Source: Methylococcaceae bacterium
GTDB lineage: Bacteria > Pseudomonadota > Gammaproteobacteria > Methylococcales > Methylomonadaceae
Length of the DNA stretch: 64,000 nucleotides
Direction: 5' to 3'
NCBI GenBank assembly: GCA_049296695.1
Contig: JBAQSX010000061.1
Span: forward strand, 1 to 64,000
Part shown: positions 1-64,000 of the stretch, piece by piece
How positions within the stretch are numbered: position 1 is the stretch's first letter
How the letters are laid out: each line of letters opens with the position of its first letter
Program-made: the position numbers and the translations under genes
The notes under the pieces: model-generated
What the model saw: the letters and a program-made list of their open reading frames with translations, nothing else
Told to the model about the DNA's origin: nothing
The model's database searches: none

Positions 1-1143
1 ACAAACCCGTAGGCATAGTGCGGCTGGTTTTTGTAGGAAATAACTGTTTTAAATCGACGTTATGACCATCAGGACGTGGCGCGGGTGAATGTAATAATAT
101 TTCAGGTGGCTGGCTCAGCGTCAACAGCTCACTAGTAGACGAACCAATATAAGCACTATTGGATGTGGCTAACAATAGATTGCCTGATTTGTTATATAAA
201 TTAATTTCGCCTTGCCAAACATAACAATAAAGCCCTTCTGCAAGTCCTTGCTGAATAGCTTTCATATCAGCATTATTTTTTGCCACACAATCGCCCGTAC
301 AAAATAAATCAAACCCTGTGCCGCGAATACCAATGGTGGCAACAGGTGTGCCGACATTGTAAGCCGCTGGATTTTCCTTGCCAATTAAGCCCGTCAACAC
401 CCGCATCCCGCCTTTAATCAAACTAAATAACGCCCTATCTTGTTGAATATCACTGTGATAACTGTATTGCTTAATGTGTAACTGACTACCAGCTTGCAGA
501 GTAATTTTTTCGCCATCGGCAAAGACCAATAAAGCATAACTATCCGCCTGACTCGATACTATATCGGTGCTATATAAAGCATCCCCCAATGATAAAGCTC
601 GCATGGGTGAGGTCTCATTTTTTGCACTGACTGCGCCTTTTAACTCCACAATTCTAGCGGCAACAACTTCTTTACTGCCTTCGTTTTGCTTGCAATTATG
701 TTCGCAAAGCTGTACTGAATAATCGGCGGGTTGCGCCTTTACCATCATGGTATCGGTTTTTATTTGAAATTTTTCAGGTTGTTGCTTGGCAATTTCGCCC
801 GTAGTGGCATGTACGCCACCTTGATGCAATACCATCAGCGCACCTTTGCTAATCGATTGATTATCATACTGATTAATACTAAAAAGACTATTAGGTCGCA
901 CCGTCATTTTTGCACCATCGATAAATTCGATAATCACAAAGCTACGCTCTGAGGTTTTAATAGTGTCACCTAAATAAATTTCACTACCTTGACTCAAAGG
1001 TCTAGCTGTTTCTTTTGAATGCTCAGCGGTAACTTGATCACCGCGTACAAAGCTAACCTTTGCTACCACTTGCGTTTGGGCATGAGCCAGTGGCAGAAAC
1101 AGAATTAAAAATAAAAAACATAGAGTTCTAATGATTTTATACA
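1..1143 (-). CDS. FecR-domain protein with N-terminal signal peptide (partial, C-terminus runs off window start)
   Basis: Reverse-strand ATG at 1143 (MYKIIRTLCFLFLILFLPLAHAQ... hydrophobic signal-like N-terminus); open frame to position 1 with no stop; two FecR-like beta-rich repeats (FVIIEFIDGAKMTVRPNS / ALLVFADGEKITLQAGSQL). Not in ORF track because it runs off the edge. Confidence 0.6.
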
Positions 1144-1582
1144 TCGCGCTTAACCATGGGATATTATGAGGATGGGTGGCAGGGATGGAGATTGCCGTTG
1201 TTTCAATGGGTTTAAAAGTTTCGATTCATACTTTACGACTTGCCATGCTGTTTAAGTCGTTCGCGCTGACTATTTTAAGAGAAATTGACTATTAGTATGC
1301 CATAACAAAACGTGCAAGGGGCTACGCGAACGCCTATAGATAAAACGCGTATATTAAAGTCGCTTCCCTACAATAAAATTGCAGGTATGTTTTAATTTCT
1401 GTTACCTGTAATAGTAATGACAATATTGTCACCCGAATTAACTATTAATCCAAATTTTTCACAATCAAAACTTTTTGTGTTTTGAGTTGTTATTTGAATA
1501 GTATAACTACTTAGTCTGATTATCAAAATAGAGATTTTAAAATTAGTAGGCCGATATTATCAAAAAATATCGTGTTCATTCC

Positions 1583-1737
1583 AAAATCGTAATTACTTAA
1601 CTGAACTTACGCACTGGTAATAAAAATGTAGGGGCAAAATATTTTTTTCCCCTTCAGTAACAATCAGTTGTTATTAAGGGCAAATAGTGTTGCCCCTACA
1701 TTGATAACCCTTGCGTAACTTCAGTTACTTAATTAAC
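1583..1737. repeat. Nested palindromic element in the FecR/ald divergent intergenic region (outer ~23-nt inverted repeat around inner 12-nt stem gtaggggcaa/ttgcccctac)
   Basis: aattacttaactgaacttacgca (1583-1607) vs tgcgtaacttcagttacttaatt (1714-1737), 1 mismatch; inner gtaggggcaaa...tttgcccctac (1629-1701). Confidence 0.5.
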
Positions 1738-2039
1738 GGTCTAAACTAAAAGACTTTCATTATGATAATAAAAATGCTTGCCTACAAACTTTTAGTATTA
1801 AGCGCAGATTTGCCAGAAAATTTATGTTAGCTTTAAATTTACAGTTTTTTCAAAAAAAGATTCCCCTGATTATTATTTCAATACTTTTTTATCAATTTGA
1901 ATTGAAACCAGTATAACTGATTTTGATAAAGTCGCTAAAAAACTACCTATTGGCAAGTCTATTGCTGTATTAATGAGTACAAGATTACATTATAGACAAT
2001 ATTTTTATTCACCAATACTCGTAAATTAAGGACAAGATT

Positions 2040-3149
2040 ATGCAAATCGGCTTACCTAAAGAAATAAAAGACAATGAAAACCGTGTCGGTATGACCCCCG
2101 CCACCGTGAGTAGTTTAGTTCAACAAGGGCATAGCGTTTTAGTACAAAGCGGCGCGGGTGAGGGCAGTTTTTTAAGCGATGCCGATTATCAAACAGCAGG
2201 CGCGACCATAGTGACTACTGCCGCTGAGGCGTGGTCAGCGCAATTAGTGGTAAAAGTTAAAGAACCCATCGAGCAAGAATACCAATACTTTCGAGAGGAT
2301 TTAATTTTATTTACTTATCTGCATTTAGCTTCTAATAAACCGCTAGTCGATGCGTTAGTAAACAGTGGCGTCAGCGCAATTGCTTATGAAACAGTCGAGC
2401 AGAACGGACAATTACCCCTGCTCACCCCGATGAGTGAAGTGGCGGGGCGCATGGCAACTCAAGTCGGCGCGACTTATCTGCAAAAAACTTATGGCGGCAG
2501 AGGCGTGTTAATGGGCGGCGTTCCGGGAGTTGCACCTGCGAATGTGGCGATTTTAGGCGCGGGAATTGTTGGCATGAATGCGGCACGCATTGCCGTGGGT
2601 TTAGGGGCGCGAGTGACGGTTTTAGATATTAGTCACGAGCGATTAAAGTATTTAGATGATAGTTATCGCGGACAGTTACAAACCCGCCACAGCGACGATT
2701 ACACCATTAAAGAAGTGATTGCACAGGCGGATTTAATTATTGGCGCGGTGTTAATAGCAGGACGACGCGCTCCACGCTTAATTACGCGGACAATGTTGGC
2801 AGGTATACCCAAAGGCGCGGTGATTGTTGATGTGGCAGTCGATCAGGGCGGTTGCGTTGAAACCATTAAAGCCACCACGCATAGTAATCCCAGTTATGAA
2901 GTAGATGGCATTGTGCATTATGGTGTTGCCAATATGCCCGCCGCTGTACCGCGTACCAGCACCTTTGCTTTAAATCATCAAACCAGCTCTTATATTTTGC
3001 AATTAGCCAATCAAGGTTTAGCGGCATTAACGACTAATATCGCTCTGCAAAAAGGTTTGAATACTTATAGAGGTTTAATTACTTATCAAGCCGTGGCAGA
3101 AAGTTTTGATTTAACTTATACCCAAGCGGCTGAGGCATTAGTTTTATAA
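2040..3149 (+). CDS. ald: Alanine dehydrogenase
   Basis: 369 aa; N-terminus [23 protein letters not shown] and Rossmann GxGxxG ([12 protein letters not shown]) typical of Ald family. Confidence 0.95.
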
Positions 3150-3253
3150 TGATTAAACTGGCTAGTGAAAGGATTTTACTAGCCATTAAACATTATGCTT
3201 TATAAACTCAAGGATAAATTATGAATCCTAATTACAGTGAAGAAGAATTAGCG

Positions 3254-3356
3254 GTAGTGCATCAAAAAAGTAGGCTAACCTTTCGGAGTTCAAACCTAGG
3301 TTTGAACTCCAGCTAAAAGGGCGTTTTGTTAAAACCTACTCTTTTGAAGCACTACC
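3254..3356. mobile_element. MITE family B copy 1 (TIR cggtagtgcatcaaaaaagtagg / cctactcttttgaagcactaccg; central palindrome gagttcaaacctaggtttgaactc)
   Basis: ~103 bp element with ~23-bp terminal inverted repeats; second copy at 14387-14500 is ~85% identical; sits between an in-frame ATG (3221) and the remainder of a small ORF. Confidence 0.7.
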
Positions 3357-3377
3357 GAATTAGCTTTATTAGACGCT

Positions 3378-3605
3378 ATGGAAAATCAGCCTTTAATTAG
3401 CGTACCTAATATGGCACAAGAAATTACTCAATTAAAAGCCGCTGTTAGCGAAAAACTCAATAAATGTGAGTCGATTAAATTAGATGTATTAGAAACTGAC
3501 TTAGAACGCATTAAAACTCAGGCAATTATAGAAGGTATTCCTTATCAATTATTAATGAGTTCGATATTACATAAATATGCACAAGGGTATTTAATTGCTA
3601 AATAG
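3378..3605 (+). CDS. Small ribbon-helix-helix (CopG/BrnA-like) antitoxin-family protein; 5' end possibly disrupted by MITE
   Basis: 75 aa; C-terminal AIIEGIPYQLLMSSILHKYAQGYL resembles the IPYQ.LI..L..Y motif of BrnA/CopG-type RHH antitoxins; an upstream ATG at 3221 (MNPNYSEEELAV) is separated from this ORF by the MITE insertion. Confidence 0.5.
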   Translation: MENQPLISVPNMAQEITQLKAAVSEKLNKCESIKLDVLETDLERIKTQAIIEGIPYQLLMSSILHKYAQGYLIAK

Positions 3606-3611
3606 TCACCA

Positions 3612-3653
3612 TAAAAAAAGGCGTAATGTGTTAAACATTACGCCTTTTTATTT
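3612..3653. terminator. Bidirectional rho-independent terminator
   Basis: aaaaaaaggcgtaatgtg ttaaacattacgccttttta: GC-containing stem with A-tract upstream and T-tract downstream. Confidence 0.7.
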
Positions 3654-3719
3654 ATCAGATTAAAATATAAATCTATGTATTTTAGTTTTATATATTTCTG
3701 ATAACCTCTATTACTCAAA

Positions 3720-4097
3720 CTATAACTTTTCTAATTCTTCAATAATTAGTTTTGCTAAATCAAAAAGTTGTTGTGCTTCCGATATATCTACATATTCATC
3801 AATATCATAATCAGCACGATGACGATTTACTTTAAGTTTGTGCATTTGTTCGCCTAAAATTCTTAAAGTTTTATTATCATGTTTTTGAAATTTAATAATT
3901 AGTCTTTCATGACTACCTTTTGGAATTTCACCGTATCGGTTTTTCTTATCAGGATAATCTTGAGCTTTGTCTTTTGCTAAATGATACACAGCATAATAAG
4001 CACGACCCATAACATTACGATAATCTATTTCTTGACTATCAGGATTAATTAATAAGTTTTCGGCAAAACACAAAAAATCTTTAAACGATACGCTCAT
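3720..4097 (-). CDS. HEPN-like domain protein (putative toxin/abortive-infection component)
   Basis: 125 aa; GRAYYAVYHLAK helix typical of HEPN N-terminal helix and C-terminal NRHRADYD basic motif; overlaps upstream ORF by 17 nt. Confidence 0.45.
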   Translation of the reverse strand: MSVSFKDFLCFAENLLINPDSQEIDYRNVMGRAYYAVYHLAKDKAQDYPDKKNRYGEIPKGSHERLIIKFQKHDNKTLRILGEQMHKLKVNRHRADYDIDEYVDISEAQQLFDLAKLIIEELEKL

Positions 4098-4848
4098 GTT
4101 TTTCCCTTGCTTCTAATACATCAATTGAACTGTATTGAAACATTAATACATCGCTCCAAGTATCGTCTAATGTTTCTACGAATAGTTTTGATAATTCCCA
4201 ATTAATTTTTGCTATGTCTTTGACAGGCGAATCAATGTAAATTGTATACACAATGCAATTATCTATAATTTCTATTAAAGAACTAGAAAAATAAAGATTA
4301 TGCGTTTCTAATAGGCTGTAAGCTAATTCACATAATACTTGTGCTTGACCATCGGAAAGCTGGAATTTTTCGCAAATGTTAAATGCCAATCCATTATTAC
4401 AAAAAAAATTTTTTGTTTTAAATTCCTTGTGTAATTGAAATGCTTTTTTAAAGTTGCAAGAGAAATAAAATGATTTTATTGCTCTATTAAGAGCATTAGC
4501 ATTATTAGGAAAATTATTAAGCAATATTTCAGTTTGAAATACAGATTCTTTAATTAAACCACAACTAAATAATGCGCTCATATAATTTAGATGCGTGAAT
4601 AAATCATTTTCATATTGCAATGCTTTTTGATAATTACTGATAACTTGGTTACTGTCATTTTCAAATCCTGCAACTGCACCCAACAACTTATAATATTGGT
4701 AGACTTTTATTTTTCCTTCTAATTTATTAATGTCACTTTTCAATAAATAAATTGTAAATTCATCTGGTTTACGTTTTTGATTAATTAACAATTCAATTTT
4801 ATCTTCTAATTCATGAGTTTTTGCTAAGGGCTGAACCATTTTTATCAC
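4081..4848 (-). CDS. Hypothetical protein (255 aa), co-transcribed with HEPN-like gene
   Basis: Long ORF, very AT-rich, no recognisable motifs; flanked by terminators at 3612-3653 and 4863-4893. Confidence 0.5.
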   Translation of the reverse strand: MIKMVQPLAKTHELEDKIELLINQKRKPDEFTIYLLKSDINKLEGKIKVYQYYKLLGAVAGFENDSNQVISNYQKALQYENDLFTHLNYMSALFSCGLIKESVFQTEILLNNFPNNANALNRAIKSFYFSCNFKKAFQLHKEFKTKNFFCNNGLAFNICEKFQLSDGQAQVLCELAYSLLETHNLYFSSSLIEIIDNCIVYTIYIDSPVKDIAKINWELSKLFVETLDDTWSDVLMFQYSSIDVLEAREKHERIV

Positions 4849-4862
4849 CTCAAACTATAAAT

Positions 4863-4893
4863 AAAAAAGGGCGTAAAAATACGCCCTTTTATT
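4863..4893. terminator. Bidirectional rho-independent terminator (downstream of nqrF)
   Basis: aaaaaagggcgtaaaaatacgcccttttatt. Confidence 0.75.
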
Positions 4894-4913
4894 ATACCGC
4901 CGTTATTAAAAAC

Positions 4914-6134
4914 CTAACCGCCGAAATCGTCCAACATAATGTTTTCAGGTTCAACGCCAGCATCTAATAACATCTTGATGACTGATTGGTTCATGATGGG
5001 CGGGCCACACATGTAAAACTCACAATCTTCAGGTGCTGGGTGGTTTTTGATAAAGTTTTCATAAACCACGTTGTGAATAAAGCCTGTGTAACCGTCCCAA
5101 TTATCATCGGGCAATGGGTCAGACAACGCAACGTGCCATTCAAAATTATCATTTTCACGCGCCAACATATCGAAATCTTCAACATAGAACATTTCGCGTT
5201 TGCTTCTCGCGCCGTACCAGAACGACATTTTACGTTTTGATTTCAAACGGCGTAATTGGTCGAAAATGTGTGAACGCATCGGAGCCATACCCGCGCCGCC
5301 GCCGATAAACACCATTTCAGCCTCAGTGTCTCTAGCATAAAACTCACCGTAAGGGCCTGAAACAGTGACTTTATCACCGGGTTTCAAACTGAAAATATAC
5401 GATGACATCACACCGGGTGGCACGTCTTCGGGTGCGCGTGGGGGTGGCGTTGCTATACGCACGTTTAACATGATTTCTCTTTCCTGCGGATAAGAAGCCA
5501 TTGAATAAGCGCGTAAAGCAGGTTCTTTTACAGTAGAAACGTAACGCCAGATATTGAATTTGTCCCAATCTTCATGGAAACGCTGTTCAATATTGAAGTC
5601 TTTGTAATTAACAACGTGTGCTGGACATTCGATTTGAATATAACCACCTGCGCGATAGTTAATAGTTTCGCCTTCGGGTAAATCTAATACTAAGGCTTTA
5701 ATGAAGGTTGCCACGTTTTCGTTAGATTTAACGGTGCATTCCCATTTTTTAACGCCGAAAACTGAGTCTTCTACTTCGATGTCCATATTGTGCTTAATCG
5801 ACACTTGGCACGCTAAACGCTCACCGTGCGCGGCTTCGCGTTTGGTAATATGGCTCAGTTCAGTGGCTAAAATTTCGCCGCCACCTGATTTAACTTTCAC
5901 TTTACATTGACCGCAAGTACCACCGCCGCCACAAGCCGATGATACAAATAAATTGTTATCGGCTAAAGCAGTCAATAGTTTTGAACCCACAGGAACGTGG
6001 ATTTTCTTTTCGTCATTAATGAGTATTTCAACATCCCCTTCGGCAACTAATTTGCTTTTCGCGCCAATAATGACAAACACTAGCGCGATAACAATGCCCG
6101 TAAAAAGGATAATCCCTAAAAGAATTTCAAGCAT
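4914..6134 (-). CDS. nqrF: Na+-translocating NADH:quinone oxidoreductase subunit F
   Basis: 406 aa; N-terminal TM, 2Fe-2S ferredoxin Cys cluster ([10 protein letters not shown]), FAD/NAD-binding domain. Confidence 0.95.
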
Positions 6135-6146
6135 AGTGTTACCTTT

Positions 6147-6755
6147 TTATAGTTGAATGCCAGAGAATGCCATAAACCCTAATGACATTAATCCCGCAGT
6201 AATAAAAGTAATACCCAGTCCTTGCAGTGCAGGTGGAATATCACTGTATTTCAATTTCTCGCGCACACCCGCCATTACGGTAATAGCCAATGCCCAACCA
6301 AAGCCGCTACCAATACCATAGGTAACACTTTCGCCAAAGTTATAATCGCGTTCAATCATAAATAAACTACCCGCTAAAATCGCGCAGTTCACCGTAATTA
6401 ACGGTAAGAAAATCCCTAATGCGTGATAAAGCGCGGGGAAGAATTTATCTAATATCATTTCTAAAATTTGTACTAATGCGGCAATCACACCAATACAGCT
6501 TAATAATGATAAGAAACTTAAATCAATTCCTGCAACGCCAATCCAAGCTAATGCGTCTTCTTTTAATAAGGCGTGATAAATTAAGTTATTGGCAGGGACG
6601 GTAATCATTTGTACCATCATTACCGCAATACCTAAACCCATTGCAGTCGAAATCTTTTTCGAGACCGCAATAAAGGTACACATACCTAAGAAAAACGATA
6701 AGGCAAGGTTTTCAATAAAAACCGCTTTAATAAATAAGCTGATATAGGCTTCCAT
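6147..6755 (-). CDS. nqrE: Na+-NQR subunit E
   Basis: 202 aa polytopic membrane protein, position in nqr operon. Confidence 0.9.
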
Positions 6756-7438
6756 TAGTGATGCCCTCCGTCTTCACCATGTGAAATTGACATGATTTTA
6801 AATTCCACTTTTTCTTGTTGTTGCGGTTTCCATTGACGTATACCCCAGATTAATAATCCAATCAAAAAGAATGCACTAGGTGGTAATAACATTAAACCAT
6901 TAGGTTGATACCAGCCGCCGTCTTTAATTAACGGGAATACTTCAATCCCTAATAATTTACCTGAGCCTAATAATTCACGAACAAAAGACACGGTAATTAA
7001 AATTAAGCTATAACCCAAACCGTTACCAATACCGTCCATAAAACTGGCTAAAGGCGGATTTTTCATCGCGTAACCTTCAGCACGTCCCATAACGATACAG
7101 TTAGTAATAATCAAACCCACAAATACCGATAATTGTTTGCTTACATCAAAAGCAAAGGCTTTTAATAATTGGTCAACGACAATTACTAATGAAGCAATAA
7201 TAGTCATTTGTACAATAATACGAATACTGCTGGGAATATGATTACGAATTGCACTAATTGCCGCGCTAGAAAACGCAGTTACTAAGGTTAATGCCAACGC
7301 CATAATGAGTGAGGTTGACATTTGCGATGTCACCGCTAATGCCGAACAAATACCTAATACTTGCAAAGTAATAGGATTGTTTTCAACTAGCGGTTCAATT
7401 AATACTTTTTTAGTTTCATCATTGAATAATTCACTCAT
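6755..7438 (-). CDS. nqrD: Na+-NQR subunit D
   Basis: 227 aa membrane protein; start overlaps nqrE stop. Confidence 0.9.
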
Positions 7439-8361
7439 GACTTAGCTCCTTTAACTGTTCTAACTTTCGCTAAATAAGAGGCAAAACCTTCTTTACTTGT
7501 CCAATATCTAACCAAGTTAGTCACACCTGTACTGGTCAATGACGCGCCTGCTAAACCGTCTACTTGATATTCTGAGCCTGCTTTAGATGTATCTACTGTG
7601 CCTTTAATTAAAGCAATCGCAGGTTCACCGACATCGGCTTCTTCAATTAAACCTTTTTCTAAAGAAGCTTGGTCTTTTTCAGCATAAACTTTTTTGCCTT
7701 TCCATAAAGCACGCCAGTTAGGATTAACTACTTCACCACCTAATCCCGGCGTTTCGGCTTGGTCATAGAAGTTAATACTTTGAATAGTTTGTCCGTCCGC
7801 ATCTAATGATAAGAAACCATAGAGTGTTGACCATAAACCATAACCATTAATAGGCAGAATAATAGATTTAACCACGCCCGCTTCTTTTACTAAAAAGACT
7901 TTAGCCAGTTTCGCTTTAACACGAATATGAGCAGTATCTTTTTCTTTTGGAATAGCGATGCTTTGCGCGGGGTCTTTTGCTGCTTTACGTTGGTCGTAAC
8001 TATTCGCGTCTATACCATCAACATAATCGCCTGTTTCTAAATCCACTAATTTAGATTCAATGCGGTCGTCAAAAGTCGCGCTAATATCTGCGCCGTCTTG
8101 TAATAAACCTGCGACATCAAGAATGTTTTTCTTCATGTCTAATTCTTTATTACTGACTTGAATGGGTTTTAAAGCAACTGCCGCCATTGAAACTAATACC
8201 GCACACACTAAACAAAGTGCTACTGCAATCGCAATGGTTTTTTCTAAACTATCATTACTTAAGGCTAATACTTTTAAACAATAAGCTTTGAATTTTTGAT
8301 ATTGCGGACAGCTTTCTAGCTTTTCACAATATTTTTCTAAATATGGACATTTATTAGCCAT
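7435..8361 (-). CDS. nqrC: Na+-NQR subunit C, with a ~30-aa Cys-rich N-terminal extension
   Basis: 308 aa; region from [14 protein letters not shown] aligns with canonical NqrC N-terminus; FMN-attachment region SGATLTS present; extra N-terminus [24 protein letters not shown]. Confidence 0.85.
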
Positions 8362-9552
8362 GACGTTTCACCCTTCTTCTGATATTCGCTTGTATTACAA
8401 AATAGTCAATCGTAGGCGCGAACATATTAGAAAATAAAATAGCAAGCATAATACCTTCAGGGAACGCGGGATTAACGACGCGAATTAAAACCGTCATACC
8501 ACCGACTAATAATCCAAATAACCAACGCCCAGTATTAGTCATCGCGGCACTCACAGGGTCAGTTGCCATATAAACCATACCAAAGGCAAAACCACCAATG
8601 GTTAAATGCCAATACCAAGGCAAAGCGAACATAGGATTAGTATCACTGCCAATAGTATTAAATAATAATGAGGTGGCAACCATACCTGCAAATACACCAC
8701 CCATAATGCGATAAGAAGCCACGCGGGTATATAACAAAAACGCCGCGCCCAATAAAATCGCCAATGTTGAAGTTTCACCCAAACAACCCGGTTCAAAACC
8801 AAAGAAGGTTTGCATCCAAGAATAATGTTCGGTAACAGCCGCTAAGCCACCGTTTGCCGCTAAGCCTAATGGGGTTGCCGCTGTGTAACCATCAATGGCA
8901 GTCCACACAGAATCGCCTGAAATTGACGCGGGGTAAGCAAAGTATAAAAACGCACGACCTGTTAAGGCGGGGTTTAAAAAGTTTTTGCCTGTGCCGCCGA
9001 ATACTTCTTTACCAATCACAATACCAAAAGAAATACCTAAAGCGACCTGCCACAGTGGCATATCGGGTGGCATGATTAAGGTATAAAGCATTGAAGACAC
9101 TAAAAAGCCTTCGTTGACTTCATGACCGCGCACGGTAGCAAATAACACTTCCCACACGCCGCCCACTGCTAAAGTAGTGATATAAATCGGTAAGAAATAT
9201 AACGCGCCATGAGCGATGCACGATAATGGATTTGAAGGGTTATACCCAAAAACCATCATCGGAATACTGCGCCAGTTATCCACTTTATCTAAATGTAATT
9301 CAGCCAACGCTAAATTCGCTTGATAACCTGTGTTATAAACTGCCATTAATATACAAAAGAACGTCGCAATAACCACAAAAGTCATGGTGCGTTTTAAATC
9401 ATTACCATCTCTAACATGAGTTTTACCACGCGTTACACTCGCTGGGGTATAAATAAAAGTATCGACCATTTCATATAAGCCGTAATACTTTTCTAATTTA
9501 CCGCCTTTGGTAAAATGCGGCTCAATGCTATCTAAAAATTCTCTAGCCGACA

Positions 9553-9553
<1 letters not shown>
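8354..9553 (-). CDS. nqrB: Na+-NQR subunit B
   Basis: 399 aa polytopic membrane protein; operon position. Confidence 0.9.
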
Positions 9554-10950
<1,397 letters not shown>

Positions 10951-11235
10951 TCATTTATTTAGATAAACTAAGAGGGACTTATAAGACGTAAAACAGCGGC
11001 ATTACACCATAAAAACACTGATTTCTCAATGGCGATAAGCTGAGTGATTCACTAGGAAAAAGCCTTAGCACCCTAAATAGTCATCTAATTATGATAAAAG
11101 CGAATTAGCTTACGCGCTTTTAAATTAAATCCTCATTAAGTGATTAATTTTTTAATTAAAGATGGCTCTTTATTATTAAAAACAATACGCATAAAAAAAC
11201 CTATCAGCTTTTAAAAAGCTGATAGGTTTATTATG

Positions 11236-11316
11236 TCTGAATCAGGATTTACAGAATTTACAAAATTAACAGAATTTATCCTGCTAATCCTAAAATCTTG
11301 AAAATCCTGATTCAGA
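11236..11316. mobile_element. MITE family A copy 1 (TIR tctgaatcaggattt / aaatcctgattcaga)
   Basis: ~81 bp with perfect 15-bp terminal inverted repeats; related copies at 14364-14563, 39830-39912, 63763-63837. Confidence 0.7.
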
Positions 11317-11321
11317 CGTTA

Positions 11322-11765
11322 TTACCACGAGCCAGTATTAGGCATCGACAACCACGGTTCTTGTTTTTCTAATGCCGCGCCTTTTTGTAAAAACTCAATA
11401 GAAATACCATCGGGAGATTTAATAAATGCCATGTGTCCATCACGAGGCGGCCGATTAATTAATACTCCAGCGGTCATTAATCGCTCACAGGTTTGATAAA
11501 TATCATCAACCTCAAAGGCTAAATGTCCAAAATTACGCCCACCTGTATAAACTTCACTATCCCAATTATAAGTGAGTTCAATTAAAGGGGCTTGTTGTTG
11601 CGCCGCACTTTCATCTAAAGGTGCGTATAAATAAATTAAAGTAAACCGTCCTTGTTCGCTTTCAAAACGATGACTTTCTTTTAAAGCTAATTTAGTACAA
11701 TAAAAATCCAAAGATTCTTCTAAATTCGCCACTCGAATCATAGTATGTAAATAACGCATACTCAT
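11322..11765 (-). CDS. gloA: Lactoylglutathione lyase (glyoxalase I)
   Basis: 147 aa; [20 protein letters not shown] ... [14 protein letters not shown]-family glyoxalase I signature. Confidence 0.85.
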
Positions 11766-11784
11766 AGTATTAAACTCCTAATTA

Positions 11785-12801
11785 TTAAAAATTGGCTAAA
11801 ATTTCTTGTTTTTTTGCCGCATAGTCATCGGCTGAAATTAACTCCGCTTCATAGAGTTGTTTTAATTTTTTTAATTTCGACATAGCCTCATCGCTATTAT
11901 CTAAAGGCTGAGTCGTTTGCACAGTTTGATTAAATGCCCCCGCCATAGTTTGCCCCAAACCCATACCAGCGGCTAAACTCATGCCTAAACCCGCCGCTCC
12001 AGCTTCATTTCGTGCCGCGTCACGCATGGCTTCTAATTGTTGCATTTTGGCATAATCTAAACCCACTGCTTGCGCGGCTTGGGCTTCTGCGGTCATATCG
12101 GCAATACGATTAATACGTTTTAAAGTATCTTCATCAAAACTAGTGCCTTCAATTCTAAAATCGGTTAATTCAAAACCTAATTTAGCAAAGCTTTCAGTTA
12201 ATTTAGAAGTTAATCCTTCGGTTATTTCTTCTCGATTGGCATCAATTTCAGTATAACTAAAATGGCTAGTGGCTAAATAATCCGCTAAAGGCTGCATTAA
12301 TCTCGCGCCCATGACTTTTCTAAAATCTTCAGCAGAAAAGTTATGATGTGCGCCGACTACATTAACAAAGAAATCTTGCGGATTAAAAATACGATAACTG
12401 TAATTACCAAACGCTCTTAAACCCACGGGAAATTTATAATGCGGGTCTTGATATTTAATTGCCGAACTCGTCCCCCATTTTTGGTCAAGAATCGTGCTAG
12501 TTTTAAAAAAATAAATACCGACTTTATGTTCGCTTTCAAAAAACTGCATAAAGCGACTAATCGTTGTCCAAAAAGGGATATTATCGGTTTTTAAATCAAT
12601 AATTCCTGATTTAGTGACTATGGCTTCTACTTTACCTTGATAGGTAAAAATACAGCCTTGTCCTGCATTAACAATTAATTTAGAAGCGTTTTTAATTTCA
12701 TCACCATTATCTGTCCATTGACTAAAAATATCCTCTGTTTGTGGGTTTGTCCATTCAATAACGGAACGTAATTGCCGTTTTAAACCATCAAATAATGCCA
12801 T
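11785..12801 (-). CDS. SPFH/band-7-like protein with C-terminal SHOCT domain
   Basis: 338 aa; C-terminal SKLKKLKQLYEAELISADDYAAKKQEIL is a SHOCT-type motif; N-terminal region resembles COG4260-type SPFH proteins. Confidence 0.55.
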   Translation of the reverse strand: MALFDGLKRQLRSVIEWTNPQTEDIFSQWTDNGDEIKNASKLIVNAGQGCIFTYQGKVEAIVTKSGIIDLKTDNIPFWTTISRFMQFFESEHKVGIYFFKTSTILDQKWGTSSAIKYQDPHYKFPVGLRAFGNYSYRIFNPQDFFVNVVGAHHNFSAEDFRKVMGARLMQPLADYLATSHFSYTEIDANREEITEGLTSKLTESFAKLGFELTDFRIEGTSFDEDTLKRINRIADMTAEAQAAQAVGLDYAKMQQLEAMRDAARNEAGAAGLGMSLAAGMGLGQTMAGAFNQTVQTTQPLDNSDEAMSKLKKLKQLYEAELISADDYAAKKQEILANF

Positions 12802-12832
12802 TGTTTACTCCTAAATAATTATTTTTGTCAGC

Positions 12833-12906
12833 ATCAGAATTTATAGAATTTTAGAATAAAAAGAATATTTATTTTGCTAATTCTCTAATTCTGAAAATTC
12901 TGATTT
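12833..12906. repeat. Degenerate MITE-A-like inverted repeat (atcagaattt ... aaattctgat)
   Basis: Terminal inverted repeats related to family A but with ga->aa substitutions. Confidence 0.4.
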
Positions 12907-12917
12907 TGATAATAAAT

Positions 12918-13484
12918 TCACTCTTCAAATTTATCGGTTTGACTATATTTTTCAGCAAGGCGTAATAATACTAAAACCGCGCCACTGCCACCGTCTTTAG
13001 GTGAAGCCGAACAAAAGGCTTGCACATCACGATGTTGTCTGAGCCATAAATTAAGATTATTTTTTAATACAGGTTGATTATCTAAAGAGCGATAACCTTT
13101 ACCATGCACAATATGCACACAGCGACAGCCATTATTAAGACAATCATGTAAAAAATACAGTAATTGGCGTTTAGCGTCAGAACTATTTAAACCATGTAAA
13201 TCAATTTCCGCATCAATACCAAATTGCCCTTGGCGCATTTTTTTTAAGGTATTAGGACGCAAACCATCAATCGTAAATTCTAGCCTGTCTTCTAAACCCA
13301 CGGTTTGTAAATCCGCAGAACTTTTAATCCACGGCATGTCGGGTACTAAATCGCGCGGCTTAGGCACGGGTTTGGGACGCTGACCACTTTGTGGGCTGAT
13401 TTTGTCTTGTTTGACCGCCCTGACTGTGCCGATACTTTGGCGAAATAAATCGCGGTCTTGAGGAGAAAGTGTTTTTTTTGCCAC
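12918..13484 (-). CDS. Smr-domain protein (SmrB/YfcN-like)
   Basis: 188 aa; C-terminal Smr domain DLHGLNSSDAKRQLLYFL...VHIVHGKG. Confidence 0.8.
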   Translation of the reverse strand: MAKKTLSPQDRDLFRQSIGTVRAVKQDKISPQSGQRPKPVPKPRDLVPDMPWIKSSADLQTVGLEDRLEFTIDGLRPNTLKKMRQGQFGIDAEIDLHGLNSSDAKRQLLYFLHDCLNNGCRCVHIVHGKGYRSLDNQPVLKNNLNLWLRQHRDVQAFCSASPKDGGSGAVLVLLRLAEKYSQTDKFEE

Positions 13485-13568
13485 GAACGCTGATTTTGAA
13501 TGCTATTGTTGCTAAGATGCTTGGATTTTATAGTTTATTTGCTTAAAGAGCCACCAAAGGACAGCTAA

Positions 13569-14321
13569 ATGTATATTTTGATAAGTAATGATGATGGCTA
13601 TACTGCTGAAGGTTTATTGGCATTGGTTGCCGCATTGAGTCAACACGCCGAAGTATCAGTGGTCGCGCCTGATAAAAACCGTAGCGGCGCGAGTAATTCA
13701 CTCACCTTAGAAATGCCGTTACGCGCTCATACTATGGAAAACGGTTTTATTCGCGTGGATGGTACGCCTACTGATTGCGTTCACTTAGCCATCACAGGTT
13801 TGTTGAAAAAAGAACCCGATATGGTGTTTACAGGGATTAATCATGGCGCGAATTTAGGCGATGATGTGCTGTATTCAGGCACAGTGGCGGCGGCAACCGA
13901 AGGGCGATTTTTAGGACTGCCTGCTGTGGCTTTATCGCTAGCTTGCGGTAATGAAGCCAAACATTTCAATACAGCAGCGCAAGTGGCGGTGACTTTGTTT
14001 AAACAACTCCTTGCCCATCCCTTGCCAGCCGACACCATTTTAAATGTGAATATTCCAGATTTGCCACTGCATGAATTACGCGGTTTTCAAGCCACACGCT
14101 TAGGACAGCGGCATAAATCTGAGCCTGTGATTAAAAGTGAAGACCAACGCGGTAGACCGATTTATTGGGTAGGGCCTGCGGGTGCTGAGCAAGATGCGGG
14201 TGAGGGGACAGATTTTTATGCGGTCAATAACGGTTATGTTTCAGTCACGCCCTTGCAATTAGATTTAACGTGGTATGAAAGGATTAATACGGTGAGAGAT
14301 TGGTTACATGAGGCTTTATAA
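13569..14321 (+). CDS. surE: 5'/3'-nucleotidase SurE
   Basis: 250 aa; [17 protein letters not shown]-terminus canonical for SurE. Confidence 0.95.
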
Positions 14322-14363
14322 GAAAATCATAACTACTTAGCGCATTTTAATTATTCTATTGTT

Positions 14364-14563
14364 AGAATCAGGATTTACAGAATTTGGTGGTGCATCAAAA
14401 AAGTAGGCTAGTTAATATCAAACAATCGGAGTTCAAACCTAGGTTTGAACTCCAACTAAAATGGTGTTTTATTAAAATCTACTCTTTTGAGGCACTACCC
14501 AGAATTTCAAGATTCACAGGATTTATCCTGAAAATCCTATAATCTTGTAAATCCTGATTCAGA
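14364..14563. mobile_element. MITE family A copy 2 interrupted by nested MITE family B copy 2
   Basis: family-A left end tagaatcaggatttacagaattt (14364-) and right end aaatcctgattcaga (-14563), with family-B element (ggtggtgcatcaaaaaagtagg...ctactcttttgaggcactaccc) inserted internally. Confidence 0.7.
14387..14500. mobile_element. MITE family B copy 2 (nested inside family-A element)
   Basis: ~85% identical to 3254-3356 including TIRs and central gagttcaaacctaggtttgaactc palindrome. Confidence 0.7.
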
Positions 14564-14626
14564 CATAAAAGTAACAATTAATTAAACTAAATATAGTATT
14601 TTCAATTCACTATGTCCTTATAGCAC

Positions 14627-14690
14627 GGGAGTACAAACCTAGATTTGTACTTAAACACACTGGCACAAACCTAGGTTTGTACTCCATTGC
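14627..14690. repeat. Two tandem copies of the MITE-B core palindrome (gtacaaacctaggtttgtac)
   Basis: gggagtacaaacctagatttgtac ... cacaaacctaggtttgtactcc. Confidence 0.5.
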
Positions 14691-14730
14691 ATTGCATCAT
14701 TTTGATATGAAACTAGTATAGTCAGAATAA

Positions 14731-15564
14731 TTAAATCGGTTTAACGTAAATACAACCTTCAAATTCTACTGTTTTAAAATTATTACGTTGTTGCCATAAA
14801 GATTCGGTCGCGCCTAATAATAATGCGCCTTCAGCGGTAAGCATAGTGACCATAGTCGATAATATTTGACTACGCACCGTTGGGGTAAAATAAATAGTCA
14901 CATTACGGCATAGAATTAAATCAAACTTGCCTAAATGCGAAAAATTGCGCGTTAAATTAATAGTATCAAAATGAACCCGCAAACGAATATTGGGACGTAA
15001 TACCCAAGTTTGCTGTTGAGTTTGCTCAAAATACTTATTACGCCGCGCTAAAGATAAACCACGATTAATTTCAAAAGTATTATAGGTTGCCAATCTTGCG
15101 CTTTGCAGAGCCGTTTGAGAAATATCCATAGCGCGTATTGAAAACTGTCGTGCCAATTCTGGCTTTTTTTTAGCCTGACATAATTCATCAATTAATATCG
15201 CTAAAGAATAAGCTTCTTGACCTGTAGAACAACCCGCAATCCATATTTTAATATCATAACCGCGTTCTATTTTTTTTAATAATTCGGGTAATATCTTTTT
15301 TTCTAAAGCATTCCAACAAGAAGAATCTCTAAACCATAAGGTTTCATTAGTGGTCATTAAATTAATGACCGTGGGTAATAATCTATCAGGCTCAACTTGC
15401 AAACGTAATAATAATTGACTAAAAGTAGTTAATCCTAAACTTTGAGCAAAATCACTTAAGCGTGTCTGCACTAAATAATCTTGATCTTTATGTAAATAAA
15501 TACCGCATTGATCGTGTAATAGTTTGCTGATTTGTTCAAATTCTAAAGCGGTAATTGTTTGCAT
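14731..15564 (-). CDS. cheR: Chemotaxis protein methyltransferase CheR
   Basis: 277 aa; SAM-dependent MTase motif (IWIAGCSTGQEAYSLA). Confidence 0.9.
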   Translation of the reverse strand: MQTITALEFEQISKLLHDQCGIYLHKDQDYLVQTRLSDFAQSLGLTTFSQLLLRLQVEPDRLLPTVINLMTTNETLWFRDSSCWNALEKKILPELLKKIERGYDIKIWIAGCSTGQEAYSLAILIDELCQAKKKPELARQFSIRAMDISQTALQSARLATYNTFEINRGLSLARRNKYFEQTQQQTWVLRPNIRLRVHFDTINLTRNFSHLGKFDLILCRNVTIYFTPTVRSQILSTMVTMLTAEGALLLGATESLWQQRNNFKTVEFEGCIYVKPI

Positions 15565-15565
15565 G

Positions 15566-16684
15566 TTATCTTGCCATAACCAATTGCATAATTTTTTGAC
15601 TGAGTCTATGTAAAGGCACTATTTCATCGGCTAAACCCGCCTCATAAACACTACCCGGCATTCCCCAAACAATCGAAGAATCTTGATCTTGAATTAAACA
15701 CATTGCGCCTTTTTGTTTTAATGAACGCACCCCTTCAGTACCATCGCGTCCCATCCCCGTCATAATAATGGCTAATACTTTGCCTTTAAAACTAGCCGCT
15801 ACCGATTGAAATAAAACATCGACCGAAGGACGACAATTATTAACAGGTGGCGCGTCAGTGATGGCTAAATAAAATCCGCCTTCAAGATGCGAACGTATAA
15901 TTAAATGTTTACCGCCTTGAGCAATATAAATATGACCATCATTTAATTTCTCACCGCCTTTGACTTCACTGACTGATAAGGGCGATATTTCATTAAGTTT
16001 TATTGCCAACGATTCAGTAAACATGGGCGGCATGTGTTGCACAATAATAACAGGGCAAGGTAACTGAGCAGTTAATTGTGGGATTAATTGATCTAAAGCT
16101 TTAGGGCCGCCTGTAGAAATACCAATAACAATTAAATCAAATTTTCTTTTCTGTGTTAATGCGCCAAGAGCAGGTGATGCAATGCTTTGTTTAATAGTAG
16201 TAGGCGGTGTTATTTTTTCAATACTGCTTTCGACTACAGGTATTAAAGGTCGTCTTTGACTAAGGCGCGCATATTTTTTAGTTTGTAATAAATCAATAAA
16301 AGGTTTTAAATACTGGACTAATTCTTCAATACCTTGTTCGGGCTGACTGACTTTAGGTTTAGCAATAAAATCTAACGCGCCTATTTGCAAAGAACGCAAG
16401 GTTTCTTTGGCATTATTCATATCAAAACTACTAATCATAATGGCTTCAATACTAGGATGCGCCTGTTTAATTTGTTGCAAGGTCGCCACGCCGTCCATAT
16501 CAGGCATGACCACATCTAATAAGACTAAATCAGGTTGCAATTCATCAATTTTTCTTAAAGCGATTTGTCCAGAAGCGGCGGTGGCAACGCACTGCGCGTC
16601 ACTGATTTTATCAATCACTGCCAGCATAATTTGCCTGTAAGTAATACTATCATCAACGATAATAATTTTTATTTTATCATTCAT
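15566..16684 (-). CDS. cheB: Protein-glutamate methylesterase CheB (REC + methylesterase)
   Basis: 372 aa; N-terminal REC (IIIVDDS...LLDVVMPDMDG) and C-terminal methylesterase (GISTGGP, GMGRDG). Confidence 0.9.
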   Translation of the reverse strand: MNDKIKIIIVDDSITYRQIMLAVIDKISDAQCVATAASGQIALRKIDELQPDLVLLDVVMPDMDGVATLQQIKQAHPSIEAIMISSFDMNNAKETLRSLQIGALDFIAKPKVSQPEQGIEELVQYLKPFIDLLQTKKYARLSQRRPLIPVVESSIEKITPPTTIKQSIASPALGALTQKRKFDLIVIGISTGGPKALDQLIPQLTAQLPCPVIIVQHMPPMFTESLAIKLNEISPLSVSEVKGGEKLNDGHIYIAQGGKHLIIRSHLEGGFYLAITDAPPVNNCRPSVDVLFQSVAASFKGKVLAIIMTGMGRDGTEGVRSLKQKGAMCLIQDQDSSIVWGMPGSVYEAGLADEIVPLHRLSQKIMQLVMAR

Positions 16685-16708
16685 TAAAATTCCAGTTTTT
16701 ATAAGTTT

Positions 16709-17188
16709 TTACAAACGTTTAATTAATTGTTCTATAGCAAGAATAATAATAAATTGATTATTCTGTTGAATAAGTCCTGAAATAAATTCTTTTTTTTCAT
16801 TGGCAACATTGGGCAAAGGTGGCAAGATGTCTTTATCGTCAACTGTCACCGTTTCACCCATGCTATCGACTAAAATCGCTAAAGGGTCTTTAATTTCTAT
16901 GGCATTATTAAAATTTTTACGATTGAGTTTATTAAGCCTACTCAATTCCGCTTTGGTTTTTAAAATAATTAAAACTCTATCTTCTAAGGCTTTAGTCGAT
17001 TTTTGAATTAAAAAAAACTGTGGGTCTAATACCGTTAAAATCTGACCGCGTAAATTCATAATGCCAATAAAATACTCTTCGGCTTCGGGTACGGGACTAA
17101 TTTCATTAATACGCCCAATTTCTTTAGAGAGTAATATATCAATGGCATAACGTTCTGAACCCAAATAAAAACTAATAAATTGTCGCAT
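16709..17188 (-). CDS. cheW: CheW-like coupling protein
   Basis: 159 aa CheW domain protein. Confidence 0.85.
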   Translation of the reverse strand: MRQFISFYLGSERYAIDILLSKEIGRINEISPVPEAEEYFIGIMNLRGQILTVLDPQFFLIQKSTKALEDRVLIILKTKAELSRLNKLNRKNFNNAIEIKDPLAILVDSMGETVTVDDKDILPPLPNVANEKKEFISGLIQQNNQFIIILAIEQLIKRL

Positions 17189-17197
17189 GATGTTCTC

Positions 17198-20100
17198 TTA
17201 TAAGTATTTAGCGAGGGTTTTTAAAACTAATTCTTTATCTAATTTAACTAGCCATTCATTAAAGCCTGCTTTTTTACCTTCTGAAATAGTATGTTCATCA
17301 TTTAAAGTGGTTAAGGCAATGACAGGCATGGCGTGCCAACGTGGATTAGCACGAATATTTTTGACCATTTCTCGACCATCCATTAGCGGCATTTCTATAT
17401 CACTTAATACTAAATCAAATTCTTGTTGAGTTAATAATTCTAAACCTTCACGACCATTAGTCGCAGTAGTGACTTGATAACCACCGCTTAATACACATTC
17501 TTTAATAACTTTCATAAAAAAGGGCGTATCTTCAACTAATAAGACTCGCTTATCTTTGGCTTTTTCAGTATTAATCACTAATTTATCAACACTTTCAGGT
17601 TCACCCGCAGTTAAAATGGCATGTAAATCTAACATTAAAGTAATTTTGCCATCCAATAACATAGAACCGAGCATCCCTACCGTATTCATTGAAGTATTTT
17701 CCAGTTTAATGACGGTATTTTTAGTATCAATAACTTTATTAATTAATAAGGCGACTGGGATATTAGTGCGTTTGGGAATAATAATAGTGGCAACGCTATT
17801 ATAATTATTGGGTTTTTGTACGGGCAAACAATTTTCTAAGCGCAATAAACGTACTTGTTCACCACGGTATTCAATATATTCATTACCCGTAATCATTTGA
17901 ATACGTTTAGTTTCTAAAGTATCAATACGCCGTATCCACGATAACGCTAAGGCAAAATGTTCTTCGGTATTATTATCAAAAATTAATAATGATTGCGGTT
18001 CTTGTTCTACAGTGCGTTGCATAATTGGGGTAGATTCTTGCTGTAATTCAGTATAAGCGAGTTGATTATTTTGAATATAACCCTGCACATCAATAATCAT
18101 GGCAATAGTACCATCACCTAAAATACTCGTCCCCGAAAAGTTTTTTAAATTTTTAAAATAATCAGGCATGGGTTTGACCACAATTTCTTCACTGCCTAAA
18201 ATTTTATCAACAATAACCGCAACCCGGTTTCTTTCGGCTTTAATAATTAAAATAAATAAAGGTTTATCTTCGGCATTAAGTAATTCGGCTGGATTATTTA
18301 AGGCAATATTGAGACTGCTGGCTAAAGAAATTAAAGGAATAAATTTACCGCGCAAACATAACATGCGCTGTCCTTGAACTATGCCTACTTTATTAGCATA
18401 ATCACTGGCTTCTAATAACACCATTTCTTCTAAATTACCTTGCGGAAAAGCAAAACGACAACGTTGTACGCTAACAATTAATGCTGAAATAATTGCCATA
18501 GTTAATGGCAGGGTCATGGTAATACTGGTCCATTTACCTAATTCAGAATTAATATCAATGGTACCGCCACAAGCTTCAATATTGGTTTTAACCACATCCA
18601 TACCAATACCACGACCCGAAACTGCCGATACGGTTTCAGCGGTAGAAAAACCTGCGGTAAAGACTAAATTCATTTTCTCTTTTGCCGACATTTTTTCTAA
18701 CATGTCTTGGCTAATAATACCTTTTTGCAAAGCTTTAGCGGCAATAAACTCAGGGTCGATACCCGCGCCATCATCACTGAATTGAATTACCACTTGTCCG
18801 CTTTCATGAAAGGCTTTTTGTACTAAAGTACCACTGGGTGGCTTGCCTTTTTTTAAACGTTCTTGTGGATTTTCAATACCGTGGTCGGCCATATTTCTAA
18901 TAATATGGGTTACAGGGTCAGTTAATGATTCAATAATAGTTTTATCTAATTCAACATCCGCACCTTCGGTCACTAATTCTAATTGTTTATTTAAATCTTT
19001 TTCTAATTGACGAATTAAACGCGGGAAACGATTAAAAATAACTCCCACAGGCTGCATTCTGGTACTCATAATTTCTTCTTGCATTTCACTGGTAATGCGA
19101 TTGAAATTATGCAGAATAACTTTTAAACCATTCGTTTGCGGCGTTAAAGGTTCACAGACTCTAAAAATTTGATTGCGCACTAAAACTAATTCACCCGCTA
19201 AGTCAATTAATTTATTAAGGCGTTTGACGTGAACTCGAATACTCTCTTCGGTTTCACTGTGATGATTAGATACTAGGGTATCTTGTTCAATAATGGGTTT
19301 TTCAACAATAATACTGCTTTCTTGAGGCGCAATAACTGTTTTTATAATAATAGGGGCGGTTTCTATAAAAGTATTATTAGGTTTAGAAGGCGGTTCTTGT
19401 ATTTCGGGCTGTTTGAAATTTAATAAACGTTGACATAAAGAAGCAATATCAATGGCAGTATCATCGGCATACTGTTGTATTAATTGTATTAATACATCAT
19501 GCGCTTCTAATAAGGTATCAATATAATGCCCCTCGAGAATTAAATTGGCACTTTTAGCAAGACTTAAAATATCTTCCATAATATGGGTTAAATCAGCTAT
19601 TTTTTGCAAACCTAAAAAACCAGCACCGCCTTTAATAGTATGTACATAACGAAATAATTCATTCAGTGTGGGTATATCAAAAGGATTCACTTCTAAAGCC
19701 AGTAAACAGGTTTCAATACGCGCAATACACTCTTTGGCTTCTTCAATAAAACTGGCTAGTAAATCATCTTGATAATACTCTTCAAGCTCTTCTTTTTCAG
19801 GGCTTGAAGGCGGGTTTATTTCAATAGTTATTTTAGGTTGATTTTGCATATTGTCTACTAAAACTAAATCGCTATTATCCTCTTTAGCTAAAGCATTACT
19901 GCTATTATCAATTAATGCGCTAAGTTGCTGGCAATAACTATCAATGGCGATATTATTGCTGTTTTCTGAATCATCAATCATGCGCACTAACCTGTCTTTA
20001 CTGGCTAATAAGGCATCAATGTGATTATTATCTAATAGTATTTTATTAGTCCGCGCTAAACTCAGCACATTTTCCATGCTATGCGCTAATAAACTGATAT

Positions 20101-20278
20101 TACTTAAACCAAAAAAACCCGCACCGCCTTTAATAGTATGGACACTACGAAATACTTCATTTAATAGCGCGGGATCGTTGGCTTTATGTTCTAAAGCAAG
20201 TAGATTGGCTTCAATTAGAGGTAAATGTTCGCGTGCTTCTTCAATAAAGGTGAGAATTAAATCATCACTTTGTTGCAC
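17198..20278 (-). CDS. Hybrid CheA-type histidine kinase with two HPt domains, HATPase, CheW-like domain and C-terminal receiver (WspE/ChpA-like)
   Basis: 1026 aa; two HTIKGGAGF phosphotransfer motifs (~aa 47 and ~213), kinase G-box (DDGAGID, GRGIGMDVV), C-terminal REC (LLVEDTPF...LSDIEMPLMDG). Confidence 0.9.
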   Translation of the reverse strand: MQQSDDLILTFIEEAREHLPLIEANLLALEHKANDPALLNEVFRSVHTIKGGAGFFGLSNISLLAHSMENVLSLARTNKILLDNNHIDALLASKDRLVRMIDDSENSNNIAIDSYCQQLSALIDNSSNALAKEDNSDLVLVDNMQNQPKITIEINPPSSPEKEELEEYYQDDLLASFIEEAKECIARIETCLLALEVNPFDIPTLNELFRYVHTIKGGAGFLGLQKIADLTHIMEDILSLAKSANLILEGHYIDTLLEAHDVLIQLIQQYADDTAIDIASLCQRLLNFKQPEIQEPPSKPNNTFIETAPIIIKTVIAPQESSIIVEKPIIEQDTLVSNHHSETEESIRVHVKRLNKLIDLAGELVLVRNQIFRVCEPLTPQTNGLKVILHNFNRITSEMQEEIMSTRMQPVGVIFNRFPRLIRQLEKDLNKQLELVTEGADVELDKTIIESLTDPVTHIIRNMADHGIENPQERLKKGKPPSGTLVQKAFHESGQVVIQFSDDGAGIDPEFIAAKALQKGIISQDMLEKMSAKEKMNLVFTAGFSTAETVSAVSGRGIGMDVVKTNIEACGGTIDINSELGKWTSITMTLPLTMAIISALIVSVQRCRFAFPQGNLEEMVLLEASDYANKVGIVQGQRMLCLRGKFIPLISLASSLNIALNNPAELLNAEDKPLFILIIKAERNRVAVIVDKILGSEEIVVKPMPDYFKNLKNFSGTSILGDGTIAMIIDVQGYIQNNQLAYTELQQESTPIMQRTVEQEPQSLLIFDNNTEEHFALALSWIRRIDTLETKRIQMITGNEYIEYRGEQVRLLRLENCLPVQKPNNYNSVATIIIPKRTNIPVALLINKVIDTKNTVIKLENTSMNTVGMLGSMLLDGKITLMLDLHAILTAGEPESVDKLVINTEKAKDKRVLLVEDTPFFMKVIKECVLSGGYQVTTATNGREGLELLTQQEFDLVLSDIEMPLMDGREMVKNIRANPRWHAMPVIALTTLNDEHTISEGKKAGFNEWLVKLDKELVLKTLAKYL

Positions 20279-20289
20279 TGGTCTGACTC

Positions 20290-22323
20290 CTAATGTACGC
20301 CTTTAGCATTTAGCACGATGCCGTATTGTTTATCCGTTTTTAAAATATGATCTAATAACCAATCTTTTAAAAATTCTTGAATATCAGCGGCAATTACCAT
20401 GACATCATCAGTTTTTAATTGGCGTTGATAACCTCTGACTTTATTAACAAAAGCTTCATGAATGGCTTTATGTTGGGTGAGTTCGGGCCACTGATGTTCT
20501 GCTAAAAGTTTTTCTTCATAGCCAAAATGAAATACGGTGTAATCAGCCAAGTAATTCACAATATCTTCCATCGTTTCACGGCTGATTTTGTGTTTTAAAC
20601 CATAAGCTAAACGATTAATTAATTCGACTAAAATACCGTGTTGTCGATCGATTTCTTTAATACCGACACTATAGGTGGCTAAATCCCAAGTAATTAAGGG
20701 TGTTTCAGCACTGGTATTAGTATTTTTTGCAGTATCAAAACGATTTACTTGCGGCATTAAGGAAGGATTATTGGATTCAGCACTGCGATTACTTAAATAA
20801 CCCACATTATCGTTATATTGATCTTTAAAATTAAAAGCATTAACGCATTCAACTAAACGTTGCGCTAAATTAGATAATTCACTGGCATTTTGATGGCTTA
20901 AAGATATTTCTTGGGTCATTTTGCCCAATGTTGAACGCACTGAATGAATATTATCATTGACCTTTTTAATACTGGTTGAAACTTCGGTACTTGAATGCGC
21001 GGCTTCTTTAACCCCTGTCGCGGCTTCTTCTAAAGCGCGTGCTGAGCTTCTGGAGGCTTGTGAGGCTTCAGCGGCTGAACGGGTAATTTCTTTTAAACCT
21101 TTAGTGGCTTCTTGTAGATTTAATACTGATTCTTTACTGGCACCCGCAATACCTTCAACTGCCAAAGTAATAGTATCTGCCGAGGAACTTTGTTGCTCGA
21201 CCGATAAATCAATAGCGCGATTAATTTCGGCAACTTGATTAATAACGGTATTCACCGCTTGAGTATGTTCTAGGGCTTGCGCGGCATAACTTTGTATTTG
21301 TTCTATTTGATCGGCAATTTCATTATTGGCCTCAGCGGTTTGTTGCGCTAAATCTTTAATTTCACCCGCGACTACTGCAAAACCTTTACCCGCATCCCCT
21401 GCACTTGCCGCTTCAATAGTGGCATTTAATGCCAGCATATTGGTTTGCCCTGCAATACTGTCAATTAATTTAACCACGCGTCCAATTTTTTTAGCGGTTT
21501 CACTTAATTGATTCATGGTCATTAAGGTTTTTTGCGCACTGGCAGTGGCATCACCTGAAATACGCATAGCATTTTGCGCATTTTTAGCAATTTCAGACAT
21601 CGATACTGACATTCTTTCCGCAGAATTAGCCACGGTATTAATATCTTGAGAAATTCTATCGAAACTATGATTAATACCTACCATATTAGTCGATGCCTCT
21701 TCGGCACTGGCGGCGACAGTATTGATATTGGTACTTAATTCATAAACTGACGCGCTCACGGTACTAACATTACCTGAGGCTTCTTCAATTGAAACTGCCA
21801 TATTATTGGCATTAAAAGCAATATGTTCTGAAGAGGTTGCAGTTAATGCTAATCGACATTCGACATCATTGGCACTATCGGCAATAGTCGCTGAGGATTG
21901 TTTTAATTTTTCAGAAGCATTAGTGACATTACTCGCACTTTGGGTGACACGTTTAATAACATTGGCAATTCTATCGACAAAAGCATTAAAAACATCTGCC
22001 ATCGCGCTGGTTTGTTCATGATTAGTGCTTAAACGTTTATTAAAATCACCCTGCGCAATATCTTCGGCGGTCAGTGTTAATTTATTAATCGCTTGATGAA
22101 TTTCAATAATATCGTGATTGATTTTATTAGCGATAAAATAAGCGGCAATTAAACCTATAATACTGACGGGAATTGTGGCTAGTAAAAACTCACTTAAGAC
22201 AAATTCTGCTGAGCGTAACAAGCCGCTGGCTAAAAAAGCGAATGTTAATAAAACAGAAGTAAAACTTAATAAGAGCAATAAAATTGTTTTTGGGTTGTGC
22301 GTGTGCATGTTTGTTCCTAACAT
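20290..22323 (-). CDS. Methyl-accepting chemotaxis protein with C-terminal hemerythrin-like domain (DcrH-like O2 sensor)
   Basis: 677 aa; N-terminal TMs, MCP signalling domain; C-terminus [25 protein letters not shown]...HF..EE..L...HKAIHEAF...DWLLDHI matches bacteriohemerythrin H-H-E-H-H-D ligand pattern. Confidence 0.85.
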
Positions 22324-23597
22324 TAGCCTAATATAACTTGATTTCTACCATTTTTCTTTGCTTGGTATAATAATTTGTCTGCTTTAATTAAAGCAGTTTC
22401 TAAATTTTCTTCGGTTGTAATACAAACGCCAACACTTACAGTGATTTTTAACAAGCTTTCATTGGGTAATCTAATACTATTGTCTGCAATTTTTTTACGC
22501 AATTCTCCAAATACTTTATTAGCATCTTCTGCATTCACGTTAGGTAATAAAAAACCGAATTCTTCACCACCAAAACGGGCGACTAAATCACCAGCTCGCA
22601 GGCTATTACTTAAAAGCTCCCCTATTTTTTTTAATACTAAATCCCCAATATCATGTCCATGCGTATCATTGACTTGTTTAAAGAAATCAATATCAATTAA
22701 TGCCACTGCCACAGGTTTGTGTGAACGTACGGCGCGCGCAAATAGTTTTTCACCCACATCAAAAAAATGCCGTCTATTATATAATCCTGTTAAAAAATCG
22801 CGGGTTGCTACAAAACGTAAATCTCGAATATATTCGAGTAATTCCATATTTTGATTAACGCGACAAAAGAACTCTTCTTCTAAAAAAGGTTTATTAATAA
22901 AATCACTGCCACCAATTTTTAAAAAGCGTGCTGATAATAAATTATTACCATAAGCAGACATACCAATAATGGCGAGCTCTTGTTTGCTGTAAATGTTTCT
23001 AGCTTTTTTAGTGAGTTCAAAACCATCCATCACAGGCATATTAAAATCAGTAATAATTAAACGAATATCTTTATTGCTATTTAATATTTCTAAGGCTTCT
23101 TCGCCATTCTCGGCTTCTAAGACAATAAAACGATAAATCGCTAATAAACGTTTAATATGCAGGCGTGCCGTTCTGGAATCATCGACTACTAAGGCTTTAA
23201 TGAGGGTGTTTCTATTGAGTTGTTTTAAAAGCGAAACAATATATTCAATACTGGCGGGACTTTCTTTTAAAACATAATCGACTATGCCTTTGGCGAGCAT
23301 TCGGTCTCTTAAGTCATCATCAAATTTTCCTGTGAATACAATGGAGGGAATGTTATAACTCAATACATAATCAATAACCTGCCCGTCGGGCGCGTCGGGT
23401 AGATTTAAATCTAATAAGCTGGCGAAAAATTCATATTTTCTTGACTCCAATAACTTTGTTAATTCCGCGTAACTTTCCACAGTGATTACCCTGAAATTGG
23501 GATCTGCTTCTATACTCGCTTTGAGAATACGCGTAAACATCTTGCTGTCTTCGACAACTAAAATATTTTTGGGTGGAGTCTCTATTTGTGCAGTCAT
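22323..23597 (-). CDS. Response-regulator diguanylate cyclase (REC-REC-GGDEF, WspR-like)
   Basis: 424 aa; two receiver domains followed by GGDEF domain with GGEEF active site and RxxD-like I-site context. Confidence 0.9.
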
Positions 23598-24162
23598 AGC
23601 TTAAAGTGTCTCATCGCAGGTATCTTTTTGCCTTTCCAATGCTGGAAATTTTTATTATTGTCTTTGTACATGAATAAAAATTATTCTTTTTATTACGAAG
23701 ATTATTATTAATAATCCATTAAATATTATTTTTATAAAGCTACTTTTATCTATTCAACACCGAAATAATTATAAACTTCTATTTGCCTTGTATGCTTTAT
23801 TATTTTTATTTATTTTTTTGCAATTTTAATTATTAATATTTTTTAAATTACAAAAATAATATGATAAAGACTATCATAAATAGCCAGTGTTAAAAATACT
23901 ATAATAAAGTAAATATAATTGATTGTTGGATAATTATAACCCCAAAGCTTTGTTAATTTGTCTCAAGTTACTCACCACACCGTTGCTTAGTTGATACGCT
24001 TGAAGTTTTTATTTACTTGGTTTCAATTTACCCTAAAAATAAATTAAAATCAATTTGTTACAAGCATTCGTCTAAAAATCCATTATCATGTCTTAAACGA
24101 TTTTGCAAGGACAATAAATAAAAGACTGTGTTACTATTTTATTTTTTGATAAGGATTTTAGT

Positions 24163-25422
24163 ATGGTTGCCCACACCGCTCATGCGACTAAACCCAATCG
24201 TCAAACGCTTTATGTCGCTATTGCTTTGCTGTTAGGTATTGTGGTTGGTGAATTATTGAATTTGACATTAAGCGGTGAGCAAATTTCACCGCTACTTATA
24301 CAAATCATTACTATTTTTTCAGTGCTAACCGATATTTTTTTGCGCTTGGTTAAAATGATTATCGCGCCTTTAGTGTTTGCGACTTTGGTTGTGGGCATGG
24401 CAAAAATGGGCGATATTGAAACTGTGGGGCGTATTGGTATTAAGGCATTATTATGGTTTTTCTCAGCCTCTATTACCAGTTTATTATTAGGGATGTTATT
24501 GGTAAACCTATTTGAACCGGGTAGTTCATTGCATATCGCTTTGCCCGCTTTGGATGCTAAAACAGGACTGAGCGAAATTAAGCCTACGCTAAATAATTTC
24601 GCTAGCCATATTTTTCCAAAAAGTATTATTGAAGCCATGGCTGACAATGAGATTTTGCAAATTGTGGTGTTTTCCATGTTTTTTGGTATCGCTTGCGCCT
24701 CTTTGGGTGATTTAGCCAAACCCAGTGTACAGTTCCTCGATTCGCTATCCCATATCATGCTAAAAATTACCAGTTATGTGATGCACTACGCGCCTGTGGC
24801 GGTGTTTTCAGCAATGGCGGCGGTAATTGCCAAACAAGGCATTAGTGTTTTGCTCACTTACGGACAGTTTATTGCTGAATTTTATTTTAGTTTAGTGTTG
24901 CTTTGTTGCTTGATTGGCGCGGTGGGGTCTTTGTTTTTAGGCAAACGTATTTTTTCGCTACTACGCCATATTCGTGAACCGATGTTGCTTGCCTTTGGTA
25001 CTGCCAGCAGTGAAAGTGCTTATCCTAAATTATTGCAACAATTAGAACGTTTTGGCTGTGATGAAAAAGTCTGCGGCTTAGTATTGCCTTTGGGTTATTC
25101 GTTTAATCTCGATGGCAGTATGATGTATATGACTTTTGCGGTGTTATTTATCGCCCAAGCCTATGGTATTGACATGCCTTTAGCCGATCAATTATTGATG
25201 TTATTGGTATTATTATTTACCAGTAAAGGCGTAGCGGGTGTGCCTAGAGCCTCATTAATTGTGATTTCAGCAACCTTGTCAATGTTTAAAATTCCCGAAG
25301 CGGGTTTATTATTATTATTGGGCATCGACCAGATTTTAGATATGGGTAGAAGTGCGACTAATGTCTTTGGTAATAGTATTGCCTCAGCGGTGGTGAGTCG
25401 TTTAGAAAAAGCCTTAAAATAA
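24163..25422 (+). CDS. Dicarboxylate/amino acid:cation symporter (DAACS family, DctA/GltP-like)
   Basis: 419 aa polytopic membrane protein with DAACS signature regions. Confidence 0.8.
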   Translation: MVAHTAHATKPNRQTLYVAIALLLGIVVGELLNLTLSGEQISPLLIQIITIFSVLTDIFLRLVKMIIAPLVFATLVVGMAKMGDIETVGRIGIKALLWFFSASITSLLLGMLLVNLFEPGSSLHIALPALDAKTGLSEIKPTLNNFASHIFPKSIIEAMADNEILQIVVFSMFFGIACASLGDLAKPSVQFLDSLSHIMLKITSYVMHYAPVAVFSAMAAVIAKQGISVLLTYGQFIAEFYFSLVLLCCLIGAVGSLFLGKRIFSLLRHIREPMLLAFGTASSESAYPKLLQQLERFGCDEKVCGLVLPLGYSFNLDGSMMYMTFAVLFIAQAYGIDMPLADQLLMLLVLLFTSKGVAGVPRASLIVISATLSMFKIPEAGLLLLLGIDQILDMGRSATNVFGNSIASAVVSRLEKALK

Positions 25423-25503
25423 TCCCCGCCTTGCTTATTAGACTTATCGTGGTATTAGGATATTTTCGGCTTAATATTTCTTTGTCATTAAAGTGGAGAC
25501 ACC

Positions 25504-26214
25504 ATGATTCCGATTCGAGATACCGCGCCTTGTTATCACAAACCTTGGGTGACATGGAGTTTAATGTTTGTGTGCATTAGCATTTTTATTACTATGTATT
25601 TAATGCCTGACGCATGGAGTTATCGTCTTATTAATTTATATGGCATGGTACCTATGCGTTATGCCCACGGCACAGCGGGTTATATCGGTTTGCCATTTGA
25701 TTATTATTTATCCTTTGTCACTAATTTATTTTTACATGCCAGTTGGCAACACTTATTAATTAATTGCTGGTTTTTATGGATATTTGCCGATAATATCGAA
25801 GATCGCATGGGACATACTCGGTTTTTAATTTTTTATTTAATCTGCGGGGTATTAGCGACTATTTTGCAATGGTATTTTGACCCTAAACTCACTATTCCAG
25901 TCGTGGGCGCGTCAGGGGCAATTGCAGGGGTATTAGCGGCATATTTCTTTATATATCCACTCGAACGCGTGGTATTATGGATACCCGTATTATTTTTACC
26001 CATTATTGTCCATGTTCCCGCCATTGCTTTTTTAGGTTTATGGGTAATGTTACAATTACACGATGCCACCCAATCGATATTATTTTCTGGCACAACTGTC
26101 GATGTGGCATGGTGGGCGCATTTAGGTGGTTTTATTGCAGGTTCGATATTACACAGATTCTTTATGCTTAAAAACTATCCACCAATTAAATTAAATGCTG
26201 AATTATTAAATTAA
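25504..26214 (+). CDS. Rhomboid family intramembrane serine protease
   Basis: 236 aa; GASGAIAG (catalytic Ser) and HLGGFIAG (catalytic His) motifs. Confidence 0.85.
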   Translation: MIPIRDTAPCYHKPWVTWSLMFVCISIFITMYLMPDAWSYRLINLYGMVPMRYAHGTAGYIGLPFDYYLSFVTNLFLHASWQHLLINCWFLWIFADNIEDRMGHTRFLIFYLICGVLATILQWYFDPKLTIPVVGASGAIAGVLAAYFFIYPLERVVLWIPVLFLPIIVHVPAIAFLGLWVMLQLHDATQSILFSGTTVDVAWWAHLGGFIAGSILHRFFMLKNYPPIKLNAELLN

Positions 26215-26226
26215 TAGCCTAATAAT

Positions 26227-26271
26227 TGGAGGTCAGGCTTTGCCTGAAACTGTCAGGCAAAGCCTGACCTC
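26227..26271. repeat. Perfect 20-bp GC-rich stem-loop (ggaggtcaggctttgcctga / tcaggcaaagcctgacctcc)
   Basis: Perfect inverted repeat with 5-nt loop just downstream of rhomboid gene; no obvious T-tract, so REP-like element or terminator. Confidence 0.5.
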
Positions 26272-26317
26272 CTGATAATTAACTCACAAATCACTCTTTC
26301 TATCAATAAACTCTCTT

Positions 26318-27307
26318 ATGCTAGACATTGAAAAAAATACCAGCACTCAAACGGCATTAATGCGTTTAAAAAATTATATTAATGCTGAAATTATCGGACA
26401 AGATGTATTAGTTGAACGTATGTTAATAGGCTTACTCGCTGACGGACATATTTTAGTGGAAGGCGCACCGGGGTTGGCTAAAACCCGCGCTATTAAAGTA
26501 TTAAGCCAAGGCATACAAGGTGATTTTCATCGGGTGCAATTTACCCCTGATTTATTACCCGCTGATTTAACAGGTACTGAAATATTTAGACCCCAACAAG
26601 GTACTTTTGAATTTCAAAAAGGGCCATTATTTCATAATTTAATTTTAGCCGATGAAATTAATAGATCCCCTGCAAAAGTACAAGCGGCATTATTAGAAGC
26701 GATGGCAGAGCGACAAATAACCGTAGGGCAAGCCACCTATCCATTACCGCAATTATTTATGGTCATGGCAACCCAAAATCCTATTGAACAAGAAGGTACT
26801 TATCCATTACCCGAAGCGCAATTAGATCGGTTTTTATTACATGTTAAAGTAGATTATCCCAATGCTGAGCATGAAAAAACTATTTTGCGATTAGTTAGAG
26901 CTGAGGCTAAACAAAATGCTCTTAAAAACCAATTAGCCTTTGAACCATTAACACAAGCTATTTTATTTAAAGCGCGTGATGAAATACTCGATATTTATAT
27001 GGCCGATAATTTAGAAGCGTATTTATTACAAATCATACTTGCCACGCGTAATCCAAGTGTATACGGCGCGGATTTAGCGGGTTGGTTGCAATATGGCGCG
27101 AGTCCTAGAGCCAGTATTGCCCTTGACCGTTGCGCGAGAGCGAAAGCGTGGTTAAATCAACGTGATTTTGTTGACCCTAGTGATATTCAAACAATGGCAT
27201 TTGATGTCTTGCGGCATCGTTTAATATTATCTTATGAAGCCGAAGCCGAAGGAATTACGACTGATCAGTTTATTAAAGAATTATTATCGCGTATTGCCGT
27301 GCCATAA
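26318..27307 (+). CDS. MoxR-family AAA+ ATPase
   Basis: 329 aa; GAPGLAKT Walker A, canonical MoxR N-terminus. Confidence 0.9.
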   Translation: MLDIEKNTSTQTALMRLKNYINAEIIGQDVLVERMLIGLLADGHILVEGAPGLAKTRAIKVLSQGIQGDFHRVQFTPDLLPADLTGTEIFRPQQGTFEFQKGPLFHNLILADEINRSPAKVQAALLEAMAERQITVGQATYPLPQLFMVMATQNPIEQEGTYPLPEAQLDRFLLHVKVDYPNAEHEKTILRLVRAEAKQNALKNQLAFEPLTQAILFKARDEILDIYMADNLEAYLLQIILATRNPSVYGADLAGWLQYGASPRASIALDRCARAKAWLNQRDFVDPSDIQTMAFDVLRHRLILSYEAEAEGITTDQFIKELLSRIAVP

Positions 27308-27310
27308 GTT

Positions 27311-28195
27311 ATGCAAAATCAAAATAATGAATTAATCCGTGTTTCTTTAAAAACTCTTATTGATTTAGCAGGCCCTGCGAGTAATTTAAAATTGGGGTCA
27401 TTGAGTATTCGCGCTCAGCATAACGGTGGTTATAGTTCGCGTTTTAAAGGGCGCGGTATGGAATTTGACGAAGCGCGTTTATATCAAGCAGGCGATGATA
27501 TTCGCAGTATTGATTGGCGGGTCACGGCGCGAACAGGCAAAGCCCATACTAAATTATTTAGAGAAGAACGTGAACGCCCTGTGTTTATTGCCGTTGATAA
27601 TAGAGCCACTATGCAGTTTGCCACGCGTGGGGTATTTAAATCAGTATTAGCGGCAAAATTAGCGGCATTATTAGCGTGGGCGGCGCATCATCATGGCGAC
27701 CGTATTGGTGGACAATTATTTACTGATACGCATTGCCATGAATTAAAACCCCAAAATGGTAAACGCGCAGTATTACATTTTTTAAATACTTTATGTAAAG
27801 AAAATCCTGTCGGTAATGAAACTATTCATTTAGAACAAGTATTAATGCGTTTAGCGCAACATGCACATGCGGGTAGTTTACTTTATATTTTAAGTGATTT
27901 TCGGGGATTAACTAATAAAGCCCAGCAACAATTAATTAAATTAACCAAACATTGTAGTGTGATATTAATTTTTATTCACGACCCCTTAGAAATGCAATTA
28001 CCCACTAAAGGACGTTATCGTTTTACGGATAATACGCGTGAAGTGGTTATTGATAGTGGTGATTATCAACGCATTAATCAGTATCAACAACGTTTTCAAC
28101 AACGCTTATTACAATTAAAACAACTGGCTAATAGTAAAGGTTTAGCATTATTACAATGCAGTACTAATGATGATGCTTTGCAGTGTTTGCGTTGA
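27311..28195 (+). CDS. DUF58-domain protein (MoxR partner, vWA-like)
   Basis: 294 aa; GMEFDEARLYQAGDDIRSIDWRVTAR signature of DUF58. Confidence 0.85.
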   Translation: MQNQNNELIRVSLKTLIDLAGPASNLKLGSLSIRAQHNGGYSSRFKGRGMEFDEARLYQAGDDIRSIDWRVTARTGKAHTKLFREERERPVFIAVDNRATMQFATRGVFKSVLAAKLAALLAWAAHHHGDRIGGQLFTDTHCHELKPQNGKRAVLHFLNTLCKENPVGNETIHLEQVLMRLAQHAHAGSLLYILSDFRGLTNKAQQQLIKLTKHCSVILIFIHDPLEMQLPTKGRYRFTDNTREVVIDSGDYQRINQYQQRFQQRLLQLKQLANSKGLALLQCSTNDDALQCLR

Positions 28196-28270
28196 ATTTA
28201 TTTGCCTAAGTGCAAAGGCGAATGAATTCGCCCCTACAATACGCATTTATCTTTTCCTTAGATAACAAAA

Positions 28271-28300
28271 CAGGCGTTCAAAAGTTATTTTGAACGCCTG
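28271..28300. terminator. Hairpin terminator (serves minus-strand gene ending at 28347)
   Basis: caggcgttcaaaagttattttgaacgcctg; on minus strand followed by ttttgtta. Confidence 0.5.
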
Positions 28301-28346
28301 TTGACTGTATTAAATAAAAGTGTTTTTCGCTTTAAAAGCGCGATAA

Positions 28347-29243
28347 TTACTTTTTCAATAATCCCGAAATTTTATCAATTATAAAAAATAACAGTGATTT
28401 AATAACATCAACCGATTTTATCGTCATTGCCACACAAGCGGCACGTTTAGCTTTACCTTCTTCTGAATGCCAATGCGCACGACATCTTGCATAACACACA
28501 TCTAAGCCATCAATAAAAACGGGTTTATAAAGCCACATTTCTAAAATAGAAGTTACCCACATAAAGGCAAAAGAAACCCCCATGCCCATACCTGCAAAAA
28601 TCACCAACCACGCAAACATGGGATGAATTTTAGTGAGCCACCACGATAAAATATCAGCAATTAAAAATACATAAGGCATCCCAATGGCAATACATTTATA
28701 TTTATTAGGCGTGGTTTCAGCAAAACTGAAAATAATACCCACAAACATAAAAATAAAACTAATACCAAATAAATGAATATGCGAAACCCGCGTTAATGAG
28801 GCAAAAGTCGCGCCCTTATCTTGTTCAGTTAAGGCTTTTAATTGGGCAAAGTCTTTGAAATTAGGTAATGCCCCGCCAGCTGCTTCATTATGACAAGCCA
28901 CGCAACGATTTTCGACAATTTTATCAATGCCCTCATCTTTATAATTCTCAGCATCCGCGCCACTACGCACCCATTCAATTATTTTAAAACGCTCTGTTTC
29001 AGGGGCGTTATCTTTCATTGAACCATTGAGTTTAATTTCTAATACTGTGCCTGAACGGTTGCCATAATAACTATAAACAATATCTTCAACCGATAAACCG
29101 AATTTACCATCTGCCATGCCGTGGGTGAATAATATCTGCACTAGAGCAAATAAATAACCAATTGCCACCGTGGTCAAATAACCCGTGAACAATACCTTTA
29201 TGGGGGTATCGTGATCTTTTAGAGGAATGTATTTTTGCGTCAT
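28347..29243 (-). CDS. Membrane protein with a single CxxCH heme-c motif in a soluble loop (hypothetical membrane c-type cytochrome)
   Basis: 298 aa; CVACH motif, >=4 predicted TM helices. Confidence 0.55.
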   Translation of the reverse strand: MTQKYIPLKDHDTPIKVLFTGYLTTVAIGYLFALVQILFTHGMADGKFGLSVEDIVYSYYGNRSGTVLEIKLNGSMKDNAPETERFKIIEWVRSGADAENYKDEGIDKIVENRCVACHNEAAGGALPNFKDFAQLKALTEQDKGATFASLTRVSHIHLFGISFIFMFVGIIFSFAETTPNKYKCIAIGMPYVFLIADILSWWLTKIHPMFAWLVIFAGMGMGVSFAFMWVTSILEMWLYKPVFIDGLDVCYARCRAHWHSEEGKAKRAACVAMTIKSVDVIKSLLFFIIDKISGLLKK

Positions 29244-29359
29244 AAGTATTTTTAAGTAGATTAAAGTGAAGTCAAAGCAAATAGTTTTTAAAAACCATAG
29301 ACTTTATTATTTGTTCCTGTACTTGGTACAGTATAACTTATACTCTGTGAAAGCATTAT

Positions 29360-30331
29360 TTAGCTTTTGTTCTTTAACTTGTCATTATTAGTTAATAATA
29401 GCCCTTCTGCTTTACTGCCCAAATACACATAAATACCCAGTGACACCAATAACAGTGCGGCGGCGACAATAATCCATACCGCTTCAATTAATTGTTCACC
29501 ACCGCCATTTAATGCCGCTTTAAAAATCATTAATAAAGCTTCAATGGAGACGGCAATAATAATCACCGCAATAAAATGGGTAATAGTGCGCCGCGTGGAG
29601 CTGTGTCGCAAAATATCTTTATAAAGTAACACTTCTTCTTCTAAAGTAGTTTTACCTAAATCAAAAATCGCTAAAGCCAAAGTTAAATAGATCACCACGC
29701 CAAAGGGAATTTCGATGGCTTGTTTGGGGGTAATTAAAGACTGTACTACGGTAATACATTCTAAGCCTGCGGTATATAACAATACTAAAGCCACTGAAAA
29801 TAAGCCTAAGACAATTAAACTGTACATGGCTTTAAAATAAGGCTCAAAATAAACCCGCCGACTATCACCTGTTAAAAAGGATAAAGTAGCATTTAAATCC
29901 ACGTCTAAGACAATACAGCCTTTAATTGTGCCATCGTCATTGAGTATTTTCATACTGGTTGACATGCACAATTCGCGGCGCACACTTGATAAATACGGTT
30001 CGGTGACAATAACCCCCTCAGTTTTCATTGCCGCTAAAAAATAAGGTCGCTGACTTCTATCAGTGCCAATACCTATTTTAGGATGCTTTTTAAAATGACT
30101 ACCGGGGACATTTAAACAAATTTGTTTGCCTTCATTGTCAAGCAAATATAACAGGCTAATAAACGGATAATACTCGCATAAAGAAGTGAGTAAATCGGTT
30201 AATTCTTGTTGGTTTTGCTCAAACATTTTTTCATCGGCAAAACAACCTAAAATTGAAGATAATAAATGATGAATTGCGTCGCGATGCTCTTCATATTTTT
30301 CAATAACATTAATATGACTCATTTTGGACAT
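29360..30331 (-). CDS. Membrane protein with N-terminal Cache/PAS-like sensor fold and no output domain
   Basis: 323 aa; DRSQRPYF resembles the Cache-domain DRSxRPWY motif; C-terminal multi-TM region. Confidence 0.5.
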   Translation of the reverse strand: MSKMSHINVIEKYEEHRDAIHHLLSSILGCFADEKMFEQNQQELTDLLTSLCEYYPFISLLYLLDNEGKQICLNVPGSHFKKHPKIGIGTDRSQRPYFLAAMKTEGVIVTEPYLSSVRRELCMSTSMKILNDDGTIKGCIVLDVDLNATLSFLTGDSRRVYFEPYFKAMYSLIVLGLFSVALVLLYTAGLECITVVQSLITPKQAIEIPFGVVIYLTLALAIFDLGKTTLEEEVLLYKDILRHSSTRRTITHFIAVIIIAVSIEALLMIFKAALNGGGEQLIEAVWIIVAAALLLVSLGIYVYLGSKAEGLLLTNNDKLKNKS

Positions 30332-30457
30332 AGAAACCTCCTTTAAACAAAAATATATTTAGCATTGTTCATGCCATTTTTAATTGAGGCTTGGTAGAAA
30401 CGACAGATTCGCCTAAATGCGAAAGCGAATCTTACAACACGATTGTAATCACGCGTA

Positions 30458-31870
30458 TTACAAAAGATTGCGAATTTTTAATTTTGCATAACAAAGCAAA
30501 CGATTAATATGTGCAGTATTATTATTAATATTTAATTGAATCGCTTTATCATAATCATTCAAAGCCAGTGCGTAGTTTTTCTGTACATAAAAACAAGAAG
30601 CTCTATAAAAATAAGCTTGGGTATAATCAGGCTTTAAGCGAATGGCAGTATTGAGGTTAATAATGGCAAGATCACGATTATTAAGTTTTAAATAGCAATA
30701 AGCTAACCTAAAATAAGCAATGGTTTTTATAGGATTTAGGTGCGTAACTTTATCATAATTGATTAAGGCAAATTGATATTTATCTTGCGTATAATAGCAA
30801 TTACCGCGACCTAAATAAGCTTGCCAATAAGTAGGTTTTAAAACAATAGCTTTATTAAAATCGACTAAGGCATAATCATAATTATTTAATTTTAAATAAC
30901 AACAGGCGCGTTTAAAATAAGCCTTAGCATTTTCAGCATCGAGTTGGATAGCACTATCGTAATCGATGATGGCGGCTTCATAGTCTTTTTGTGCATAAAA
31001 ACAGTTGCCGCGTTTATAATAAGATTTTGCATTATCAAAATAAAGTTGAATGGCTTTATCATAATTAGATAAAGCCAGTTCACAATTATTTAATTCTGAA
31101 TATTGATCGCCTTGATTAAAATAAGCTCTAGCATCATCATGATTTAAGCGGATGGCTTTATCATAATCGCCTAAAGCCAATTCATAATTTTTTTGTGTAT
31201 AATGACAACAGCCTCTATGAAAATAGGTTTCAGCATCATCATAATTTAATTGGATGGCTTTATCATAATCTTGCAGTGCGTATTCATAGTTTTTTTGTGC
31301 ATAATAACACAGCCCACGATACACATAAGCAATCGGTTCACTGAGATTTAATTCAATGTATTTATCATAATCTATCAGTGCTAAAGGATAGTTTTTTTGT
31401 TTAAAAAAACATTGCGCTCTTTTGAAATAAACTTCAACATCACTGGGATTTAATTTAATATAATAATTATAATCGTCTAAAGCGGCATCATAGTTTTTTT
31501 GAGCAAAATGGCATAAACCTCTATTAAAATAAGGCTCAGGATATTCAGTATTTAATGCAATAACACTATTGTAATCTGCAATAGCAAAATCATAGTTATT
31601 GCGATTATAAAAACACAAGCCACGATAAAAATACGCCTCAGCATCATTGGGGTTGAGTTGAATAACTTTGTCGTAGTCTGCTAGTGCGAGATCATAGTTT
31701 TTTTGTAAAAAAAAGCTCGCGCCGCGATAAAAGTAAGCGTCTGTATAATCAGGGTTTAGTTGAATAAGCTCACTAAATTCTTTTATGGCAAAATCAAATT
31801 CTTCTTGCTCGTAATAGTTAATAGCTAAATCAAATTGTTCTTGTAAGCTTTGTTTATCTAATGCTGTCAT
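30458..31870 (-). CDS. Tetratricopeptide-repeat protein (~13 TPR units)
   Basis: 470 aa of reiterated AYFYRGLCYYAQKNYDLALADYDKAIQLNP-type 34-aa repeats. Confidence 0.9.
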   Translation of the reverse strand: MTALDKQSLQEQFDLAINYYEQEEFDFAIKEFSELIQLNPDYTDAYFYRGASFFLQKNYDLALADYDKVIQLNPNDAEAYFYRGLCFYNRNNYDFAIADYNSVIALNTEYPEPYFNRGLCHFAQKNYDAALDDYNYYIKLNPSDVEVYFKRAQCFFKQKNYPLALIDYDKYIELNLSEPIAYVYRGLCYYAQKNYEYALQDYDKAIQLNYDDAETYFHRGCCHYTQKNYELALGDYDKAIRLNHDDARAYFNQGDQYSELNNCELALSNYDKAIQLYFDNAKSYYKRGNCFYAQKDYEAAIIDYDSAIQLDAENAKAYFKRACCYLKLNNYDYALVDFNKAIVLKPTYWQAYLGRGNCYYTQDKYQFALINYDKVTHLNPIKTIAYFRLAYCYLKLNNRDLAIINLNTAIRLKPDYTQAYFYRASCFYVQKNYALALNDYDKAIQLNINNNTAHINRLLCYAKLKIRNLL

Positions 31871-32276
31871 TTTATAGGCTACCTAAAATAACACACCGCA
31901 TTAAAAATGCGGTGTCTAGCATTGTAAATGACGGGCTTAGTCATTTCGATAATCCATTTACCAAAAATCATAGGGATATAAAACGCTTACGCCTTACTGA
32001 GTTTTATGAGTTGTACTAATATACTTGGTAGTGGTGATATATTAAAAGAGTAGTTTTTTCAATATTTCAGTTTTTAGATTATTGTAGCGGGATACTCTTA
32101 CAATATTAAAAATACTGCATGTCAATAAAACCGCTATAAGCGGACGTTTAAATTTAAGTTAAAACGCTAAAAAGACAGTTAATACTAATAATCTTAAAAC
32201 TTCAATACTTTACCAAGACATAATCAGCGGTATTTATTTTTTGGTAATTCATTAACTGATATATTACTTGTAATTA

Positions 32277-32819
32277 CTAGGTATTACCTTGTTGAATTTT
32301 ACGAAAGACTTGGTTTAAATCGACTTTACAGTAACAAGCTCTGCGTAATTGACTACCCAACATATCTTCTGGGGCAATCACTTCAGTACGAATACCGTGT
32401 TCGCGTAATTCCCAAATTAAGGGTGCGTGATCGTCATCACCACTCACTAAGGTTAAAAAATCAGGTTTTAAACGCATACAAATCGATAAGGTTTTAATTT
32501 GTAATAATTGATCGTCTGATTGTTTAAAACTACCGTCTTGGACACGTTTGGCAGGACAGACAATGGCTTTTGCACCAATCATTTCTAAGGCATGACATTT
32601 ATTATCAATTTGCGCTGATACGGTGGCAACGGCTTCGGCACTATCATTTTCAGGGACACGTTTTTGGACGGTATAAAGGGTTTCAATGACATCGGATTGA
32701 CCATTTGCCATAATAAAACGTAAGAATTCTTGCAAAGGGAAATAAGGAAATCCAAAGTTTCTAGCGGCACGTTCAGCATTTTGTCCATCAATGGCAATGA
32801 TTTTTTTAATGGTATTCAT
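32277..32819 (-). CDS. NYN/LabA-like domain protein
   Basis: 180 aa; IAIDGQN N-terminal motif and acidic residues typical of NYN (PIN-like) domain. Confidence 0.6.
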   Translation of the reverse strand: MNTIKKIIAIDGQNAERAARNFGFPYFPLQEFLRFIMANGQSDVIETLYTVQKRVPENDSAEAVATVSAQIDNKCHALEMIGAKAIVCPAKRVQDGSFKQSDDQLLQIKTLSICMRLKPDFLTLVSGDDDHAPLIWELREHGIRTEVIAPEDMLGSQLRRACYCKVDLNQVFRKIQQGNT

Positions 32820-33059
32820 TTTGTTATTTTTTTGGTTAAGGTTTGTGTAATTTAAAGAGTATTTCTATATTGTCGCTACAAAGACAGGTATTTTTTAATT
32901 AAAAAATAATACTTAAAAACGAATCACGTTATATTGTTTATTTATTTTGTTTAAGTAAAACATTAACGCTTAGGTTTTGATGTAATGTTAAAGTAGCTGG
33001 ACAAATAATAGGTTATTTAAGGTTTTGGTGTTGATATTTTTTGTCGTGGCTGGCTTTAT

Positions 33060-34148
33060 TCATTTTGCTTCAATGAAATGTACCCGCTGGGTAACAGCAC
33101 ATACTAGGGTGTAGGGAATGGTGTCAGCGCACAGGGCAATTTCTTCAACAGGCAAGCCTTCGCCCCATAAAGTGACTAAATCACCTACTTTGGCATCAGG
33201 TAGGCTGGCTAAATCAACCGTTATCATGTCCATTGAAACTCTACCGCATAAAGGAACGCGCTGTCCGTTGATTAATACGGGTGTACCTTCACGCGCATGG
33301 CGCGGATAACCATCACCATAACCCACAGCGACTACGCCTAAAAGGGTGTCTTTTTGGCATTGCCAAGTACCCGCGTAACCGACTTTTTCACCAGCAGCCA
33401 AAGGTTTAACTACTATGAGGCGTGAACGCAGACTCATTACGGGTTTTAAACCTAATTGTTCACCTGTGCTGTTAGCAAACGGTGAAATGCCATAGAGCAT
33501 GATGCCGGGGCGTACCCAATGGCTCAGAGCTTGTGGATGCGCAAGCAAACCTGCTGAATTGGCAATGCTGTATTCAACACCTGTTTCTTGAATGTTGGCG
33601 GTCGTTTGTTTAAATAAGGCGATTTGCTCTGAGGTGCTGTCATCATTGCTGTCATCGGCATTAGCTAAATGGGTCATGATGTTAATGGGTTGCTTAACAA
33701 TAGTGCATTGGCGCAAACGCTGATAAACCTCATCAAATTCTGCGGCTTTAAAACCTAAGCGATTCATCCCTGTATCGAGTTTCAACCACACTGCTAATTG
33801 TGAAGTTTCAGTACGTTGCTTTAAATAGCTTAATTGTTCGTGTGAATGCACTACGACATCTAATTGATAATCGAGTAATAAATCCAATTCTTCAGGGCAA
33901 GTAAAACCCGATAACACGGCAATACGTTGCCGCATATTGGCTTCGCGTAAGCGAATACCTTCAGCGAGGCGTGCCACTGCAAAGGCATCGACTGTATTTA
34001 AAGCATGAGCCACGCGTAATAAGCCATGTCCATAAGCATTGGCTTTAATGACTGCCATGACTTTTGCTTGAGGTGCGCTGGCGCGTACTTGAGCAAGATT
34101 GTGTTTAAGCGCGTCGAGCGACAACATGACGTAAGCGGCAGGTATCAT
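33060..34148 (-). CDS. alr: Alanine racemase
   Basis: 362 aa; AVIKANAYGHG PLP-lysine motif. Confidence 0.95.
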   Translation of the reverse strand: MIPAAYVMLSLDALKHNLAQVRASAPQAKVMAVIKANAYGHGLLRVAHALNTVDAFAVARLAEGIRLREANMRQRIAVLSGFTCPEELDLLLDYQLDVVVHSHEQLSYLKQRTETSQLAVWLKLDTGMNRLGFKAAEFDEVYQRLRQCTIVKQPINIMTHLANADDSNDDSTSEQIALFKQTTANIQETGVEYSIANSAGLLAHPQALSHWVRPGIMLYGISPFANSTGEQLGLKPVMSLRSRLIVVKPLAAGEKVGYAGTWQCQKDTLLGVVAVGYGDGYPRHAREGTPVLINGQRVPLCGRVSMDMITVDLASLPDAKVGDLVTLWGEGLPVEEIALCADTIPYTLVCAVTQRVHFIEAK

Positions 34149-34339
34149 TAAGAGCCTCTGATTGTTAATAGGTTTGTAAAAGGTGCGCGTGGCAAGGTAT
34201 CGCGCAATAGTCTTATTATTTTAGTGTGTTTAACTTAAATTTAACTTGCGTAACCATAAACACGCGCTGACCGCGTTACGCGTTTGTGCCTTATGTCCTA
34301 TCGCTTTATCATTAGCGTAATTGCTAACCGCTAACCATT

Positions 34340-36589
34340 ATGCTCATGACTGAATTCACTGTAAAAACTGACCACCGCCTCGCGCCGATTGTATTATTTG
34401 CCTTAACCCTATTTACCAGCGCGTCATTGATGTTTGTGTTGCAACCGCTGTTTGGCAAATTATTACTGCCTTTATTAGGCGGCTCACCTGCGGTGTGGAA
34501 TACCTGCATGGTGTTTTATCAGAGCTTATTATTTTTGGGTTATTTATATGCGCACGGATTAGCCACGCGTTGCACAGCAAAACAACAAGTCTTTATTCAT
34601 GCCAGTATTATCGCATTGAGTTTTTTAGTATTACCCGTAGCACTGCCTGATAATAATCCACCACCCACAGAAACTAATCCCACTATTTGGGTATTTACTA
34701 CCTTATTATCCGCCATTGGCTTACCATTTTTTATTCTGTCAACCACCGCACCTTTAATGCAGAAATGGTTTGCCCAATTAAATCATAAACACAGTGATGA
34801 CCCGTATTTTTTATATGTCGCCAGCAATATTGGTAGTTTATTATCACTATTGAGTTATCCATTTTTATTAGAACCCAGTATCGGACTTGCCAGTCAACAA
34901 ACTGATTGGAGTATAGGTTACGCGCTATTATGTTTATTACTCAGCAGTTGCGCTTTAATGCTCTGGTTTAGCGCGAAAAACGCAGATAATACTCATGCCG
35001 ATATTCAAGAAAATCTACCACCATTAAGTATTAAAACACAAATGCGTTGGTTAGCTTTAGCCTTTGTTCCCTCAAGCTTATTATTAGGGCTAACTAATTT
35101 TATTAGCACCGATATAGCCTCAGTACCGTTATTGTGGATTATACCCTTAACGGTGTATTTATTGTCTTTTGTCATCGTATTTTCACATTGGAACGATAAA
35201 AGCCATCCGATTATCTTAAAACTACAACCGCTGTTTTTTGTCCCGTTTTTAATTTGCGCCTTTATTAATCCTGCGGATTTACAATATTGGGCATATTTAT
35301 TACTGCATATCATCGCCTTCTTTTTTGCGGTGATGGTCTGTCATGGGGAATTAGCAAAAGCGCGTCCACATACCGCTTATTTAACCAGATATTATTTAAT
35401 CATGTCGTTTGCAGGGATGCTAGGCGGCATGTTTAATACCTTTGTCGCACCGTTTATTTTTAAAGGTATTTATGAATATCCATTAATGATAGTCGCGGCG
35501 TTATTATTACGCCCTAGTATAACTGCTATTCATTATCGTGATAAAAAATTACTCTGGCAAATAGCCTTACCTGCATTAGTATTAAGCAGTGGCTGGTTAC
35601 TATTTACCGCACCACAAAATCCTGTTGATTATTTTGAAGCCTTTGCGATTGCCTTAATTTGTTTAAGCCTTATCGCTTATTGGACAAGAACTCAATTTAT
35701 TCATTATGCTTTATTTAATGGCGTTATTATTTTATTAGCTTTAGGCTTGCACAGTTTATCCGCTAAAACCTTATATCAAGAGCGCACTTTTTTTGGCGTG
35801 TTAAGTGTGCGGGAAAGCGTATTAATTAATGAACATAATCAACCTGAAACTTATTATGAATTATTTCACGGTACAACCAAACACGGTGCAGAACGTTTAA
35901 CTGCCGAAAATATTACCACGCCGCTGACTTATTACAGCAGACCCGGGCCTATGGGACAATTATTTAACGAATATAATAAACAAAATGATGCGTGGACTAT
36001 TGGCGCGGTGGGTTTAGGCGCGGGGGCTTTGGCGTGTTATGCAAAGCCTTCGCAAAACTGGACTTTTTATGAAATTGACCCTTTAGTGGTTAGCGTGGCA
36101 CAAAATACCCACTACTTTTCTTATTTAAAATTATGCGCCCCTAATGCCACTATGCGTATTGGTGATGCGCGTTTATCTTTAAATCAAGAACCTGAGGCTA
36201 AATTTGATTTATTAATGCTCGATGCTTTTAGTTCTGACGCTGTACCAACACATTTAATTACTCAAGAAGCCTTGCAACTTTATTTTAAAAAATTAAAGCC
36301 TAATGGTATTTTGGCATTTCATATTACTAATCGCCATTTAGCCTTAAAAAAGGTATTATCTATTCATGCTGAGCAGTTACATAAAACCGCTTTTATTGAA
36401 GAATTTAAACCCCAACAAGAATTACCTTTAGTGGTAGCCACTGATTGGGTAGTAATGGCAAATAATGCACAAACACTAGAGCCATTAAAGAATAGTAATT
36501 TAGGCGTGTGGGAAACCATGCCACTGTATTTTGATATAAAACCGTGGACGGATGATTTTACTAATATTGTGGATATTTGGAAAAAGTAA
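34340..36589 (+). CDS. Fused polytopic membrane (MFS-like) / spermidine-synthase-like methyltransferase-fold protein
   Basis: 749 aa; ~12 TM N-terminal half, C-terminal PABS-like domain (GAVGLGAGALACY ... FDLLMLDAFSSD). Confidence 0.8.
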   Translation: MLMTEFTVKTDHRLAPIVLFALTLFTSASLMFVLQPLFGKLLLPLLGGSPAVWNTCMVFYQSLLFLGYLYAHGLATRCTAKQQVFIHASIIALSFLVLPVALPDNNPPPTETNPTIWVFTTLLSAIGLPFFILSTTAPLMQKWFAQLNHKHSDDPYFLYVASNIGSLLSLLSYPFLLEPSIGLASQQTDWSIGYALLCLLLSSCALMLWFSAKNADNTHADIQENLPPLSIKTQMRWLALAFVPSSLLLGLTNFISTDIASVPLLWIIPLTVYLLSFVIVFSHWNDKSHPIILKLQPLFFVPFLICAFINPADLQYWAYLLLHIIAFFFAVMVCHGELAKARPHTAYLTRYYLIMSFAGMLGGMFNTFVAPFIFKGIYEYPLMIVAALLLRPSITAIHYRDKKLLWQIALPALVLSSGWLLFTAPQNPVDYFEAFAIALICLSLIAYWTRTQFIHYALFNGVIILLALGLHSLSAKTLYQERTFFGVLSVRESVLINEHNQPETYYELFHGTTKHGAERLTAENITTPLTYYSRPGPMGQLFNEYNKQNDAWTIGAVGLGAGALACYAKPSQNWTFYEIDPLVVSVAQNTHYFSYLKLCAPNATMRIGDARLSLNQEPEAKFDLLMLDAFSSDAVPTHLITQEALQLYFKKLKPNGILAFHITNRHLALKKVLSIHAEQLHKTAFIEEFKPQQELPLVVATDWVVMANNAQTLEPLKNSNLGVWETMPLYFDIKPWTDDFTNIVDIWKK

Positions 36590-36600
36590 TAATGTCCACT

Positions 36601-36740
36601 AAAGGCACTAAAAACACGAAATGATACTAACACGACTGCCAGTCCTTTGGAGGACTGGCAGTCGTGTTATTCGTAAATAGTAATACAAAATTGAATGACT
36701 ACTAAAAATTAATTTTCGTGCTTTTAGTGCATTTCGTGGT
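36601..36740. repeat. Palindromic element: outer inverted repeat (gcactaaaaacacg / cgtgcttttagtgc) around a 16-bp perfect hairpin (acacgactgccagtcc/ggactggcagtcgtgt); likely bidirectional terminator between convergent genes
   Basis: seen directly in sequence. Confidence 0.55.
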
Positions 36741-36753
36741 TCACTAAAACTTT

Positions 36754-37221
36754 TTACGAAGACTGAGTTTCTAAGACTTTTAGAATAGCTTCAATATGAC
36801 CTTTAACTTTTACTTTACGCCATTGATGAATTAATACGCCGTCACTGTTAATTAAAAAACTACTGCGTTCTATACCGCGTGCTTGTTTACCATACATATT
36901 TTTTATTACCATAACCCCGAATAATTCACAGAGACTTTCATTAGTGTCGGCAATTAAATCAAAAGGTAAATCATGCTTAGCTTTAAAATTTTCATGGGTA
37001 CGAACACTATCACGCGATACACCTAAGATAACAGTATTTAACGCGCTAAATTGTGCTATGGTATCACGAAAATCTTGAGCCTCTTGTGTGCAACCTGCGG
37101 TATTATCTTTGGGATAGAAATATAATAATAAATTCTGTCCACGATAATCACTAAATTGAATGGTTTTATTATCATCAGTGATAGCACTAAAATCAGGGAT
37201 AACAGTATTTAAAGTAATCAT
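36754..37221 (-). CDS. bcp: Thiol peroxidase Bcp (peroxiredoxin Q)
   Basis: 155 aa; FYPKDNTAGCTQEA peroxidatic Cys motif. Confidence 0.9.
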   Translation of the reverse strand: MITLNTVIPDFSAITDDNKTIQFSDYRGQNLLLYFYPKDNTAGCTQEAQDFRDTIAQFSALNTVILGVSRDSVRTHENFKAKHDLPFDLIADTNESLCELFGVMVIKNMYGKQARGIERSSFLINSDGVLIHQWRKVKVKGHIEAILKVLETQSS

Positions 37222-37227
37222 GGTATA

Positions 37228-37752
37228 TTAACGCTTAATGGGTTCAAATAAAGCATCGAGATTTAATTGATCGCAATAATCTAATATATCTTCACGCAAG
37301 GTCATTAATTGACTATGCGCGGGGATTAATAAGACAAAACGAATGGCAAAGACTGCGGTTTGATTATAAGCGGCTTGATAACTACTACCTGTGACTTCTT
37401 CAATGTTAATATCACGGTCAACTAAAAAGTTACTGAGCGATTCAATCACAGCATCTTTATCGACAGAAAAGGTTTCTAATACATAAGGTATACTTGCCTC
37501 AGCGGGTAGCTGTGGCTCAGTACGCACATTGTGTATCTGCACGGCAAAGTGTTTGTGTAGGCTTTCTAGGGCATTTTCTAATTTGGCAATTTGATTCCAA
37601 CTGCCTTGTACTAAAAGATAAGTCGCTCTGGTTTGAGCAAGACAAGAGCTACGCATTTCTACGATACTGCATTTGCTGTCACGAACCGAGGACAGTAATT
37701 CGGCAAGATAATCGCTGGATAATTCACCTAGCGCGGTAATAGCGAGTTGCAT
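37228..37752 (-). CDS. gcvR: Glycine cleavage system transcriptional repressor-like ACT-domain protein
   Basis: 174 aa tandem ACT-like; conserved gcvR-bcp synteny as in E. coli. Confidence 0.7.
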   Translation of the reverse strand: MQLAITALGELSSDYLAELLSSVRDSKCSIVEMRSSCLAQTRATYLLVQGSWNQIAKLENALESLHKHFAVQIHNVRTEPQLPAEASIPYVLETFSVDKDAVIESLSNFLVDRDINIEEVTGSSYQAAYNQTAVFAIRFVLLIPAHSQLMTLREDILDYCDQLNLDALFEPIKR

Positions 37753-37900
37753 AATAGTTAATTTTTTTAAAGGTTTAGGCGAAGTGTTGCAATGTGTTGT
37801 TCACGTTGCTTTTTTTGGTATTAAAATAAGTCTGTTGCCTTTAGCATTTAAGATTCTAAACGGTGTGGCAGGATTTTACTCTTCATTTATTAATTGAACT

Positions 37901-39367
37901 ATGTCCAATAAAAAACGCAAACAAAGACGCAATCATTTTTCTGGCGACTGGCAACTAAAAGATGACCCGCTACAGCTGGCTAAAGATGAGGTCATAAATG
38001 ATAACATCATACCCGTAACGGCAATTACCGCCGATGAAGATGCCATTGATCGCTTATTGATGGACGCATCCTTTGAAGTCGATGATGAATCTTTGCCTTT
38101 AGCAACAGCTGTTATTGAGGATACTAGCCCTGCGTTTGATAATAAAACCGCGTCTCATGACAATAAGCTTGAGACCGTAGTAACAGAGCCAGCAGAGCCT
38201 GAAATCGATTTAGGGGTTGATGAGCTGTTAATTGAGCCTGAAAAACCCAAACTCACCAAAAGAACCGTTTTCTCCAAAAATAAATCTGAATCACAAGTTA
38301 ATGATTTTATTAAATCGTATTTTGTGAAACGTTCTGCTTTAGATGACAGCGACATAGAAATTGAGCAAAAAGAGCCTGTCTCTGTTGATTTTATGACACA
38401 AACTCAAGAGGATGACGTTAATGCTGAGCCATTGCCTGATAAACCAGCACCATCGATTAATACTTTGTTAGAAGAATTAGCCGATAAAACGCGCAAGAAT
38501 CAATTATTAACTTATAGTGCTTTAGGATTTGCAGGTATCGCGCTGATTAGTTGTACGATTTTGGGTTTATGGTCAATGGAAGCCAAATCCAAACTGACCA
38601 AGCACAGTGAATTAATCGATATTATCGAAGAAGACGTGGCTAATCTTAATGAAAAAACCGCTAATATCAGTAATTATCCGCGTCCTTTGGCGGCAAAACC
38701 TTTAGCTTTACCTAGCATGAGTGCTGTGAACAATGAACCTATAAAAACAGTTGATACGCGCTCAGCAAGCACTTTAGTGACCAAACCTGCCCTTGAAACT
38801 AATACTGATAATACCGCCACAGCTTTAGTTGACGAAACGCCTGTTCCCGTTCCACAGCGTAAAAAATATAAAAAACCCGCGCCTGAGCATGAGACAACTG
38901 ACACGCATGATAAAACCCCACATGTAGCCGAGCATAAAAAGTCTTCAAAAAATGCTGAGCATGAGACTGATAAAACCAACGCTAAAGAACGCAAAACAGC
39001 GCAACATAAAACCCAAGCCGATTTAGCGCAACAGCGTAACGCACATAAAACGCGTGAAGCTGAAAAAGTTAAACCCGTTATTATTGAACCCTTAATGACC
39101 AGCACTAAAAAAGATAATAAAAACCCCTTTGCTGAAACTTGGGTAGTCAATATCGCCGCTTCTAAACAGCAAGACTATATTAAAACTCAAGCGCAGGCTT
39201 TGGCAAAACGTGGCGTGGCTGTAAAAATCATTCCTGTGATTATTAATAATGGTACATGGTATCGGTTACGCGCAGGTAGTTTTGCCGATAAAGAAAGTGC
39301 TAATGCCTATGCCAATAAAATACGGCACAGTTTTAATTTAAATTCAGTTTGGGTGGGTAATCAATAA
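37901..39367 (+). CDS. SPOR-domain protein (cell-division/peptidoglycan-binding, DedD/FtsN-like), low-complexity linker
   Basis: 488 aa; one TM mid-protein; C-terminal SPOR domain (WVVNIAASKQQDY...GTWYRLRAGSFADKESA). Confidence 0.7.
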   Translation: MSNKKRKQRRNHFSGDWQLKDDPLQLAKDEVINDNIIPVTAITADEDAIDRLLMDASFEVDDESLPLATAVIEDTSPAFDNKTASHDNKLETVVTEPAEPEIDLGVDELLIEPEKPKLTKRTVFSKNKSESQVNDFIKSYFVKRSALDDSDIEIEQKEPVSVDFMTQTQEDDVNAEPLPDKPAPSINTLLEELADKTRKNQLLTYSALGFAGIALISCTILGLWSMEAKSKLTKHSELIDIIEEDVANLNEKTANISNYPRPLAAKPLALPSMSAVNNEPIKTVDTRSASTLVTKPALETNTDNTATALVDETPVPVPQRKKYKKPAPEHETTDTHDKTPHVAEHKKSSKNAEHETDKTNAKERKTAQHKTQADLAQQRNAHKTREAEKVKPVIIEPLMTSTKKDNKNPFAETWVVNIAASKQQDYIKTQAQALAKRGVAVKIIPVIINNGTWYRLRAGSFADKESANAYANKIRHSFNLNSVWVGNQ

Positions 39368-39373
39368 AGCGTT

Positions 39374-39790
39374 TTATTCACATAAAACCAAAGTCACTTC
39401 TTCAGCGCGGTTTTCATTAATTTTAAAACCGCGCATTTCTAAAATTCCCTTAGTATTTAAAGAAATAATTAAATACAACACTTCCGCATAACCCACTAAG
39501 CTTAAATCTTTTAATGAAGGTTGCGCTGGCGCGTGTGGATGTGAATGATAAATAGCAAATAATGTTTCGCCGCGCTCACGCATGGTTTTTATTGCTTCAA
39601 TATGCTCACTACTGTCTAATAAAAACTGTTGCTGAGCATTTTCAGCGGTATTTTTAATAGCATAACAACGATGCGCCAGTCCATTTAAACTGCTTACTAA
39701 ACCACAGACTTCTAATTCGGGTGATTGTTGGGCGTGAGCTAATAATTGATTATTAAGTTTTCTGGGGATTTGAATAACTGTTGAATACAT
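39374..39790 (-). CDS. Mov34/MPN/JAMM-family metalloprotease-like protein
   Basis: 138 aa; JAMM motif IYHSHPHAPAQPSLKD and upstream E (ELEVCG). Confidence 0.8.
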   Translation of the reverse strand: MYSTVIQIPRKLNNQLLAHAQQSPELEVCGLVSSLNGLAHRCYAIKNTAENAQQQFLLDSSEHIEAIKTMRERGETLFAIYHSHPHAPAQPSLKDLSLVGYAEVLYLIISLNTKGILEMRGFKINENRAEEVTLVLCE

Positions 39791-39829
39791 AAAATAGTGA
39801 CCTGTGATATAAACTACTTAGCCGCATTG

Positions 39830-39912
39830 TCTGAATCAGGATTTTCTATGGTTATAAGATTAACGGGATACTATCTTGTTAATCCTAAAATCCTGTCAAT
39901 CCTGATTCTGAC
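39830..39912. mobile_element. MITE family A copy 3
   Basis: tctgaatcaggatttt ... aatcctgattctgac terminal inverted repeats. Confidence 0.65.
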
Positions 39913-39994
39913 AATAGAATAATGACAAGCTAAGTAGTGACCATTGAAATAATTATAAAGACGTTGCGGTGCAACGTCTCTACCCATTTAAACC

Positions 39995-40729
39995 TTAGGA
40001 ATAACTTTCTAAAGCCATTAATTGTTTTTCTAATAATTGCTTAATACCTTCACCTGCTAAGGCTAGCATAGCATTTAATTCATCTTGTCTAAAGGCATGT
40101 CCTTCGGCTGTACCTTGAATTTCAATAAAGGCACTGGCATCGTTCATGACTACATTCATATCAGTTTCAGCATTACTGTCTTCAGCATAATCTAAATCCA
40201 ATACGGGTACGCCATTATAAATACCCACCGATACTGACGCGATTTGTCCATGTATAGGATTAGTTTTAATTAATTTACGCTTTAACATGGTTTGCACAGC
40301 TATTGATAACGCCACAAAACCGCCTGTAATCGCCGCTGTACGCGTACCACCGTCTGCTTGCAAGACATCACAATCAATAGTGACGGTATGCTCGCCCAAG
40401 GCTTTTAAATCAATAGCGGCGCGTAAAGAACGTCCAATTAAGCGTTGAATTTCTAAGGTGCGTCCGCCTTGTTTGCCGTTGCTAGCCTCGCGTCCCATAC
40501 GGCTGTGGGTAGAACGCGGTAACATGCCATATTCAGCCGTTACCCAACCTTCGCCTTTGCCTTTTAAAAAGCGCGGCACACTTTTATCAACGCTGGCCGT
40601 ACACAATACACGGGTATCGCCAAATTCAACCAGTACCGAGCCTTCGGCATGTTTAGTAAAACCACAAGTAAATTTTATTTCTCTTAGCTGATTGGCAGCA
40701 CGTCCGCTAGGTCTCATTATTCGTTCCAT
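39995..40729 (-). CDS. rph: Ribonuclease PH
   Basis: 244 aa (likely true start at MRPSGR); canonical RNase PH motifs. Confidence 0.95.
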
Positions 40730-40838
40730 TACTTATAAATAAACACAGTATAACGTATGCACCAGTTAAAAAGGTGCAAGCCTTAAGCGACAAGGTTAGA
40801 ATGCCGACTTTTAAATCGAACTGACTAACAGGTAATCC

Positions 40839-41705
40839 ATGATAAAAAGTATGACCGCTTATGCCAATAATGAGGCAGAACTGGGGAATTTAACCATTAA
40901 TTGTGAGTTACGTTCGGTCAATCACCGTTATTTTGATTTAACCCTAAAAATACCCGACCGTTTGCGTTTTGTTGAAGCTGAATTACGCACGTTAATTTCA
41001 GGAAAAATTAATCGCGGTAAAGTGGAATGCGCTTTGAGTTATAAAAAACAAAACAAAGAAGGACAAAGTTTTGTCATTAATACCGAAGCCGTGCAAGCTT
41101 TAATTGCGGCAACTGAGCAAATTGAACAATTAATGCCTGCGGCTTTAGCATTTTCAGCATTAGATGTATTAGCTTTTTCAGGAATTCAACAAGAAGCGAC
41201 TATTGATAAAACCGAATTAAGTTTGGGTATTTCGCAATTAGTTAAACAAACTTTAATTGAATTTCTAGCGGTGCGTGAACGTGAAGGGGCGCAATTAAAA
41301 TTATTAATTGAAGAGCGTTGCCTTAAAATACAACAGTTTGCTGAGTTAGCAGGGCAACGTATTCCTGAGGTATTACAATTAACGCGTACTAAATTAAAAG
41401 ATAAAATTAGTGAATTAGTGGCGCAACCTGATTTTGATAGACTTGAGCAAGAATTAGTTTTTTTAACGCAAAAACTCGATATTGCCGAAGAATTGGATAG
41501 ATTAAATACCCACATCACTGAAGTATTGCGGGTATTAAAACAATCAGAACCTGTAGGCAGACGTTTGGATTTTTTAATGCAGGAATTAAATCGTGAAGCC
41601 AATACCTTAGGTTCTAAATCCACCGATAAAGAAATGACCGCTATTGCGATTGAATTAAAAGTTTTAATTGAACAAATGCGCGAGCAAATTCAAAATATTG
41701 AATAG
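40839..41705 (+). CDS. yicC: YicC-family protein (UPF0701)
   Basis: 288 aa; MTAYA...RSVNHRY N-terminal signature; divergent from rph as in many proteobacteria. Confidence 0.85.
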   Translation: MIKSMTAYANNEAELGNLTINCELRSVNHRYFDLTLKIPDRLRFVEAELRTLISGKINRGKVECALSYKKQNKEGQSFVINTEAVQALIAATEQIEQLMPAALAFSALDVLAFSGIQQEATIDKTELSLGISQLVKQTLIEFLAVREREGAQLKLLIEERCLKIQQFAELAGQRIPEVLQLTRTKLKDKISELVAQPDFDRLEQELVFLTQKLDIAEELDRLNTHITEVLRVLKQSEPVGRRLDFLMQELNREANTLGSKSTDKEMTAIAIELKVLIEQMREQIQNIE

Positions 41706-41723
41706 TTTTTATTATTTTAAGCC

Positions 41724-41763
41724 AAAAAAAAAGCGTTGCTTACAATAAGCAACGCTTTTTTAG
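41724..41763. terminator. Bidirectional rho-independent terminator (yicC / coxC convergent)
   Basis: aaaaaaaaagcgttgcttacaataagcaacgctttttt. Confidence 0.8.
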
Positions 41764-41775
41764 TTTAGTATCAAA

Positions 41776-42648
41776 TTACATGATATAAACAAATACAAAT
41801 AAGCCCAACCATACTACGTCAACAAAGTGCCAATACCAAGCGGCGGCTTCAAAAGCAAAATGATTTTCAGGAGTGAAATGACCTTTCGCGCTACGGAATA
41901 AGACCACGCTTAAAATAATTGCACCCACGCAAACGTGAAAGCCATGAAAGCCTGTCAACATAAAGAAAGTTGAACCGTAAATACCAGAGCCTAAAGTTAA
42001 GCCCATTTCGGTATACGCTTCATGATATTCCATTGCTTGAAAGGCAACGAAAAGAAAACCTAAAGCCACAGTCGCAATTAAACCTTTGATTAATTGGTCA
42101 CGGTTTTTAGCCAATAAGCCATGATGCGCCCAAGTACAAGTCACGCCACTGCTTAACAATAATAAAGTATTTAAAAATGGTAATCCCCACGCGCTCATGG
42201 ATTCAAATTCACCATCTTTAGTGGGTTGACCATTTAATAAATGCCCTGGACCATTGGTTGGCCAATGCGCTTCAAAAGCGGGCCATAATAATTCTTTAGT
42301 CGCACCTTCGCCCAACCAAGGCACTGATAAATTGCGGGTGTACCATAATGTGCCAAAGAATACCGCAAAGAACATCACTTCAGAAAAAATGAACCACATC
42401 ATGCCCATACGGTAGGAAATACCTACACCATGATTGTACATGCCTGATTCGCTTTCTTGCGCTTGCAGTGTGAACCAACCTGCTACCATGACAAGAAAAA
42501 TGGCTAAACCGACAATCATTAAAGTCGAACCAATGGCAGAACCATTTAAATAATTGGCAAAACCTGCCAAGGTAGTCACCAAACCAGCGGTAACTAAAAT
42601 CGGCCAAGTCGCTTTATGCGGAATATAATAAGCGTTGCTTGTTGACAT
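41776..42648 (-). CDS. coxC: Cytochrome c oxidase subunit III
   Basis: 290 aa 7-TM protein with Cox3 family signature. Confidence 0.9.
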   Translation of the reverse strand: MSTSNAYYIPHKATWPILVTAGLVTTLAGFANYLNGSAIGSTLMIVGLAIFLVMVAGWFTLQAQESESGMYNHGVGISYRMGMMWFIFSEVMFFAVFFGTLWYTRNLSVPWLGEGATKELLWPAFEAHWPTNGPGHLLNGQPTKDGEFESMSAWGLPFLNTLLLLSSGVTCTWAHHGLLAKNRDQLIKGLIATVALGFLFVAFQAMEYHEAYTEMGLTLGSGIYGSTFFMLTGFHGFHVCVGAIILSVVLFRSAKGHFTPENHFAFEAAAWYWHFVDVVWLGLFVFVYIM

Positions 42649-42660
42649 AAAATCCTCTCT

Positions 42661-43203
42661 TTATTTTACTGATTCATCAGTAATATCAAAAAATGTATAA
42701 GCTAATGTAATTGTTTTATGTTGCGCGGGTAAATCTGGATTAATTACAAAACGCATCGGCATGATTTTCACTTCATGTGCTTTAAAGGTTTGCTTTTCAA
42801 AACAAAAACATTGGGTTTTTTCAAAAAACTCACCTACGCCATTGGGTGTAAAACTCGCTGTAGCTCTAGCAATAATTGTTTTATCGCTTTTGTTTTCAGC
42901 ATAAAAATTAACAGTATGATACTCGCCCGAATGTACTGTTAATTGTTTAGTTTCAGCGCGAAATATCATCGGTGTTTTTTCATTAACCATGGTCATAAAT
43001 TCAACATTGATATTTCGATTTTTATCGATGTTATAACTGGTTTCTTTAACTTGTTTAACATCGTCTGGTTGATTAATACCTACCCATTTACACAGCGTGT
43101 AATAAAAAGGTACTAAAACATAACCAAACCCAAACATAGCAACCGCAACAAAAACCAAGATGCGCGCTAACTTAATATTTTTATTATTTAAGTTATTGCT
43201 CAT
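42661..43203 (-). CDS. ctaG: Cytochrome c oxidase assembly protein CtaG/Cox11
   Basis: 180 aa; N-terminal TM plus Cox11 domain with CFCF copper-binding motif (TQCFCFEKQ). Confidence 0.85.
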   Translation of the reverse strand: MSNNLNNKNIKLARILVFVAVAMFGFGYVLVPFYYTLCKWVGINQPDDVKQVKETSYNIDKNRNINVEFMTMVNEKTPMIFRAETKQLTVHSGEYHTVNFYAENKSDKTIIARATASFTPNGVGEFFEKTQCFCFEKQTFKAHEVKIMPMRFVINPDLPAQHKTITLAYTFFDITDESVK

Positions 43204-43299
43204 ACCGAAACTGCTTGAATAACAGCGGCGACATAAATAGCAATGGCAATTAAACCTAATACTAAACCTGTCAAAATATTTTTCTTTTTGGTATCCATT
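43201..43299 (-). CDS. Small (32 aa) single-TM ORF between coxA and ctaG, translationally coupled to ctaG (ATGA overlap)
   Basis: MDTKKKNILTGLVLGLIAIAIYVAAVIQAVSV; below ORF-track size cut-off; stop overlaps ctaG ATG. Confidence 0.4.
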
Positions 43300-43370
43300 A
43301 GCTCACCGCCTTTAGTTTTAAAAGTAGCCCGATTGCGAGCTACTTTAAAGTCAATATACAAACCAACTGT

Positions 43371-44999
43371 TTAGAAATGTTCAGTTGGAATGGTTTCTGG
43401 TGGTGTGGTAAAGCTGTGATAAGGCGGTGGAGAAGATAATGTCCATTCTAAGCTGTGTTTGCTTGCATCTTCCCAAACTTCATCAGTGACTTTTTCGCCA
43501 GTGCCACCTTTGATGGTGTCAATAACGATATACAGGAATAATAATTGGCTTAAACCAAAGATAAAGCCACCAATACTTGAAATCATGTTCCAATCAGCAA
43601 ACTGTACTGCATAGTCAGGAATACGACGTGGCATACCCGCTAAACCTAAGAAATGCTGTGGGAAGAACAAAATGTTCACCGAAATGGCTGACAACCAAAA
43701 ATGCAGTTGTCCGATTTTTTCGTTGTACATGTGACCTGTCCATTTAGGCAACCAAAAATAGCCAGCCGCCATCAAAATGAATACTGACGCAGGTACTAAG
43801 GTGTAATGGAAATGGGCAACGATGAAATAAGTATCGTGGTATTGGAAATCGGTTGGTGCGACTGACATCATCAAGCCTGTAAAACCACCCATGGTAAATA
43901 ACACCACGAAAGCGATAGAAAACAGCATGGGCGTTTCAAAAGTCATTGAGCCTTTCCACATGGTCGCCGTCCAGTTAAAGACTTTAACACCTGTAGGAAT
44001 CGCAATTAACATGGTGGCATACATAAAGTACAACTCACCCGCAATTGGCATACCCACAGTGAACATGTGATGCGCCCAGACGATAAATGATAAGAATGCA
44101 ATAGACGCTGTTGCATAAACCATTGAGCTGTAACCAAATAAGGCTTTACGCGCAAATACGGGAATAATAGTTGAAGCCACACCGAAAGTTGGCAAAATCA
44201 TGATGTACACTTCTGGGTGTCCGAAGAACCAGAAAATGTGTTGATACAATACAGGATCACCACCACCAGCGGCATTAAAGAAGCTAGTGCCGAAGAATTT
44301 ATCGGTAAGTAACATTGTTACCGCGCCAGCAAATACAGGCATTACTGCGATTAATAAGAAAGCAGTAATTAACCATGTCCAAACAAACAATGGCATTTTC
44401 ATGAGTGTCATTGCAGGTGCGCGCATGTTAAAAATGGTGGCGATAATGTTAATCGCACCCATAATTGACGATACACCCAATAAATGCACAGAAAATACCG
44501 CGAATGGCAGAGCTTTACCTGTTTGTAAAACTAAAGGTGGATACAAAGTCCAACCGCCAGCAGGCGCACCGCCTTCCATAAATAAAGTGCTAGCCAGCAA
44601 TAATACGCCAGCGACTAATAACCAAAAACTCATGTTATTCATGCGTGGCAAAGCCATATCAGGCGCGCCTATCATCATCGGAATTTGCCAGTTAGCAAGC
44701 CCTACGAAAGCGGGCATAACCGCACCAAATACCATCACTAAAGCGTGCATAGTGGTCATAGAATTAAAGAACTGCGGTTGCACAAACTGCATCCCCGGTT
44801 CAAATAATTCAGCGCGAATGACCATTGCCATTGCACCACCGACAAAAAACATAGCCAATGCAAACACTAAGTACATAGTACCAATGTCTTTATGATTGGT
44901 GGTGATTAACCAACGAATCGGTCCTTTGATAGGCCCGTGATCGTGGTCATCGTGATGATCGGTGTGATGATCATCATGTTCAGCTATAACAGCAGACAT
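43371..44999 (-). CDS. coxA: Cytochrome c oxidase subunit I
   Basis: 542 aa; 12 TM, heme/Cu ligating histidines, canonical CoxI. Confidence 0.95.
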   Translation of the reverse strand: MSAVIAEHDDHHTDHHDDHDHGPIKGPIRWLITTNHKDIGTMYLVFALAMFFVGGAMAMVIRAELFEPGMQFVQPQFFNSMTTMHALVMVFGAVMPAFVGLANWQIPMMIGAPDMALPRMNNMSFWLLVAGVLLLASTLFMEGGAPAGGWTLYPPLVLQTGKALPFAVFSVHLLGVSSIMGAINIIATIFNMRAPAMTLMKMPLFVWTWLITAFLLIAVMPVFAGAVTMLLTDKFFGTSFFNAAGGGDPVLYQHIFWFFGHPEVYIMILPTFGVASTIIPVFARKALFGYSSMVYATASIAFLSFIVWAHHMFTVGMPIAGELYFMYATMLIAIPTGVKVFNWTATMWKGSMTFETPMLFSIAFVVLFTMGGFTGLMMSVAPTDFQYHDTYFIVAHFHYTLVPASVFILMAAGYFWLPKWTGHMYNEKIGQLHFWLSAISVNILFFPQHFLGLAGMPRRIPDYAVQFADWNMISSIGGFIFGLSQLLFLYIVIDTIKGGTGEKVTDEVWEDASKHSLEWTLSSPPPYHSFTTPPETIPTEHF

Positions 45000-45055
45000 A
45001 CTTTAATACCTCAAGAAATTATTAATAAAGGGTGAATAGATGAACCTTGGCAGAT

Positions 45056-46624
45056 TTATTTACCTGCTTGCAAGCTTTGAACAGCTGAGGCTTGCAAAAC
45101 GTCACCTACTGAATTACCTAAAGCATTGCGTGTGTAAGTGATGACAGCCGCCACTTCAGTAGCACTTAAGCTATTGAAAGCAGGCATCATACCTTTACCA
45201 CCTAAAACCAATTTAGCTTGCGCGTTAATGTCACCTTTGACTACAGCACTGTCAGTTAATGCTGGGAACATCGGTGGTGTACCCGCACCATTTTCTTGAT
45301 GGCAAGAACCACAGTTTTTAGCATAAACCTCTTTACCTTTAGCAACTAATTCATCTTTAGATAAATCAACGGCTTTTTCTTCGGTTTTTGCAGGTGCTGT
45401 TTCAGTTTTTGCAGGTGCTTGAGTACCTAACAACCCTTTGATAGTTTTAGGTTGAATTTCATCACCCACTTTATTACCTAAAGCGTTGCGGGTATAAGTA
45501 ATCACTTGCGCTAATTCAGCCGCATTTAATGATTTACCAAATGCTGGCATTGCCGCTTTACCGTTAATAATTAAATCAGTTTGTGCATTGATGTCACCTG
45601 TAACCACTTTGCTAGCGGTTAAGGCAGGGAAAGCACCCGCTAGACCTGAGCCATCTTCTTGGTGACAAGTTGAACAGCTTTTCGCATAAACAGCAGAGCC
45701 TTTAGCGACTAATTCGTCATGGCTTTGTTCATCTGGAATATCATTTTCAAGTGCTATTTGTGCATCTAAAGTCTTTTTTGCCCACGCATCATAATCGGCT
45801 TGTTCCATAGCAATCACGACGATAGGCATAAAGGCATGGTCTTTACCGCATAATTCAGTACATTGACCACGGAATACACCGGGTTCGGCAATTGAAGTTG
45901 TCGCTTCATTAACAAAACCGGGGTTAGCATCTTTTTTCCAACCCATTGCAGGTACCCACCATGAGTGAATTACGTCATGGGCAGTAAATACAAAACGAAT
46001 TTTCTTTTTAGTAGGAATGACTAATGGTTTATCAACATTTAATAAATAATGTGGAACTGAACGAGGGTCTATTCCTGAATTGGGTTGACGCGCTCTGTTG
46101 CTCGCATCATCTAAATAACTAAAGAAATGAATACCGTTTTCGGGATATTCATATTCCCATTTCCATTGATGCCCGACAACTTTAATCGTCATATCAGACT
46201 TCTCTACATCATGCAAATCAATTAATACTTTAGTCGCAGGAATTGCCATACCCACTAAAATTAAAGTAGGAATAATCGTCCAGATAATTTCAACCGTGGT
46301 ATTTTCATGAAATTTTGCAGCTTGATAGCCTTTCGATTTACGGTGGTGATAAATCGAATAAAACATCGTGCCAAATACGGCAATGCCAATAAAGACGCAA
46401 ATCCATAAAATTAACATGTGCAAATCATAAATTTCATGACTGACAGGCGTATTTCCTTGCATTAAATTGAGCGCGTAGTTTTGTGTAGCAGGCTCAGCGG
46501 GAAAATTTTTCGGTAGACAAACATCACCTACCATGTGTTTGGAAAGACATTCTTCAGCTTGCGCTGCCCCTAGACCTAAAGTCATCAAGGTCAAGCCAGC
46601 GAATAGTTGCTTGGTTTTCTTCAC
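45056..46624 (-). CDS. coxB: Cytochrome c oxidase subunit II fused to two C-terminal c-type cytochrome domains (caa3-type)
   Basis: 522 aa; CuA site (HDVIHSWWVP...CTELCGKDHAFM), two CxxCH motifs (CSTCH, CGSCH). Confidence 0.9.
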   Translation of the reverse strand: MKKTKQLFAGLTLMTLGLGAAQAEECLSKHMVGDVCLPKNFPAEPATQNYALNLMQGNTPVSHEIYDLHMLILWICVFIGIAVFGTMFYSIYHHRKSKGYQAAKFHENTTVEIIWTIIPTLILVGMAIPATKVLIDLHDVEKSDMTIKVVGHQWKWEYEYPENGIHFFSYLDDASNRARQPNSGIDPRSVPHYLLNVDKPLVIPTKKKIRFVFTAHDVIHSWWVPAMGWKKDANPGFVNEATTSIAEPGVFRGQCTELCGKDHAFMPIVVIAMEQADYDAWAKKTLDAQIALENDIPDEQSHDELVAKGSAVYAKSCSTCHQEDGSGLAGAFPALTASKVVTGDINAQTDLIINGKAAMPAFGKSLNAAELAQVITYTRNALGNKVGDEIQPKTIKGLLGTQAPAKTETAPAKTEEKAVDLSKDELVAKGKEVYAKNCGSCHQENGAGTPPMFPALTDSAVVKGDINAQAKLVLGGKGMMPAFNSLSATEVAAVITYTRNALGNSVGDVLQASAVQSLQAGK

Positions 46625-46783
46625 GGAGTAGCCCCCTCGTTAGTAGTTATAAATCTTATTTGTGTCATATTGCCTTGGTAAATTGTGCCTGCTAGCACAT
46701 CCCTTTTACCTAATAATTATCACAACTTAAAGTATGGAATTTTAACCTATGATGTCTCTCTATGCCAGTTGTCCTTTTTGGGG

Positions 46784-46822
46784 CAAAAAAAAAGGCTTGT
46801 AAAATACAAGCCTTTTTTTTTA
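46784..46822. terminator. Rho-independent terminator downstream of hemerythrin gene
   Basis: caaaaaaaaaggcttgtaaaatacaagccttttttttt. Confidence 0.75.
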
Positions 46823-46838
46823 AATCAAATTGTCTATA

Positions 46839-47237
46839 TTAACTATTTAATGCTTCAGCATAAGCCATATCAAATGTTGGGATATGACTATCCAACCAAC
46901 CTTTTACTAATTGACCCACTTCTTCAGTGACTTCGGCTTCACCTGCATGGAATTTACTTTGCAAATCAGCGCAAATTCCAACTAATGCCACATGTTCTGC
47001 TTTGTGTCTATCATAACCCGCAAAATTTTTGGCAATCATTTCTTTTTCTTCATGCGCGAAATGATCAACTACATAAGCGATTAAATCATCTAATTGCACG
47101 CCTATTGCTGAACGTTCCGCACCACCTGTTGCTAAATCATACAATGTATTCAACTTATCGAATAAAATTTTATGCTCATCATCAGCAAATGCTACATTAG
47201 TGCCATATTGGCTTGCTGTCCAAGTGATTAGTGCCAT
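46839..47237 (-). CDS. Bacteriohemerythrin
   Basis: 132 aa; W..Y.VG...DDEHK.LF...N.L ... HF..EE ... HK.EH ... D..I iron-ligand pattern of hemerythrin. Confidence 0.9.
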   Translation of the reverse strand: MALITWTASQYGTNVAFADDEHKILFDKLNTLYDLATGGAERSAIGVQLDDLIAYVVDHFAHEEKEMIAKNFAGYDRHKAEHVALVGICADLQSKFHAGEAEVTEEVGQLVKGWLDSHIPTFDMAYAEALNS

Positions 47238-48173
47238 GTCTTACTCCTCATTATTATTGTTTAATTATAACCGCACTAAAATTATGGATTGTATTGACTA
47301 CCAAGTCAATCACCGTTTAGTAAGCAAACGTTCAGCTACACTAATAATCAGCACATGGTTACGAATTCCAGAGATAAAGTAATCTTTAGCTATCTGTATC
47401 TAAACGCTTTACGGCAAGCAAATTATTCAAAGAAAAACCTAAAAAGTCTTATATCCGCTCAGCGTCCGCAAAAACATTGCAAATTCTCAATGCACCTTCC
47501 TAAATATAAGAAGTGTGTTGATTTTAAATATAAATTGATTTTGTCAAGTTGTTTATTTTATAAAAACATAGCTTTTCAAATACTATACGGAATACTTTAT
47601 CTATAACTTACTATGTTTTTTGATACACCCGACTGAAAAATTAGCTTCATCTTTAAGTTAAAAGAATTACTTAACCCTATTAATGCACCGATAGTTGTAC
47701 AAACACGCCTCTTGTCCAGAAATACTGTATAACTACCGTAATGATAATCCATTTTTTAAACTATAACTTTTAAGTGATAAAATCTATCCGACTAAAATTA
47801 AAGATTTTAAGCTTTTATAGGGAACTAAAAATAGCCTAGGACTTTAAAATAACCCTCATGCCCCCATTGTCTAGCACAATTTTAATAAAACCCCATCTCA
47901 TTAAGCCTTACTTAAAGTTGGCAGTGTAGCATTTTATGAGCAATATTTAAGTACGCCATGACTTAACTCATAAAATACGTCATTTTAATTTGTAGTTATT
48001 AGCATTCTACAAATAAAAACTAGAAAAAATGTTGCCTTGCAATGTCTTTGCTAGTATTTTGTTGCACTCTTATTTTTTAATAGTACATTACCGTAAAAGC
48101 AATAATAACTATATAAGACTAAGAGTAATTCGTCTTTACATAAATCATTTTTAATACCATTATAGGAACAATC

Positions 48174-50696
48174 ATGAGTACCGCAAAAGAAGAACGCCTG
48201 ATTTTAGCGTTCAAATTACATTCAAAAGTCAATCCCGACCAAGGTAATTTAAGACCTGTCGCCGAAATTATTGACAATAAACTAATAGAATTAAACCCCA
48301 TTAATTTTTGTCATACCAATAAAATTTTTGTCACCGTTGGCTATCAAAATGTTAATGAAAAATTCAAAGAAGGACAATTATTTAGAATACCCGTCAACGT
48401 TGCCGAATATATTAGTACCAATGTAGACCCCTATGCCGCGTCTAAATATGTCACCCAAGGTATTAAAGCAGAACGTTTAAAACCCAATGAATTAGTTGAA
48501 ATAATAGAAGCTGAATTACCTGATAGTAATCATCGTTATGTTGAAATCGGTTATTATCCTAGCACTGAATATATTTTTATTCGCAACAGTGATAGGGATT
48601 GCTTTGGACCTTTTTCGTGGGAACGCAAAGAAGGTGAATCGGGTTTTTATTTATCACTACTCAATGATACCCCCTTATTACGCGCTTACAATATTAGTTT
48701 AGGACAAATATTTAAAATCGATAATGACAGTTTTGAAAACTATGTGTTTGATTGTCAAACCGTGGATAGATATTATCAATTAGTATTAAACATCCATGAT
48801 TTTTTAGAAAACGCCCAGTATTATGAATATGCCTCTGATGAAGAAATTGTACGTTATTGCGCTAAATTAGCAGGCGAAATGGGAACAATGGTTTTTTCTA
48901 AAACCAGTTGGGATGGTTTTAGAAAACTCGCGGTTAATAACGCGCCCTTTGATCAAGGTTTAGGTCGAGAGCGTTTAGCGCGATTATCCAATCTCGCTTC
49001 TGATATTTTTGTAATACAAGAAGATATTCGTGACAATATTGAACGCTTTTTAAGAAGCAATAATGGCGAGCATTTAATTCAAGATTTTATTGAACGCAAA
49101 CGTCCGCAATTATTAGATGAACTGCGCCGCAGTGTCTTAAAAGAAAAAGACAAAGATTTAGAAGAAAAAGAAGATAAGGTTTATCAAATTGAACAGCGTC
49201 TTAAAGATAAAGACAAAGAATTAAAAGAACTCAGTGCCGAAGTTGAACGCAAACGCAAAGAAGCCAATCAAGAGGTTATTTTAGAACATGCCGTGGCGGG
49301 GCGTAATGAAACCGTACAACAATTAGAACAATTAATTGCTGATAAAGAAAAACAATTAACTGATATTAATGAACGCCTCAATTTAGTCTCAGAACTTGTC
49401 GATATTCATCAGAAAATCGAAGAAGGCAAAGTGATTTACAAGCATTATGAAAAAGAAAATGCCTTAATTGTCGAAACCACTAAAAAATTAAAATTAGAGC
49501 GCGATAAAACCGAAGATGAATTACGCACTAAGTTAATTGAATTAAAACCTTTTGTGGAATATATCAACGGTTCATACTTTAGTAATAACAGCGAAAAAAC
49601 AAAATCGGTTTTTGTTGAAATTAATAACCAAAATTACAACGATGTCTTAGAACAACAACGTTTAGTAGTTGAATCAGTTAAACATAATCTACGTTTAAAT
49701 GGGCGTTATTTTGAATCATGGCAAGTAGCGAATTTATTAATCTCCACCCAACAATCCTTTATTACCTTTTTAGCAGGATTACCCGGCGTTGGTAAAACCT
49801 CATTAGCGCGATTATTAACCCAATCACAAGGTTTAAAACCCCGTTTGCAAGAAGTATCAGTAGCGCGGGGTTGGACTTCACAAAAAGATTTAATTGGTTT
49901 TTATAATCCATTAGCGAATCGTTTTCAATCCGCCAATACAGGTTTATATAGTTTTATTGAAGCTTTAAGTGCTGAGAAAAAAGATGAACAGGCAATGGCT
50001 TATGTATTATTAGACGAGGCGAATTTAAGTCCAATTGAACATTATTGGTCAGCCTTTATGGCAATGGCAGACGGCGAAGGGGCAAGAGAATTACGCTTAG
50101 GACAAGATACTTTAACCGTGCCTTCAGTATTACGCTTTTTAGCCACCATTAATTATGACGGTACTACTGAGCCATTAAGTCCACGAGTAGTAGACCGCGC
50201 CCCAGTTATTATTATGGAAAGCTCTGGGGCATTATCAGATGATAATGAAGTTATTAATCAACAATTAATTAACTTGCCCTTATCAGCGGGTGAAATGACT
50301 AAATTATTTGGTTTGGCAAAACAAATACCTGCTTTTCAAAATGATGAGGCGGTTATCTTTAATAAATTACGGCAAATACTCGCTGACCCTAATTTAGAAA
50401 AAGGTCGTCCTTTGAGTATTAGCCAACGTAAAGAAATTGTGATTCGGCAATATTGCGCTCAAGCCAGTTCATTAATGCGCTCCTTTGGTTGTGATGATTT
50501 TAAAGCCTTAGATTTAGCGATTTTGCAACATGTATTACCTCAAGTGCGCGGCACAGGGCATAAATTCGCTAGCCGTTTAGTTGAATTAAAACAAAGTTGT
50601 GATAATGAAGGTTTAAAAGAATCGGCGGCTTATTTAGAAAGAATGCTCGCTTATGGTGAAACAGAATTACATTCTTATGATTTCTTTTGCTGGTAA
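48174..50696 (+). CDS. McrB-like AAA+ (AAA_5) GTPase subunit with ~500-aa N-terminal extension containing a long coiled coil (CoCoNuT CnuB-like)
   Basis: 840 aa; Walker A GLPGVGKTSLARLL (~aa 530), Walker B VLLDEANLSPIEHYW, sensor/Arg-finger region ATINYDGTTEPLSPRVVDRAPVI analogous to McrB TMNTADRS...RRRF; residues ~300-450 K/E-rich heptad coiled coil. Confidence 0.75.
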   Translation: MSTAKEERLILAFKLHSKVNPDQGNLRPVAEIIDNKLIELNPINFCHTNKIFVTVGYQNVNEKFKEGQLFRIPVNVAEYISTNVDPYAASKYVTQGIKAERLKPNELVEIIEAELPDSNHRYVEIGYYPSTEYIFIRNSDRDCFGPFSWERKEGESGFYLSLLNDTPLLRAYNISLGQIFKIDNDSFENYVFDCQTVDRYYQLVLNIHDFLENAQYYEYASDEEIVRYCAKLAGEMGTMVFSKTSWDGFRKLAVNNAPFDQGLGRERLARLSNLASDIFVIQEDIRDNIERFLRSNNGEHLIQDFIERKRPQLLDELRRSVLKEKDKDLEEKEDKVYQIEQRLKDKDKELKELSAEVERKRKEANQEVILEHAVAGRNETVQQLEQLIADKEKQLTDINERLNLVSELVDIHQKIEEGKVIYKHYEKENALIVETTKKLKLERDKTEDELRTKLIELKPFVEYINGSYFSNNSEKTKSVFVEINNQNYNDVLEQQRLVVESVKHNLRLNGRYFESWQVANLLISTQQSFITFLAGLPGVGKTSLARLLTQSQGLKPRLQEVSVARGWTSQKDLIGFYNPLANRFQSANTGLYSFIEALSAEKKDEQAMAYVLLDEANLSPIEHYWSAFMAMADGEGARELRLGQDTLTVPSVLRFLATINYDGTTEPLSPRVVDRAPVIIMESSGALSDDNEVINQQLINLPLSAGEMTKLFGLAKQIPAFQNDEAVIFNKLRQILADPNLEKGRPLSISQRKEIVIRQYCAQASSLMRSFGCDDFKALDLAILQHVLPQVRGTGHKFASRLVELKQSCDNEGLKESAAYLERMLAYGETELHSYDFFCW

Positions 50697-50702
50697 AAAC
50701 CC

Positions 50703-52409
50703 ATGAAAATAACCCTATTCATGGGCAATGAAACACGAGTTTTTAATAATCAGCATGAAATCTATAGTATTCATGCCGATGAAACCGTGTATTTTGAATT
50801 AAGCTTCGCATCGCCCAGTGATGATAGTCCTAGTTTATTTATTGAAGACCATGAATTAGTATTAACGGCTTATCATAAGGATAATGAAACTAAAGTATTT
50901 CGTTCTGAACCTAGCTGTATTTTTCATGAATTTTTTGGTTTAGTGATAGCGCGGCTTTATATTAATGAGCAGTGTATTGAATGTCGTTTTGATGTCAGTA
51001 TTAAAAAAAGCCAAGCGGTTCAAGTTGAACAAATGATTGGCTATTTAACGCAACAACAAGATGAAATTATGCGGATATGTTTAGCCACCACGCCTGTGAA
51101 TAATGCCGCGAATACTGACCCTGAAAAATTATTAACCACCGCTGAAACTTTTGTTAATACTTTAATGGCTTGTCGTTTAGAATTACAAAGCCATTTACGC
51201 AAACGTTTAATTCCTGTCAAACAAGCCGCGTGGAAATCTGAGCAACAAAGTGATATTGACCCCTTTGATATTATTTTTAATTTAGACGCATTAGAACCCG
51301 TATTAGGCGGCGGTGATGTCATTGTTAATGGGCGTAGTTTTACCATTAAAGATACCGAAATTACCAGCTTAACCGAAACCGCTAATGTCAGTGAAAATAC
51401 CATTTTATTAGGCGGCATTTATTCAATGCGGCGATTAATTAATCATTTATTACTAGCATTAAATCAAGCCGTTGCTAGCAATAAAAAAGAATTAGTTGTT
51501 GAAATAGAATATGAATCCTTAGCACAAGTTTTATTACGCGTCACTGCCTTTAAAATAAAACACCGCTCAGAGCAGTTATTATTAAGACTAGAAGAATTTA
51601 TCCGTTATTTTGAACATACTTTAAAAATTAATTATAACGGTGAACAACGTCCAATCATGACTCCTTTTGTGCGGGCTTCGCGGGTTTATCGGCGGTTATT
51701 TGAACAATTACACGACTGGTATTTATGCAATGAAGCCTCGCTGGAAAGTCGTAATTATTTAGCTAAATTACGCTCAGTTACCAAGCTTTATGAATTGGTG
51801 AGTTTATTTAAACTTATTGATTATTTGAATGCTAAAAATTGGCAAGTCACGCACACGCAATGGCTTTCTGAAACAGAATTTGTGCCGTCATTATTAGTAT
51901 TTGAGCGTGAGGATTTAAAATTAACCCTGCATTATGAAGCTAAAATATTTGCTTATGATGAAAATACTCGGCATTTAGATTTAGTCGATGTTAAGCATTC
52001 ACGTTTTAGTCATGACTATAATTATTGGTGTCCTGATTTTATTGTGCGTTTAGAGAATACTAAGAAAACCGCTTATTTTATTTTAGATGCTAAATATAGC
52101 TCAGCCGAAAGTATTAAACATCAGTATTTGCCGAGTTTATTAGAAAAGTATTTTATGAATATGGCAGTTTATGATGCTAATCGACAAGTATTAAGCCAAG
52201 AGCTTATTATGGGCATTATTGCTTTATTTCCAGATAAGGAATTGGCAAGCCCTGTATATATGTATAACTCGGCTAAATATGGGATTTATAAACAACCGTT
52301 AAAATTACCGATTATTACAGGTTTTCCGCTTACTTCGGTGTCGGATAAAATCACTTATCCATTATTAGATAGGTTATTTGAGATTATTGAAGGGCAATTA
52401 CATTTTTAA
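50703..52409 (+). CDS. McrC-like PD-(D/E)xK nuclease subunit with N-terminal extension
   Basis: 568 aa; starts 7 nt after the upstream McrB-like stop; C-terminal D...CPDFIV...ILDAKY motif equivalent to McrC PD...(D/E)xK. Confidence 0.7.
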   Translation: MKITLFMGNETRVFNNQHEIYSIHADETVYFELSFASPSDDSPSLFIEDHELVLTAYHKDNETKVFRSEPSCIFHEFFGLVIARLYINEQCIECRFDVSIKKSQAVQVEQMIGYLTQQQDEIMRICLATTPVNNAANTDPEKLLTTAETFVNTLMACRLELQSHLRKRLIPVKQAAWKSEQQSDIDPFDIIFNLDALEPVLGGGDVIVNGRSFTIKDTEITSLTETANVSENTILLGGIYSMRRLINHLLLALNQAVASNKKELVVEIEYESLAQVLLRVTAFKIKHRSEQLLLRLEEFIRYFEHTLKINYNGEQRPIMTPFVRASRVYRRLFEQLHDWYLCNEASLESRNYLAKLRSVTKLYELVSLFKLIDYLNAKNWQVTHTQWLSETEFVPSLLVFEREDLKLTLHYEAKIFAYDENTRHLDLVDVKHSRFSHDYNYWCPDFIVRLENTKKTAYFILDAKYSSAESIKHQYLPSLLEKYFMNMAVYDANRQVLSQELIMGIIALFPDKELASPVYMYNSAKYGIYKQPLKLPIITGFPLTSVSDKITYPLLDRLFEIIEGQLHF

Positions 52410-52411
52410 TT

Positions 52412-52440
52412 AATTGGGTTGTCAAATTGGCAACCCAATA
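52412..52440. terminator. Hairpin between convergent McrC-like and greA genes
   Basis: attgggttg tcaaattgg caacccaat. Confidence 0.4.
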
Positions 52441-52457
52441 TAATAGCTAAGTGCGTT

Positions 52458-52934
52458 TTAAATATATTGTACTGAAATAATTTCGTATTCAATATTACCG
52501 CTGGGGGCTTTTACGGTGACGACATCTTCAATTTCTTTACCAATTAAAGCACGAGCAATAGGTGAACCCACTGAAATACGTCCTGATTTAATATCCGCCT
52601 CATCTTCACCGACGATTTGATAAGTCACTGTTTCGCCGCTGTCGAGATTTTCTATTTCAACTGTCGCGCCAAATACTACTTTTCCATTTGCATCGACTTT
52701 GGTGACATCGATTATTTGCGCGTTGGATAATTTGCTTTCAATTTCATTAATGCGTCCTTCGGCAAAACTTTGTTGTTCTTTTGCCGCGTGATATTCAGCA
52801 TTTTCTTTTAAATCGCCGTGTTCTCTGGCAGTCGCTATTGCATTAACAATGCGTGGACGGACAACGTGTTTTAATTCATCTAATTCAGCGCGTAATTTTT
52901 CCGCGCCTTTTACGGTTAATGGAACTTTGACCAT
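52458..52934 (-). CDS. greA: Transcription elongation factor GreA
   Basis: 158 aa; canonical GreA N-terminal coiled coil and C-terminal FKBP-like domain. Confidence 0.95.
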
Positions 52935-52960
52935 TGTTTTATAACTCCAAGTATTGTTAT

Positions 52961-54964
52961 TTATTCTGTAATAACTGTTTTAACTAATAAATTTTTTGCC
53001 AAGTAATCTGAAGCAATAGGGGTTAGATGTCCATAATCCCAACTGGTTATTCCTGTTTTCTTATCATCACCAATTCTTGTTAAACAACCTTTTTCATTGC
53101 AAAAAAGGGCAATTAAATCGATAAAAATTGATTTTTTTGTATTGCTAAATTGGGTTTTAAGATTTTCATTTTCAAGCATTATTTTTTGATCAATGCCTAT
53201 TAGTGTTCTTTCGGGGGTATTATGCCAGATTTTACGCATAATTATTTTAGGTAAATCATCTACCCAATGAGGTGATGGTCCTGTAAATATTATTCTTTTT
53301 ATACCACTTGCTAATAAAAAATCGTTTAATTTATTTAACTCATCAAATTTATGTCCATGCGCTTGGGCAATAATGACTACATTAGGTTTTATTTCCTTTA
53401 TGGTTTCTAAAGCAAATTGATTAGACTTTTGACAATAGTCTTTTGTTATATCACCTTGAATATTAGAATTAGCAGGACAACTAGAACTCGCTACTATTAA
53501 AATTTGCCAATCTTTAGGTAAATTATTATTCAACCCAAAGTATAATTGTTGAGCATGTGAATCCCCCCATATAAACACAATATTTCTCTTTTTTAAATCG
53601 GGATTGGGTGTGTAGCAGCTTTTATCTATTTGCGCTAAAGGTATTCTGGTCACATTGCCAAGACGATACTTTTCAATATCATAAAAATTGCAATCCCCGC
53701 GACATTTTGCAAACATTTCTGTTGTTTTAGAGTAATTCCATTCAGGTTTACTATTTTCAAAGTAATTAGCAAAATCGCTTTTTTCTTGGCTTCTATAGCC
53801 ATATCCTTGCAAACCACCATTTAAATATAAACTATATCCACCAAAACCAACTACTATCATTAAACCCAGTAATAATAAAACTATTTTTTTACTTTTAATT
53901 TTTAAACGAATCGGTCTTTCAATAAATTGATAAGTGAGCCAAGCGAGTAAAATTGAAATTAAAACAATAGTAATACGCAACTCGCGTGGTATTTCGCTTT
54001 CTAAAATTCTCGCAAAGGACAATAACGGCCAATGCCATAAATACAATGGAAAACTAATTAAGCCAAACCATACTAATAACTTATTTGATAAAATTACACG
54101 ATTCAACCACGTTTGCGTACCAGCTGAAATAATTAATGCTGTACCCAAGGTGGGTAATATTGCCCACCAACCAGGAAAATATTTATCTTTAGTAATCAGA
54201 AAAATCCCAGTTGCGATAAATAATACCCCTAAGATAGACTGTAGCGAATTAAAGTGGTTTTTAATATTGGGTAATAAAGTGGGCTTATAAAGCATTAGAT
54301 ACGCTAACATTGAACCTGTTAATAATTCCCAAAAACGCGTTTGTGGCGAATAAAAATCTGCTACAGCGTCCTCGCGTATTTCACTAATGTTGAGCGCGAA
54401 GGAAATAATAAATGCACTAATGGTAATTATTAAAAAATTAAATCTAATCTTCCAAGCAAGCCATAACAACAATGGCCAAATAATATAATACTGTTCTTCA
54501 ATACCTAAAGACCAAAGATGTAATAGTGGTTTGGTTTCAGCGGCATTATCAAAATAACCGCTCTCTTGCCAAAATAAAAAATTTGAAATAAAGCCGGCTC
54601 CACCAGCAACATGTTTTCCTAGTTGTGTATATTCATCAGCAAGTAATGTAAACCAACCTGCAGTAATACAAGCAATTAATACTAATAATAATGAAGGAAA
54701 TATACGTTTAATACGACGGCTATAAAATTCAATGAAACTAAAATTATTGCTTGTTAAATTGTTAAAAATAATGGTAGATATTAAAAATCCCGAAATAACA
54801 AAGAAAATATCAACGCCAATAAAACCGCCTTTAATCCAGTTTGGAAAAGCATGAAACCCTACAACGGATAAAACTGCAATTGCGCGTAAACCGTCAATAT
54901 CTGCACGATATTTAGGATGTGATAGTTCTTTAGAATTAATAGTCATAGTCATAGTCATAGTCAT
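52961..54964 (-). CDS. Acyltransferase family 3 (OafA/OatA-like) membrane O-acyltransferase fused to C-terminal SGNH hydrolase domain
   Basis: 667 aa; N-terminal 10-11 TM AT3 domain ([15 protein letters not shown]), C-terminal SGNH block I GDSHA and block V DYGH; N-terminus MTMTMTMT encoded by (ATGACT)4. Confidence 0.85.
54941..54964. repeat. Hexanucleotide tandem repeat (agtcat)x4 = four in-frame ATG-ACT units at the 5' end of the acyltransferase gene
   Basis: agtcatagtcatagtcatagtcat on + strand. Confidence 0.9.
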
Positions 54965-55032
54965 TAATATTATGGAGATATAAATCTAACAGGTTTTAAA
55001 AGCCTGTTAGATTTTTTTAAAAAAGCAATTAC

Positions 55033-58000
55033 TTACTTCAATCCCTTATGCAAATCCTGCAAACAATTCACATCACCCGCATCTAATTCACCCAAAGCAT
55101 AACAAGCCGCTCTTGCCCCCGCCATTGTGGTGTAATAAGGTACACGATGTTGCAACGCTTCACGGCGCATGGTAAATGAATCCGAAATCGCTTTTGTGCC
55201 TTCGGTAGTATTAATGATTAATTGAATCTGGTCATTTTTAATCATATCCACTGTATTAGGACGACCTTCATTGACTTTATAAACTTCTTCGCAAGGAATA
55301 CCCGCTGATTTTAAATAACGCGCCGTGCCACCTGTTGCCACAATTTCATAATTCTTTGCCACTAACATTTGCGCCACTTCGGGTAATTTTATTTTATCCG
55401 CGTCACGAATACTAATTAATACTTTACCGCTAGTATTCAAATTAATTCCAGCAGCGCGTTGTGATTTAGCAAAAGCTTCACCAAAAGTTTTACCCACACC
55501 CATAACCTCACCAGTGGATTTCATTTCAGGGCCTAATAAAGAATCTACTCCGGGGAATTTCACAAAGGGGAACACCGCTTCTTTGACGGAAAAATAATCA
55601 GGAATCACTTCTTCAGTAATGCCTTGCTGGGTTAAGGTTTGCCCAACCATCACGCGAGCCGCAATTTTAGCGAGTGCGTAACCTGTGGCTTTAGAGACAA
55701 ACGGCGCGGTGCGTGAGGCTCTGGGATTGACTTCTAACACATAAATCTCATCACCTTGAATGGCAAATTGCGTATTCATCAAACCGCGAACGCCCAAAGC
55801 CTCTGCCATTTTGCCGACTTGTTCGCGCAAACGGTCTTGTAATTCGGGTTTTAAATCATAAGGCGGCAACGAACACGCCGAATCGCCCGAATGCACACCC
55901 GCTTGCTCGATGTGTTCCATCAAACCACCGATTAATACCCGTTCACCGTCATAAATCGCGTCTACGTCCATTTCCACCGCATCATCTAAGAAACGGTCAA
56001 GCAGCACAGGCGAATCATTCGACACGCTCACCGCTTCTTTCATGTAACGTTGCAAACCTTCTTCATTCACCACAATTTCCATTGCCCGACCGCCCAACAC
56101 ATAAGACGGACGCACTACTAAGGGATAACCCAAGTCACGCGCCGCATTAATGGCTTGCTCAACCGAACGCGCTGTAGCGTTAGGGGGTTGTTTTAATTGC
56201 AAACGTTCTAATAATTTTTGGAAACGTTCGCGGTCTTCTGCTAAGTCGATTGAATCAGGTGATGTGCCGATAATGGGAACGCCAGCCGCTTCTAAAGCGC
56301 GAGCCAATTTTAACGGCGTTTGTCCACCGTATTGAACAATTACACCTTTAGGTTTTTCTTTATAAACGATTTCTAAAACGTCTTCTAAAGTTAATGATTC
56401 AAAATATAATCTATCCGAAGTATCAAAATCGGTTGATACTGTTTCAGGATTACAATTAATCATAATGGTTTCATAACCATCTTCGCGCAACGCTAATGCC
56501 GCATGAACACAGCAATAATCAAATTCAATACCTTGTCCAATGCGATTAGGGCCGCCGCCTAAAATAATAATTTTTTCTTTGTCAGATACTCGCGCTTCAC
56601 ATTCCTCTTCATAAGTTGAATATAAATAAGCAGTATCAGAAGCAAATTCAGCCGCGCACGAATCTATACGTTTATATACAGGACGTATATTATTTTTATG
56701 GCGAATATTTCGCACTTCTATTTCAGAGGCATCTAATAATTGCGCTAAGCGTAAATCAGAAAAACCTTTGCGTTTTAATTGATACAATTCACCCGCTTTT
56801 AAAGTCGATAAGGTTTTTGTTTTTAAGGATTGCTCAATTAAAACTAAGTCTTCTAATTGCGCTAAAAACCACGGGTCTATTTTACATAAACCATGTATTT
56901 CTTCTAAAGATAAACCTTTACGAAACGCATCGGCAACATAACGCAATCTATCAGGGCCAGGGTGTCTTAATTCACGTTTAATTCTATCGTAAGCATCATT
57001 AGCATGAATATCAATAATTTCATTCAATCCACAAATACCAATTTCTAAACCGCGTAATGCCTTTTGCAATGATTCTTGGAAGGTGCGCCCAATTGCCATT
57101 ACCTCGCCCACGGATTTCATTTGCGTGGTTAATCTATCATCGGCTTGCGGGAATTTTTCAAAAGTAAAACGTGGTACTTTTACTACGACATAATCAATTG
57201 CAGGTTCAAATGAGGCTGGGGTTTTACCGCCTGTTATTTCATTTTTTAATTCGTCTAAGGTATAACCAACAGCGAGTTTTGCCGCGACTTTAGCAATAGG
57301 AAAACCCGTAGCTTTTGAAGCCAAAGCCGAAGAGCGTGATACTCTAGGATTCATTTCAATAATAATCATGCGACCATCAACAGGATTAATCGCCACCTGT
57401 ACATTTGAACCGCCAGTATCTACGCCTATTTCTCTTAATATCGCTAAAGAAACATTACGCAGGATTTGATATTCTTTATCAGTTAGTGTTTGCGCGGGCG
57501 CGACAGTTATTGAATCCCCAGTATGTACACCCATTGGGTCAAAGTTTTCAATTGAACAAACAATAATACAATTGTCTTTTGAATCTCGCACCACTTCCAT
57601 TTCATATTCTTTCCAACCCAATACCGATTCTTCAATTAATAATTCATTAGTGGGTGATAAATATAAACCGCGTTCGCAAATCTCCATAAATTCTTGCTTA
57701 TTATAAGCAATACCACCGCCACTACCGCCCATTGTAAATGAAGGTCTAATAACTGTGGGATAACCGACTTCTTTTTGCGCGAGCAACGCTTCTTCCATTG
57801 AATGCGCGGTTTTTGATTTAGCCACTTCATAACCAATTCGCGCCATTGCGTCATTAAATAATTGACGGTCTTCGGCTTTATTAATTGCCTCTTTAGTCGC
57901 GCCTATCATTTCAACATTATATTTAGCCAATACCCCGTGTTTATCTAAAGCCAAGGCGCAATTTAATGCGGTTTGTCCGCCCATTGTCGGTAATATCGCA

Positions 58001-58251
58001 TCGGGGCGTTCTTTGGCAATAATCTTTTCTACGGTTTGCCAATCAATTGGCTCAATATAAATCGCGTCCGCCATGTCGGGGTCGGTCATAATAGTGGCGG
58101 GATTAGAATTAACGAGGATGACTCGATAACCTTCTTCGCGTAGGGCTTTACAGGCTTGTGTGCCTGAATAATCAAATTCACACGCTTGCCCGATAACAAT
58201 AGGGCCTGCACCTAATAATAAAATGGATTTTATGTCTGTTCTTTTTGGCAT
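55033..58251 (-). CDS. carB: Carbamoyl-phosphate synthase large subunit
   Basis: 1072 aa; duplicated ATP-grasp domains, canonical CarB. Confidence 0.97.
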
Positions 58252-58458
58252 GGTTTACCGCTTTGTTTTAAGTTAATTATAATGAGTTTGAGCGATTATT
58301 TTAAAATATCGCCGTGAATAGGATTAATAACTCTTTTTGGTAGTAGTAAAAATAGAGTGATTATTAATATAGATTAATTGGTAGAGACGTTGCAGTGCAA
58401 CGTCTGTACAATCGAAGTATTTTAAGAAATCACTCACTGTTTAGCACTACCATTCTTT

Positions 58459-58641
58459 TCAACTTTGATTAAAATCTGAATTATCAATCCCTTGTTCAAT
58501 AATTATATGATGGTAATCAAGGCTAGTATTGTGACTCGCTTCTTTTTCTGATACTAAGTAATGAATACCCAGTCTTTTAAATAACAATAATAACAGTTTT
58601 TCATCTTCGTTATTTTCAATATCTAAGGTTATTTGTAACAT
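58459..58641 (-). CDS. Small hypothetical protein (60 aa) immediately downstream of HEPN gene
   Basis: ORF starts 2 nt after HEPN stop; acidic; no recognisable motif. Confidence 0.3.
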   Translation of the reverse strand: MLQITLDIENNEDEKLLLLLFKRLGIHYLVSEKEASHNTSLDYHHIIIEQGIDNSDFNQS

Positions 58642-58642
58642 A

Positions 58643-59092
58643 TTAACCTCCCGTTGTATTTAATAAGTTATTACCATAAACTAAAGTATTCTGCACAATA
58701 ATAATTAATTCAGCCGTTAAAGTTTTAGCCTCAGCAAACAGAGCAATTAAATCCTCTTCAATATATTCGTGGACAATTTCGTTTCTTAAATCTTTTATGT
58801 TTCTAATTAAATCCATGCTAGTAAATAACTTTCTTTTATGTGCGTTATTGACCACATCAATTAATGTCCCTTGATGCTCAAATTCGCACGCATCAATAGT
58901 TCTAAACACTTTACGGATTAAAAAATCAATGGTTCTAGCAAAACGACTGCACAAGTTTTCATAATGATTAATACTCTCTATTGATAGCTCTTGGGTTAAA
59001 TCAACGTTATTGATTTGTGAGTAGGAATAATCTAACCAAAATAATTGTTTTTCTAAAAGGTCTAACTGGGTTTTTAATAAATCTAAGCTCAT
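58643..59092 (-). CDS. HEPN-domain protein (HepT-like toxin of MNT/HEPN pair)
   Basis: 149 aa; RNEIVHEY = R-x4-H HEPN catalytic motif; 4-nt overlap with upstream MNT gene. Confidence 0.7.
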   Translation of the reverse strand: MSLDLLKTQLDLLEKQLFWLDYSYSQINNVDLTQELSIESINHYENLCSRFARTIDFLIRKVFRTIDACEFEHQGTLIDVVNNAHKRKLFTSMDLIRNIKDLRNEIVHEYIEEDLIALFAEAKTLTAELIIIVQNTLVYGNNLLNTTGG

Positions 59093-59373
59093 AATTCTAT
59101 AGCGGTAGGAAAAATTAATCTAACAAAAGGTGATTCCAGTTTTCCTGAGTCGATAATTATATCTATTTTCTGTTCACCAAAGGTTTCATAAAACTGCCAT
59201 TTTATCGTTCGCAGGTGTTGTTTGCTTAATTGCTCAGAGAGGATTAATAAATCTATATCGCCACCTGTTTTGGTATCATCGGTGCGACTGCCAAATAAAA
59301 ATAGACGGGCGTTTTTATCTAATTGTTGCGTAGTGGTTTTTAATAGATTTATTTGTGCTGGGCTGAGGCGCAT
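59089..59373 (-). CDS. Minimal nucleotidyltransferase (MntA-like antitoxin)
   Basis: 94 aa; LFGSRTDDTKTGGDIDLLIL = GS...D.D nucleotidyltransferase motif. Confidence 0.8.
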   Translation of the reverse strand: MRLSPAQINLLKTTTQQLDKNARLFLFGSRTDDTKTGGDIDLLILSEQLSKQHLRTIKWQFYETFGEQKIDIIIDSGKLESPFVRLIFPTAIEL

Positions 59374-59395
59374 AACTTAAGTTGATGCTTTTTAT

Positions 59396-60322
59396 TTAGT
59401 TAATAAGTATAGAATTCAAATATTCTATTAAACAATCAGGAGTCTCAGCATAACCTGAAAAAAGTTCTATTGCTTGCTCATTGCTTAATTTAGAACTAAA
59501 AGAAAACTTTATTTTCTCTTTGAAATATTTTTTTTGATTATTTGAGTCTTGCAAAATCAAGTCAATTATAGTAACTACAAACCACATTTCATATTTTCCT
59601 CTAAATATTTTTCGACATTCACAATTAGAGAACTCAATAATTTTTTTATTTAAATTATCTTGTGAAACTTCAAGTGCAGTAGGGAAGTTTTGCTGTATTG
59701 TTTCAAGTGTATAATTTTTAGAGATAGATTCTAAAGTAAACGTTATAAAGTTTCTTGTTTCTCTATCACCGCCTAATTTATCGCTCAAATTAACACCTGT
59801 TTCTTTTTTTTCTATATTTTTAATATCAATTAGACTAGCATACCAAGCATTAAATAAAAATATCGCTTGATGAAATTCATTCTGTCTTTGAGTATAAAGA
59901 TTTAAACACATTTGATAAGCTTCACTAACTTCTGATAATCCTAAAGAGTTTTTTATAATTTCTCTGAAAACATTTACAGATGTATAAAAATTTTCAATCG
60001 AATAATAAGGAGTTTCAAAAATATCTGGATTTATTAAAGGTTTATCAAAGTCTCTATCTATAAAAAAAGCTTTTTTATACTTTTTATATTCTGTATGAAT
60101 TGATATTAAACGGTAAACAGTTAATACTTTATCTTTACCACCACATTTTATTGGATAGTAGTTTTCTGTAAACCGCTTTATCCTTGGAGAATAATAAGGA
60201 CTATCTTTTCCCTCAAAAAAACAAAATAAACCTGTTTTATTTTGATTTATATGAAGCATAAATTCTTGATAAGCAACTTGAGGTTTATCTCGACCTTTTC
60301 TCAGTTCTTCTAAATAAGTCAT
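59396..60322 (-). CDS. DUF4435/TOPRIM-like protein (PARIS AriB-like)
   Basis: 308 aa; conserved Glu (FCFFEGKD) and DxD (FFIDRDFD) consistent with divergent TOPRIM; directly downstream of an ABC-type ATPase. Confidence 0.55.
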   Translation of the reverse strand: MTYLEELRKGRDKPQVAYQEFMLHINQNKTGLFCFFEGKDSPYYSPRIKRFTENYYPIKCGGKDKVLTVYRLISIHTEYKKYKKAFFIDRDFDKPLINPDIFETPYYSIENFYTSVNVFREIIKNSLGLSEVSEAYQMCLNLYTQRQNEFHQAIFLFNAWYASLIDIKNIEKKETGVNLSDKLGGDRETRNFITFTLESISKNYTLETIQQNFPTALEVSQDNLNKKIIEFSNCECRKIFRGKYEMWFVVTIIDLILQDSNNQKKYFKEKIKFSFSSKLSNEQAIELFSGYAETPDCLIEYLNSILIN

Positions 60323-60324
60323 TA

Positions 60325-61683
60325 TTAAACAATAATATTTTTTGATAATGTAATATATTGATCTAAACCAATAGCATATTCATCCAATTCGTTTTCAAAA
60401 ATAAAAGGAGAGTGTGTAACTGCTAACAAAAAGTCGCATTTTTTAGATTTAAGCACATCTGGAAGTAATTGTTTTTGCCATATCATGCTTAAAGATAACT
60501 CTGGCTCATCAAATAAGACTATGAACCGTTCTTCTTTAGAAAGATAAACTTTAGAAAACATTGAAACTATTTGTTTTTCACCTGATGAAAGATACTTCAA
60601 TAAGATTTCGTCATTCGTCAAGCTTGATTTAATAAAAATTTTTATTGCGCTTTCATCATAAAATACTTTCTTCCCTATTAAATAATTATTACAAACATCC
60701 TTAAATGTTTTTATTGAATTATCAAGTTCTTTTTGTTTTTCATAAATTTCGATTAATTTCTTCAAAAAATATAATGAATAAGGATTCGTTATTTTTTTAT
60801 TCATAACGATATTTCTTATATTATCTTTATCTGCTTTAGGGAGTTGATTACCGACTCTTGCCAATATAATATCAATACCATTCTCATCAATTTTATCTAA
60901 ACAACTATTGTCATTTCCTTCAAAGCCATTAACTAACTGGCTCATAAATTCTGATGTAATTTTTGAAAAGCCTTCTTTCAATAATTGGTCAATTTCATGT
61001 TCAATGCTTCTAAATCTTTTAGACACATCATCCATGCCAAAATGAATAACAGTATCTTCTTCATCCAATAAGTTATCTTCATCGTAACCAAGATTATGTA
61101 AATCTTCTTCTACACGTCTAAAAGTTGGAAAATAAAGCACCTTTAAATCTTTAATTTCAGATCTAATTTTTTTTCTACAAGTATCTAAAACTTTACCTAA
61201 ACTTCCTTCTTTATTAAGCATTTCGAGTTCCTCAAGTACCCGAAAAACATGGTGCGTAGGATATTTTCTTATTTTTGAACCTAAGAGCTTTTCATCCAGT
61301 CGCCGCCAATCACCTTTGCTCTTAATAAACTCATTTCTAAGTAATTCAAAGCGAGAAAATCCAATATCATTTATCAGCTCTTCTAAAATGGGGTGTTTGT
61401 ATAGCCTTTTAATCAATTCGTCTATATTATTTTTGTGTATTTCAATAGAATTTCCTTTTGAAAAAGTCAATTGAACTCTATTAAAGTTAAATTCACTTAA
61501 TCGGGGGAAATTTTGAGTTAATATATAATAAAAAATATTCAGAACTTGTGTTTTTCCAAGTCCATTTTCACCAATCAAAATTTTAATATTTTCGTTAAAA
61601 AGAATATGTACATCATGTGTACCAAAAAGACCATACACTGAAAAAGATTTAATTGGACTTAGAGTATTCATGTTTATTCTCAA
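60325..61683 (-). CDS. ABC/OLD-family AAA ATPase (AAA_15/AAA_21-like; PARIS AriA-like)
   Basis: 452 aa; N-terminal IKSFSVYGLFG...IKILIGENGLGKTQVLN (Walker A), C-terminal Walker B/H-loop IVLFDEPELSL...LLAVTHSP. Confidence 0.65.
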   Translation of the reverse strand: MRINMNTLSPIKSFSVYGLFGTHDVHILFNENIKILIGENGLGKTQVLNIFYYILTQNFPRLSEFNFNRVQLTFSKGNSIEIHKNNIDELIKRLYKHPILEELINDIGFSRFELLRNEFIKSKGDWRRLDEKLLGSKIRKYPTHHVFRVLEELEMLNKEGSLGKVLDTCRKKIRSEIKDLKVLYFPTFRRVEEDLHNLGYDEDNLLDEEDTVIHFGMDDVSKRFRSIEHEIDQLLKEGFSKITSEFMSQLVNGFEGNDNSCLDKIDENGIDIILARVGNQLPKADKDNIRNIVMNKKITNPYSLYFLKKLIEIYEKQKELDNSIKTFKDVCNNYLIGKKVFYDESAIKIFIKSSLTNDEILLKYLSSGEKQIVSMFSKVYLSKEERFIVLFDEPELSLSMIWQKQLLPDVLKSKKCDFLLAVTHSPFIFENELDEYAIGLDQYITLSKNIIV

Positions 61684-61750
61684 TTTATCTTATAAAAAAT
61701 TTTACAGGTGTTAGCTAAGCAATTTATTGCTAACTTCGATTTTCAATTTG

Positions 61751-62338
61751 TCAAAACCTAACATCTTCATAAATATCACCCAACTTCAAAACCGTTTGAT
61801 AATTCTCACAACGAATCAACAATTCTTCATTGTCTTCTAATAAAGCCGTTTGCCATTCATTATGGTTATCACGCACATAATACTCACAACGTTTTTTATT
61901 AGCATCAATGAGTAAATAATAACGCAAACTAGGCAGACTTAAATAAGCCAGTAACTTTTCTCTACGGTCTATTTTTGCGGTGCTATTGGATAATACTTCG
62001 GTAATTAAACAAGGTTTTTCTTTATAGTATTCTTGGTTGTCTTCAGTATCACAAACTAATAACACATCAGGATAATAATAAGCATTATGCTGGGCGATTT
62101 TGAGTTTCATATCACTCATAAACACGCCGCATTGCCCACCCCGCGCAGATGAGCGTAATTGAAAAAAGATATTACCTGCAATGCGATTATGCCGCTCACT
62201 CGAGCCTGCCATTGCATAAATATAACCGTCTTTATATTCATGCCGAATGGTAGCGGTTAATTCAAAATCTAAATAATCTTGCTCGGTTAAATAAGGGATT
62301 TTTTGCAAGGCGGTCATAGTATTAACCTCATTTAGCAA
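61751..62338 (-). CDS. Uma2-family (DUF820) PD-(D/E)xK endonuclease
   Basis: 195 aa (possibly starting at M8); Y.DG.IYAMAGSSERHNRI...PDV Uma2 signature. Confidence 0.75.
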   Translation of the reverse strand: MLNEVNTMTALQKIPYLTEQDYLDFELTATIRHEYKDGYIYAMAGSSERHNRIAGNIFFQLRSSARGGQCGVFMSDMKLKIAQHNAYYYPDVLLVCDTEDNQEYYKEKPCLITEVLSNSTAKIDRREKLLAYLSLPSLRYYLLIDANKKRCEYYVRDNHNEWQTALLEDNEELLIRCENYQTVLKLGDIYEDVRF

Positions 62339-62384
62339 TGAATCAGATTATTAAACCTAATTCATTGCTTATTTAAAACGTGAG

Positions 62385-63509
62385 TTACCCAGCGTTATCC
62401 ATCATTTCAATAAACTTATCGAATAAACTTTCCACATCATGCGGCCCGGGGCTGGCTTCGGGGTGTCCTTGGAAACTAAACGCAGGGCAGTCGGTGCGTG
62501 CGATGCCTTGCAAACTGCCATCAAATAAAGAGTGATGCGTGGCAATTAAATTAGCAGGTAAGCTGGTTTCATCAACGGCAAAACCATGATTCTGACTGCT
62601 AATCATCACCCGACCTGTGGCTTTTTCCTGCACAGGGTGGTTTGCGCCGTGATGACCGAATTTCATTTTTTCCGTTTTCGCGCCGCTGGCTAAGGCTAAT
62701 AATTGATGCCCTAAACAAATGCCAAACACAGGCAACTGGGTTGCTAAAATGGTTTTAATGGCTTCAATGGCGTAAGTGCAAGGCTCAGGGTCGCCCGGGC
62801 CGTTAGATAAAAATACGCCATCGGGGTTCAGGGCAAGCACTTCGCTGGCGGGGGTTTTGGCGGGAACAACGGTGACTTTGCAACCGCGATTAGCCAGTAA
62901 CCGTAAGATATTGCGTTTCACGCCAAAGTCATAAGCGACAACGTGTTTCGTTAAGTTGGGCGCAGTCTTGTGTCCATCGCGTAAATGCCAGATGTTTTCT
63001 GTCCAAGTGTAGCTTTCGCTGGTGGTGACTTCTTTGGCTAAATCCAAACCTTTTAAACCTGCAAAACCTGCAATCGCGCTAGTCGCCGTTGCCACGTCTA
63101 GGTTTTCCCCCGCAATAATACAACCGCGTTGCGCGCCTTTATCACGCAGGATACGCGTTAATTTGCGCGTGTCGATTTCAGCGATAGCGACTACGTTGTT
63201 ATCAATCAAATACTGTTGCAAAGTTTTTTCACTGCGCCAATTGCTTGCCAGCAAAGGCAAGTCCCGAATCACTAAACCACCGACAAACACGCCGCGTGAC
63301 TCGTCGTCTTCGCTGTTTGTGCCGGTGTTGCCAATGTGCGGATAGGTTAAGGTGACTATTTGCTGGGCGTAAGAGGGGTCGCTGAGAATTTCTTGATAAC
63401 CGCTCATAGCGGTGTTAAACACCACTTCGCCCACGCTACAACCGTCTATACCTATGGAAACACCGTTAAATACTGTGCCGTCTTCTAATACTAATAATGC
63501 TGAAATCAT
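62385..63509 (-). CDS. carA: Carbamoyl-phosphate synthase small subunit (glutamine amidotransferase)
   Basis: 374 aa; GATase catalytic GICLGHQ motif. Confidence 0.95.
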
Positions 63510-63762
63510 TAAACCCCGTCCTTATACATGAAAAACGGGATACACCCTCTTGAGCGCATCCCGTCATAGAATTATCAATGTGTGCAATTTTACGAGATTA
63601 TAAGGCTTTGGTCATTAACATTTTGCCGTTGTGTGATAAGCGGTGTGTGTTGTTAGTGTGATAACTGATATTAAGCTGTTTTAAAAATCCCTGTCCCTTT
63701 TGCTAAAAGGTGAATTTTAAAACTGCCTCACTTCATTTAAACAATTCAATTGTCTGAATCAG

Positions 63763-63837
63763 GATTTTCAATATTAAAGGATTAACTCGATAAAAACCTA
63801 TCCTGTAGTCTTATAATCCTGTAAATCCTGATTCAGA
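63763..63837. mobile_element. MITE family A copy 4 (upstream of carA)
   Basis: tctgaatcaggatttt ... aaatcctgattcaga. Confidence 0.65.
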
Positions 63838-64000
63838 AAAAGTTAATTAAAGTTTGCAAGTTTTTAAAACCAGCAAGGTCTATTAGACTTGTTGCGATAT
63901 TAAAAAACAATCAGTTAGAGAGATTAAAGTTCCAAAGCCCCGCACAGACTCCTACGATGTTATCATATAAATCAATAAGATGAATTCTTAATCTATCGAC

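Follow-up and report, generated by a model that had tools for sequence, protein, structure and literature searches.

A conserved Methylococcales operon joins a hemerythrin chemoreceptor and a two-receiver diguanylate cyclase to an F5-like chemosensory core: a probable O2/redox to c-di-GMP pathway

Genes and boundaries of the operon

The window is the whole stretch of DNA that was analyzed, 64 kb in length. It contains a six-gene operon on the minus strand at 14731-23597, which encodes, from 5' to 3', a REC-REC-GGDEF protein, a chemoreceptor (MCP) with a hemerythrin domain, a CheA-REC hybrid, CheW, CheB, and CheR (Table 1). The intergenic gaps are -1, 11, 9, 24, and 1 nt, and at the first of these the stop codon of the cyclase gene overlaps the start codon of the MCP gene in the motif TAATG. 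An earlier reading of this DNA (the sequence-only reading) had listed the same genes in the same order, with a GGEEF cyclase at the head and without CheY. The ORF coordinates match exactly, the domain matches agree with that list, and no CheY, further REC-containing ORF, or additional che gene was found in the 64 kb window.

The operon is preceded by an AT-rich divergent intergenic region, which presumably holds the promoters of both the operon and the SDF symporter gene. Sigma-70-like matches in this region are weak, and they are no more numerous than in shuffled sequence. At the opposite end, a terminator-like hairpin between cheR and the convergent surE gene is a candidate for the end of the operon. 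A single-domain bacteriohemerythrin (Bhr), separate from the receptor, adjoins cytochrome oxidase genes in the same organism.

Table 1. Features of the operon and its flanks, numbered from the first letter of the window
Feature	Position	Strand	Basis
Divergent intergenic region, AT-rich, 565 bp, 5' of the operon	23598-24162	.	sequence
REC-REC-GGDEF response-regulator diguanylate cyclase, 424 aa	22323-23597	-	Pfam, NCBIfam
Cyclase REC1	23220-23570	-	Response_reg stretch (Pfam)
Cyclase REC2	22848-23201	-	Response_reg stretch (Pfam)
Cyclase GGDEF	22338-22808	-	Pfam GGDEF, E 5e-45
Hemerythrin chemoreceptor (MCP), 677 aa	20290-22323	-	Pfam, NCBIfam, hydropathy, AF2
Receptor two-TM hairpin and HAMP	21949-22323	-	hydropathy, AF2 model
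Receptor signaling hairpin, about 52 heptads	20839-21948	-	MCPsignal, E 8e-35
Receptor disordered, flexible linker, about 50 residues	20698-20838	-	
Receptor C-terminal bacteriohemerythrin domain	20293-20697	-	Pfam Hemerythrin, E 3e-14
Hybrid CheA, 1026 aa	17198-20278	-	Pfam
CheA Hpt1 (H47)	19991-20260	-	Pfam
CheA Hpt2 (H213)	19496-19765	-	Pfam, 60 bits when scanned alone
CheA dimerization and kinase	18500-19246	-	Pfam
CheA CheW-like domain 1	18071-18484	-	Pfam
CheA CheW-like domain 2	17606-17965	-	Pfam, 43 bits when scanned alone
CheA REC (D960)	17240-17545	-	Pfam
CheW coupling protein, 159 aa	16709-17188	-	Pfam CheW, 88.8 bits
CheB methylesterase with receiver domain, 372 aa	15566-16684	-	NCBIfam CheB subfamily
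CheR methyltransferase, 277 aa, without TPR extension	14731-15564	-	Pfam CheR_N and CheR
Terminator-like hairpin, 16 pairs then T-rich tail (cheR/surE)	14423-14458	-	consensus scan only

The second Hpt domain and the second CheW-like domain of CheA had been overlooked in the sequence-only reading. No Pfam match to a P2 or CheY-binding domain was found in this protein, whose sequence is the same (100% identity) as that of MFZ2725603.1, encoded in a Methylococcaceae MAG. All 13 homologues keep H47 and D960; two orthologues have lost H213. CheB reaches 365 bits against the NCBIfam subfamily cut-off of 293; it carries the phospho-acceptor motif DVVMPD and the motifs GISTGG, VQHMP, and GRDG, which bear the catalytic Ser, His, and Asp.

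The receptor and its probable cue

Hydropathy and an AF2 model (pLDDT 79.7) of the receptor agree on a periplasmic loop of about 7 residues and on the lack of a periplasmic domain. The model places helices at residues 11-35, 43-90, 103-307, and 312-495 and a four-helix bundle at 556-673. Met6 (window 22308) may be the true start, because homologues begin aligning there. Each arm of the signaling hairpin exceeds that of WspA by 49 residues (about 7 heptads) and those of the other receptors in the comparison by 28-63 residues. The 16-residue tip motif of this receptor recurs in receptors of the related systems and is unlike that of WspA. The strict methylation-site consensus has no match in the receptor; EE/QQ pairs in an Ala/Ser-rich context occur at 181, 208, 377, and 432.

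The C-terminal domain scores 123 bits with the NCBIfam bacteriohemerythrin model (cut-off 84), and the best PDB match of the receptor is DcrH-Hr, at 86 bits. All seven di-iron ligands are aligned, with H562, H599, E603, H618, H622, H659, and D664 corresponding to DcrH H23, H59, E63, H78, H82, H118, and D123. These positions follow the pattern H-HxxxE-HxxxH-HxxxxD, lie after the MCP signaling domain, and do not vary among 39 homologues. F600, W655, and I660, which are pocket residues, agree with those of the O2-binding DcrH-Hr domain and likewise show no variation. Thus, the DcrH-like domain with intact iron ligands that had been proposed from the sequence was confirmed by alignment, where a loss of these ligands would have spoken against it.

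The input of the pathway is predicted to be this cytoplasmic di-iron domain. O2 is taken as the ligand by analogy with DcrH, and the direction of the response and the phenotype that it would produce are likewise presumptive. There is some chance that the same architecture reports a cue other than O2, such as redox state through diferrous/diferric cycling, NO, H2O2, or iron. In the bacterial hemerythrin sensors that have been characterized, oxidation state matters as much as O2; VcBhr-DGC and the Ferrovum Bhr-HD-GYP protein are listed as O2/redox sensors, and the separate Bhr beside the oxidase genes could serve O2 handling. In contrast, the iron ligands and the pocket are those of an O2-binding domain, and O2 sensing would be of obvious use to a methanotroph at an oxic-anoxic interface.

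The cyclase, recurrence of the block, and the likely output

The cyclase carries GGEEF at residues 343-347 and an RxxD I-site at 334-337. Both receiver pockets are complete (E16/D17/D63/T89/K111 in REC1 and D139/D140/D184/S214/K236 in REC2), and the pockets, the GGEEF motif, and the I-site are conserved among 118 homologues. The top PDB matches are 3LUF (REC-REC, 174 bits) and PleD (162 bits), whereas WspR structures score 106-114 bits; identity with Cupriavidus WspR is 30%. CbrR is the best NCBIfam match, at 291 bits, below the equivalog cut-off of 600, and the PleD model gives 214 bits, below its equivalog cut-off of 474. Near homologues in Psychromonas and Magnetococcales are encoded as orphans, away from any che gene; thus, this cyclase family is not intrinsically chemosensory.

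The same six genes in the same order are found in Methylomagnum ishizawai (L004), a Methylomonas MAG (L016), and two more assemblies (L001 and L002). The genes flanking these loci are unrelated, and divergence runs in parallel across the six proteins (57-81% identity). All five Methylococcales operons, including that of the window, begin with the cyclase gene, with a gap of no more than 21 nt, and lack CheY. A locus of a Thermodesulfobacteriota MAG (L097) encodes a cyclase with 51% identity to that of the window. Its gene runs into the start of one for a related double-CheW CheA, and a dCache-type receptor takes the place of the hemerythrin receptor. Sister lineages have REC-PP2C with STAS genes at the cyclase position, or have CheY; the former suggest that this lineage repeatedly uses enzyme-type response regulators. 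Hemerythrin-MCPs adjoin related CheAs in Parabeggiatoa and in three other loci (L021, L027, and L033).

These findings point to c-di-GMP synthesis as the output, with phosphotransfer to the cyclase proposed from the sequence. It is unlikely that the operon instead serves aerotaxis of the F5 kind, in which the motor would be steered by a CheY encoded elsewhere in the genome and the cyclase would be a side branch, would drain phosphate, or would simply share the transcript. Such a role would agree with the characterized F5 systems (Azospirillum and R. centenum Che1), which control swimming (PMC10782961), and with DcrH, which is regarded as an aerotaxis receptor. In the alphaproteobacterial relatives, cheY lies between cheW and cheB; a SAR324 hemerythrin-MCP closely similar to that of the window adjoins fliM; and the L027 operon ends in a 126-aa REC protein. 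Since the search for CheY covered 64 kb of the genome, the principal target might yet be a CheY encoded at a distance. However, none of the five Methylococcales operons has CheY and all five begin with the cyclase, and the pairing of cyclase and CheA recurs in another phylum. The greater length of the receptor arms argues for a separate array, and full conservation of both receiver pockets is expected of a real phosphorylation target.

Class of the core and comparison with known systems

A survey of CheA proteins found a duplicated CheW domain in 99% of F5 CheAs and in 0 ACF CheAs (Berry et al. 2023, PMC10782961). The two-CheW architecture was present in F5, F1, and F10 only, and almost all cases were F5, while multiple Hpt domains mostly marked ACF and Tfp CheAs. 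Four Methylococcales CheAs classed as ACF have 711-752 aa and a single CheW domain (PMC10782961). The window CheA has the F5-type architecture: its CheW domain is duplicated, REC lies at the C terminus, and P2 is lacking. Its alignment with Azospirillum CheA1 (F5) spans the full length, and residues 345-1026 share 34% identity with that protein at 400 bits. With WspE, the most distant CheA compared, identity is 27% at 182-233 bits, where the ACF references are two WspE orthologues only; Wsp was compared through its Cupriavidus metallidurans and Ralstonia orthologues (L009 and L010), and Cupriavidus WspE is RMET_RS20555, of MiST class cheaACF. In NJ trees, the window CheA groups with Azospirillum CheA1, and WspE lies outside in both. 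With this limited reference set, the clade of double-CheW and alphaproteobacterial F5 CheAs has a bootstrap value of 86% in the 20-taxon tree vs 38% in the 57-taxon tree. The window CheA belongs to a sub-lineage separate from alphaproteobacterial F5, together with SAR324, Parabeggiatoa, and REC-PP2C-linked systems.

Among the references, CheB, CheR, and the receptor score lowest with WspF, WspC, and WspA, respectively. CheR reaches 150 bits with Azospirillum CheR1 vs at most 81 with WspC. CheB reaches 206-221 bits with F5 vs 129-145 with Wsp proteins, F5-type being level with F7-type. The operon has one cheW gene, and Cupriavidus L009 has two (5142-5615 and 6894-7646). A C-terminal TPR extension of CheR is described as typical of ACF clusters (PMC3447774).

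It is highly improbable that the operon is a true Wsp/ACF member in which WspR, A, E, B, F, and C have orthologues but the gene order has changed, a membership that is largely refuted: the overall logic (MCP, CheA-REC, CheW, CheB, CheR, and REC-GGDEF, with no CheY) and the multiple Hpt domains agree with it, but the two-CheW CheA, the distance from WspE, the low scores of the other Wsp parts, the single CheW gene, the CheR without TPR, the receptor with long arms and no periplasmic domain, and a two-receiver cyclase nearer to 3LUF and PleD than to WspR do not. The sequence-only reading had assigned the operon to Wsp and had named grouping of CheA with flagellar F-class systems as the contrary outcome; the NJ trees placed CheA on that side, with the bootstrap values given above. 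Its functional analogy, a chemosensory core acting on a REC-GGDEF protein, is retained, but the family assignment fails for CheA, and CheB, CheR, the MCP, and the cyclase are each nearer to non-Wsp proteins. The best reading is that the core descends from a lineage of double-CheW, REC-fused CheAs (F5 type) in which CheY was replaced by an enzyme-type regulator.

Together with these data, it can be proposed with moderate confidence that the operon encodes a complete, adapting pathway from O2/redox to c-di-GMP, which is an analogue of Wsp on an F5-like core. The receptor would be held in the inner membrane by a two-helix hairpin with almost no periplasmic loop, and its sole sensor module would be the C-terminal hemerythrin, attached through the flexible linker (about 50 residues). 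When the di-iron site binds O2 or is oxidized, receptor control of the CheA kinase would change; CheW and the two CheW-like domains within CheA itself would hold the kinase. CheA phosphorylated on His47 of Hpt1 would then supply three kinds of receiver, those of the cyclase, CheB, and CheA itself, the last probably acting as a phosphate sink. In the phosphorylated cyclase, the GGEEF domain would produce c-di-GMP, and the RxxD I-site would provide product inhibition. Methylation by CheR and CheB would adapt the receptor, so that c-di-GMP would follow changes in O2/redox rather than the absolute level. No description of a pathway joining a hemerythrin-MCP, an F5-like core, and a cyclase was found in the literature searched.

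The Wsp system (Pseudomonas WspABCDEFR, ACF) likewise couples a chemoreceptor, CheA-REC, CheW, CheB, and CheR to a cyclase with GGEEF and I-site, lacks CheY and CheZ as does the window pathway, and shares its presumed c-di-GMP output. It differs in gene order and in having two scaffold genes (wspB and wspD) instead of one. WspE has 768 aa and one CheW domain, whereas the window CheA has two CheW-like and two Hpt domains in 1026 aa; the Wsp CheR has a TPR extension, which the window CheR lacks. WspR is REC-stalk-GGDEF with a single REC, in contrast to REC-REC-GGDEF. WspA has a periplasmic four-helix bundle and Wsp responds to a surface or membrane signal, whereas the window receptor would respond through a cytoplasmic metal-center sensor. 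The F5 systems (Azospirillum Che1 and Rhodospirillum centenum Che1) share the CheA architecture of Hpt, dimerization, kinase, two CheW domains, and REC without P2, share the order cheA-cheW-...-cheB-cheR, and, of the references compared, give the best scores for the window CheA and CheR. They differ in the cheY gene between cheW and cheB; the window operon has instead an upstream cyclase and dedicated receptor, an extra Hpt domain, and a CheA of only about 34% identity. 

DcrH of Desulfovibrio vulgaris also carries a C-terminal hemerythrin after the MCP signaling domain, but it has a periplasmic domain instead of a bare membrane hairpin, and it is thought to drive negative aerotaxis, whereas the window receptor is encoded inside a cyclase-headed che operon. 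PleD, CbrR, and 3LUF-type regulators have the domain order of the window cyclase; in PleD the second receiver is degenerate, with Asn at the acceptor position, whereas both receivers of the window cyclase have a full phospho-acceptor pocket. In VcBhr-DGC of Vibrio cholerae, a hemerythrin di-iron center likewise controls c-di-GMP synthesis. That protein is a one-component system with hemerythrin fused to GGDEF, whereas here the two domains are in separate proteins, putatively linked by a kinase cascade with methylation adaptation.

Operon organization and receptor anatomy

The chemosensory operon consists of six contiguous open reading frames (ORFs) separated by intergenic gaps of -1, 11, 9, 24, and 1 nt, with the stop of the cyclase gene overlapping the start of the receptor gene in a TAATG. 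Pfam and NCBIfam domain identification confirmed the gene set, and the ORFs confirmed the coordinates, that the sequence-only reading had assigned to it. In a Methylococcaceae MAG, MFZ2725603.1 and MFZ2725605.1 match the CheA and the cyclase, respectively, at 100% identity. Homologues of the receptor align only from Met6, and its true start may lie 15 nt downstream of the annotated one, which would give a gap of 14 nt, as in the orthologous operon L001.

The operon is flanked by housekeeping genes (an SDF symporter, surE, smr, and the Na+-NQR operon). A search of the 64 kb window revealed no further receiver-containing ORF and no further che gene, and the absence of CheY noted earlier holds for the window's ORFs. 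An Rfam search of the window gave no match, and a promoter scan returned matches no commoner than those in shuffled sequence.

Features of the operon, its proteins and other loci in the window (nucleotide positions are those of the window; residue positions are those of the named protein)
Feature	Position	Strand	Size	Details
Six-gene operon	14731-23597	-		
REC-REC-GGDEF cyclase		-	424 aa	Pfam, NCBIfam
Cyclase first receiver pocket	E16/D17/D63/T89/K111			complete
Cyclase second receiver pocket	D139/D140/D184/S214/K236			complete
Cyclase RxxD I-site	residues 334-337			
Cyclase GGEEF	residues 343-347			
Chemoreceptor (MCP) with C-terminal bacteriohemerythrin		-	677 aa	NCBIfam NF033749, 123 bits (cut-off 84)
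Receptor start region	22308-22323			
Receptor membrane helices	residues 11-35 and 43-68			about 7-residue joint; HAMP unit follows; hydropathy, AlphaFold2
Receptor helical hairpin, very long	N-arm ends 307; tip 308-311; C-arm 312-495			AlphaFold2
Receptor disordered linker	residues 496 to about 547			hydropathy, AlphaFold2
Receptor hemerythrin four-helix bundle	residues 556-673			AlphaFold2
CheA		-	1026 aa	two Hpt, dimerisation, kinase, two CheW-like, receiver; Pfam, NCBIfam
CheA second Hpt	19496-19765			
CheW		-		Pfam, NCBIfam
CheB		-		365 bits (cut-off 293)
CheR		-		Pfam, NCBIfam
Partial dCache_1 protein, then ORF without family	28347-30331	-	323 and 298 aa	
ORF without Pfam match	34340-36589	+	749 aa	weak PADLOC mad2 match only
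aa3-type cytochrome c oxidase genes	41776-46624			
Single-domain bacteriohemerythrin	46839-47237	-	132 aa	
Two large adjacent ORFs without Pfam family	48174-52409	+	840 and 568 aa	low GC; 840-aa ORF: PADLOC candidate PDC-M26A, 87 bits
carB	55033-58251			
PARIS-type anti-phage pair	59396-61683	-		local GC 0.28-0.31
AriB/DUF4435 protein	59396-60322	-		
AriA-like ATPase	60325-61683	-		
carA	62385-63509			

The closest solved relative of the receptor's hemerythrin domain is DcrH-Hr (86 bits). The DcrH residues H23, H59, E63, H78, H82, H118, and D123 align with H562, H599, E603, H618, H622, H659, and D664, and no substitution occurs at these seven positions or at the pocket residues F600, W655, and I660 among 39 homologues, whose identity goes as low as 29%. 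The iron-ligand pattern was thus correctly read as intact. Because the layout derived from hydropathy and an AlphaFold2 model (pLDDT 79.7) places it there, the cytoplasmic hemerythrin is predicted to be the sole sensor module of the receptor. No segment of this protein fits a strict methylation-site consensus.

The C-arm of the hairpin spans 184 residues, or about 26 heptads, and the whole hairpin about 52; this is our own count from the model and the alignment (52-56 depending on the reference used) and not a MiST-model class. Arm lengths among 38 aligned receptors from the retrieved loci step by whole heptads, mostly by 14 residues. Arms of 184/186 residues are shared by the window receptor, its orthologues, and the Parabeggiatoa and SAR324 hemerythrin-MCPs; two hemerythrin-MCPs of Thermodesulfobacteriota have 170/172, receptors of systems linked to REC-PP2C regulators 156/158, the receptor of L097 (a Thermodesulfobacteriota locus) 142/144, and WspA 135/137. 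In the same alignment, a 16-residue tip motif is common to all receptors adjoining CheAs with two CheW-like domains (double-CheW CheAs) and is unlike that of WspA.

In the cyclase, the GGEEF motif, the I-site, and both receiver pockets are conserved across 118 homologues. His47 of CheA is invariant and its receiver Asp960 is present, while CheB retains the receiver Asp motif and the motifs bearing the Ser/His/Asp triad. The second Hpt (60 bits) and the second CheW-like domain (43 bits) of CheA each passed the Pfam cut-off when scanned alone. The second Hpt has H213 in the window but Arg or Gln at this position in two orthologues, one of them from Methylomagnum, which suggests that this domain is probably dispensable. 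Among the aligned CheAs, the second Hpt occurs only in those of Methylococcales, and the region is unrelated in sequence in non-Methylococcales relatives.

Several other loci lie in the same window. The single-domain bacteriohemerythrin gene is directly upstream of the oxidase genes, a neighbourhood that matches the cox-linked one of Methylomonas bhr-00, which is hypoxia-induced and methanotroph-specific. The PARIS-type pair is inserted between carA and carB. The partial dCache_1 protein and the ORF that follows it may represent a sensor gene that is split or degenerate.

Orthologous operons and relatives of the kinase

Four other loci carry this six-gene set in unchanged order, with cyclase-to-receptor gaps of 9-21 nt. 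These loci belong to the cultured methanotroph Methylomagnum ishizawai (L004), a Methylomonas MAG (L016), GCA_041643215.1 (L001), and a Logan assembly (L002). Their flanking genes are mutually unrelated, and identity to the window's six proteins is 57-81%. Taken together, the array, kinase, adaptation, and cyclase genes form a complete set that encodes intact active sites, lacks CheY, and is conserved as a unit.

Species-representative genomes were scanned with a CheA alignment, which yielded 80 loci, and the genes around each CheA were mapped. Alphaproteobacterial loci carry cheA-cheW-cheY-cheB-cheR, the classic order of F5, the class of Azospirillum Che1. In Desulfobacterales, Planctomycetota, Melioribacteraceae, Delongbacteria, and Anammoxibacter, a REC-PP2C (SpoIIE) gene lies upstream of a double-CheW CheA, together with genes for STAS and RsbW-like kinase proteins (L026, L030, L031, L032, L035, L037, L038, L040, and L051). 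These arrangements suggest chemosensory signalling into a partner-switching module. A hemerythrin-MCP adjoins CheA in Parabeggiatoa and at three other loci (L021, L027, and L033); its combination with the cyclase was found only in Methylococcales among the mapped loci.

In a 57-taxon neighbour-joining (NJ) tree, the Methylococcales clade received 100% bootstrap support and was joined by Parabeggiatoa at 100% and by SAR324 at 98%. This group and the PP2C-linked systems form one clade with 84% support. In SAR324 assembly GCA_015232315.1, a lone hemerythrin-MCP adjoining fliM (L003) matches the window receptor in arm length and tip motif, and another contig (L006) carries a STAS-CheA-CheW-CheB-CheR cluster without a receptor gene; the two may be partners.

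At L097 (10001-19654; Thermodesulfobacteriota MAG, GCA_042563835.1), a REC-REC-GGDEF gene overlaps the start of that of a 1112-aa double-CheW CheA, which is followed by a dCache_3 receptor, CheW, CheB, and CheR. Its cyclase is 51% identical to that of the window, whereas its che proteins are only 35-37% identical. As judged by sequence, L097 shares its output family and kinase lineage with the window operon and differs in the sensor. In Psychromonas and Magnetococcales, homologues of the cyclase stand alone as orphans.

Comparison with the Wsp and F5 classes

The operon had been assigned to the Wsp family, and this was examined with operons from Cupriavidus metallidurans and Ralstonia chromids as Wsp references. 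These operons were retrieved with a WspR query, which matched at 72% identity, and only retrieved database sequences were compared. Class definitions were taken from Berry et al. 2023 (PMC10782961) only, whose supplement lists the Cupriavidus WspE (768 aa) as cheaACF.

The window CheA is 27% identical to WspE (182-233 bits) versus 34% to Azospirillum CheA1 (about 400 bits), the latter match extending across the second CheW-like domain and into the receiver. CheB scored 129-145 bits against WspF and 206-221 bits against Azospirillum Che1, and CheR at most 81 bits against WspC and 150 bits against Che1. The cyclase is 30% identical to WspR and has no counterpart in Azospirillum Che1; among solved structures, it scored 106-114 bits against WspR, 162 against PleD, and 174 against the REC-REC protein 3LUF. 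According to Berry et al. 2023 (PMC10782961), CheW duplication occurs in 99% of F5 CheAs, ACF is absent from the classes listed with this duplication, and each of the four Methylococcales CheAs that the table files under ACF has one CheW domain and a length of 711-752 aa.

An NJ tree of the dimerisation-kinase-CheW core grouped the window clade with Azospirillum CheA1 (86% bootstrap) and left WspE outermost. WspE again fell outside in the 57-taxon tree, where the window clade and the alphaproteobacterial F5 CheAs united at only 38% support. Wsp family membership was rejected on the CheA, CheB, and CheR scores, the CheW duplication, the trees, and the structure scores of the cyclase. We conclude from these comparisons that the window system is not a member of the Wsp family and that its core appears F5-like. 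The Wsp assignment was wrong as a statement of descent, with CheA closer to CheA1 than to WspE and WspE outside both trees, but the comparison is reasonable as a functional analogy.

Proposed signalling route and known c-di-GMP systems

The following steps draw on what is established about chemosensory arrays, the activation of PleD and WspR, and DcrH. The di-iron site, depending on its state, would modulate CheA via the receptor; the ligand may be O2, oxidation state, NO, or H2O2. Hpt1 would hand phosphate on to the receivers of the cyclase, to CheB, and to CheA's own receiver acting as a sink, and the phosphorylated cyclase would then produce c-di-GMP under I-site feedback. CheR and CheB would adapt the receptor, so that output follows changes in O2 or redox. 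Given its unusual length, the receptor would be expected to assemble into a separate array, insulated from taxis receptors if there are any. The main rival explanation, judged less likely from the 64 kb examined, is that the real output is a CheY encoded elsewhere in the genome. Against it stand the conserved position of the cyclase, the reappearance of such a cyclase beside a related CheA in a second phylum, and the use of enzyme-type regulators by the sister lineages.

If c-di-GMP is the output, methanotrophs at oxic-anoxic interfaces would have a route coupling O2 changes to the motile or sessile choice. The module occurs in a cultured species, M. ishizawai. The individual parts of the system are ordinary. 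Full-text literature searches found no description of the combination of a hemerythrin-MCP, che genes, and a cyclase. A 2025 study of the ten bhr genes of Methylomonas denitrificans reported single-domain bhr genes near che genes and described no hemerythrin-MCP or cyclase module. DcrH figures only as a taxis receptor in hemerythrin-sensor and aerotaxis reviews, which describe its signalling mechanism as unknown.

A broader reading, to which we give slightly less than an even chance, is that the double-CheW, REC-fused CheA lineage now filed as flagellar F5 holds a large unremarked radiation in which CheY was replaced by enzyme-type regulators. These would be REC-PP2C partner-switch modules in Desulfobacterales, Planctomycetota, and others, and REC-REC-GGDEF in Methylococcales and the Thermodesulfobacteriota MAG. 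In methanotrophs, the outcome would be an O2-to-c-di-GMP pathway that adapts and is gated by hemerythrin, and chemosensory arrays would have reached c-di-GMP by a third evolutionary route beside ACF/Wsp and Tfp/Chp. Confirmation of output rewiring across the lineage would raise its interest.

A 2022 census of c-di-GMP sensing places the known c-di-GMP-modulating chemosensory systems in the ACF or Tfp classes, and its hemerythrin-based c-di-GMP enzymes are the one-component VcBhr-DGC and Bhr-HD-GYP. A c-di-GMP system with a core of F5 type would be a third origin, and would mean that output cannot be predicted from the class label. The same census describes the Wsp stimulus as still unknown, and the window system would offer a chemosensory-to-c-di-GMP pathway with a defined input, whose hemerythrin centre can be tracked spectroscopically.

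Follow-up and report, generated by a model that had tools for sequence, protein, structure and literature searches.

A pair of adjacent genes on the + strand of a Methylococcaceae MAG probably forms a self-contained defence module of the McrBC type (Type IV-restriction-like) that belongs to the Type I CoCoNuTs, with the Type I-C layout as the best fit. The window analysed comprises 64,000 nucleotides, within which the first gene (48174-50696) encodes an 840-aa protein (GenBank MFZ2725627.1) and the second (50703-52409) a 568-aa protein (GenBank MFZ2725628.1), both labelled 'hypothetical protein'. The pair is a new and fairly ordinary member of the catalogued Type I CoCoNuT class. The first-pass annotation had stressed that neither protein is a plain McrB or McrC; the architecture is not unusual, as at least 130 representatives of 50%-identity clusters have it from end to end and it agrees with the layout already published for Type I-C. 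Both ORFs were found at the coordinates and lengths given in that annotation and every motif quoted from the two proteins is present, while the spacer between the genes, claimed as 7 nt, counts 6 nt (TAA AAACCC ATG). The features of the module are:

47238..48173, + strand: AT-rich, gene-free upstream spacer
48174..50696, + strand: CnuB-like gene encoding a coiled-coil McrB-family (NxD-type) GTPase (hhalign to CnuB; PADLOC PDC-M26A)
48174..48938, + strand: N-terminal module, aa 1-255, two beta-rich subdomains
48960..49571, + strand: coiled-coil hairpin, aa 263-466 (AF2 helices, composition, heptads)
49641..50273, + strand: McrB-like GTPase core, aa 490-700 (aligned to E. coli McrB and Type I-A CnuB)
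50274..50693, + strand: helical, lid-like region at the C-terminus, aa 701-840 (R752, D780 and P789 do not vary)
50703..52409, + strand: CnuC-like gene encoding the 568-aa McrC-like nuclease subunit
50703..51005, + strand: N-terminal all-beta domain, aa 1-101 (AF2: ten strands, zero helices, pLDDT ~80-88)
51006..51827, + strand: middle region, aa 102-375, in which AF2 predicts long helices at 230-265 and 273-306 and a small beta unit at 168-226
51828..52406, + strand: PD-(D/E)xK nuclease domain, aa 376-568 (catalytic-residue conservation, McrC alignment)
52414..52438, no strand assigned: hairpin TTGGGTTG-N9-CAACCCAA, read from the sequence, between the stop codons of the nuclease gene and greA, which converge here

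Locus, distribution and mobility

Judging by conservation, both ORFs are real genes and not chance ORFs, because many bacteria carry full-length homologues of both proteins (30-75% identity), in every case encoded side by side. The close family was detected in 13 of 185,579 species (GTDB), and in each of these 13 loci, as in every metagenome locus examined, full-length homologues of the GTPase and nuclease genes lie next to each other in unchanged order. No conserved third gene was detected beside the pair in the homologous loci examined, and a CnuA-like gene is absent.

The neighbouring genes vary from genome to genome, including RNR genes, AraC/leucine catabolism genes, and UDG with ParE/YafQ toxins. 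The pair is also carried by A. baumannii plasmid pA52-1, where Vsr and an MvaI/BcnI R-M system are its neighbours, and by Klebsiella IncF plasmids, where integrases and IS elements enclose it. In syntenic MAGs the pair stands at 72% and 59%, as against 88% and 92% for the flanking GreA and CarB. These observations support a mobile rather than a core status of the pair, and universal conservation as a core gene is contradicted by its presence in so few species and on plasmids.

Regarding base composition, the GC content is 0.353 for the 840-aa gene and 0.340 for the 568-aa gene, the median for genes in the window being 0.376 (sd 0.050), and other genes in the window are much lower (0.26-0.27). 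The 'low-GC pocket' of the first-pass annotation was thus not recovered, only the upstream spacer being AT-rich, and the argument for acquisition drawn from it fails because the GC content of both genes is within 1 sd of the median; the suggestion of horizontal acquisition itself is upheld as mobility, on the grounds of patchy occurrence, plasmid carriage and changing neighbours.

The flanking genes are those named previously, hemerythrin, COX2/COX1 and GreA, followed by an AT3-SGNH acyltransferase and CarB. The upstream spacer, described as 930 bp of AT-rich, gene-free sequence, measures 936 bp with a GC content of 0.296 and presumably contains the promoter of the pair. It contains no tRNA and no Rfam match reaching the gathering score, its promoter-like sites show no excess over the shuffled expectation, and none of its small ORFs is conserved; the gap between the neighbouring gene and the GTPase gene is ~100 nt in homologous loci. 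An AGGA ribosome-binding site lies 8-11 nt ahead of the ATG of the 840-aa gene. At the other end, the hairpin at 52414..52438 likely terminates transcription in both directions and delimits the module on its 3' side; it was missed by the terminator scan because its loop exceeds 8 nt. A PARIS system is present in the same window, 7 kb from the pair.

The GTPase subunit

The core of the 840-aa protein contains Walker A (G535-T542, GLPGVGKT at aa 535), the McrB-type motif W567-TSQKDLIGFYNP, Walker B (L612-S619, LLDEANLS at aa 612), and the block ATINYDGTT...VVDRAP (aa 657-677), which includes the NxD motif N660-Y-D662 and R671/R675. K541, D614, E615, N660, D662, R671 and R675 are conserved in 100% of full-length relatives (n=131). 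McrB of E. coli K-12, from the prototypical Type IV restriction enzyme EcoKMcrBC, shares Walker A, Walker B and the sensor Asn with this protein, and there too the nuclease subunit is encoded adjacently downstream of an AAA+ GTPase. A five-way alignment shows one residue fewer here than in the NxxD of E. coli McrB (N333-T-A-D336). This shortened 'NxD' signature defines the CoCoNuT branch of McrB GTPases (Bell et al., 2024; PMC11090510).

Profile comparisons point the same way. By hhalign, the family profile matched Type I-A CnuB with 99% probability (E = 4.6e-18, aa 496-796), E. coli McrB with 86% (E = 4.6e-6) and the MoxR protein RavA with 8.9%; BLASTP against CnuB gave E = 6e-18 and the PADLOC model PDC-M26A matched the 840-aa protein with E = 3.2e-25. 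A published Type I-A pair, that of E. coli S43 (WP_040216748.1 / WP_073528071.1), reaches 1132 bits with PDC-M26A and 1404 bits with PDC-M26B, which identifies the two as the models of Type I-A CnuB and CnuC and PADLOC candidate PDC-M26 as Type I-A. The proposal of a CoCoNuT-like coiled-coil GTPase is therefore borne out by signature and profiles. The protein had also been called an unmistakable McrB-type NTPase; membership of the McrB family holds on hhalign and NxD, but 'unmistakable' is too strong, as Pfam AAA_5 reaches 14.9 bits against a cutoff of 22 (a threshold passed by family member P0029) and fold searches with a low-confidence model of the GTPase ranked MoxR and MCM above McrB. Neither protein of the pair scored above threshold in Pfam or NCBIfam, the 568-aa protein drawing no match at all, and phmmer against E. 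coli McrB was marginal (E = 0.16).

Ahead of the core, AF2 helices at 263-294, 296-361, 376-443 and 447-466, interrupted at 361-376, form an E/K/R/D-rich hairpin (16% E, 11% K, 13% L), in which heptad-like periodicity is seen at 265-297, 318-368 and 377-415. The existence of a coiled coil was thus confirmed, but its length had been underestimated at ~150 aa (~300-450), AF2 predicting an antiparallel hairpin of ~200 aa. The N-terminal module has OB-like topology (b1-b2-b3-a-b4-b5) at ~aa 5-95 and a mixed a/b part at ~aa 105-235, and is presumed to be the nucleic-acid sensor. A profile of 30 sequences of this domain matched no Pfam family, no PDB sequence and not the CSD-containing N-terminus of Type I-A CnuB, and no YTH- or EVE-like signal was obtained. 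E. coli McrB, by contrast, has a small 5mC-specific DNA-binding N-domain and no coiled coil. At the C-terminal end of the 840-aa protein, a YDFFCW tail is conserved among close relatives.

The nuclease subunit

The 568-aa protein has an McrC-like fold (AF2, pLDDT 82.8) and a C-terminal PD-(D/E)xK domain, in agreement with the nuclease partner proposed earlier. The candidate catalytic residues are E412, D445 (nt 52035-52037) and D462-A-K464 (nt 52086-52094), located in the motifs CPDFIV (aa 443) and ILDAKY (aa 460); across 45 homologues P444, D445, D462, A463 and K464 never vary, while E412 is conserved in at least 90%. D445, D462 and K464 align with the catalytic D244, D257 and K259 of E. coli McrC. 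Against the nuclease domain of Type I-A CnuC hhalign gave 78% (E = 1.9e-5), and Pfam PDDEXK_7, which Type I-A CnuC matches above threshold, had sub-threshold matches in 17 of 45 family members.

The protein exceeds E. coli McrC, which has 348 aa and lacks an Ig-like domain, by 220 aa, in line with the ~200 aa estimated previously. Its N-terminal all-beta domain, homologous to the equivalent region of the partners on the Acinetobacter and Klebsiella plasmids, is a candidate immunoglobulin-like beta-sandwich according to the model, and the middle region is, by its position, a candidate counterpart of the McrC N-terminal (DUF2357) domain. No match to Pfam DUF2357 was found in the middle region, nor any hhalign match of the N-terminal and middle regions to E. 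coli McrC or Type I-A CnuC, and PDC-M26B did not match the 568-aa protein.

Subtype, proposed mechanism and alternatives

Type I-C is described as CnuB of CSD-YTH-CoCo-McrB and CnuC of IG-McrC_N-PD-DxK (Bell et al., eLife 2024; PMC11090510), and the tentative assignment of the pair is drawn from its fit to this layout description. Like Type I-C, the family occurs mainly in Pseudomonadota, and the locus has two genes only (CnuB and CnuC), an NxD-type GTPase in which Walker B and NxD are not separated by a helical insert, a long coiled coil between a ~250-aa N-terminal beta-rich module and the GTPase, and a partner with an N-terminal all-beta domain and an active-looking C-terminal PD-(D/E)xK domain; unlike Type I-C, no RhoGDI-like match was seen for the Ig-like domain. 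With Type I-A it has in common the two-gene operon, an N-terminal coiled coil, related nuclease domains and a homologous GTPase domain, including NxD, 'WTS..DL.G.YNP', 'DE.NL...E.Y' and 'IN.D.TT..LSP...DRA', but Type I-A has an ~85-aa helical insert between Walker B and NxD that is missing here, N-terminal domains without sequence relation, and a CnuC of 860 aa that additionally contains OB/CSD and C-terminal parts.

Drawing on McrBC of E. coli and of Thermococcus and on Bell et al. (2024; PMC11090510), we infer the hexamer, the complex, its GTP dependence, the N-domain ligand, the DNA target and the defence phenotype as follows. The CnuB-like protein would form a hexameric ring via its NxD-type McrB GTPase domain, with antiparallel coiled-coil stalks keeping the N-terminal OB-like/beta-rich modules clear of the ring, where they may sense a feature of invading nucleic acid, for example a base modification, a single-stranded stretch or a stretch of RNA. 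The CnuC-like protein would then dock on the ring, boost GTP hydrolysis and cleave via its intact PD-(D/E)xK site (D445, D462, K464). The most likely substrate is DNA, because the catalytic triad is invariant and DNase-type. In the literature, an experimental phenotype is available for a Type II CoCoNuT locus only and for none of Type I.

It is conceivable, if doubtful, that the same assembly targets RNA, as Bell et al. (PMC11090510) predicted for CoCoNuTs, the N-terminal OB/CSD-like (possibly YTH-like) module binding phage or host RNA (modified tRNA, tmRNA, rRNA) with RNA cleavage or abortive infection as the outcome. The sole nuclease is, however, a PD-(D/E)xK enzyme with a fully conserved D...D-x-K, a chemistry typical for DNA; no HEPN domain or other RNase is present in the module or its conserved neighbourhood, the N-domain showed no similarity to YTH or EVE in the searches, and OB folds also bind ssDNA.

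Compared with the preferred Type I-C-like DNA-targeting module, a distinct, unclassified subtype of the NxD branch, with a CoCoNuT-like chassis and a ~255-aa novel recognition fold outside Types I-A, I-B and I-C, appears unlikely. It would accord with the unmatched N-domain profile, with the lack of sequence relation between the partner's N-terminal and middle regions and Type I-A CnuC, and with the fact that PADLOC 2.0 would not call the pair because the nuclease protein has no match. The missing Type I-A insert, the lack of a CnuA-like gene and the partner's N-terminal all-beta domain speak for Type I-C. That the pair serves a housekeeping function outside defence, as a MoxR-like AAA+ ATPase that works with an accessory protein in chaperoning or remodelling, is highly improbable. 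Sequence-profile support for MoxR-family ATPases (RavA, CHU_0153) is absent, the McrB-type motifs W/Y-S-x-x-D-hh-G-Y-x-P, DExN and NxD are in place, and instead of a VWA protein the partner is a nuclease of McrC-like fold. This reading is largely refuted by profiles, motifs, nuclease partner and mobile distribution, with the narrow occurrence of the close family, its varied neighbourhoods and its plasmid carriage, and in the syntenic MAGs the pair diverges far more than GreA and CarB.

Sequence and predicted structure of the two subunits

The genes encoding a candidate coiled-coil nuclease tandem (CoCoNuT), a McrB-like GTPase (CnuB) and a McrC-like nuclease (CnuC), were located exactly where the first-pass annotation had placed them, separated by a spacer of 6 nt. 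The features of the pair are as follows:

48174-50696, + strand: gene A, 840-aa GTPase subunit (open reading frame and homologues)
50676-50693, within gene A: conserved tail YDFFCW (aa 835-840), invariant in the close family
50703-52409, + strand: gene B, 568-aa nuclease subunit (open reading frame and homologues)
52414-52438, between the convergent stops of B and greA: perfect 8-bp hairpin, TTGGGTTG-N9-CAACCCAA

The products are identical to MFZ2725627.1 (A) and MFZ2725628.1 (B) of a Methylococcaceae MAG, both labelled 'hypothetical protein' in GenBank, and the motifs quoted earlier were all recovered, namely GLPGVGKT (aa 535), LLDEANLS (aa 612) and ATINYDGTT...VVDRAP (aa 657-677) in A, and CPDFIV (aa 443) and ILDAKY (aa 460) in B. 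Both are real genes, since full-length homologues at 30-75% identity are present in many bacteria and the two are always kept together.

Regarding the NTPase region of A, the Walker A (GxxGxGK[ST]; G535-LPGVGKT-542) and Walker B (hhhDE.N; L612-LDEANLS-619) motifs are invariant among 131 relatives, and the signature motif after the beta-strand following Walker B is the NxD variant N660-Y-D662. In a five-way alignment one residue is deleted relative to N333-T-A-D336 of McrB; NxD is common to A, its plasmid relatives and the Type I-A CnuB, whereas McrB differs. The same alignment places the McrB-family motif W567-TSQKDLIGFYNP of A against YSYEDFIQGYRPN of McrB, and DEANLS of Walker B against DEINRA of McrB. 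Residues N660, D662, K541, D614/E615, R671, R675 and R752 are 100% conserved in the 131 full-length relatives of A. The YDFFCW tail may be a docking element; an aromatic ..FF.. C-terminal tail was seen again in more distant relatives of A.

Comparison by hhalign with a 24-sequence profile of the A family gave 99% probability (E = 4.6e-18) for Type I-A CnuB over the whole NTPase region (aa 496-796) and 86% (E = 4.6e-6) for E. coli McrB, versus 8.9% (E = 3.7e-3) for E. coli RavA of the MoxR group, in agreement with the McrB rather than MoxR affinity proposed previously. A MoxR AAA+ identity was rejected on the RavA score and on the nature of the partner B, a PD-(D/E)xK nuclease and not a VWA-domain protein. 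BLASTP of A against the Type I-A CnuB of E. coli S43 gave 6e-18, and the PADLOC model PDC-M26A matched aa 377-630 (E = 3.2e-25). Among PDB sequences, McrB was found by phmmer with A at E = 0.16, while hmmsearch of the family profile ranked Lon top, an artefact caused by the coiled coil plus P-loop. The Pfam AAA_5 (PF07728) score of A is 14.9 bits, below the cutoff of 22, and relatives of A score 25.8 (P0029, above the cutoff), 21.9 and 20.6 bits. The NCBIfam scan of A gave no match; across Pfam, NCBIfam and PHROGs, A had sub-threshold generic AAA matches only and B had none.

The AlphaFold2 (AF2) model of A (mean pLDDT 71.6) has four parts: a well-modelled N-terminal module (aa 5-235, pLDDT about 77-91) of two beta-rich subdomains, an antiparallel coiled-coil hairpin of helices 263-294, 296-361, 376-443 and 447-466, an NTPase core predicted with low confidence (pLDDT 36-70) and a helical C-terminal region. 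Composition and heptad periodicity of A agree with the hairpin; the long coiled coil claimed earlier is thus predicted, with an extent of aa 263-466 and not ~300-450. The N-terminal module, or N-domain (~255 aa), was described by the first-pass annotation as unlike known families and is indeed a sequence orphan: no match was found in Pfam with 12 members, among PDB sequences with a 30-sequence profile, or by hhalign with the cold-shock domain (CSD)-containing N-terminus of Type I-A CnuB. In fold searches with the full-length model, AAA+ matches dominate and swamp the N-domain.

Pfam, PADLOC, NCBIfam and PDB-sequence searches gave no match for B. In an alignment of 45 B homologues, P444-D445 and D462-A463-K464 are invariant and E412 nearly so, and the catalytic D...D-x-K aligns to D244/D257/K259 of McrC. 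The AF2 model of B is of good quality (pLDDT 82.8); it begins with an all-beta domain (aa 1-101), continues through a helical middle region that holds a small beta unit and ends in an alpha/beta domain, and its overall predicted fold resembles solved McrC. The hhalign match of B to the nuclease domain of Type I-A CnuC reached 78% (E = 1.9e-5), and the Pfam family PDDEXK_7 has sub-threshold matches in 17 of the 45 family members and scores above threshold in Type I-A CnuC. The invariant PD...D-x-K and the McrC-like predicted fold bear out the earlier identification of B as a McrC-style nuclease.

Classification and proposed function

CoCoNuTs were defined in 2024 by computation only, and the one-residue deletion producing NxD defines the McrB branch that contains them (Bell et al., eLife 2024, PMC11090510). 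On sequence and predicted structure, the pair is assigned by the published definitions to Type I, because of its NxD GTPase, fused coiled coil and content of CnuB plus CnuC only. The CoCoNuT reading of the first-pass annotation was therefore upheld in substance by NxD, coiled coil and CnuB homology, and the locus is a member of this recently described kind rather than a new kind, leaving current understanding unchallenged.

The E. coli S43 pair is listed as a Type I-A CnuB/CnuC, a type in which a helical insert separates Walker B from NxD (PMC11090510). The two S43 proteins score 1132 and 1404 bits over their full length on PDC-M26A and PDC-M26B, which identifies PADLOC PDC-M26 as the Type I-A CoCoNuT; no literature on PDC-M26 was found. 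In the alignment the S43 CnuB carries an insert of ~85 aa, whereas A and its Acinetobacter and Klebsiella homologues do not have it. Type I-B has a separate CnuA (PYD/CARD-CoCo-REC) and a CnuB without coiled coil (PMC11090510); in contrast, neither the window nor the homologous loci have a CnuA-like neighbour, and the coiled coil here is part of the GTPase protein A. Type I-C consists of CnuB and CnuC only, with a CSD-like OB fold and a YTH-like (EVE superfamily) domain ahead of the CnuB coiled coil and a CnuC that begins with an immunoglobulin-like beta-sandwich (PMC11090510). The pair likewise has two genes and no third conserved gene, A has a ~250-aa beta-rich module at the position of CSD plus YTH, and the all-beta domain that opens B corresponds in position to the Ig-like domain of Type I-C CnuC. 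Judged by published layout, the pair best fits Type I-C within Type I, given the lack of the I-A insert and of CnuA, the beta-rich module in the model of A and the all-beta start of B. By cluster membership, accessions of the A/B family do not overlap with the Type I-C examples named in PMC11090510.

By analogy with McrBC, the GTPase subunits would form a hexamer on which B would dock, stimulating GTP hydrolysis; the N-terminal modules, on coiled-coil stalks, would recognise a nucleic-acid feature and the PD-(D/E)xK site of B would cleave. Judging from the sequences, a DNA substrate is favoured, given an intact, invariant PD-(D/E)xK site and the lack of any RNase. The live rival is that the pair targets RNA, as predicted for CoCoNuTs by Bell et al. 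(PMC11090510). The only experimental CoCoNuT datum is that a Type II locus protects against RNA phages and a DNA phage.

Regarding the N-domain, an orphan in sequence, an alternative to the Type I-C layout is that it is a new nucleic-acid-sensing fold and not CSD plus YTH; the family would then form a CoCoNuT subtype outside the present classification, specific for a target of its own and equipped with an active DNA nuclease. We consider this improbable; if true, the unclassified subtype would be widespread, including the Klebsiella and Acinetobacter plasmid copies. The pair provides a clean, minimal two-gene CoCoNuT example from a methanotroph MAG.

Distribution and neighbourhoods of homologous pairs

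Close relatives of B were detected in 13 of 185,579 species (one genome per GTDB species), comprising Methylococcales MAGs, Burkholderiaceae, Magnetococcales, Rheinheimera and Ferribacterium. A full-length A homologue lies directly upstream of the B homologue in every GTDB locus found, and the two genes adjoin each other in each of the 20+ loci examined. Neighbouring genes include UDG, ParE and YafQ toxins and uvrC on another Methylococcales contig, ribonucleotide reductase genes in Chromobacterium violaceum, and AraC and leucine-catabolism genes on a further contig; no third gene is kept with the pair across the compared loci. Three Methylococcales MAGs (loci L006-L008) have the pair at the same greA-carB junction as the window (48174-58251) with an unrelated left flank; identity to the window is 72% for A and 59% for B, versus 88% for GreA and 92% for CarB. 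Defence genes that evolve fast typically show such greater divergence at a synteny break.

An exhaustive HMMER search with the A-family profile retrieved 850 cluster representatives at E <= 1e-30; nearly all of the best 150 matches are 800-870 aa long and aligned from ~residue 5 to the end, and the N-domain is alignable in 130 of these 150 (median identity 20%), so the architecture is common and not exotic. A phage origin was rejected, the phage collection yielding one weak partial match.

Regarding plasmids, tblastn detected a full-length pair at 38% identity on A. baumannii pA52-1, and, flanked by integrases and IS elements, a ~30%-identical full-length pair on many IncF plasmids of Klebsiella; all three regions of B are homologous in the Acinetobacter and Klebsiella copies (hhalign). 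The closest plasmid pair, on pA52-1 (NZ_CP034093.1, 5947-14138), adjoins an MvaI/BcnI-family restriction endonuclease, a DNA cytosine methyltransferase and a Vsr endonuclease, and pair, MvaI/BcnI restriction-modification system and Vsr together are a small defence island. Besides K. pneumoniae NZ_CP107354.1, about 165 further Klebsiella plasmid records contain the ~30%-identical pair, which is frequent among IncF plasmids of Klebsiella, Citrobacter and Enterobacter. Many records show the ATPase gene as two separate matches or list its product with a length of 628 aa, and ISKpn26 interrupts one copy, so that many of the copies may be degraded.

The A/B family, a larger sister of PDC-M26/Type I-A, is missed altogether by the models now in Pfam, NCBIfam and PADLOC, and its genes carry the label 'hypothetical protein' or 'AAA family ATPase'. 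Close architectural relatives are carried by many clinical plasmids of Klebsiella, Citrobacter, Enterobacter and Acinetobacter, with possible effects on phage therapy and on plasmid traffic, and they offer convenient material for testing a Type I CoCoNuT by experiment for the first time.

Surroundings of the pair in the window

The flanking genes reported earlier (hemerythrin, COX2/COX1 and GreA) were all found, together with an AT3-SGNH acyltransferase and CarB. The 'low-GC pocket' of the first-pass annotation was not borne out, GC being 0.353 and 0.340 for the pair where genes of the window have a median of 0.376 (sd 0.05) and go down to 0.26; AT-richness is confined to the 936-bp upstream spacer (GC 0.296). 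The compositional argument for horizontal transfer was rejected, as the GC of the pair is unremarkable within the window. In the spacer no tRNA and no Rfam family at gathering score were detected, repeats were not significant and no promoter signal rose above chance, and a search for island boundaries around the pair (flanking direct repeats, tRNA genes, integrase remnants, promoters and ncRNAs) gave nothing beyond chance. The hairpin at 52414-52438 is probably a bidirectional terminator; with a loop of 9 nt it escaped the terminator scan. Other genes in the window are:

4081-4848, - strand: 255-aa ORF, GC 0.27, without any match
20290-22323, - strand: methyl-accepting chemotaxis protein with C-terminal hemerythrin domain
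34340-36589, + strand: 749-aa ORF, no Pfam match, weak PADLOC mad2 match (1.6e-8)
46839-47237, - strand: stand-alone hemerythrin, just upstream of the pair region
52961-54964, - strand: AT3 acyltransferase-SGNH fusion between greA and carB, GC 0.315
59396-60322, - strand: PARIS AriB-like DUF4435/Toprim protein (PADLOC AriB, 1.1e-44)
60325-61683, - strand: PARIS AriA-like ABC ATPase (Pfam AAA_15/AAA_21; PADLOC AriA, 6.5e-30)
61751-62338, - strand: 195-aa protein adjoining the PARIS pair (PADLOC PDC-S03 candidate, 3e-27)

The PARIS-type pair (59396-61683, - strand) sits between carB and carA, 7 kb downstream of the A-B pair, and at GC 0.26-0.27 its genes are the most compositionally anomalous of the window; with PARIS this close, the region resembles a defence-island neighbourhood. 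A homologue of the 195-aa PDC-S03-like protein is present near carB in two of the syntenic MAG loci (L007 and L008). The AT3-SGNH fusion belongs to a family of carbohydrate O-acyltransferases; its low GC (0.315) and its absence from the greA-carB position in L006-L008 suggest that the hotspot of the pair also holds a variable gene for cell-surface modification. The hemerythrin genes may serve oxygen- or iron-sensing signalling typical of methanotrophs, and the chemotaxis-hemerythrin gene adjoins genes for a CheA-like kinase and a REC-REC-GGDEF protein (cluster 17198-23597, - strand).

Follow-up and report, generated by a model that had tools for sequence, protein, structure and literature searches.

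How does a biosynthetic operon come to carry defence genes between its two subunit genes? In the window, a 64,000-nucleotide stretch of contig JBAQSX010000061.1 from a Methylococcaceae bacterium, carA and carB are separated by 4.1 kb that hold six genes, ordered Uma2, AriA, AriB, MNT, HEPN and a 60-aa ORF from carA to carB, all on the minus strand like car itself (Table 1). A first-pass annotation had placed six minus-strand ORFs here, and their coordinates were confirmed. It had also presented the split as abnormal, which the comparison upheld: in 156/156 other informative loci, drawn from a CarA similarity search, carA lies next to carB, with gaps of at most 1441 bp (median ~54 bp) in 79/79 genome loci and 77/77 metagenome loci. 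ORFs found between carA and carB elsewhere belong to the LysE family in Pseudomonas-like, Aquitalea and Rhodocyclaceae loci, or are PDDEXK_3 ORFs, a different small PD-(D/E)XK gene that fills the gap in Thiodiazotropha, Endothiovibrio and others. Like the window, these cases show that the junction tolerates inserted co-oriented genes, but each consists of one gene of 0.4-0.75 kb, either housekeeping-type or small with a nuclease fold, whereas the window holds stacked defence/TA modules. An ORF between carA and carB of P. aeruginosa was reportedly described by Kwon et al. in 1994, and the Neisseria carA-carB intergenic sequence is said by Lawson et al. (1995) to be large and variable.

Table 1. 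Features between and including carA and carB, listed from carA towards carB (positions in the window; L162 is the nearest relative, L175 is Crenothrix polyspora).
Feature	Position	Strand	Evidence or remark
carA, carbamoyl-phosphate synthase small subunit	62385..63509	-	TIGR01368 1.6e-143; upstream slot boundary
Hairpin in carA-Uma2 spacer, 16-bp stem, no U tract	62334..62369	-	dG -24.2 kcal/mol, z -5.7
Uma2/DUF820 PD-(D/E)XK-fold nuclease gene	61751..62317	-	PF05685 6e-32; PADLOC PDC-S03 3e-27
PARIS cassette	59381..61759	-	no homology to L162 (blastn blocks; breakpoints read directly); GC 0.26-0.27
ariA, ABC-type ATPase sensor/scaffold of PARIS	60325..61671	-	PADLOC AriA 6.5e-30; AAA_15
ariB, DUF4435/TOPRIM nuclease effector of PARIS	59396..60322	-	PF14491 4e-49; PADLOC AriB 1e-44
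MNT, minimal nucleotidyltransferase, type VII HEPN/MNT antitoxin	59089..59373	-	PF01909 1.9e-6
Predicted HEPN-fold RNase toxin (HI0074/HepT-like), 149 aa	58643..59092	-	Foldseek, motif, profile
60-aa ORF	58459..58641	-	59% identity over 58 aa to L175 o78
116-bp stretch (20 bp in L162)	58336..58451	-	carries dispersed palindrome
carB-proximal leader	58252..58335	-	promoter-like TTTAAA-18-TATAAT
carB, carbamoyl-phosphate synthase large subunit	55033..58251	-	NF003671 1767 bits; downstream slot boundary

Profile matches bore out the identities first proposed for Uma2, the ABC-ATPase with its DUF4435 partner, and MNT, while that of HEPN follows from its fold. Uma2, with invariant D84 and E107, likely starts at ATG 62317 (188 aa) and AriA at ATG 61671 (448 aa), both in agreement with independent gene calls on L161, a Logan assembly (SRR28062826). 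The PADLOC HMMs, alignment to 8UX9 and an AF2 match identify the ABC-ATPase and its DUF4435 partner as a genuine PARIS system. AriA aligns to that of E. coli B185 (8UX9_B, E 1e-13) and displays Walker A (GENGLGKT), signature (LSSGEKQ), Walker B (VLFDEPELSL) and H-loop (THSP) motifs. The AriB model has the AriB chain 8UX9_A as its single significant PDB match (E 4e-4, prob 1.0, TM 0.51), and across its family E37 and D91 do not vary. Named relatives of AriB (<=66% identity) are mostly from cyanobacteria and Bacteroidota, Methylovulum reaching only 57%. Like PARIS of E. coli B185 (Rousset et al. 2022, PMC9122126; Burman et al. 2024, PMC11464382), the system consists of a pair of neighbouring genes in the same orientation, the ABC ATPase gene preceding that of the DUF4435/TOPRIM nuclease. 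Unlike it, AriB is very diverged (13% identity in structural alignment), a Uma2 gene comes first, and the setting is not a P4-like satellite or prophage hotspot but a biosynthetic operon on the chromosome.

MNT, in which a GS...DIDLL motif is visible, forms with HEPN an intact type VII toxin-antitoxin pair. As in HI0073/HI0074, Aphanizomenon 7AE2/7AE6/7AE8 and Shewanella MntA-HepT (6M6U/5YEP), the small MNT overlaps a downstream ~150-aa all-helical HEPN by 4 bp, and the HEPN carries the RNxxxHxY motif with its tyrosine invariant (R103-N104-x3-H108-x-Y110, all invariant). Unlike known pairs, this HEPN, from a family of hundreds of mostly unannotated members, had zero HMM matches in Pfam, NCBIfam, PADLOC and PHROGs. 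The top 22 PDB matches of its AF2 model (pLDDT 92) were all HI0074 or HEPN toxins of MNT-HEPN pairs, led by 1JOG, 7AE6, 8XDJ, 8XEH and 6M6U (TM 0.66-0.79), and HI0074 was also the best PDB match of its profile, across the motif. The 149-aa protein is, on its modelled fold, a predicted HEPN toxin. The third small ORF, which follows HEPN, belongs to a different, eroded module. Its Crenothrix polyspora homolog lies, together with a PIN gene that follows it, between Uma2 and carB, and the ORF itself appears to be an orphan, C-terminally shorter homolog of the PIN toxin's upstream (antitoxin-position) partner. Further towards carB, the 116-bp stretch carries a palindrome, AGACGTTGCA-C-TGCAACGTCT, at 58385-58405 (dG -16.7, z -2.9), with a second copy at 39956-39983 of the window where 0 are expected by chance. 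It looks like the insertion of a REP-like element.

The insert had been described as visibly poorer in GC than carA and carB. Overall this is so (0.291 vs 0.485 for carA and 0.413 for carB), both car genes being GC-rich against the window background of 0.378 +/- 0.043 (43 reference genes). AriB (0.257) and AriA (0.274), 2.4-2.8 sd below the window's genes, and the 60-aa ORF (0.268) are low against that background as well, HEPN (0.300) marginally so, whereas Uma2 (0.357) and MNT (0.361) cannot be told apart from host genes. The foreign composition is confined to part of the insert.

Among the comparison loci, mostly metagenome contigs of uncertain taxonomy, Uma2 homologs (65-91% identity) lie directly after carA in six further lineages, seven with this genome. 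All share a carA-Uma2-X-carB(-greA) slot in which X differs by lineage and all cargo genes share the strand of car. X is a Panacea module plus MNT/HEPN in L162, an antitoxin plus ParE in L163-165, a lone small ORF in L166-167, HicB-like plus HicA in L168-170, a small ORF plus PIN in L175, and Mrr_N debris plus a second Uma2 in L086. Uma2 thus appears to be the slot's constant first gene in one Methylobacter/Crenothrix-like subclade. L162 (CarA 94% identical) has Uma2, MNT (96%), HEPN (95%) and the 60-aa ORF (o58, 91%) in common with the window, at protein identities of 91-96%. In blastn the two loci share three homology blocks and differ solely by a swap at 59381-61759, with a 1287-bp Panacea-type module as the counterpart of PARIS and a left breakpoint 9 nt before the Uma2 stop codon, and by the 116-vs-20-bp element. 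Relative to L162, what is specific to this genome is limited to the 2379-bp PARIS segment and, upstream of carB, a repeat element of ~96 bp. The first-pass annotation had named the same intervening genes in all related genomes as the mark of an ancestral arrangement, and this applies in part: L162 has Uma2, MNT, HEPN and the 60-aa ORF at this position, but not PARIS.

The dN/dS ratios of these four shared genes (0.17-0.24; Uma2 0.24, 60-aa ORF 0.17) indicate that they are maintained by selection. Synonymous divergence along the locus is mosaic (carA 0.48, Uma2 0.25, MNT/HEPN 0.10, carB 0.21), the low MNT/HEPN value resting on ~15 synonymous differences, and this pattern fits recombination. In neighbour-joining trees, built without support values, Uma2-bearing and Uma2-less loci are interleaved. 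CarB of Uma2-bearing L163 is 96.8% identical to that of Uma2-less L082 and ~91% to those of other Uma2-bearing loci, and CarA of Uma2-bearing L086 is 92.5% identical to that of Uma2-less L081. Uma2 and CarA identities are incongruent (L163-L166, CarA 92% and Uma2 75%; L163-L086, CarA 87% and Uma2 83%). No Uma2 scar was found in the Uma2-less spacers.

Taken together, these data lead us to favour, with a probability of about 0.65, a carA-carB spacer that is an operon-embedded defence/TA hotspot led by Uma2 and filled in layers, not by one insertion. Uma2 after carA would be a presence/absence polymorphism restricted to the subclade, with different small modules behind it by lineage, always on the car strand. 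In the window, the oldest, carB-proximal layer would be the 60-aa ORF, as an orphaned remnant of a VapB-position antitoxin; the second, the MNT/HEPN pair; and the third, next to Uma2, the low-GC PARIS, the REP-like element just upstream of carB standing apart. PARIS appears to be the newest, foreign layer, recently and horizontally acquired, because the Panacea module takes its place in L162, where Uma2, MNT-HEPN and the small ORF are all present. The oldest-distal, newest-proximal order was seen in three comparisons (the window, L162 and ERZ1426841) and could be coincidence.

The original proposal, in which an AT-rich defence islet of ~4.1 kb entered an ancestrally intact carAB operon recently and in one piece, is now very improbable. 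It would suit the adjacency of carA and carB in all 156 other loci and the GC step from flanks of 0.41-0.49, but it does not accommodate Uma2 at the same position with different cargo in six other lineages, an L162 locus that shares everything except PARIS, or the host-like GC of Uma2 and MNT. Moreover, neither repeats flanking the insert or its cassettes nor integrase/transposase family members among the six genes were found. We give hardly any credence to an assembly or binning artefact, in which foreign DNA would have bridged carA and carB falsely in the contig. The sequence does come from a metagenome-assembled genome, and the dispersed repeat lies just upstream of carB, where the independent L161 contig ends. 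Against this, L161 is 100% identical over 5107 bp, carA through the 60-aa ORF, and this arrangement is therefore not a misassembly; a single L162 contig independently covers carA-Uma2-...-MNT-HEPN-ORF-carB and is 95-96% identical on either side of the repeat, and carA-Uma2-X-carB is spanned in five other lineages.

Two further readings give Uma2 itself a role. That it acts as a landing pad or active insertion module, creating and maintaining the hotspot as promoter-less cassettes enter preferentially at its 3' end, attI-like, is unlikely. The lineage-specific cassette is Uma2-proximal in all three comparisons, the PARIS/Panacea breakpoint falls at the Uma2 3' end, Uma2 homologs elsewhere lie 3-52 bp behind a co-oriented gene (L168, L171, L173, L176), and a PDDEXK_3 gene fills the gap in Thiodiazotropha, Endothiovibrio and others. 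However, the sample is small, the sequences behind the Uma2 stop at eight loci have no conserved motif, cassette-flanking repeats were not found, ordinary homologous recombination also yields homology ending at a conserved gene's end, and Uma2 is not known to have recombinase activity. Quite unlikely, too, is a functional three-gene PARIS variant, Uma2-AriA-AriB, with Uma2 as accessory effector, sensor or regulator and the car-locus Uma2 co-opted or co-arrived. Uma2 does match the PADLOC candidate PDC-S03, and the two closest PARIS relatives found, like the window's, lie immediately 3' of a Uma2 gene: ERZ1426841 (AriB 83%), where HicAB follows, and L176 (AriB 69%, AriA 52%), in a dcw operon between mraY and a murD-like gene, where Uma2 ends 16 bp ahead of AriA. 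Yet Uma2 occupies the car site without PARIS in six lineages, in the window as in L176 its GC is host-like and that of AriA/AriB far lower, and between these two operon contexts Uma2 (only 22-29% identical) is far more diverged than AriA or AriB. Distant PARIS loci in viral contigs have no Uma2, and two genes suffice in published PARIS (PMC11464382).

How would genes of such a layered hotspot be expressed? Because the array is compact, with tight spacers and all genes co-oriented, and has no convincing terminator (no excess, none strong or significant), read-through from the carA promoter probably accounts for at least part of the transcription of the cassette genes and carB. The earlier suggestion that the insert genes hitchhike on car transcription is thus plausible. 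No deeply conserved carB promoter was seen across the relatives compared; the leader is conserved with L162 but not with L163, L166 or L168. Its promoter-like site (58305-58276) matches at 10/12 positions, although shuffled versions of the region contain just as many promoters; its TATAAT lies 25 nt before carB and could mark a genuine promoter. The carA-Uma2 hairpin (0/200 shuffles as stable) is conserved in L162, the spacers of L086 and L166 having unrelated hairpins; it is possibly an RNA processing/stability element or partial terminator and, with the REP-like palindrome, could attenuate read-through. Judging from their families, AriA would hold AriB in an inactive state; once a phage anti-restriction protein had set it free, AriB would cleave tRNA and infection would be aborted; MNT would neutralise the HEPN RNase by AMPylation.

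In mechanism, though not in membership, the slot resembles integron cassette arrays: promoter-less co-oriented cassettes stacked behind an upstream promoter and a fixed gene, to which the newest apparently lies closest, with TA modules as frequent cargo. Unlike integrons, it has no tyrosine-recombinase integrase or attC-like repeats, and Uma2 is a PD-(D/E)XK-fold protein. A closer parallel is offered by cDHS1 and cDHS2 of Pseudomonas aeruginosa, core defence hotspots between conserved genes (Johnson et al. 2023, PMC10250203), which likewise have one conserved flanking-gene pair, defence/TA cargo varying by genome, empty sites in some relatives, and can be recognised without mobile-element genes. 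By contrast, the carA-carB slot is smaller (0.6-4.1 kb vs medians of 6-26 kb), is situated not between operons but inside a co-transcribed biosynthetic one, and holds strictly co-oriented cargo behind a constant first gene, Uma2. We conclude that the slot is a variant of the core-gene-flanked defence/TA hotspot, in which cassettes would turn over, probably by recombination between relatives, with carA/Uma2 and carB serving as homologous flanks.

Six minus-strand ORFs separate carA from carB in the window, and the coordinates given to this arrangement in the first-pass annotation were matched exactly by a mechanical ORF list. We surveyed the carA-carB gap by a CarA-based scan of species-representative genomes (79 informative loci) and metagenome contigs (77). 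Across all 156 informative loci, the gap never exceeds 1441 bp, and its median is about 54 bp. Within 10 kb, the surveyed loci contain none of the six genes, with the single exception of L086, a locus whose 2.6-kb contig holds no carB. Methylococcales are the closest relatives in these scans (CarA identity of 79-85%), no relative above 85% emerged from either the genome or the metagenome scan, and exact-sequence look-ups of CarA and CarB returned no record. Proteins identical to the window's HEPN and AriB are recorded from an NCBI MAG titled 'Methylococcaceae bacterium'. A misassembly or chimeric join is excluded, because an independent Logan assembly (SRR28062826, L161) is 100% identical across window positions 63491-58385; L161 and the nearest relative, L162, which was reached solely via a Uma2 homolog search, each show the arrangement independently.

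Gaps above 0.3 kb typically contain one co-oriented gene. In Aquitalea, a Rhodocyclaceae MAG and three metagenome contigs without assignment (L037, L074, L100, L120, L134; gap of about 700 bp), it encodes a LysE-family transporter of about 217 aa. In Thiodiazotropha, Endothiovibrio and other Gammaproteobacteria (L026, L030, L126; gap of about 470-500 bp), it is a PDDEXK_3 (PF13366) gene of about 130 aa, also present at the carA-carB junction of L173 (11192-11587). PDDEXK_3 is thereby a second PD-(D/E)XK-fold family at this junction, unrelated to Uma2. Sequence between carA and carB has reportedly been described in Neisseria and in P. aeruginosa.

Coordinates, strands and assignments of the window features
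Feature	Coordinates	Strand	Match or characteristics
carA	62385-63509	minus	TIGR01368, 1.6e-143
Leader hairpin	63534-63565	minus	14-bp stem then UUUUU; 25 nt before carA start codon; dG -23, z -4.7
Uma2/DUF820	61751-62338; likely start ATG 62317, 188 aa	minus	PF05685, 6e-32; PADLOC candidate PDC-S03, 3e-27
ariA	60325-61683; likely start ATG 61671, 448 aa	minus	PADLOC AriA, 6.5e-30, best defence-library match
ariB (DUF4435/TOPRIM)	59396-60322	minus	PF14491, 4e-49; PADLOC AriB, 1e-44
MNT	59089-59373	minus	PF01909, 1.9e-6, above gathering score
HEPN, 149 aa	58643-59092	minus	Fold and invariant motif
carB	55033-58251	minus	NF003671, 1767 bits
AT3 + SGNH acyltransferase	52961-54964	minus	PF01757, PF19040; GC 0.315; between carB and greA
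greA	52458-52934	as listed with the acyltransferase	
Pair of large neighbouring ORFs, 840 and 568 aa	48174-50696, 50703-52409	plus	No Pfam match
Two overlapping low-GC ORFs	3720-4097, 4081-4848	minus	GC 0.27-0.29, GC3 0.14-0.20

The first gene after carA was annotated as Uma2/DUF820, an assignment upheld by a score of 110.9 bits against PF05685 (cutoff, 27) and by a conserved acidic core, the nuclease role being putative. Residues E27, D84, E107 and K121 are invariant, even in the distant paralog of the metagenomic locus L176, and the protein matches PDB 9Y1L (E = 1e-5). The start codons chosen for Uma2 and AriA agree with independent gene calls on L161. The following pair, initially described as an ABC-ATPase plus a DUF4435/TOPRIM protein, was confirmed as AriA and AriB by PADLOC, Pfam and PDB matches, with ariA directly upstream of ariB on the same strand and a 2-nt spacer. 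AriA matches the E. coli B185 AriA (8UX9_B/8V45_A, phmmer E = 1e-13), and its Walker A (GENGLGKT), signature (LSSGEKQ), Walker B (VLFDEPELSL) and H-loop (THSP) motifs are aligned and intact. For AriB, sequence-only PDB searches returned nothing significant, and the identity was settled by fold search: the sole significant PDB match of the AF2 model (pLDDT 83) is 8UX9_A, the AriB chain of the PARIS complex, over its full length (E = 4e-4). The catalytic TOPRIM glutamate of E. coli AriB is E26, together with an acidic DxD. Across 29 homologs of the window protein, E37 and D91 never vary and D89 hardly does; these candidate counterparts lie within the expected FFEGKD and FIDRDF motifs. PARIS, as published, is a two-gene system in which AriA hexamers restrain AriB, a phage anti-restriction protein acts as the trigger that frees it, and the AriB dimers then cut tRNA, halting translation (PMC11464382). 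By family assignment, the window AriA and AriB would follow the same course of trigger, release and tRNA cleavage.

The next two genes form an MNT/HEPN pair, a type VII toxin-antitoxin arrangement, with the MNT gene first, a 4-bp overlap, and the pair also present in L162. The minimal nucleotidyltransferase call is sustained by the PF01909 match, and the motif FGSRTDD...GGDIDLL is visible in the sequence; against the NCBIfam MntA equivalog the protein scores 18 bits, below cutoff. The 149-aa partner has no match in four HMM libraries, and a sequence-only PDB search returned nothing significant. Its identity was resolved by structure prediction and fold search: the model is all-helical (pLDDT 92), and the top 22 PDB fold matches in Foldseek (including 1JOG, 7AE6, 8XDJ, 8XEH and 6M6U) are HI0074 or HEPN toxins of MNT-HEPN pairs, so that the original HEPN call was borne out despite the lack of any HMM match. 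R103, N104, H108 and Y110 are invariant among 35 homologs, forming an Rx4-6H motif with the tyrosine of the AMPylated type. As assigned from the family and from the matched PDB entries, MNT would neutralise the HEPN RNase by AMPylating this tyrosine, the mode of neutralisation that Songailiene and Yao reportedly described in 2020. Finally, the 60-aa ORF shows 59% identity across 58 residues with a 78-aa gene preceding a PIN toxin in Crenothrix (L175). We interpret it as an antitoxin-position gene that has become an orphan, being shortened and having lost its toxin.

Was this set of genes acquired as one AT-rich defence islet of about 4.1 kb, as first proposed? As a whole, the insert is indeed lower in GC (29.1%) than carB (41.3%) and carA (48.5%), which are themselves among the GC-richest genes of the window. 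Measured against 43 other window genes (0.378 +/- 0.043), however, this holds only in part: AriB (0.257), the 60-aa ORF (0.268) and AriA (0.274) are low-GC outliers and the HEPN gene weakly so (0.300), whereas Uma2 (0.357) and MNT (0.361) are host-like. The insert is compositionally heterogeneous, which was the earliest hint against its being a single unit. Alignment to L162 (carA-Uma2-SocA_Panacea-143aa-76aa-MNT-HEPN-58aa-carB) gave three collinear blastn blocks, with protein identities of 94% for CarA, 98% for the CarB N-terminus, 91% for Uma2, 96% for MNT, 95% for HEPN and 91% for the small ORF. Only two differences were found. Window positions 59381-61759 (2379 bp, AriA and AriB) are replaced by a 1287-bp Panacea module, with one breakpoint 9 nt ahead of the Uma2 stop codon and the other 7 nt ahead of the MNT start codon, and positions 58336-58451 (116 bp) by 20 bp. 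These boundaries came from L162; junction spacers of genus-level relatives were not alignable and mapped no insertion boundary. In that module, at L162 6818-8047, a SocA_Panacea gene precedes two ORFs of 143 and 76 aa that match no family; together they are a candidate toxin-antitoxin module of the Panacea type, its toxin being unclassified. Since L162 keeps Uma2, MNT, HEPN and the small ORF around another module in the PARIS position, insertion of a single islet is very unlikely. The interpretation of a defence and toxin-antitoxin insert between carA and carB stands; its unity is not supported, given the varied cargo among relatives. From carB outward, the locus reads as layers: an antitoxin remnant by carB, then MNT/HEPN, then PARIS by Uma2.

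The Uma2 homolog search returned many Methylococcales proteins at 60-91% identity. All five homologs with at least 65% identity and an examined context sit between carA and carB, and those at 60% or below lie at other sites (L171, L173). The gene orders are carA-Uma2-71aa-ParE-carB-greA in L163-165, carA-Uma2-69aa-carB-greA in L166-167, carA-Uma2-HicB-like-HicA-carB-greA in L168-170 and carA-Uma2-78aa-PIN-carB-greA in Crenothrix polyspora (L175). In L086 (CarA 84%), a Uma2 homolog (70%) directly follows carA, then come Mrr_N-like debris and a second Uma2-like gene. Overall, the stretch from carA/Uma2 to carB comes in seven cargo variants, comprising PARIS, MNT/HEPN, ParE, HicA, PIN, SocA_Panacea and Mrr_N fragments, and every gene in every variant lies on the car strand. 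Close relatives (L001, L002, L005, L081, L082) have empty sites.

To place Uma2 itself, we compared its distribution with CarA and CarB trees and identity matrices. Loci with and without Uma2 are interleaved in one Methylobacter/Crenothrix-like subclade: the CarB of L163, which has Uma2, is 96.8% identical to that of L082, which lacks it, 95.9% to that of L166, which has it, and about 91% to those of other Uma2-bearing loci; likewise, the CarA of L086 (with Uma2) is 92.5% identical to that of L081 (without). Uma2 is absent from the outer Methylococcales sampled (Methylomonas, Methylotuvimicrobium, Methylomarinum and three metagenome contigs). Uma2 and CarA identities are incongruent, at 75% and 92% between L163 and L166 and at 83% and 87% between L163 and L086. 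Synonymous divergence from L162 is a mosaic along the locus (carA 0.48, Uma2 0.25, MNT/HEPN about 0.10 from small counts, carB 0.21), suggesting recombination, and dN/dS values of 0.17-0.24 for Uma2, MNT, HEPN and the small ORF indicate that these genes are not decaying. The simplest reading of these comparisons would be that the presence or absence of Uma2 is a polymorphism confined to one clade and maintained with recombination, and that Uma2 is not simply ancestral at carAB. A search for a Uma2 scar or remnant in the empty carA-carB spacers gave only noise, so that repeated loss and repeated gain would both fit.

The nearest non-self relatives of AriB lie on contigs at 80-83% identity. Named relatives do not exceed 66% and come mostly from filamentous cyanobacteria and Bacteroidota, with Methylovulum psychrotolerans reaching only 57%. 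This distribution, together with the low GC, supports a probable horizontal acquisition of PARIS. A plasmid search with AriB gave one match (29%); viral contigs gave none with the single sequence and three distant PARIS loci, all without Uma2, with the profile. The contig of the 83% relative (ERZ1426841) reads Uma2(191 aa)-AriA-AriB-68aa-HicA, with PARIS directly 3' of Uma2 and a different distal toxin-antitoxin module. In L176 (AriB 69%), from an unrelated metagenomic genome, the trio lies inside the dcw operon (ftsL-ftsI-murE-murF-mraY-Uma2-AriA-AriB-murD-like), at 6039-8933 between mraY and the murD-like gene, and AriA starts 16 bp past the Uma2 stop codon. There, Uma2 is 22-29% identical to the car-locus proteins, and GC follows the pattern of the window (Uma2 0.36, AriA 0.25, AriB 0.29, flanks 0.42). 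That the two closest PARIS relatives found adjoin the 3' end of Uma2, one of them in another essential operon, points to a non-random linkage. Chance recurrence is unlikely, and either functional cooperation or preferred insertion behind Uma2 would account for it.

We then considered how the inserted genes might be expressed. From carA to carB, the spacers are 67, 79, 2, 22, -4, 1 and 207 nt. A scan for promoter-like and terminator-like sites was uninformative (36 against 34.9 in shuffles, and 7 against 6.6), and the carB-proximal sequence, putative promoter included, is conserved only with the nearest relative. In Pseudomonas, carA-carB-greA form one transcript with a leader terminator (PMC4997734); the window likewise has a hairpin and U tract before carA, which could be an attenuator like the Pseudomonas P32/carA leader terminator, or the terminator of the upstream gene. 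An Rfam scan of 52-64 kb gave just sub-threshold eukaryotic families and left this hairpin unmatched. Because the insert is compact and co-oriented, with no terminator excess and no wider carB-proximal conservation, and given the Pseudomonas transcript, we infer that the car promoter drives at least part of the transcription of the cassette genes and of carB. A strong hairpin after carA (dG -24, no U tract) and a REP-like palindrome could modulate read-through, and a TATAAT before carB may supply a local promoter. The palindrome, AGACGTTGCA-C-TGCAACGTCT, lies at 58385-58405 in the extra DNA just upstream of carB. The pattern AGACGTTGCA-N-TGCAACGTCT occurs twice in 64 kb where zero copies are expected by chance, the other copy (39956-39983) lying between a JAB-domain gene and RNase PH. 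Since it recurs and the L161 contig stops at the 58385 copy, it probably represents a REP-like dispersed family of this genome.

Several known arrangements resemble this locus. An integron array follows a similar logic, but both of its defining features are absent: there is no integrase and no attC site, and the fixed gene is Uma2. No recombinase was found among the family-matched genes of the insert and its flanks (45-64 kb, a range in which Pfam leaves the ORFs at 48174-52409 unmatched), nor did we find attC-like inverted repeats or any repeat family bounding the cassettes. An integrative island or mobile element is not supported, as none of the six genes is a mobility gene and no flanking direct repeats exceed chance, the direct and inverted repeats bounding the insert being just short, AT-rich, two-copy, chance-level matches; a 24-nt inverted repeat (75%) around Uma2 lacks conservation in L162. 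There are no phage genes, and origin from a prophage or satellite was discarded on that ground. The core-gene-flanked hotspots of P. aeruginosa (PMC10250203) share conserved flanks, varied defence and toxin-antitoxin cargo and empty sites with the car slot, which differs from them in being very small, within an operon, strictly co-oriented and always opened by Uma2. A further, tentative reading, to which we give roughly one chance in five, is that Uma2 genes in housekeeping operons, here carAB in the window and dcw in L176, organise an undescribed type of cassette site. Promoter-less defence or toxin-antitoxin modules, including a specific PARIS subclade, would be captured directly 3' of Uma2 and expressed by operon transcription, with Uma2 aiding insertion or exchange by nuclease activity or working with the cassette. 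Across eight loci, the sequence behind the Uma2 stop codon shows no shared motif.

Other parts of the window also carry unusual genes. In L163, L166, L168 and L175, carB is directly followed by greA; in the window the acyltransferase gene lies between them, so that the carA-carB-greA array is interrupted a second time. The 840-aa ORF matches the PADLOC candidate defence protein PDC-M26A (3e-25), and a further defence system may lie beyond greA. The overlapping low-GC ORFs at 3720-4848, unmatched in both Pfam and PADLOC, may represent a further foreign insertion.

PARIS, HEPN/MNT and Uma2 are all established families, and defence hotspots flanked by core genes have likewise been described. What goes beyond them is, first, a hotspot inside a normally tightly linked biosynthetic operon with all cargo co-oriented, second, its constant opening by a Uma2 gene and, third, the adjacency of related PARIS systems to Uma2. 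Uma2 is among the most abundant uncharacterised nuclease-fold families; PADLOC lists it merely as candidate PDC-S03, and the top-ranked papers mentioning Uma2 included no functional study. The car locus therefore offers a concrete, testable context for its function. In Methylococcales, a carA-carB distance above 1.5 kb provides a simple search handle for new small defence and toxin-antitoxin modules. Owing to the operon location and co-orientation, the defence and toxin genes would be wired to arginine- and pyrimidine-responsive transcription, and carB expression would depend on passage through the cassette genes.

Follow-up and report, generated by a model that had tools for sequence, protein, structure and literature searches.

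A 64,000-nt stretch of a Methylococcaceae contig (JBAQSX010000061.1), hereafter the window, carries a low-GC insertion between carA and carB in which six genes share one orientation and lie close together. Two of these genes, ariA and ariB, encode an intact PARIS, a known anti-phage system, and are an ordinary member of it. Both ORFs lie on the minus strand, at the positions reported in an earlier reading of the sequence alone. The locus is organized as follows:

62385..63509, carA, flank of the insertion
58252..62384, minus strand, low-GC insertion of 4,133 nt between carA and carB, context outside the PARIS system
61751..62338, minus strand, Uma2, insertion ORF
60325..61683, minus strand, ariA, ABC ATPase with a sensor/scaffold role by homology (AAA_15, AAA_21, PADLOC AriA, phmmer, hhalign and Foldseek)
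59396..60322, minus strand, ariB, predicted DUF4435/TOPRIM nuclease effector of 308 aa (Pfam DUF4435 and PADLOC AriB)
59089..59373, minus strand, small nucleotidyltransferase (NTase), insertion ORF
58643..59092, minus strand, HEPN-like 149-aa ORF (tentative assignment), insertion ORF
58459..58641, minus strand, 60-aa ORF, insertion ORF
55033..58251, carB, flank of the insertion

The arrangement of the pair is operon-like, with a spacer of 2 nt between the ariA stop codon and the ariB ATG (TAA-TA-ATG). This agrees with the second gene having been placed 3 nt downstream in the sequence-only reading, as ariB starts 3 nt past the stop. For ariA, a TTG at 61683 gives 452 aa and an ATG at 61671 gives 448 aa; the ATG is preferred by gene callers and homologues, and the product is more likely the 448-aa form. 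Compared to hundreds of homologues, both ORFs are full length.

According to the published detection rule (Rousset et al. 2022, PMC9122126), PARIS consists of adjacent genes that score at least 32 bits for AAA_15 or at least 27 bits for AAA_21, and at least 27 bits for DUF4435. The window pair satisfies this rule fully, with 37.1 bits for AAA_15 (cut-off 32.1), 32.4 bits for AAA_21 (cut-off 27) and 167.8 bits for DUF4435 (cut-off 27; E 4.3e-49), from genes 2 nt apart on one strand. In PADLOC, the AriA model PDLC04164 (6.5e-30) is the first of 62 matches of the ATPase, and the AriB model PDLC02983 (1.1e-44) is the sole match of the 308-aa protein. The PARIS identity proposed from sequence alone is borne out by each of the checks suggested for it, the two profile comparisons among them. 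PARIS occurs in approximately 5% of prokaryotic genomes (PMC9122126). Taking profile scores, full length and purifying selection together, the ariA/ariB assignment is far beyond chance.

For the 452-aa protein, an ABC-type ATPase had been recognized from GENGLGKT, FDEPELSL and VTHSP, each of which was located at checked coordinates. The features of AriA are the following:

61549..61572, minus strand, Walker A GENGLGKT, in ungapped alignment to 8V45_A; G-K-T invariant in 36 homologues
61114..61134, minus strand, YFPTFRR motif, YFPAFRT in E. coli AriA; Y-F-P-T-x-R invariant in the family
61051..61083, minus strand, acidic loop DEDNLLDEEDT, residues 201-211 in 452-aa numbering, aligned by hhalign to the basic E. 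coli loop bearing the radial-pore residue R172
60571..60591, minus strand, ABC signature LSSGEKQ, invariant in the family and aligned with E. coli LSSGERQ
60505..60510, minus strand, Walker B D392-E393 (FDEPELSL), invariant in the family; E393 corresponds to the E. coli catalytic E393
60412..60414, minus strand, H-loop histidine (VTHSP), T-H-S-P invariant and aligned with E. coli CTHSP

Walker A, signature, Walker B and H-loop are thus all present as catalytic motifs and invariant across the 36 homologues, and K44 of Walker A (452-aa numbering) corresponds to K39 of E. coli AriA. The Walker A lysine K39 and the Walker B glutamate E393 are needed for defence by E. coli PARIS. On the PADLOC AriA model, window AriA reaches 102.5 bits, against 106.4 bits for E. 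coli-type AriA as a calibration. In addition, phmmer matches window AriA to solved AriA (8V45/8UX9) at 8e-14, and hhalign aligns its family to E. coli AriA with a probability of 98.8% (E 7.7e-17, 358 columns, residues 20-424). The best 14 PDB matches of an AF2 model of the protein (pLDDT 77, pTM 0.75) are all AriA chains (Foldseek, E 2e-16 to 2e-13, TM 0.53-0.66), followed by PtuA as the next family at 1.6e-9. The AF2 model, Foldseek and hhalign all show the AriA fold, including its helical insertions.

AriB matches no Pfam family besides DUF4435, Toprim_Old included (E up to 0.01). The motifs quoted for the 308-aa protein in the sequence-only reading, FFEGKD (E37, D40) and IDRDFD (D89, D91), were both found at checked coordinates, and the residues of interest are distributed as follows:

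60203..60214, minus strand, TOPRIM glutamate motif E37-G-K-D40, aligned by hhalign to E. coli E26 and D30, directly past model strand 1
60050..60058, minus strand, TOPRIM D89-R-D91, aligned by hhalign to E. coli D88-R-E90, where model strand 83-88 ends
59993..59995, minus strand, E110 in SIENFY, aligned by hhalign to E122 of the E. coli motif SLENYF; E110 and N111 invariant
59594..59602, minus strand, R241-G-K243, invariant and corresponding to E. coli R236-G-H (hhalign)

All of 53 diverse homologues, at 28-56% identity, retain E37, D40, D89, D91 and E110 unchanged, and in the model these acidic residues follow strands 1 and 3. In E. coli AriB, the E26A substitution abolishes defence, and R236 of that protein has been modelled in contact with the tRNA D-loop (PMC12409363). 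The solved AriB chain was matched neither by phmmer with the single window sequence nor by profiles of 35 and 53 homologues; profile searches of the PDB leave the window and E. coli AriB families unlinked. The link came instead from comparing folds and from a profile-profile alignment, for which the sequence of E. coli AriB was recovered via a Pseudoalteromonas plasmid homologue; the window AriB family aligns to it with an E value of 0.0015 and a probability of 17% (hhalign). Because this alignment is weak, the residue mapping rests on the agreement of motif and fold. The acidic residues of the TOPRIM site are present in an alignment that is statistically weak (E 0.0015), and the fold is that of a TOPRIM within DUF4435. 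As a calibration, the PADLOC AriB model gives 151 bits for window AriB and only 34.9 bits for the characterised E. coli AriB. E. coli B185 AriB no longer scores with Pfam DUF4435.

The E. coli B185 PARIS, known from structures 8UX9 and 8V45-8V49, resides on a P4-like satellite, whereas the window system is chromosomal, in the carA-carB insertion, and is carried by neither a satellite nor a prophage. The genes are adjacent in both systems and near-equal in size (448 and 308 aa in the window, 464 and ~306 aa in E. coli B185). Common to the AriA proteins are the Walker A lysine, YFPxFR, LSSGE(K/R)Q, the DEPE Walker B and the THSP H-loop, and common to the AriB proteins are E-G-(K/R)-x-D, D-R-(D/E)-F, S-(I/L)-E-N and R-G-(K/H). 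The solved E. coli chains are the best matches to the folds of both window proteins, at an identity of about 15-17% for AriA (Foldseek structural alignments) and 10-13% for AriB. The PARIS pair between carA and carB belongs to a branch outside the studied ones.

The two genes appear to be inherited together. An AriA homologue lies directly upstream of ariB on the same strand in 73 of the 74 reference-genome loci with upstream DNA, and likewise upstream of ariB in all three distant viral loci. Measured against one Methylococcales relative, dN/dS equals 0.12 for AriA and 0.17 for AriB, marking purifying selection on both. Phage collections contain almost no members of the clade: IMG/VR gives three matches, all distant, GenBank phages show no match to the AriAB clade, and plasmid matches do not exceed 29% identity.

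The conserved pairing bears on the idea that a housekeeping ATPase of the SMC/RecF/RecN type merely sits beside an unrelated gene by accident. In favour of this idea, the N-terminal P-loop is matched weakly by SMC_N (23.2 bits) and by RecF (17.5 bits), but these matches fall far under the cut-offs of 40 and 172, respectively, and cover only the Walker A region (residues 20-61 for SMC_N). The adjacency of ariA and ariB is kept throughout the loci counted above with a single exception, and the genes sit in a low-GC insertion that close relatives do not have. Profile cut-offs, the Foldseek matches to AriA chains and the conserved pairing refute the housekeeping reading, whose chance of being correct is negligible. 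The pattern that the sequence-only reading had named as fatal to its proposal, a 308-aa protein without DUF4435 likeness and an ATPase grouping with SMC/RecF/RecN, was not observed.

As for the insertion itself, 77 of 80 related loci have a distance of -14 to 1,438 nt from carA to carB. Five close relatives are among those without the insertion, their carB following carA after 23-143 nt. Direct or inverted repeats at the insertion flanks are no more than chance, promoter- and terminator-like sites around it are as frequent as in shuffled sequence, and none of the six insertion ORFs matches an integrase or transposase family. The 149-aa ORF shows HEPN matches below threshold only and no match among PDB sequences; its RNEIVH motif and NTase partner tentatively suggest a HEPN protein. 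Among ten other window ORFs tested, no restriction-modification (R-M) system was found that PARIS could back up; a cluster of R-M size, at 17-23.6 kb, consists of chemotaxis and GGDEF genes. In Methylococcales, the spacer between carA and carB is a possible hotspot for defence-gene insertion.

The tight packing and shared orientation of the six genes in a single insertion could point to a unit larger than two genes, in which Uma2, the NTase/HEPN-like pair or the 60-aa ORF acts with AriAB. However, none of these neighbours accompanies AriAB in any of 80 related reference-genome loci, and in the closest relative (L002) the pair is flanked by other genes, namely, MazEF and DUF4160/DUF2442. A larger system was rejected on this lack of conservation, and we consider it quite improbable.

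A further alternative is that the pair represents another ABC-ATPase defence system, such as a split Class 1/2 OLD, Gabija, Septu/retron PtuAB, AbiL or MADS3-4. Septu/retron PtuA is the next closest ATPase to window AriA by both sequence and structure, and it too is an ABC ATPase that forms oligomers and holds a nuclease. Many PtuA models match the window ATPase (PADLOC, 1e-13 to 1e-8), as do PtuA structures (Foldseek, 1e-9 to 1e-6). AriA models and structures nonetheless beat PtuA by many orders of magnitude, and NCBIfam PtuA yields 24.2 bits against a cut-off of 500. The partner gene separates the systems as well: PtuB of Septu is an HNH nuclease and Gabija has a UvrD helicase, whereas the window partner is a DUF4435/TOPRIM protein whose only PADLOC match is the AriB model. 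OLD (Thermus scotoductus 6P74, Burkholderia 6NK8) and GajA are single-chain fusions of ATPase and TOPRIM that act on DNA, in contrast to the two window proteins, whose ORFs are separated by a stop codon and the 2-nt spacer. [quoted passage not shown] Published comparisons of AbiLii with AriB are without significant sequence similarity, and window AriB matches neither the AbiLii nor the mad4 models (PADLOC, E up to 0.01). Altogether, another system of this kind is very unlikely. Where the sequence-only reading left a choice between PARIS and, more generally, a split OLD-family nuclease, PARIS is the precise description and the OLD-family wording holds only at the superfamily level.

The analysis shows, for ariA-ariB, how the genes are arranged, which family they belong to and what folds they encode, and also that the catalytic residues are intact, that the pairing is conserved and that selection is purifying. 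That the pair of AAA_15-type ATPase and DUF4435 protein is a functional two-gene PARIS is highly probable, its function being assigned by homology with E. coli B185. In E. coli, the AriA hexamer sequesters AriB in a 6:3 complex, from which a trigger brings about ATP-dependent release. Of the E. coli interface residues, R28 corresponds to K39 of window AriB, and R31 is unconserved (hhalign). The triggers are anti-restriction or other small acidic phage proteins (Ocr, Ptr1 and Ptr2), and AriB cleaves host tRNA Lys-UUU, Thr-UGU and Asn-GUU, leading to abortive infection.

By homology, window AriA, whose ABC ATPase is interrupted by helical insertions, would form oligomers (in E. coli, a trimer of dimers) that serve as a scaffold, binding AriB monomers near the ATP sites and holding the nuclease inactive. 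A phage protein produced early in infection would bind AriA, a step dependent on ATP, and thereby free AriB. The free AriB dimer would then use its two-metal TOPRIM site to cut particular host tRNAs in the anticodon stem-loop, so that translation halts and the infection aborts. Judged from the E. coli system, sequestration and release, oligomeric state, tRNA substrate and abortive infection are most likely to apply to the window PARIS as well. The sensing of anti-restriction proteins, which the sequence-only reading had assigned to AriA, is documented for the E. coli system only and is not to be assumed for the window clade.

A refinement of this PARIS assignment, rather than a reading that excludes it, is that the same architecture responds to another input or yields another output. 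In this clade, AriA would recognize other phage proteins, e.g., basic instead of acidic DNA mimics, or AriB would cut other tRNAs or another RNA or DNA substrate. The loop in the R172 radial-pore region is inverted in charge, being acidic in window AriA (net charge -7) and in all 36 family members (-1 to -7, mean -4.2) and basic in E. coli (+4). The central-pore residues R116 and R119 of E. coli AriA fall in a gap in the window alignment (hhalign). On the AriB side, the tRNA-holding K60 and K64 correspond to Y55 and C60 in the window (hhalign, in a low-confidence region) and are thus not kept as lysines. Pore residues are also poorly conserved over 11 PARIS clades (PMC11464382), and a distant homologue from E. 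coli O42 has a different defence profile (PMC9122126).

However, the alignments are of low confidence at exactly these regions, and the pLDDT of the acidic loop is below 50. Moreover, the AriA region equivalent to insertion sequence 1 has a net charge of +6, so basic surfaces may exist elsewhere on AriA. A different input or output appears to us a real possibility, at somewhat less than even chance. Since AriB is 10-13% identical to its E. coli counterpart and the pore arginines, loop charge and K60/K64 are unconserved, the trigger class and substrate may differ, and the trigger and tRNA target of the window clade are probably not those of E. coli. For the large, mainly chromosomal clade as a whole (cyanobacteria, Bacteroidota and Methylococcales), the conserved acidic loop and the absence of the tRNA-holding lysines suggest that the trigger and tRNA set may be different; that it senses phage proteins other than acidic DNA-mimic anti-restriction proteins and cuts other tRNAs is conceivable, though on the doubtful side. 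If true, the name "anti-restriction induced" would misdescribe most of the PARIS family.

Taken alone, the window PARIS matters little, and standard defence-annotation tools would flag the locus. Core DUF4435-type PARIS is, however, only remotely related in sequence to the sole clade studied structurally and biochemically, so a member of this clade would be well suited to testing how widely the sequester-and-release tRNase mechanism and its triggers apply. The charge-inverted loop of AriA offers a concrete hypothesis on trigger specificity, open to mutagenesis.

The two open reading frames (ORFs) that the sequence-only reading had taken for a PARIS-like anti-phage module were recovered on the minus strand as described, with every quoted motif present at verified coordinates:

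59396..60322, minus strand: ariB ORF, 308 aa
60325..61683, minus strand: ariA ATPase ORF, 452 aa when read from a TTG

For ariA, an ATG at 61671, yielding 448 aa, is favored by the gene calls on an identical public contig and by homologue lengths. The ariA/ariB junction reads TAA-TA-ATG, leaving a 2-nt spacer.

Profiles, folds, and gene pairing support the assignment of both genes to PARIS. The ATPase scored above the cut-offs of Pfam AAA_15 (37.1 bits; cut-off, 32.1) and AAA_21 (32.4 bits; cut-off, 27), as did the 308-aa protein for DUF4435 (167.8 bits; E, 4.3e-49; cut-off, 27). Two-gene PARIS, present in 5.2% of genomes, was defined and detected with these same Pfam profiles and thresholds (Rousset et al. 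2022, PMC9122126). Among PADLOC models, AriA (PDLC04164) was the top of 62 matches to the ATPase (E, 6.5e-30), and AriB (PDLC02983) was the sole match to the 308-aa protein (E, 1.1e-44). In a calibration, the reference AriB of Escherichia coli B185 reached only 34.9 bits on the PADLOC AriB model, and E. coli-type AriA scored 106 bits on the AriA model versus 102.5 bits for the window AriA. The fit of the window pair to the PARIS models thus equals or exceeds that of the reference. A housekeeping origin of the ATPase was also considered, and both profiles failed, with 23.2 bits for SMC_N (cut-off, 40) and 17.5 bits for RecF (cut-off, 172).

The current Pfam DUF4435 profile did not match the experimentally characterized E. 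coli B185 AriB (8UX9_A) in a direct scan, and precomputed annotations likewise give no DUF4435 score for this protein and its close relatives (e.g., L082, a comparison locus, 3594..4526). A PARIS search relying on Pfam would therefore overlook the very clade of the type system, which the PADLOC AriB model still catches at 35 to 39 bits.

The window AriA matches the solved AriA chains 8V45, 8UX9, and 8V46 by sequence (phmmer, ~8e-14), and an hhalign comparison of a 36-sequence family profile with E. coli AriA spans 358 columns (probability, 98.8%; E, 7.7e-17). In this family, the LSSGEKQ signature, the THSP H-loop, the AriA-typical YFPxFR motif, Walker A K44 (E. coli K39), and Walker B E393 (E. 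coli E393) are invariant. The 14 best PDB matches of its AlphaFold2 model (pLDDT, 77; pTM, 0.75) in Foldseek are all AriA chains (E, 2e-16 to 2e-13; TM up to 0.66), followed by PtuA of retron Ec83/Septu (1.6e-9).

For AriB, no PDB chain was reached by sequence, either with the single sequence or with profiles of 35 and 53 homologues. Its predicted structure (pLDDT, 85.6; pTM, 0.80) has as sole significant Foldseek matches the solved AriB chains 8UX9_A and 8V46_D (E, ~5e-5; probability, 1.0; TM, 0.50; 13% identity). Residues 5 to 298 of E. coli AriB were recovered via a Pseudoalteromonas plasmid PARIS locus, and an alignment of the E. coli-type family was built and compared profile to profile with the window's family. 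In the resulting, statistically weak alignment (E, 0.0015; probability, 17%; 204 columns), every published catalytic residue of E. coli AriB falls on a residue invariant in 53 diverse members of the window family:

E. coli E26, window E37: TOPRIM metal site; E26A abolishes defense
E. coli D30, window D40: TOPRIM metal site
E. coli D88, window D89: TOPRIM metal site
E. coli E90, window D91: TOPRIM metal site
E. coli E122, window E110: TOPRIM metal site
E. coli R236, window R241: modeled tRNA D-loop contact in E. coli

In the model, E37 lies directly past strand 1 and D89-x-D91 closes strand 83-88, the usual TOPRIM layout of an acidic residue past strand 1 and a DxD at a strand end. Because the metal-site residues map to invariant positions and this layout is present in the model, the AriB nuclease looks catalytically competent.

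Relatives of the window AriB (36 to 81% identity) were found at 80 loci in a scan that took one genome per species. Of these loci, 74 include DNA upstream of the ariB homologue, and in 73 of them the gene immediately preceding it on the same strand encodes an AriA homologue; three distant viral-contig relatives share this arrangement. In the exception, L070 (2504..6936; AriB homologue, 41% identity), the preceding gene encodes a 334-aa protein that is apparently not an ATPase, and a 439-aa AAA ATPase is encoded ~2 kb away in divergent orientation; possible explanations are an exchange of the partner and decay of the system. None of the pair's other neighbors in the window accompanies it across the 80 loci, and the functional unit is therefore the two genes. 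Relative to the closest relative with DNA, a Methylococcales MAG (L002; 79 to 81% identity), dN/dS equals 0.12 for ariA and 0.17 for ariB. An exhaustive profile search found 1,730 clusters of window-type AriB at 50% identity, whereas the E. coli B185 type returned only 37 relatives in a search that was word-indexed instead.

The pair is located within a low-GC insertion between host genes:

55033..58251: carB, flank of the insertion
58252..62384, minus strand: insertion between carA and carB, 4,133 nt, six co-oriented ORFs
58459..58641: 60-aa ORF
58643..59373, minus strand: small nucleotidyltransferase and HEPN-like 149-aa ORF, overlapping by 4 nt
61751..62338, minus strand: Uma2-family putative restriction endonuclease (Pfam, 6.1e-32), directly upstream of ariA
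62385..63509: carA, flank of the insertion

Together with ariA and ariB, these ORFs make up the insertion. Among 80 metagenomic loci with related carA genes, 77 have a carB that starts -14 to 1,438 nt past carA, and the gap is 23 to 143 nt in five close relatives (L083 to L087; 79 to 85% identity); carA and carB are therefore split by an insertion in the window. The lowest GC and GC3 values among the window's 34 long ORFs are those of ariA and ariB (ariB, 25.7% and 14.2%, versus means of 38% and 30%). Neither an integrase nor flanking repeats were found for the insertion, and promoter and terminator signals showed no excess there, promoter-like sites overall occurring at chance frequency. For its expression, carB may rely on read-through or use a promoter-like site at 58305..58276. 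While E. coli PARIS is satellite-borne, the window's AriB clade hardly occurs in phage collections and has only distant representatives on plasmids.

The Uma2 gene matches the PADLOC candidate-defense family PDC-S03 (3e-27) and is not kept beside PARIS in other genomes. The 94-aa nucleotidyltransferase matches NTP_transf_2 (1.9e-6) and, weakly, NCBIfam MntA_antitoxin (18 bits; cut-off, 60) and PDB HI0073 (E, 0.04). The 149-aa ORF carries an RNEIVH (Rx4H) motif, with sub-threshold HepT-like and HEPN Pfam matches (E, 0.011 and 0.041). The two probably form a divergent MNT/HEPN toxin-antitoxin-like pair; the tightly coupled 60-aa ORF had no matches.

On a metagenome contig whose carA is 84% identical (L088, 1..2555), carA and Uma2 follow in the same order, succeeded by a 92-aa ORF resembling, by eye, the N-terminus of an Mrr-type restriction enzyme, and no PARIS. 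This one short contig hints that the carA-carB spacer beside Uma2 is a hotspot with variable defense cargo. In L002 (1..10052), PARIS, a MazEF pair, and a DUF4160/DUF2442 pair have a NifU-like gene on one side and a class-V aminotransferase (IscS/NifS-like) on the other, and so again lie inside a normally adjacent housekeeping pair. In Lyngbya sp. PCC 8106 (L010), the PARIS pair is directly downstream of carB. A second candidate lies ~7 kb from PARIS in the window:

48174..52409, plus strand: gene for an 840-aa protein, then gene for a 568-aa protein

The 840-aa protein matches the PADLOC candidate-defense model PDC-M26A (3.2e-25) and no Pfam family at E <= 1e-5, and the 568-aa protein has no Pfam or PADLOC match at that threshold. 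These genes may be a second, uncharacterized defense pair.

In E. coli, AriA assembles into a six-subunit propeller that keeps three AriB monomers close to its ATP sites; phage proteins, among them T7 Ocr and T5 Ptr1 and Ptr2, bind to AriA ATP-dependently, and AriB is freed, dimerizes, and cuts the anticodon stem-loops of tRNA-Lys(UUU), Thr(UGU), and Asn(GUU), leading to translation arrest (PMC11464382, PMC12409363). By analogy, the window AriA would assemble and sequester AriB near its ATP sites; ATP-dependent binding of a phage protein to AriA would be followed by release and dimerization of AriB, which would cleave a tRNA anticodon stem-loop and halt translation.

In the alignments, the catalytic and signal-transducing parts are conserved, but those setting specificity are not. 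Opposite the E. coli AriA central-pore residues R116 and R119, both arginines, the window AriA has an alignment gap, in a region of low alignment confidence. Past a shared "GY," likewise at low alignment confidence, E. coli AriA has a loop with R172 and a net charge of +4, whereas the window AriA has DEDNLLDEEDT (-7), and this loop is acidic in 36 of 36 family members (mean, -4.2). The E. coli AriB tRNA "tweezer" lysines K60 and K64 correspond, again with low confidence, to Y55 and C60. Since these regions align with low confidence, the differences are a lead rather than a result; those in the pore agree with the poor conservation of pore residues among 11 PARIS clades (PMC11464382). The window's clade may respond to a different trigger class and cut a different tRNA target, at somewhat less than even odds.

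Overall, the evidence supports an ordinary, intact PARIS system belonging to a populous but experimentally untouched clade. The system type is already known; novelty would lie in the trigger or target of its clade, should these indeed differ.
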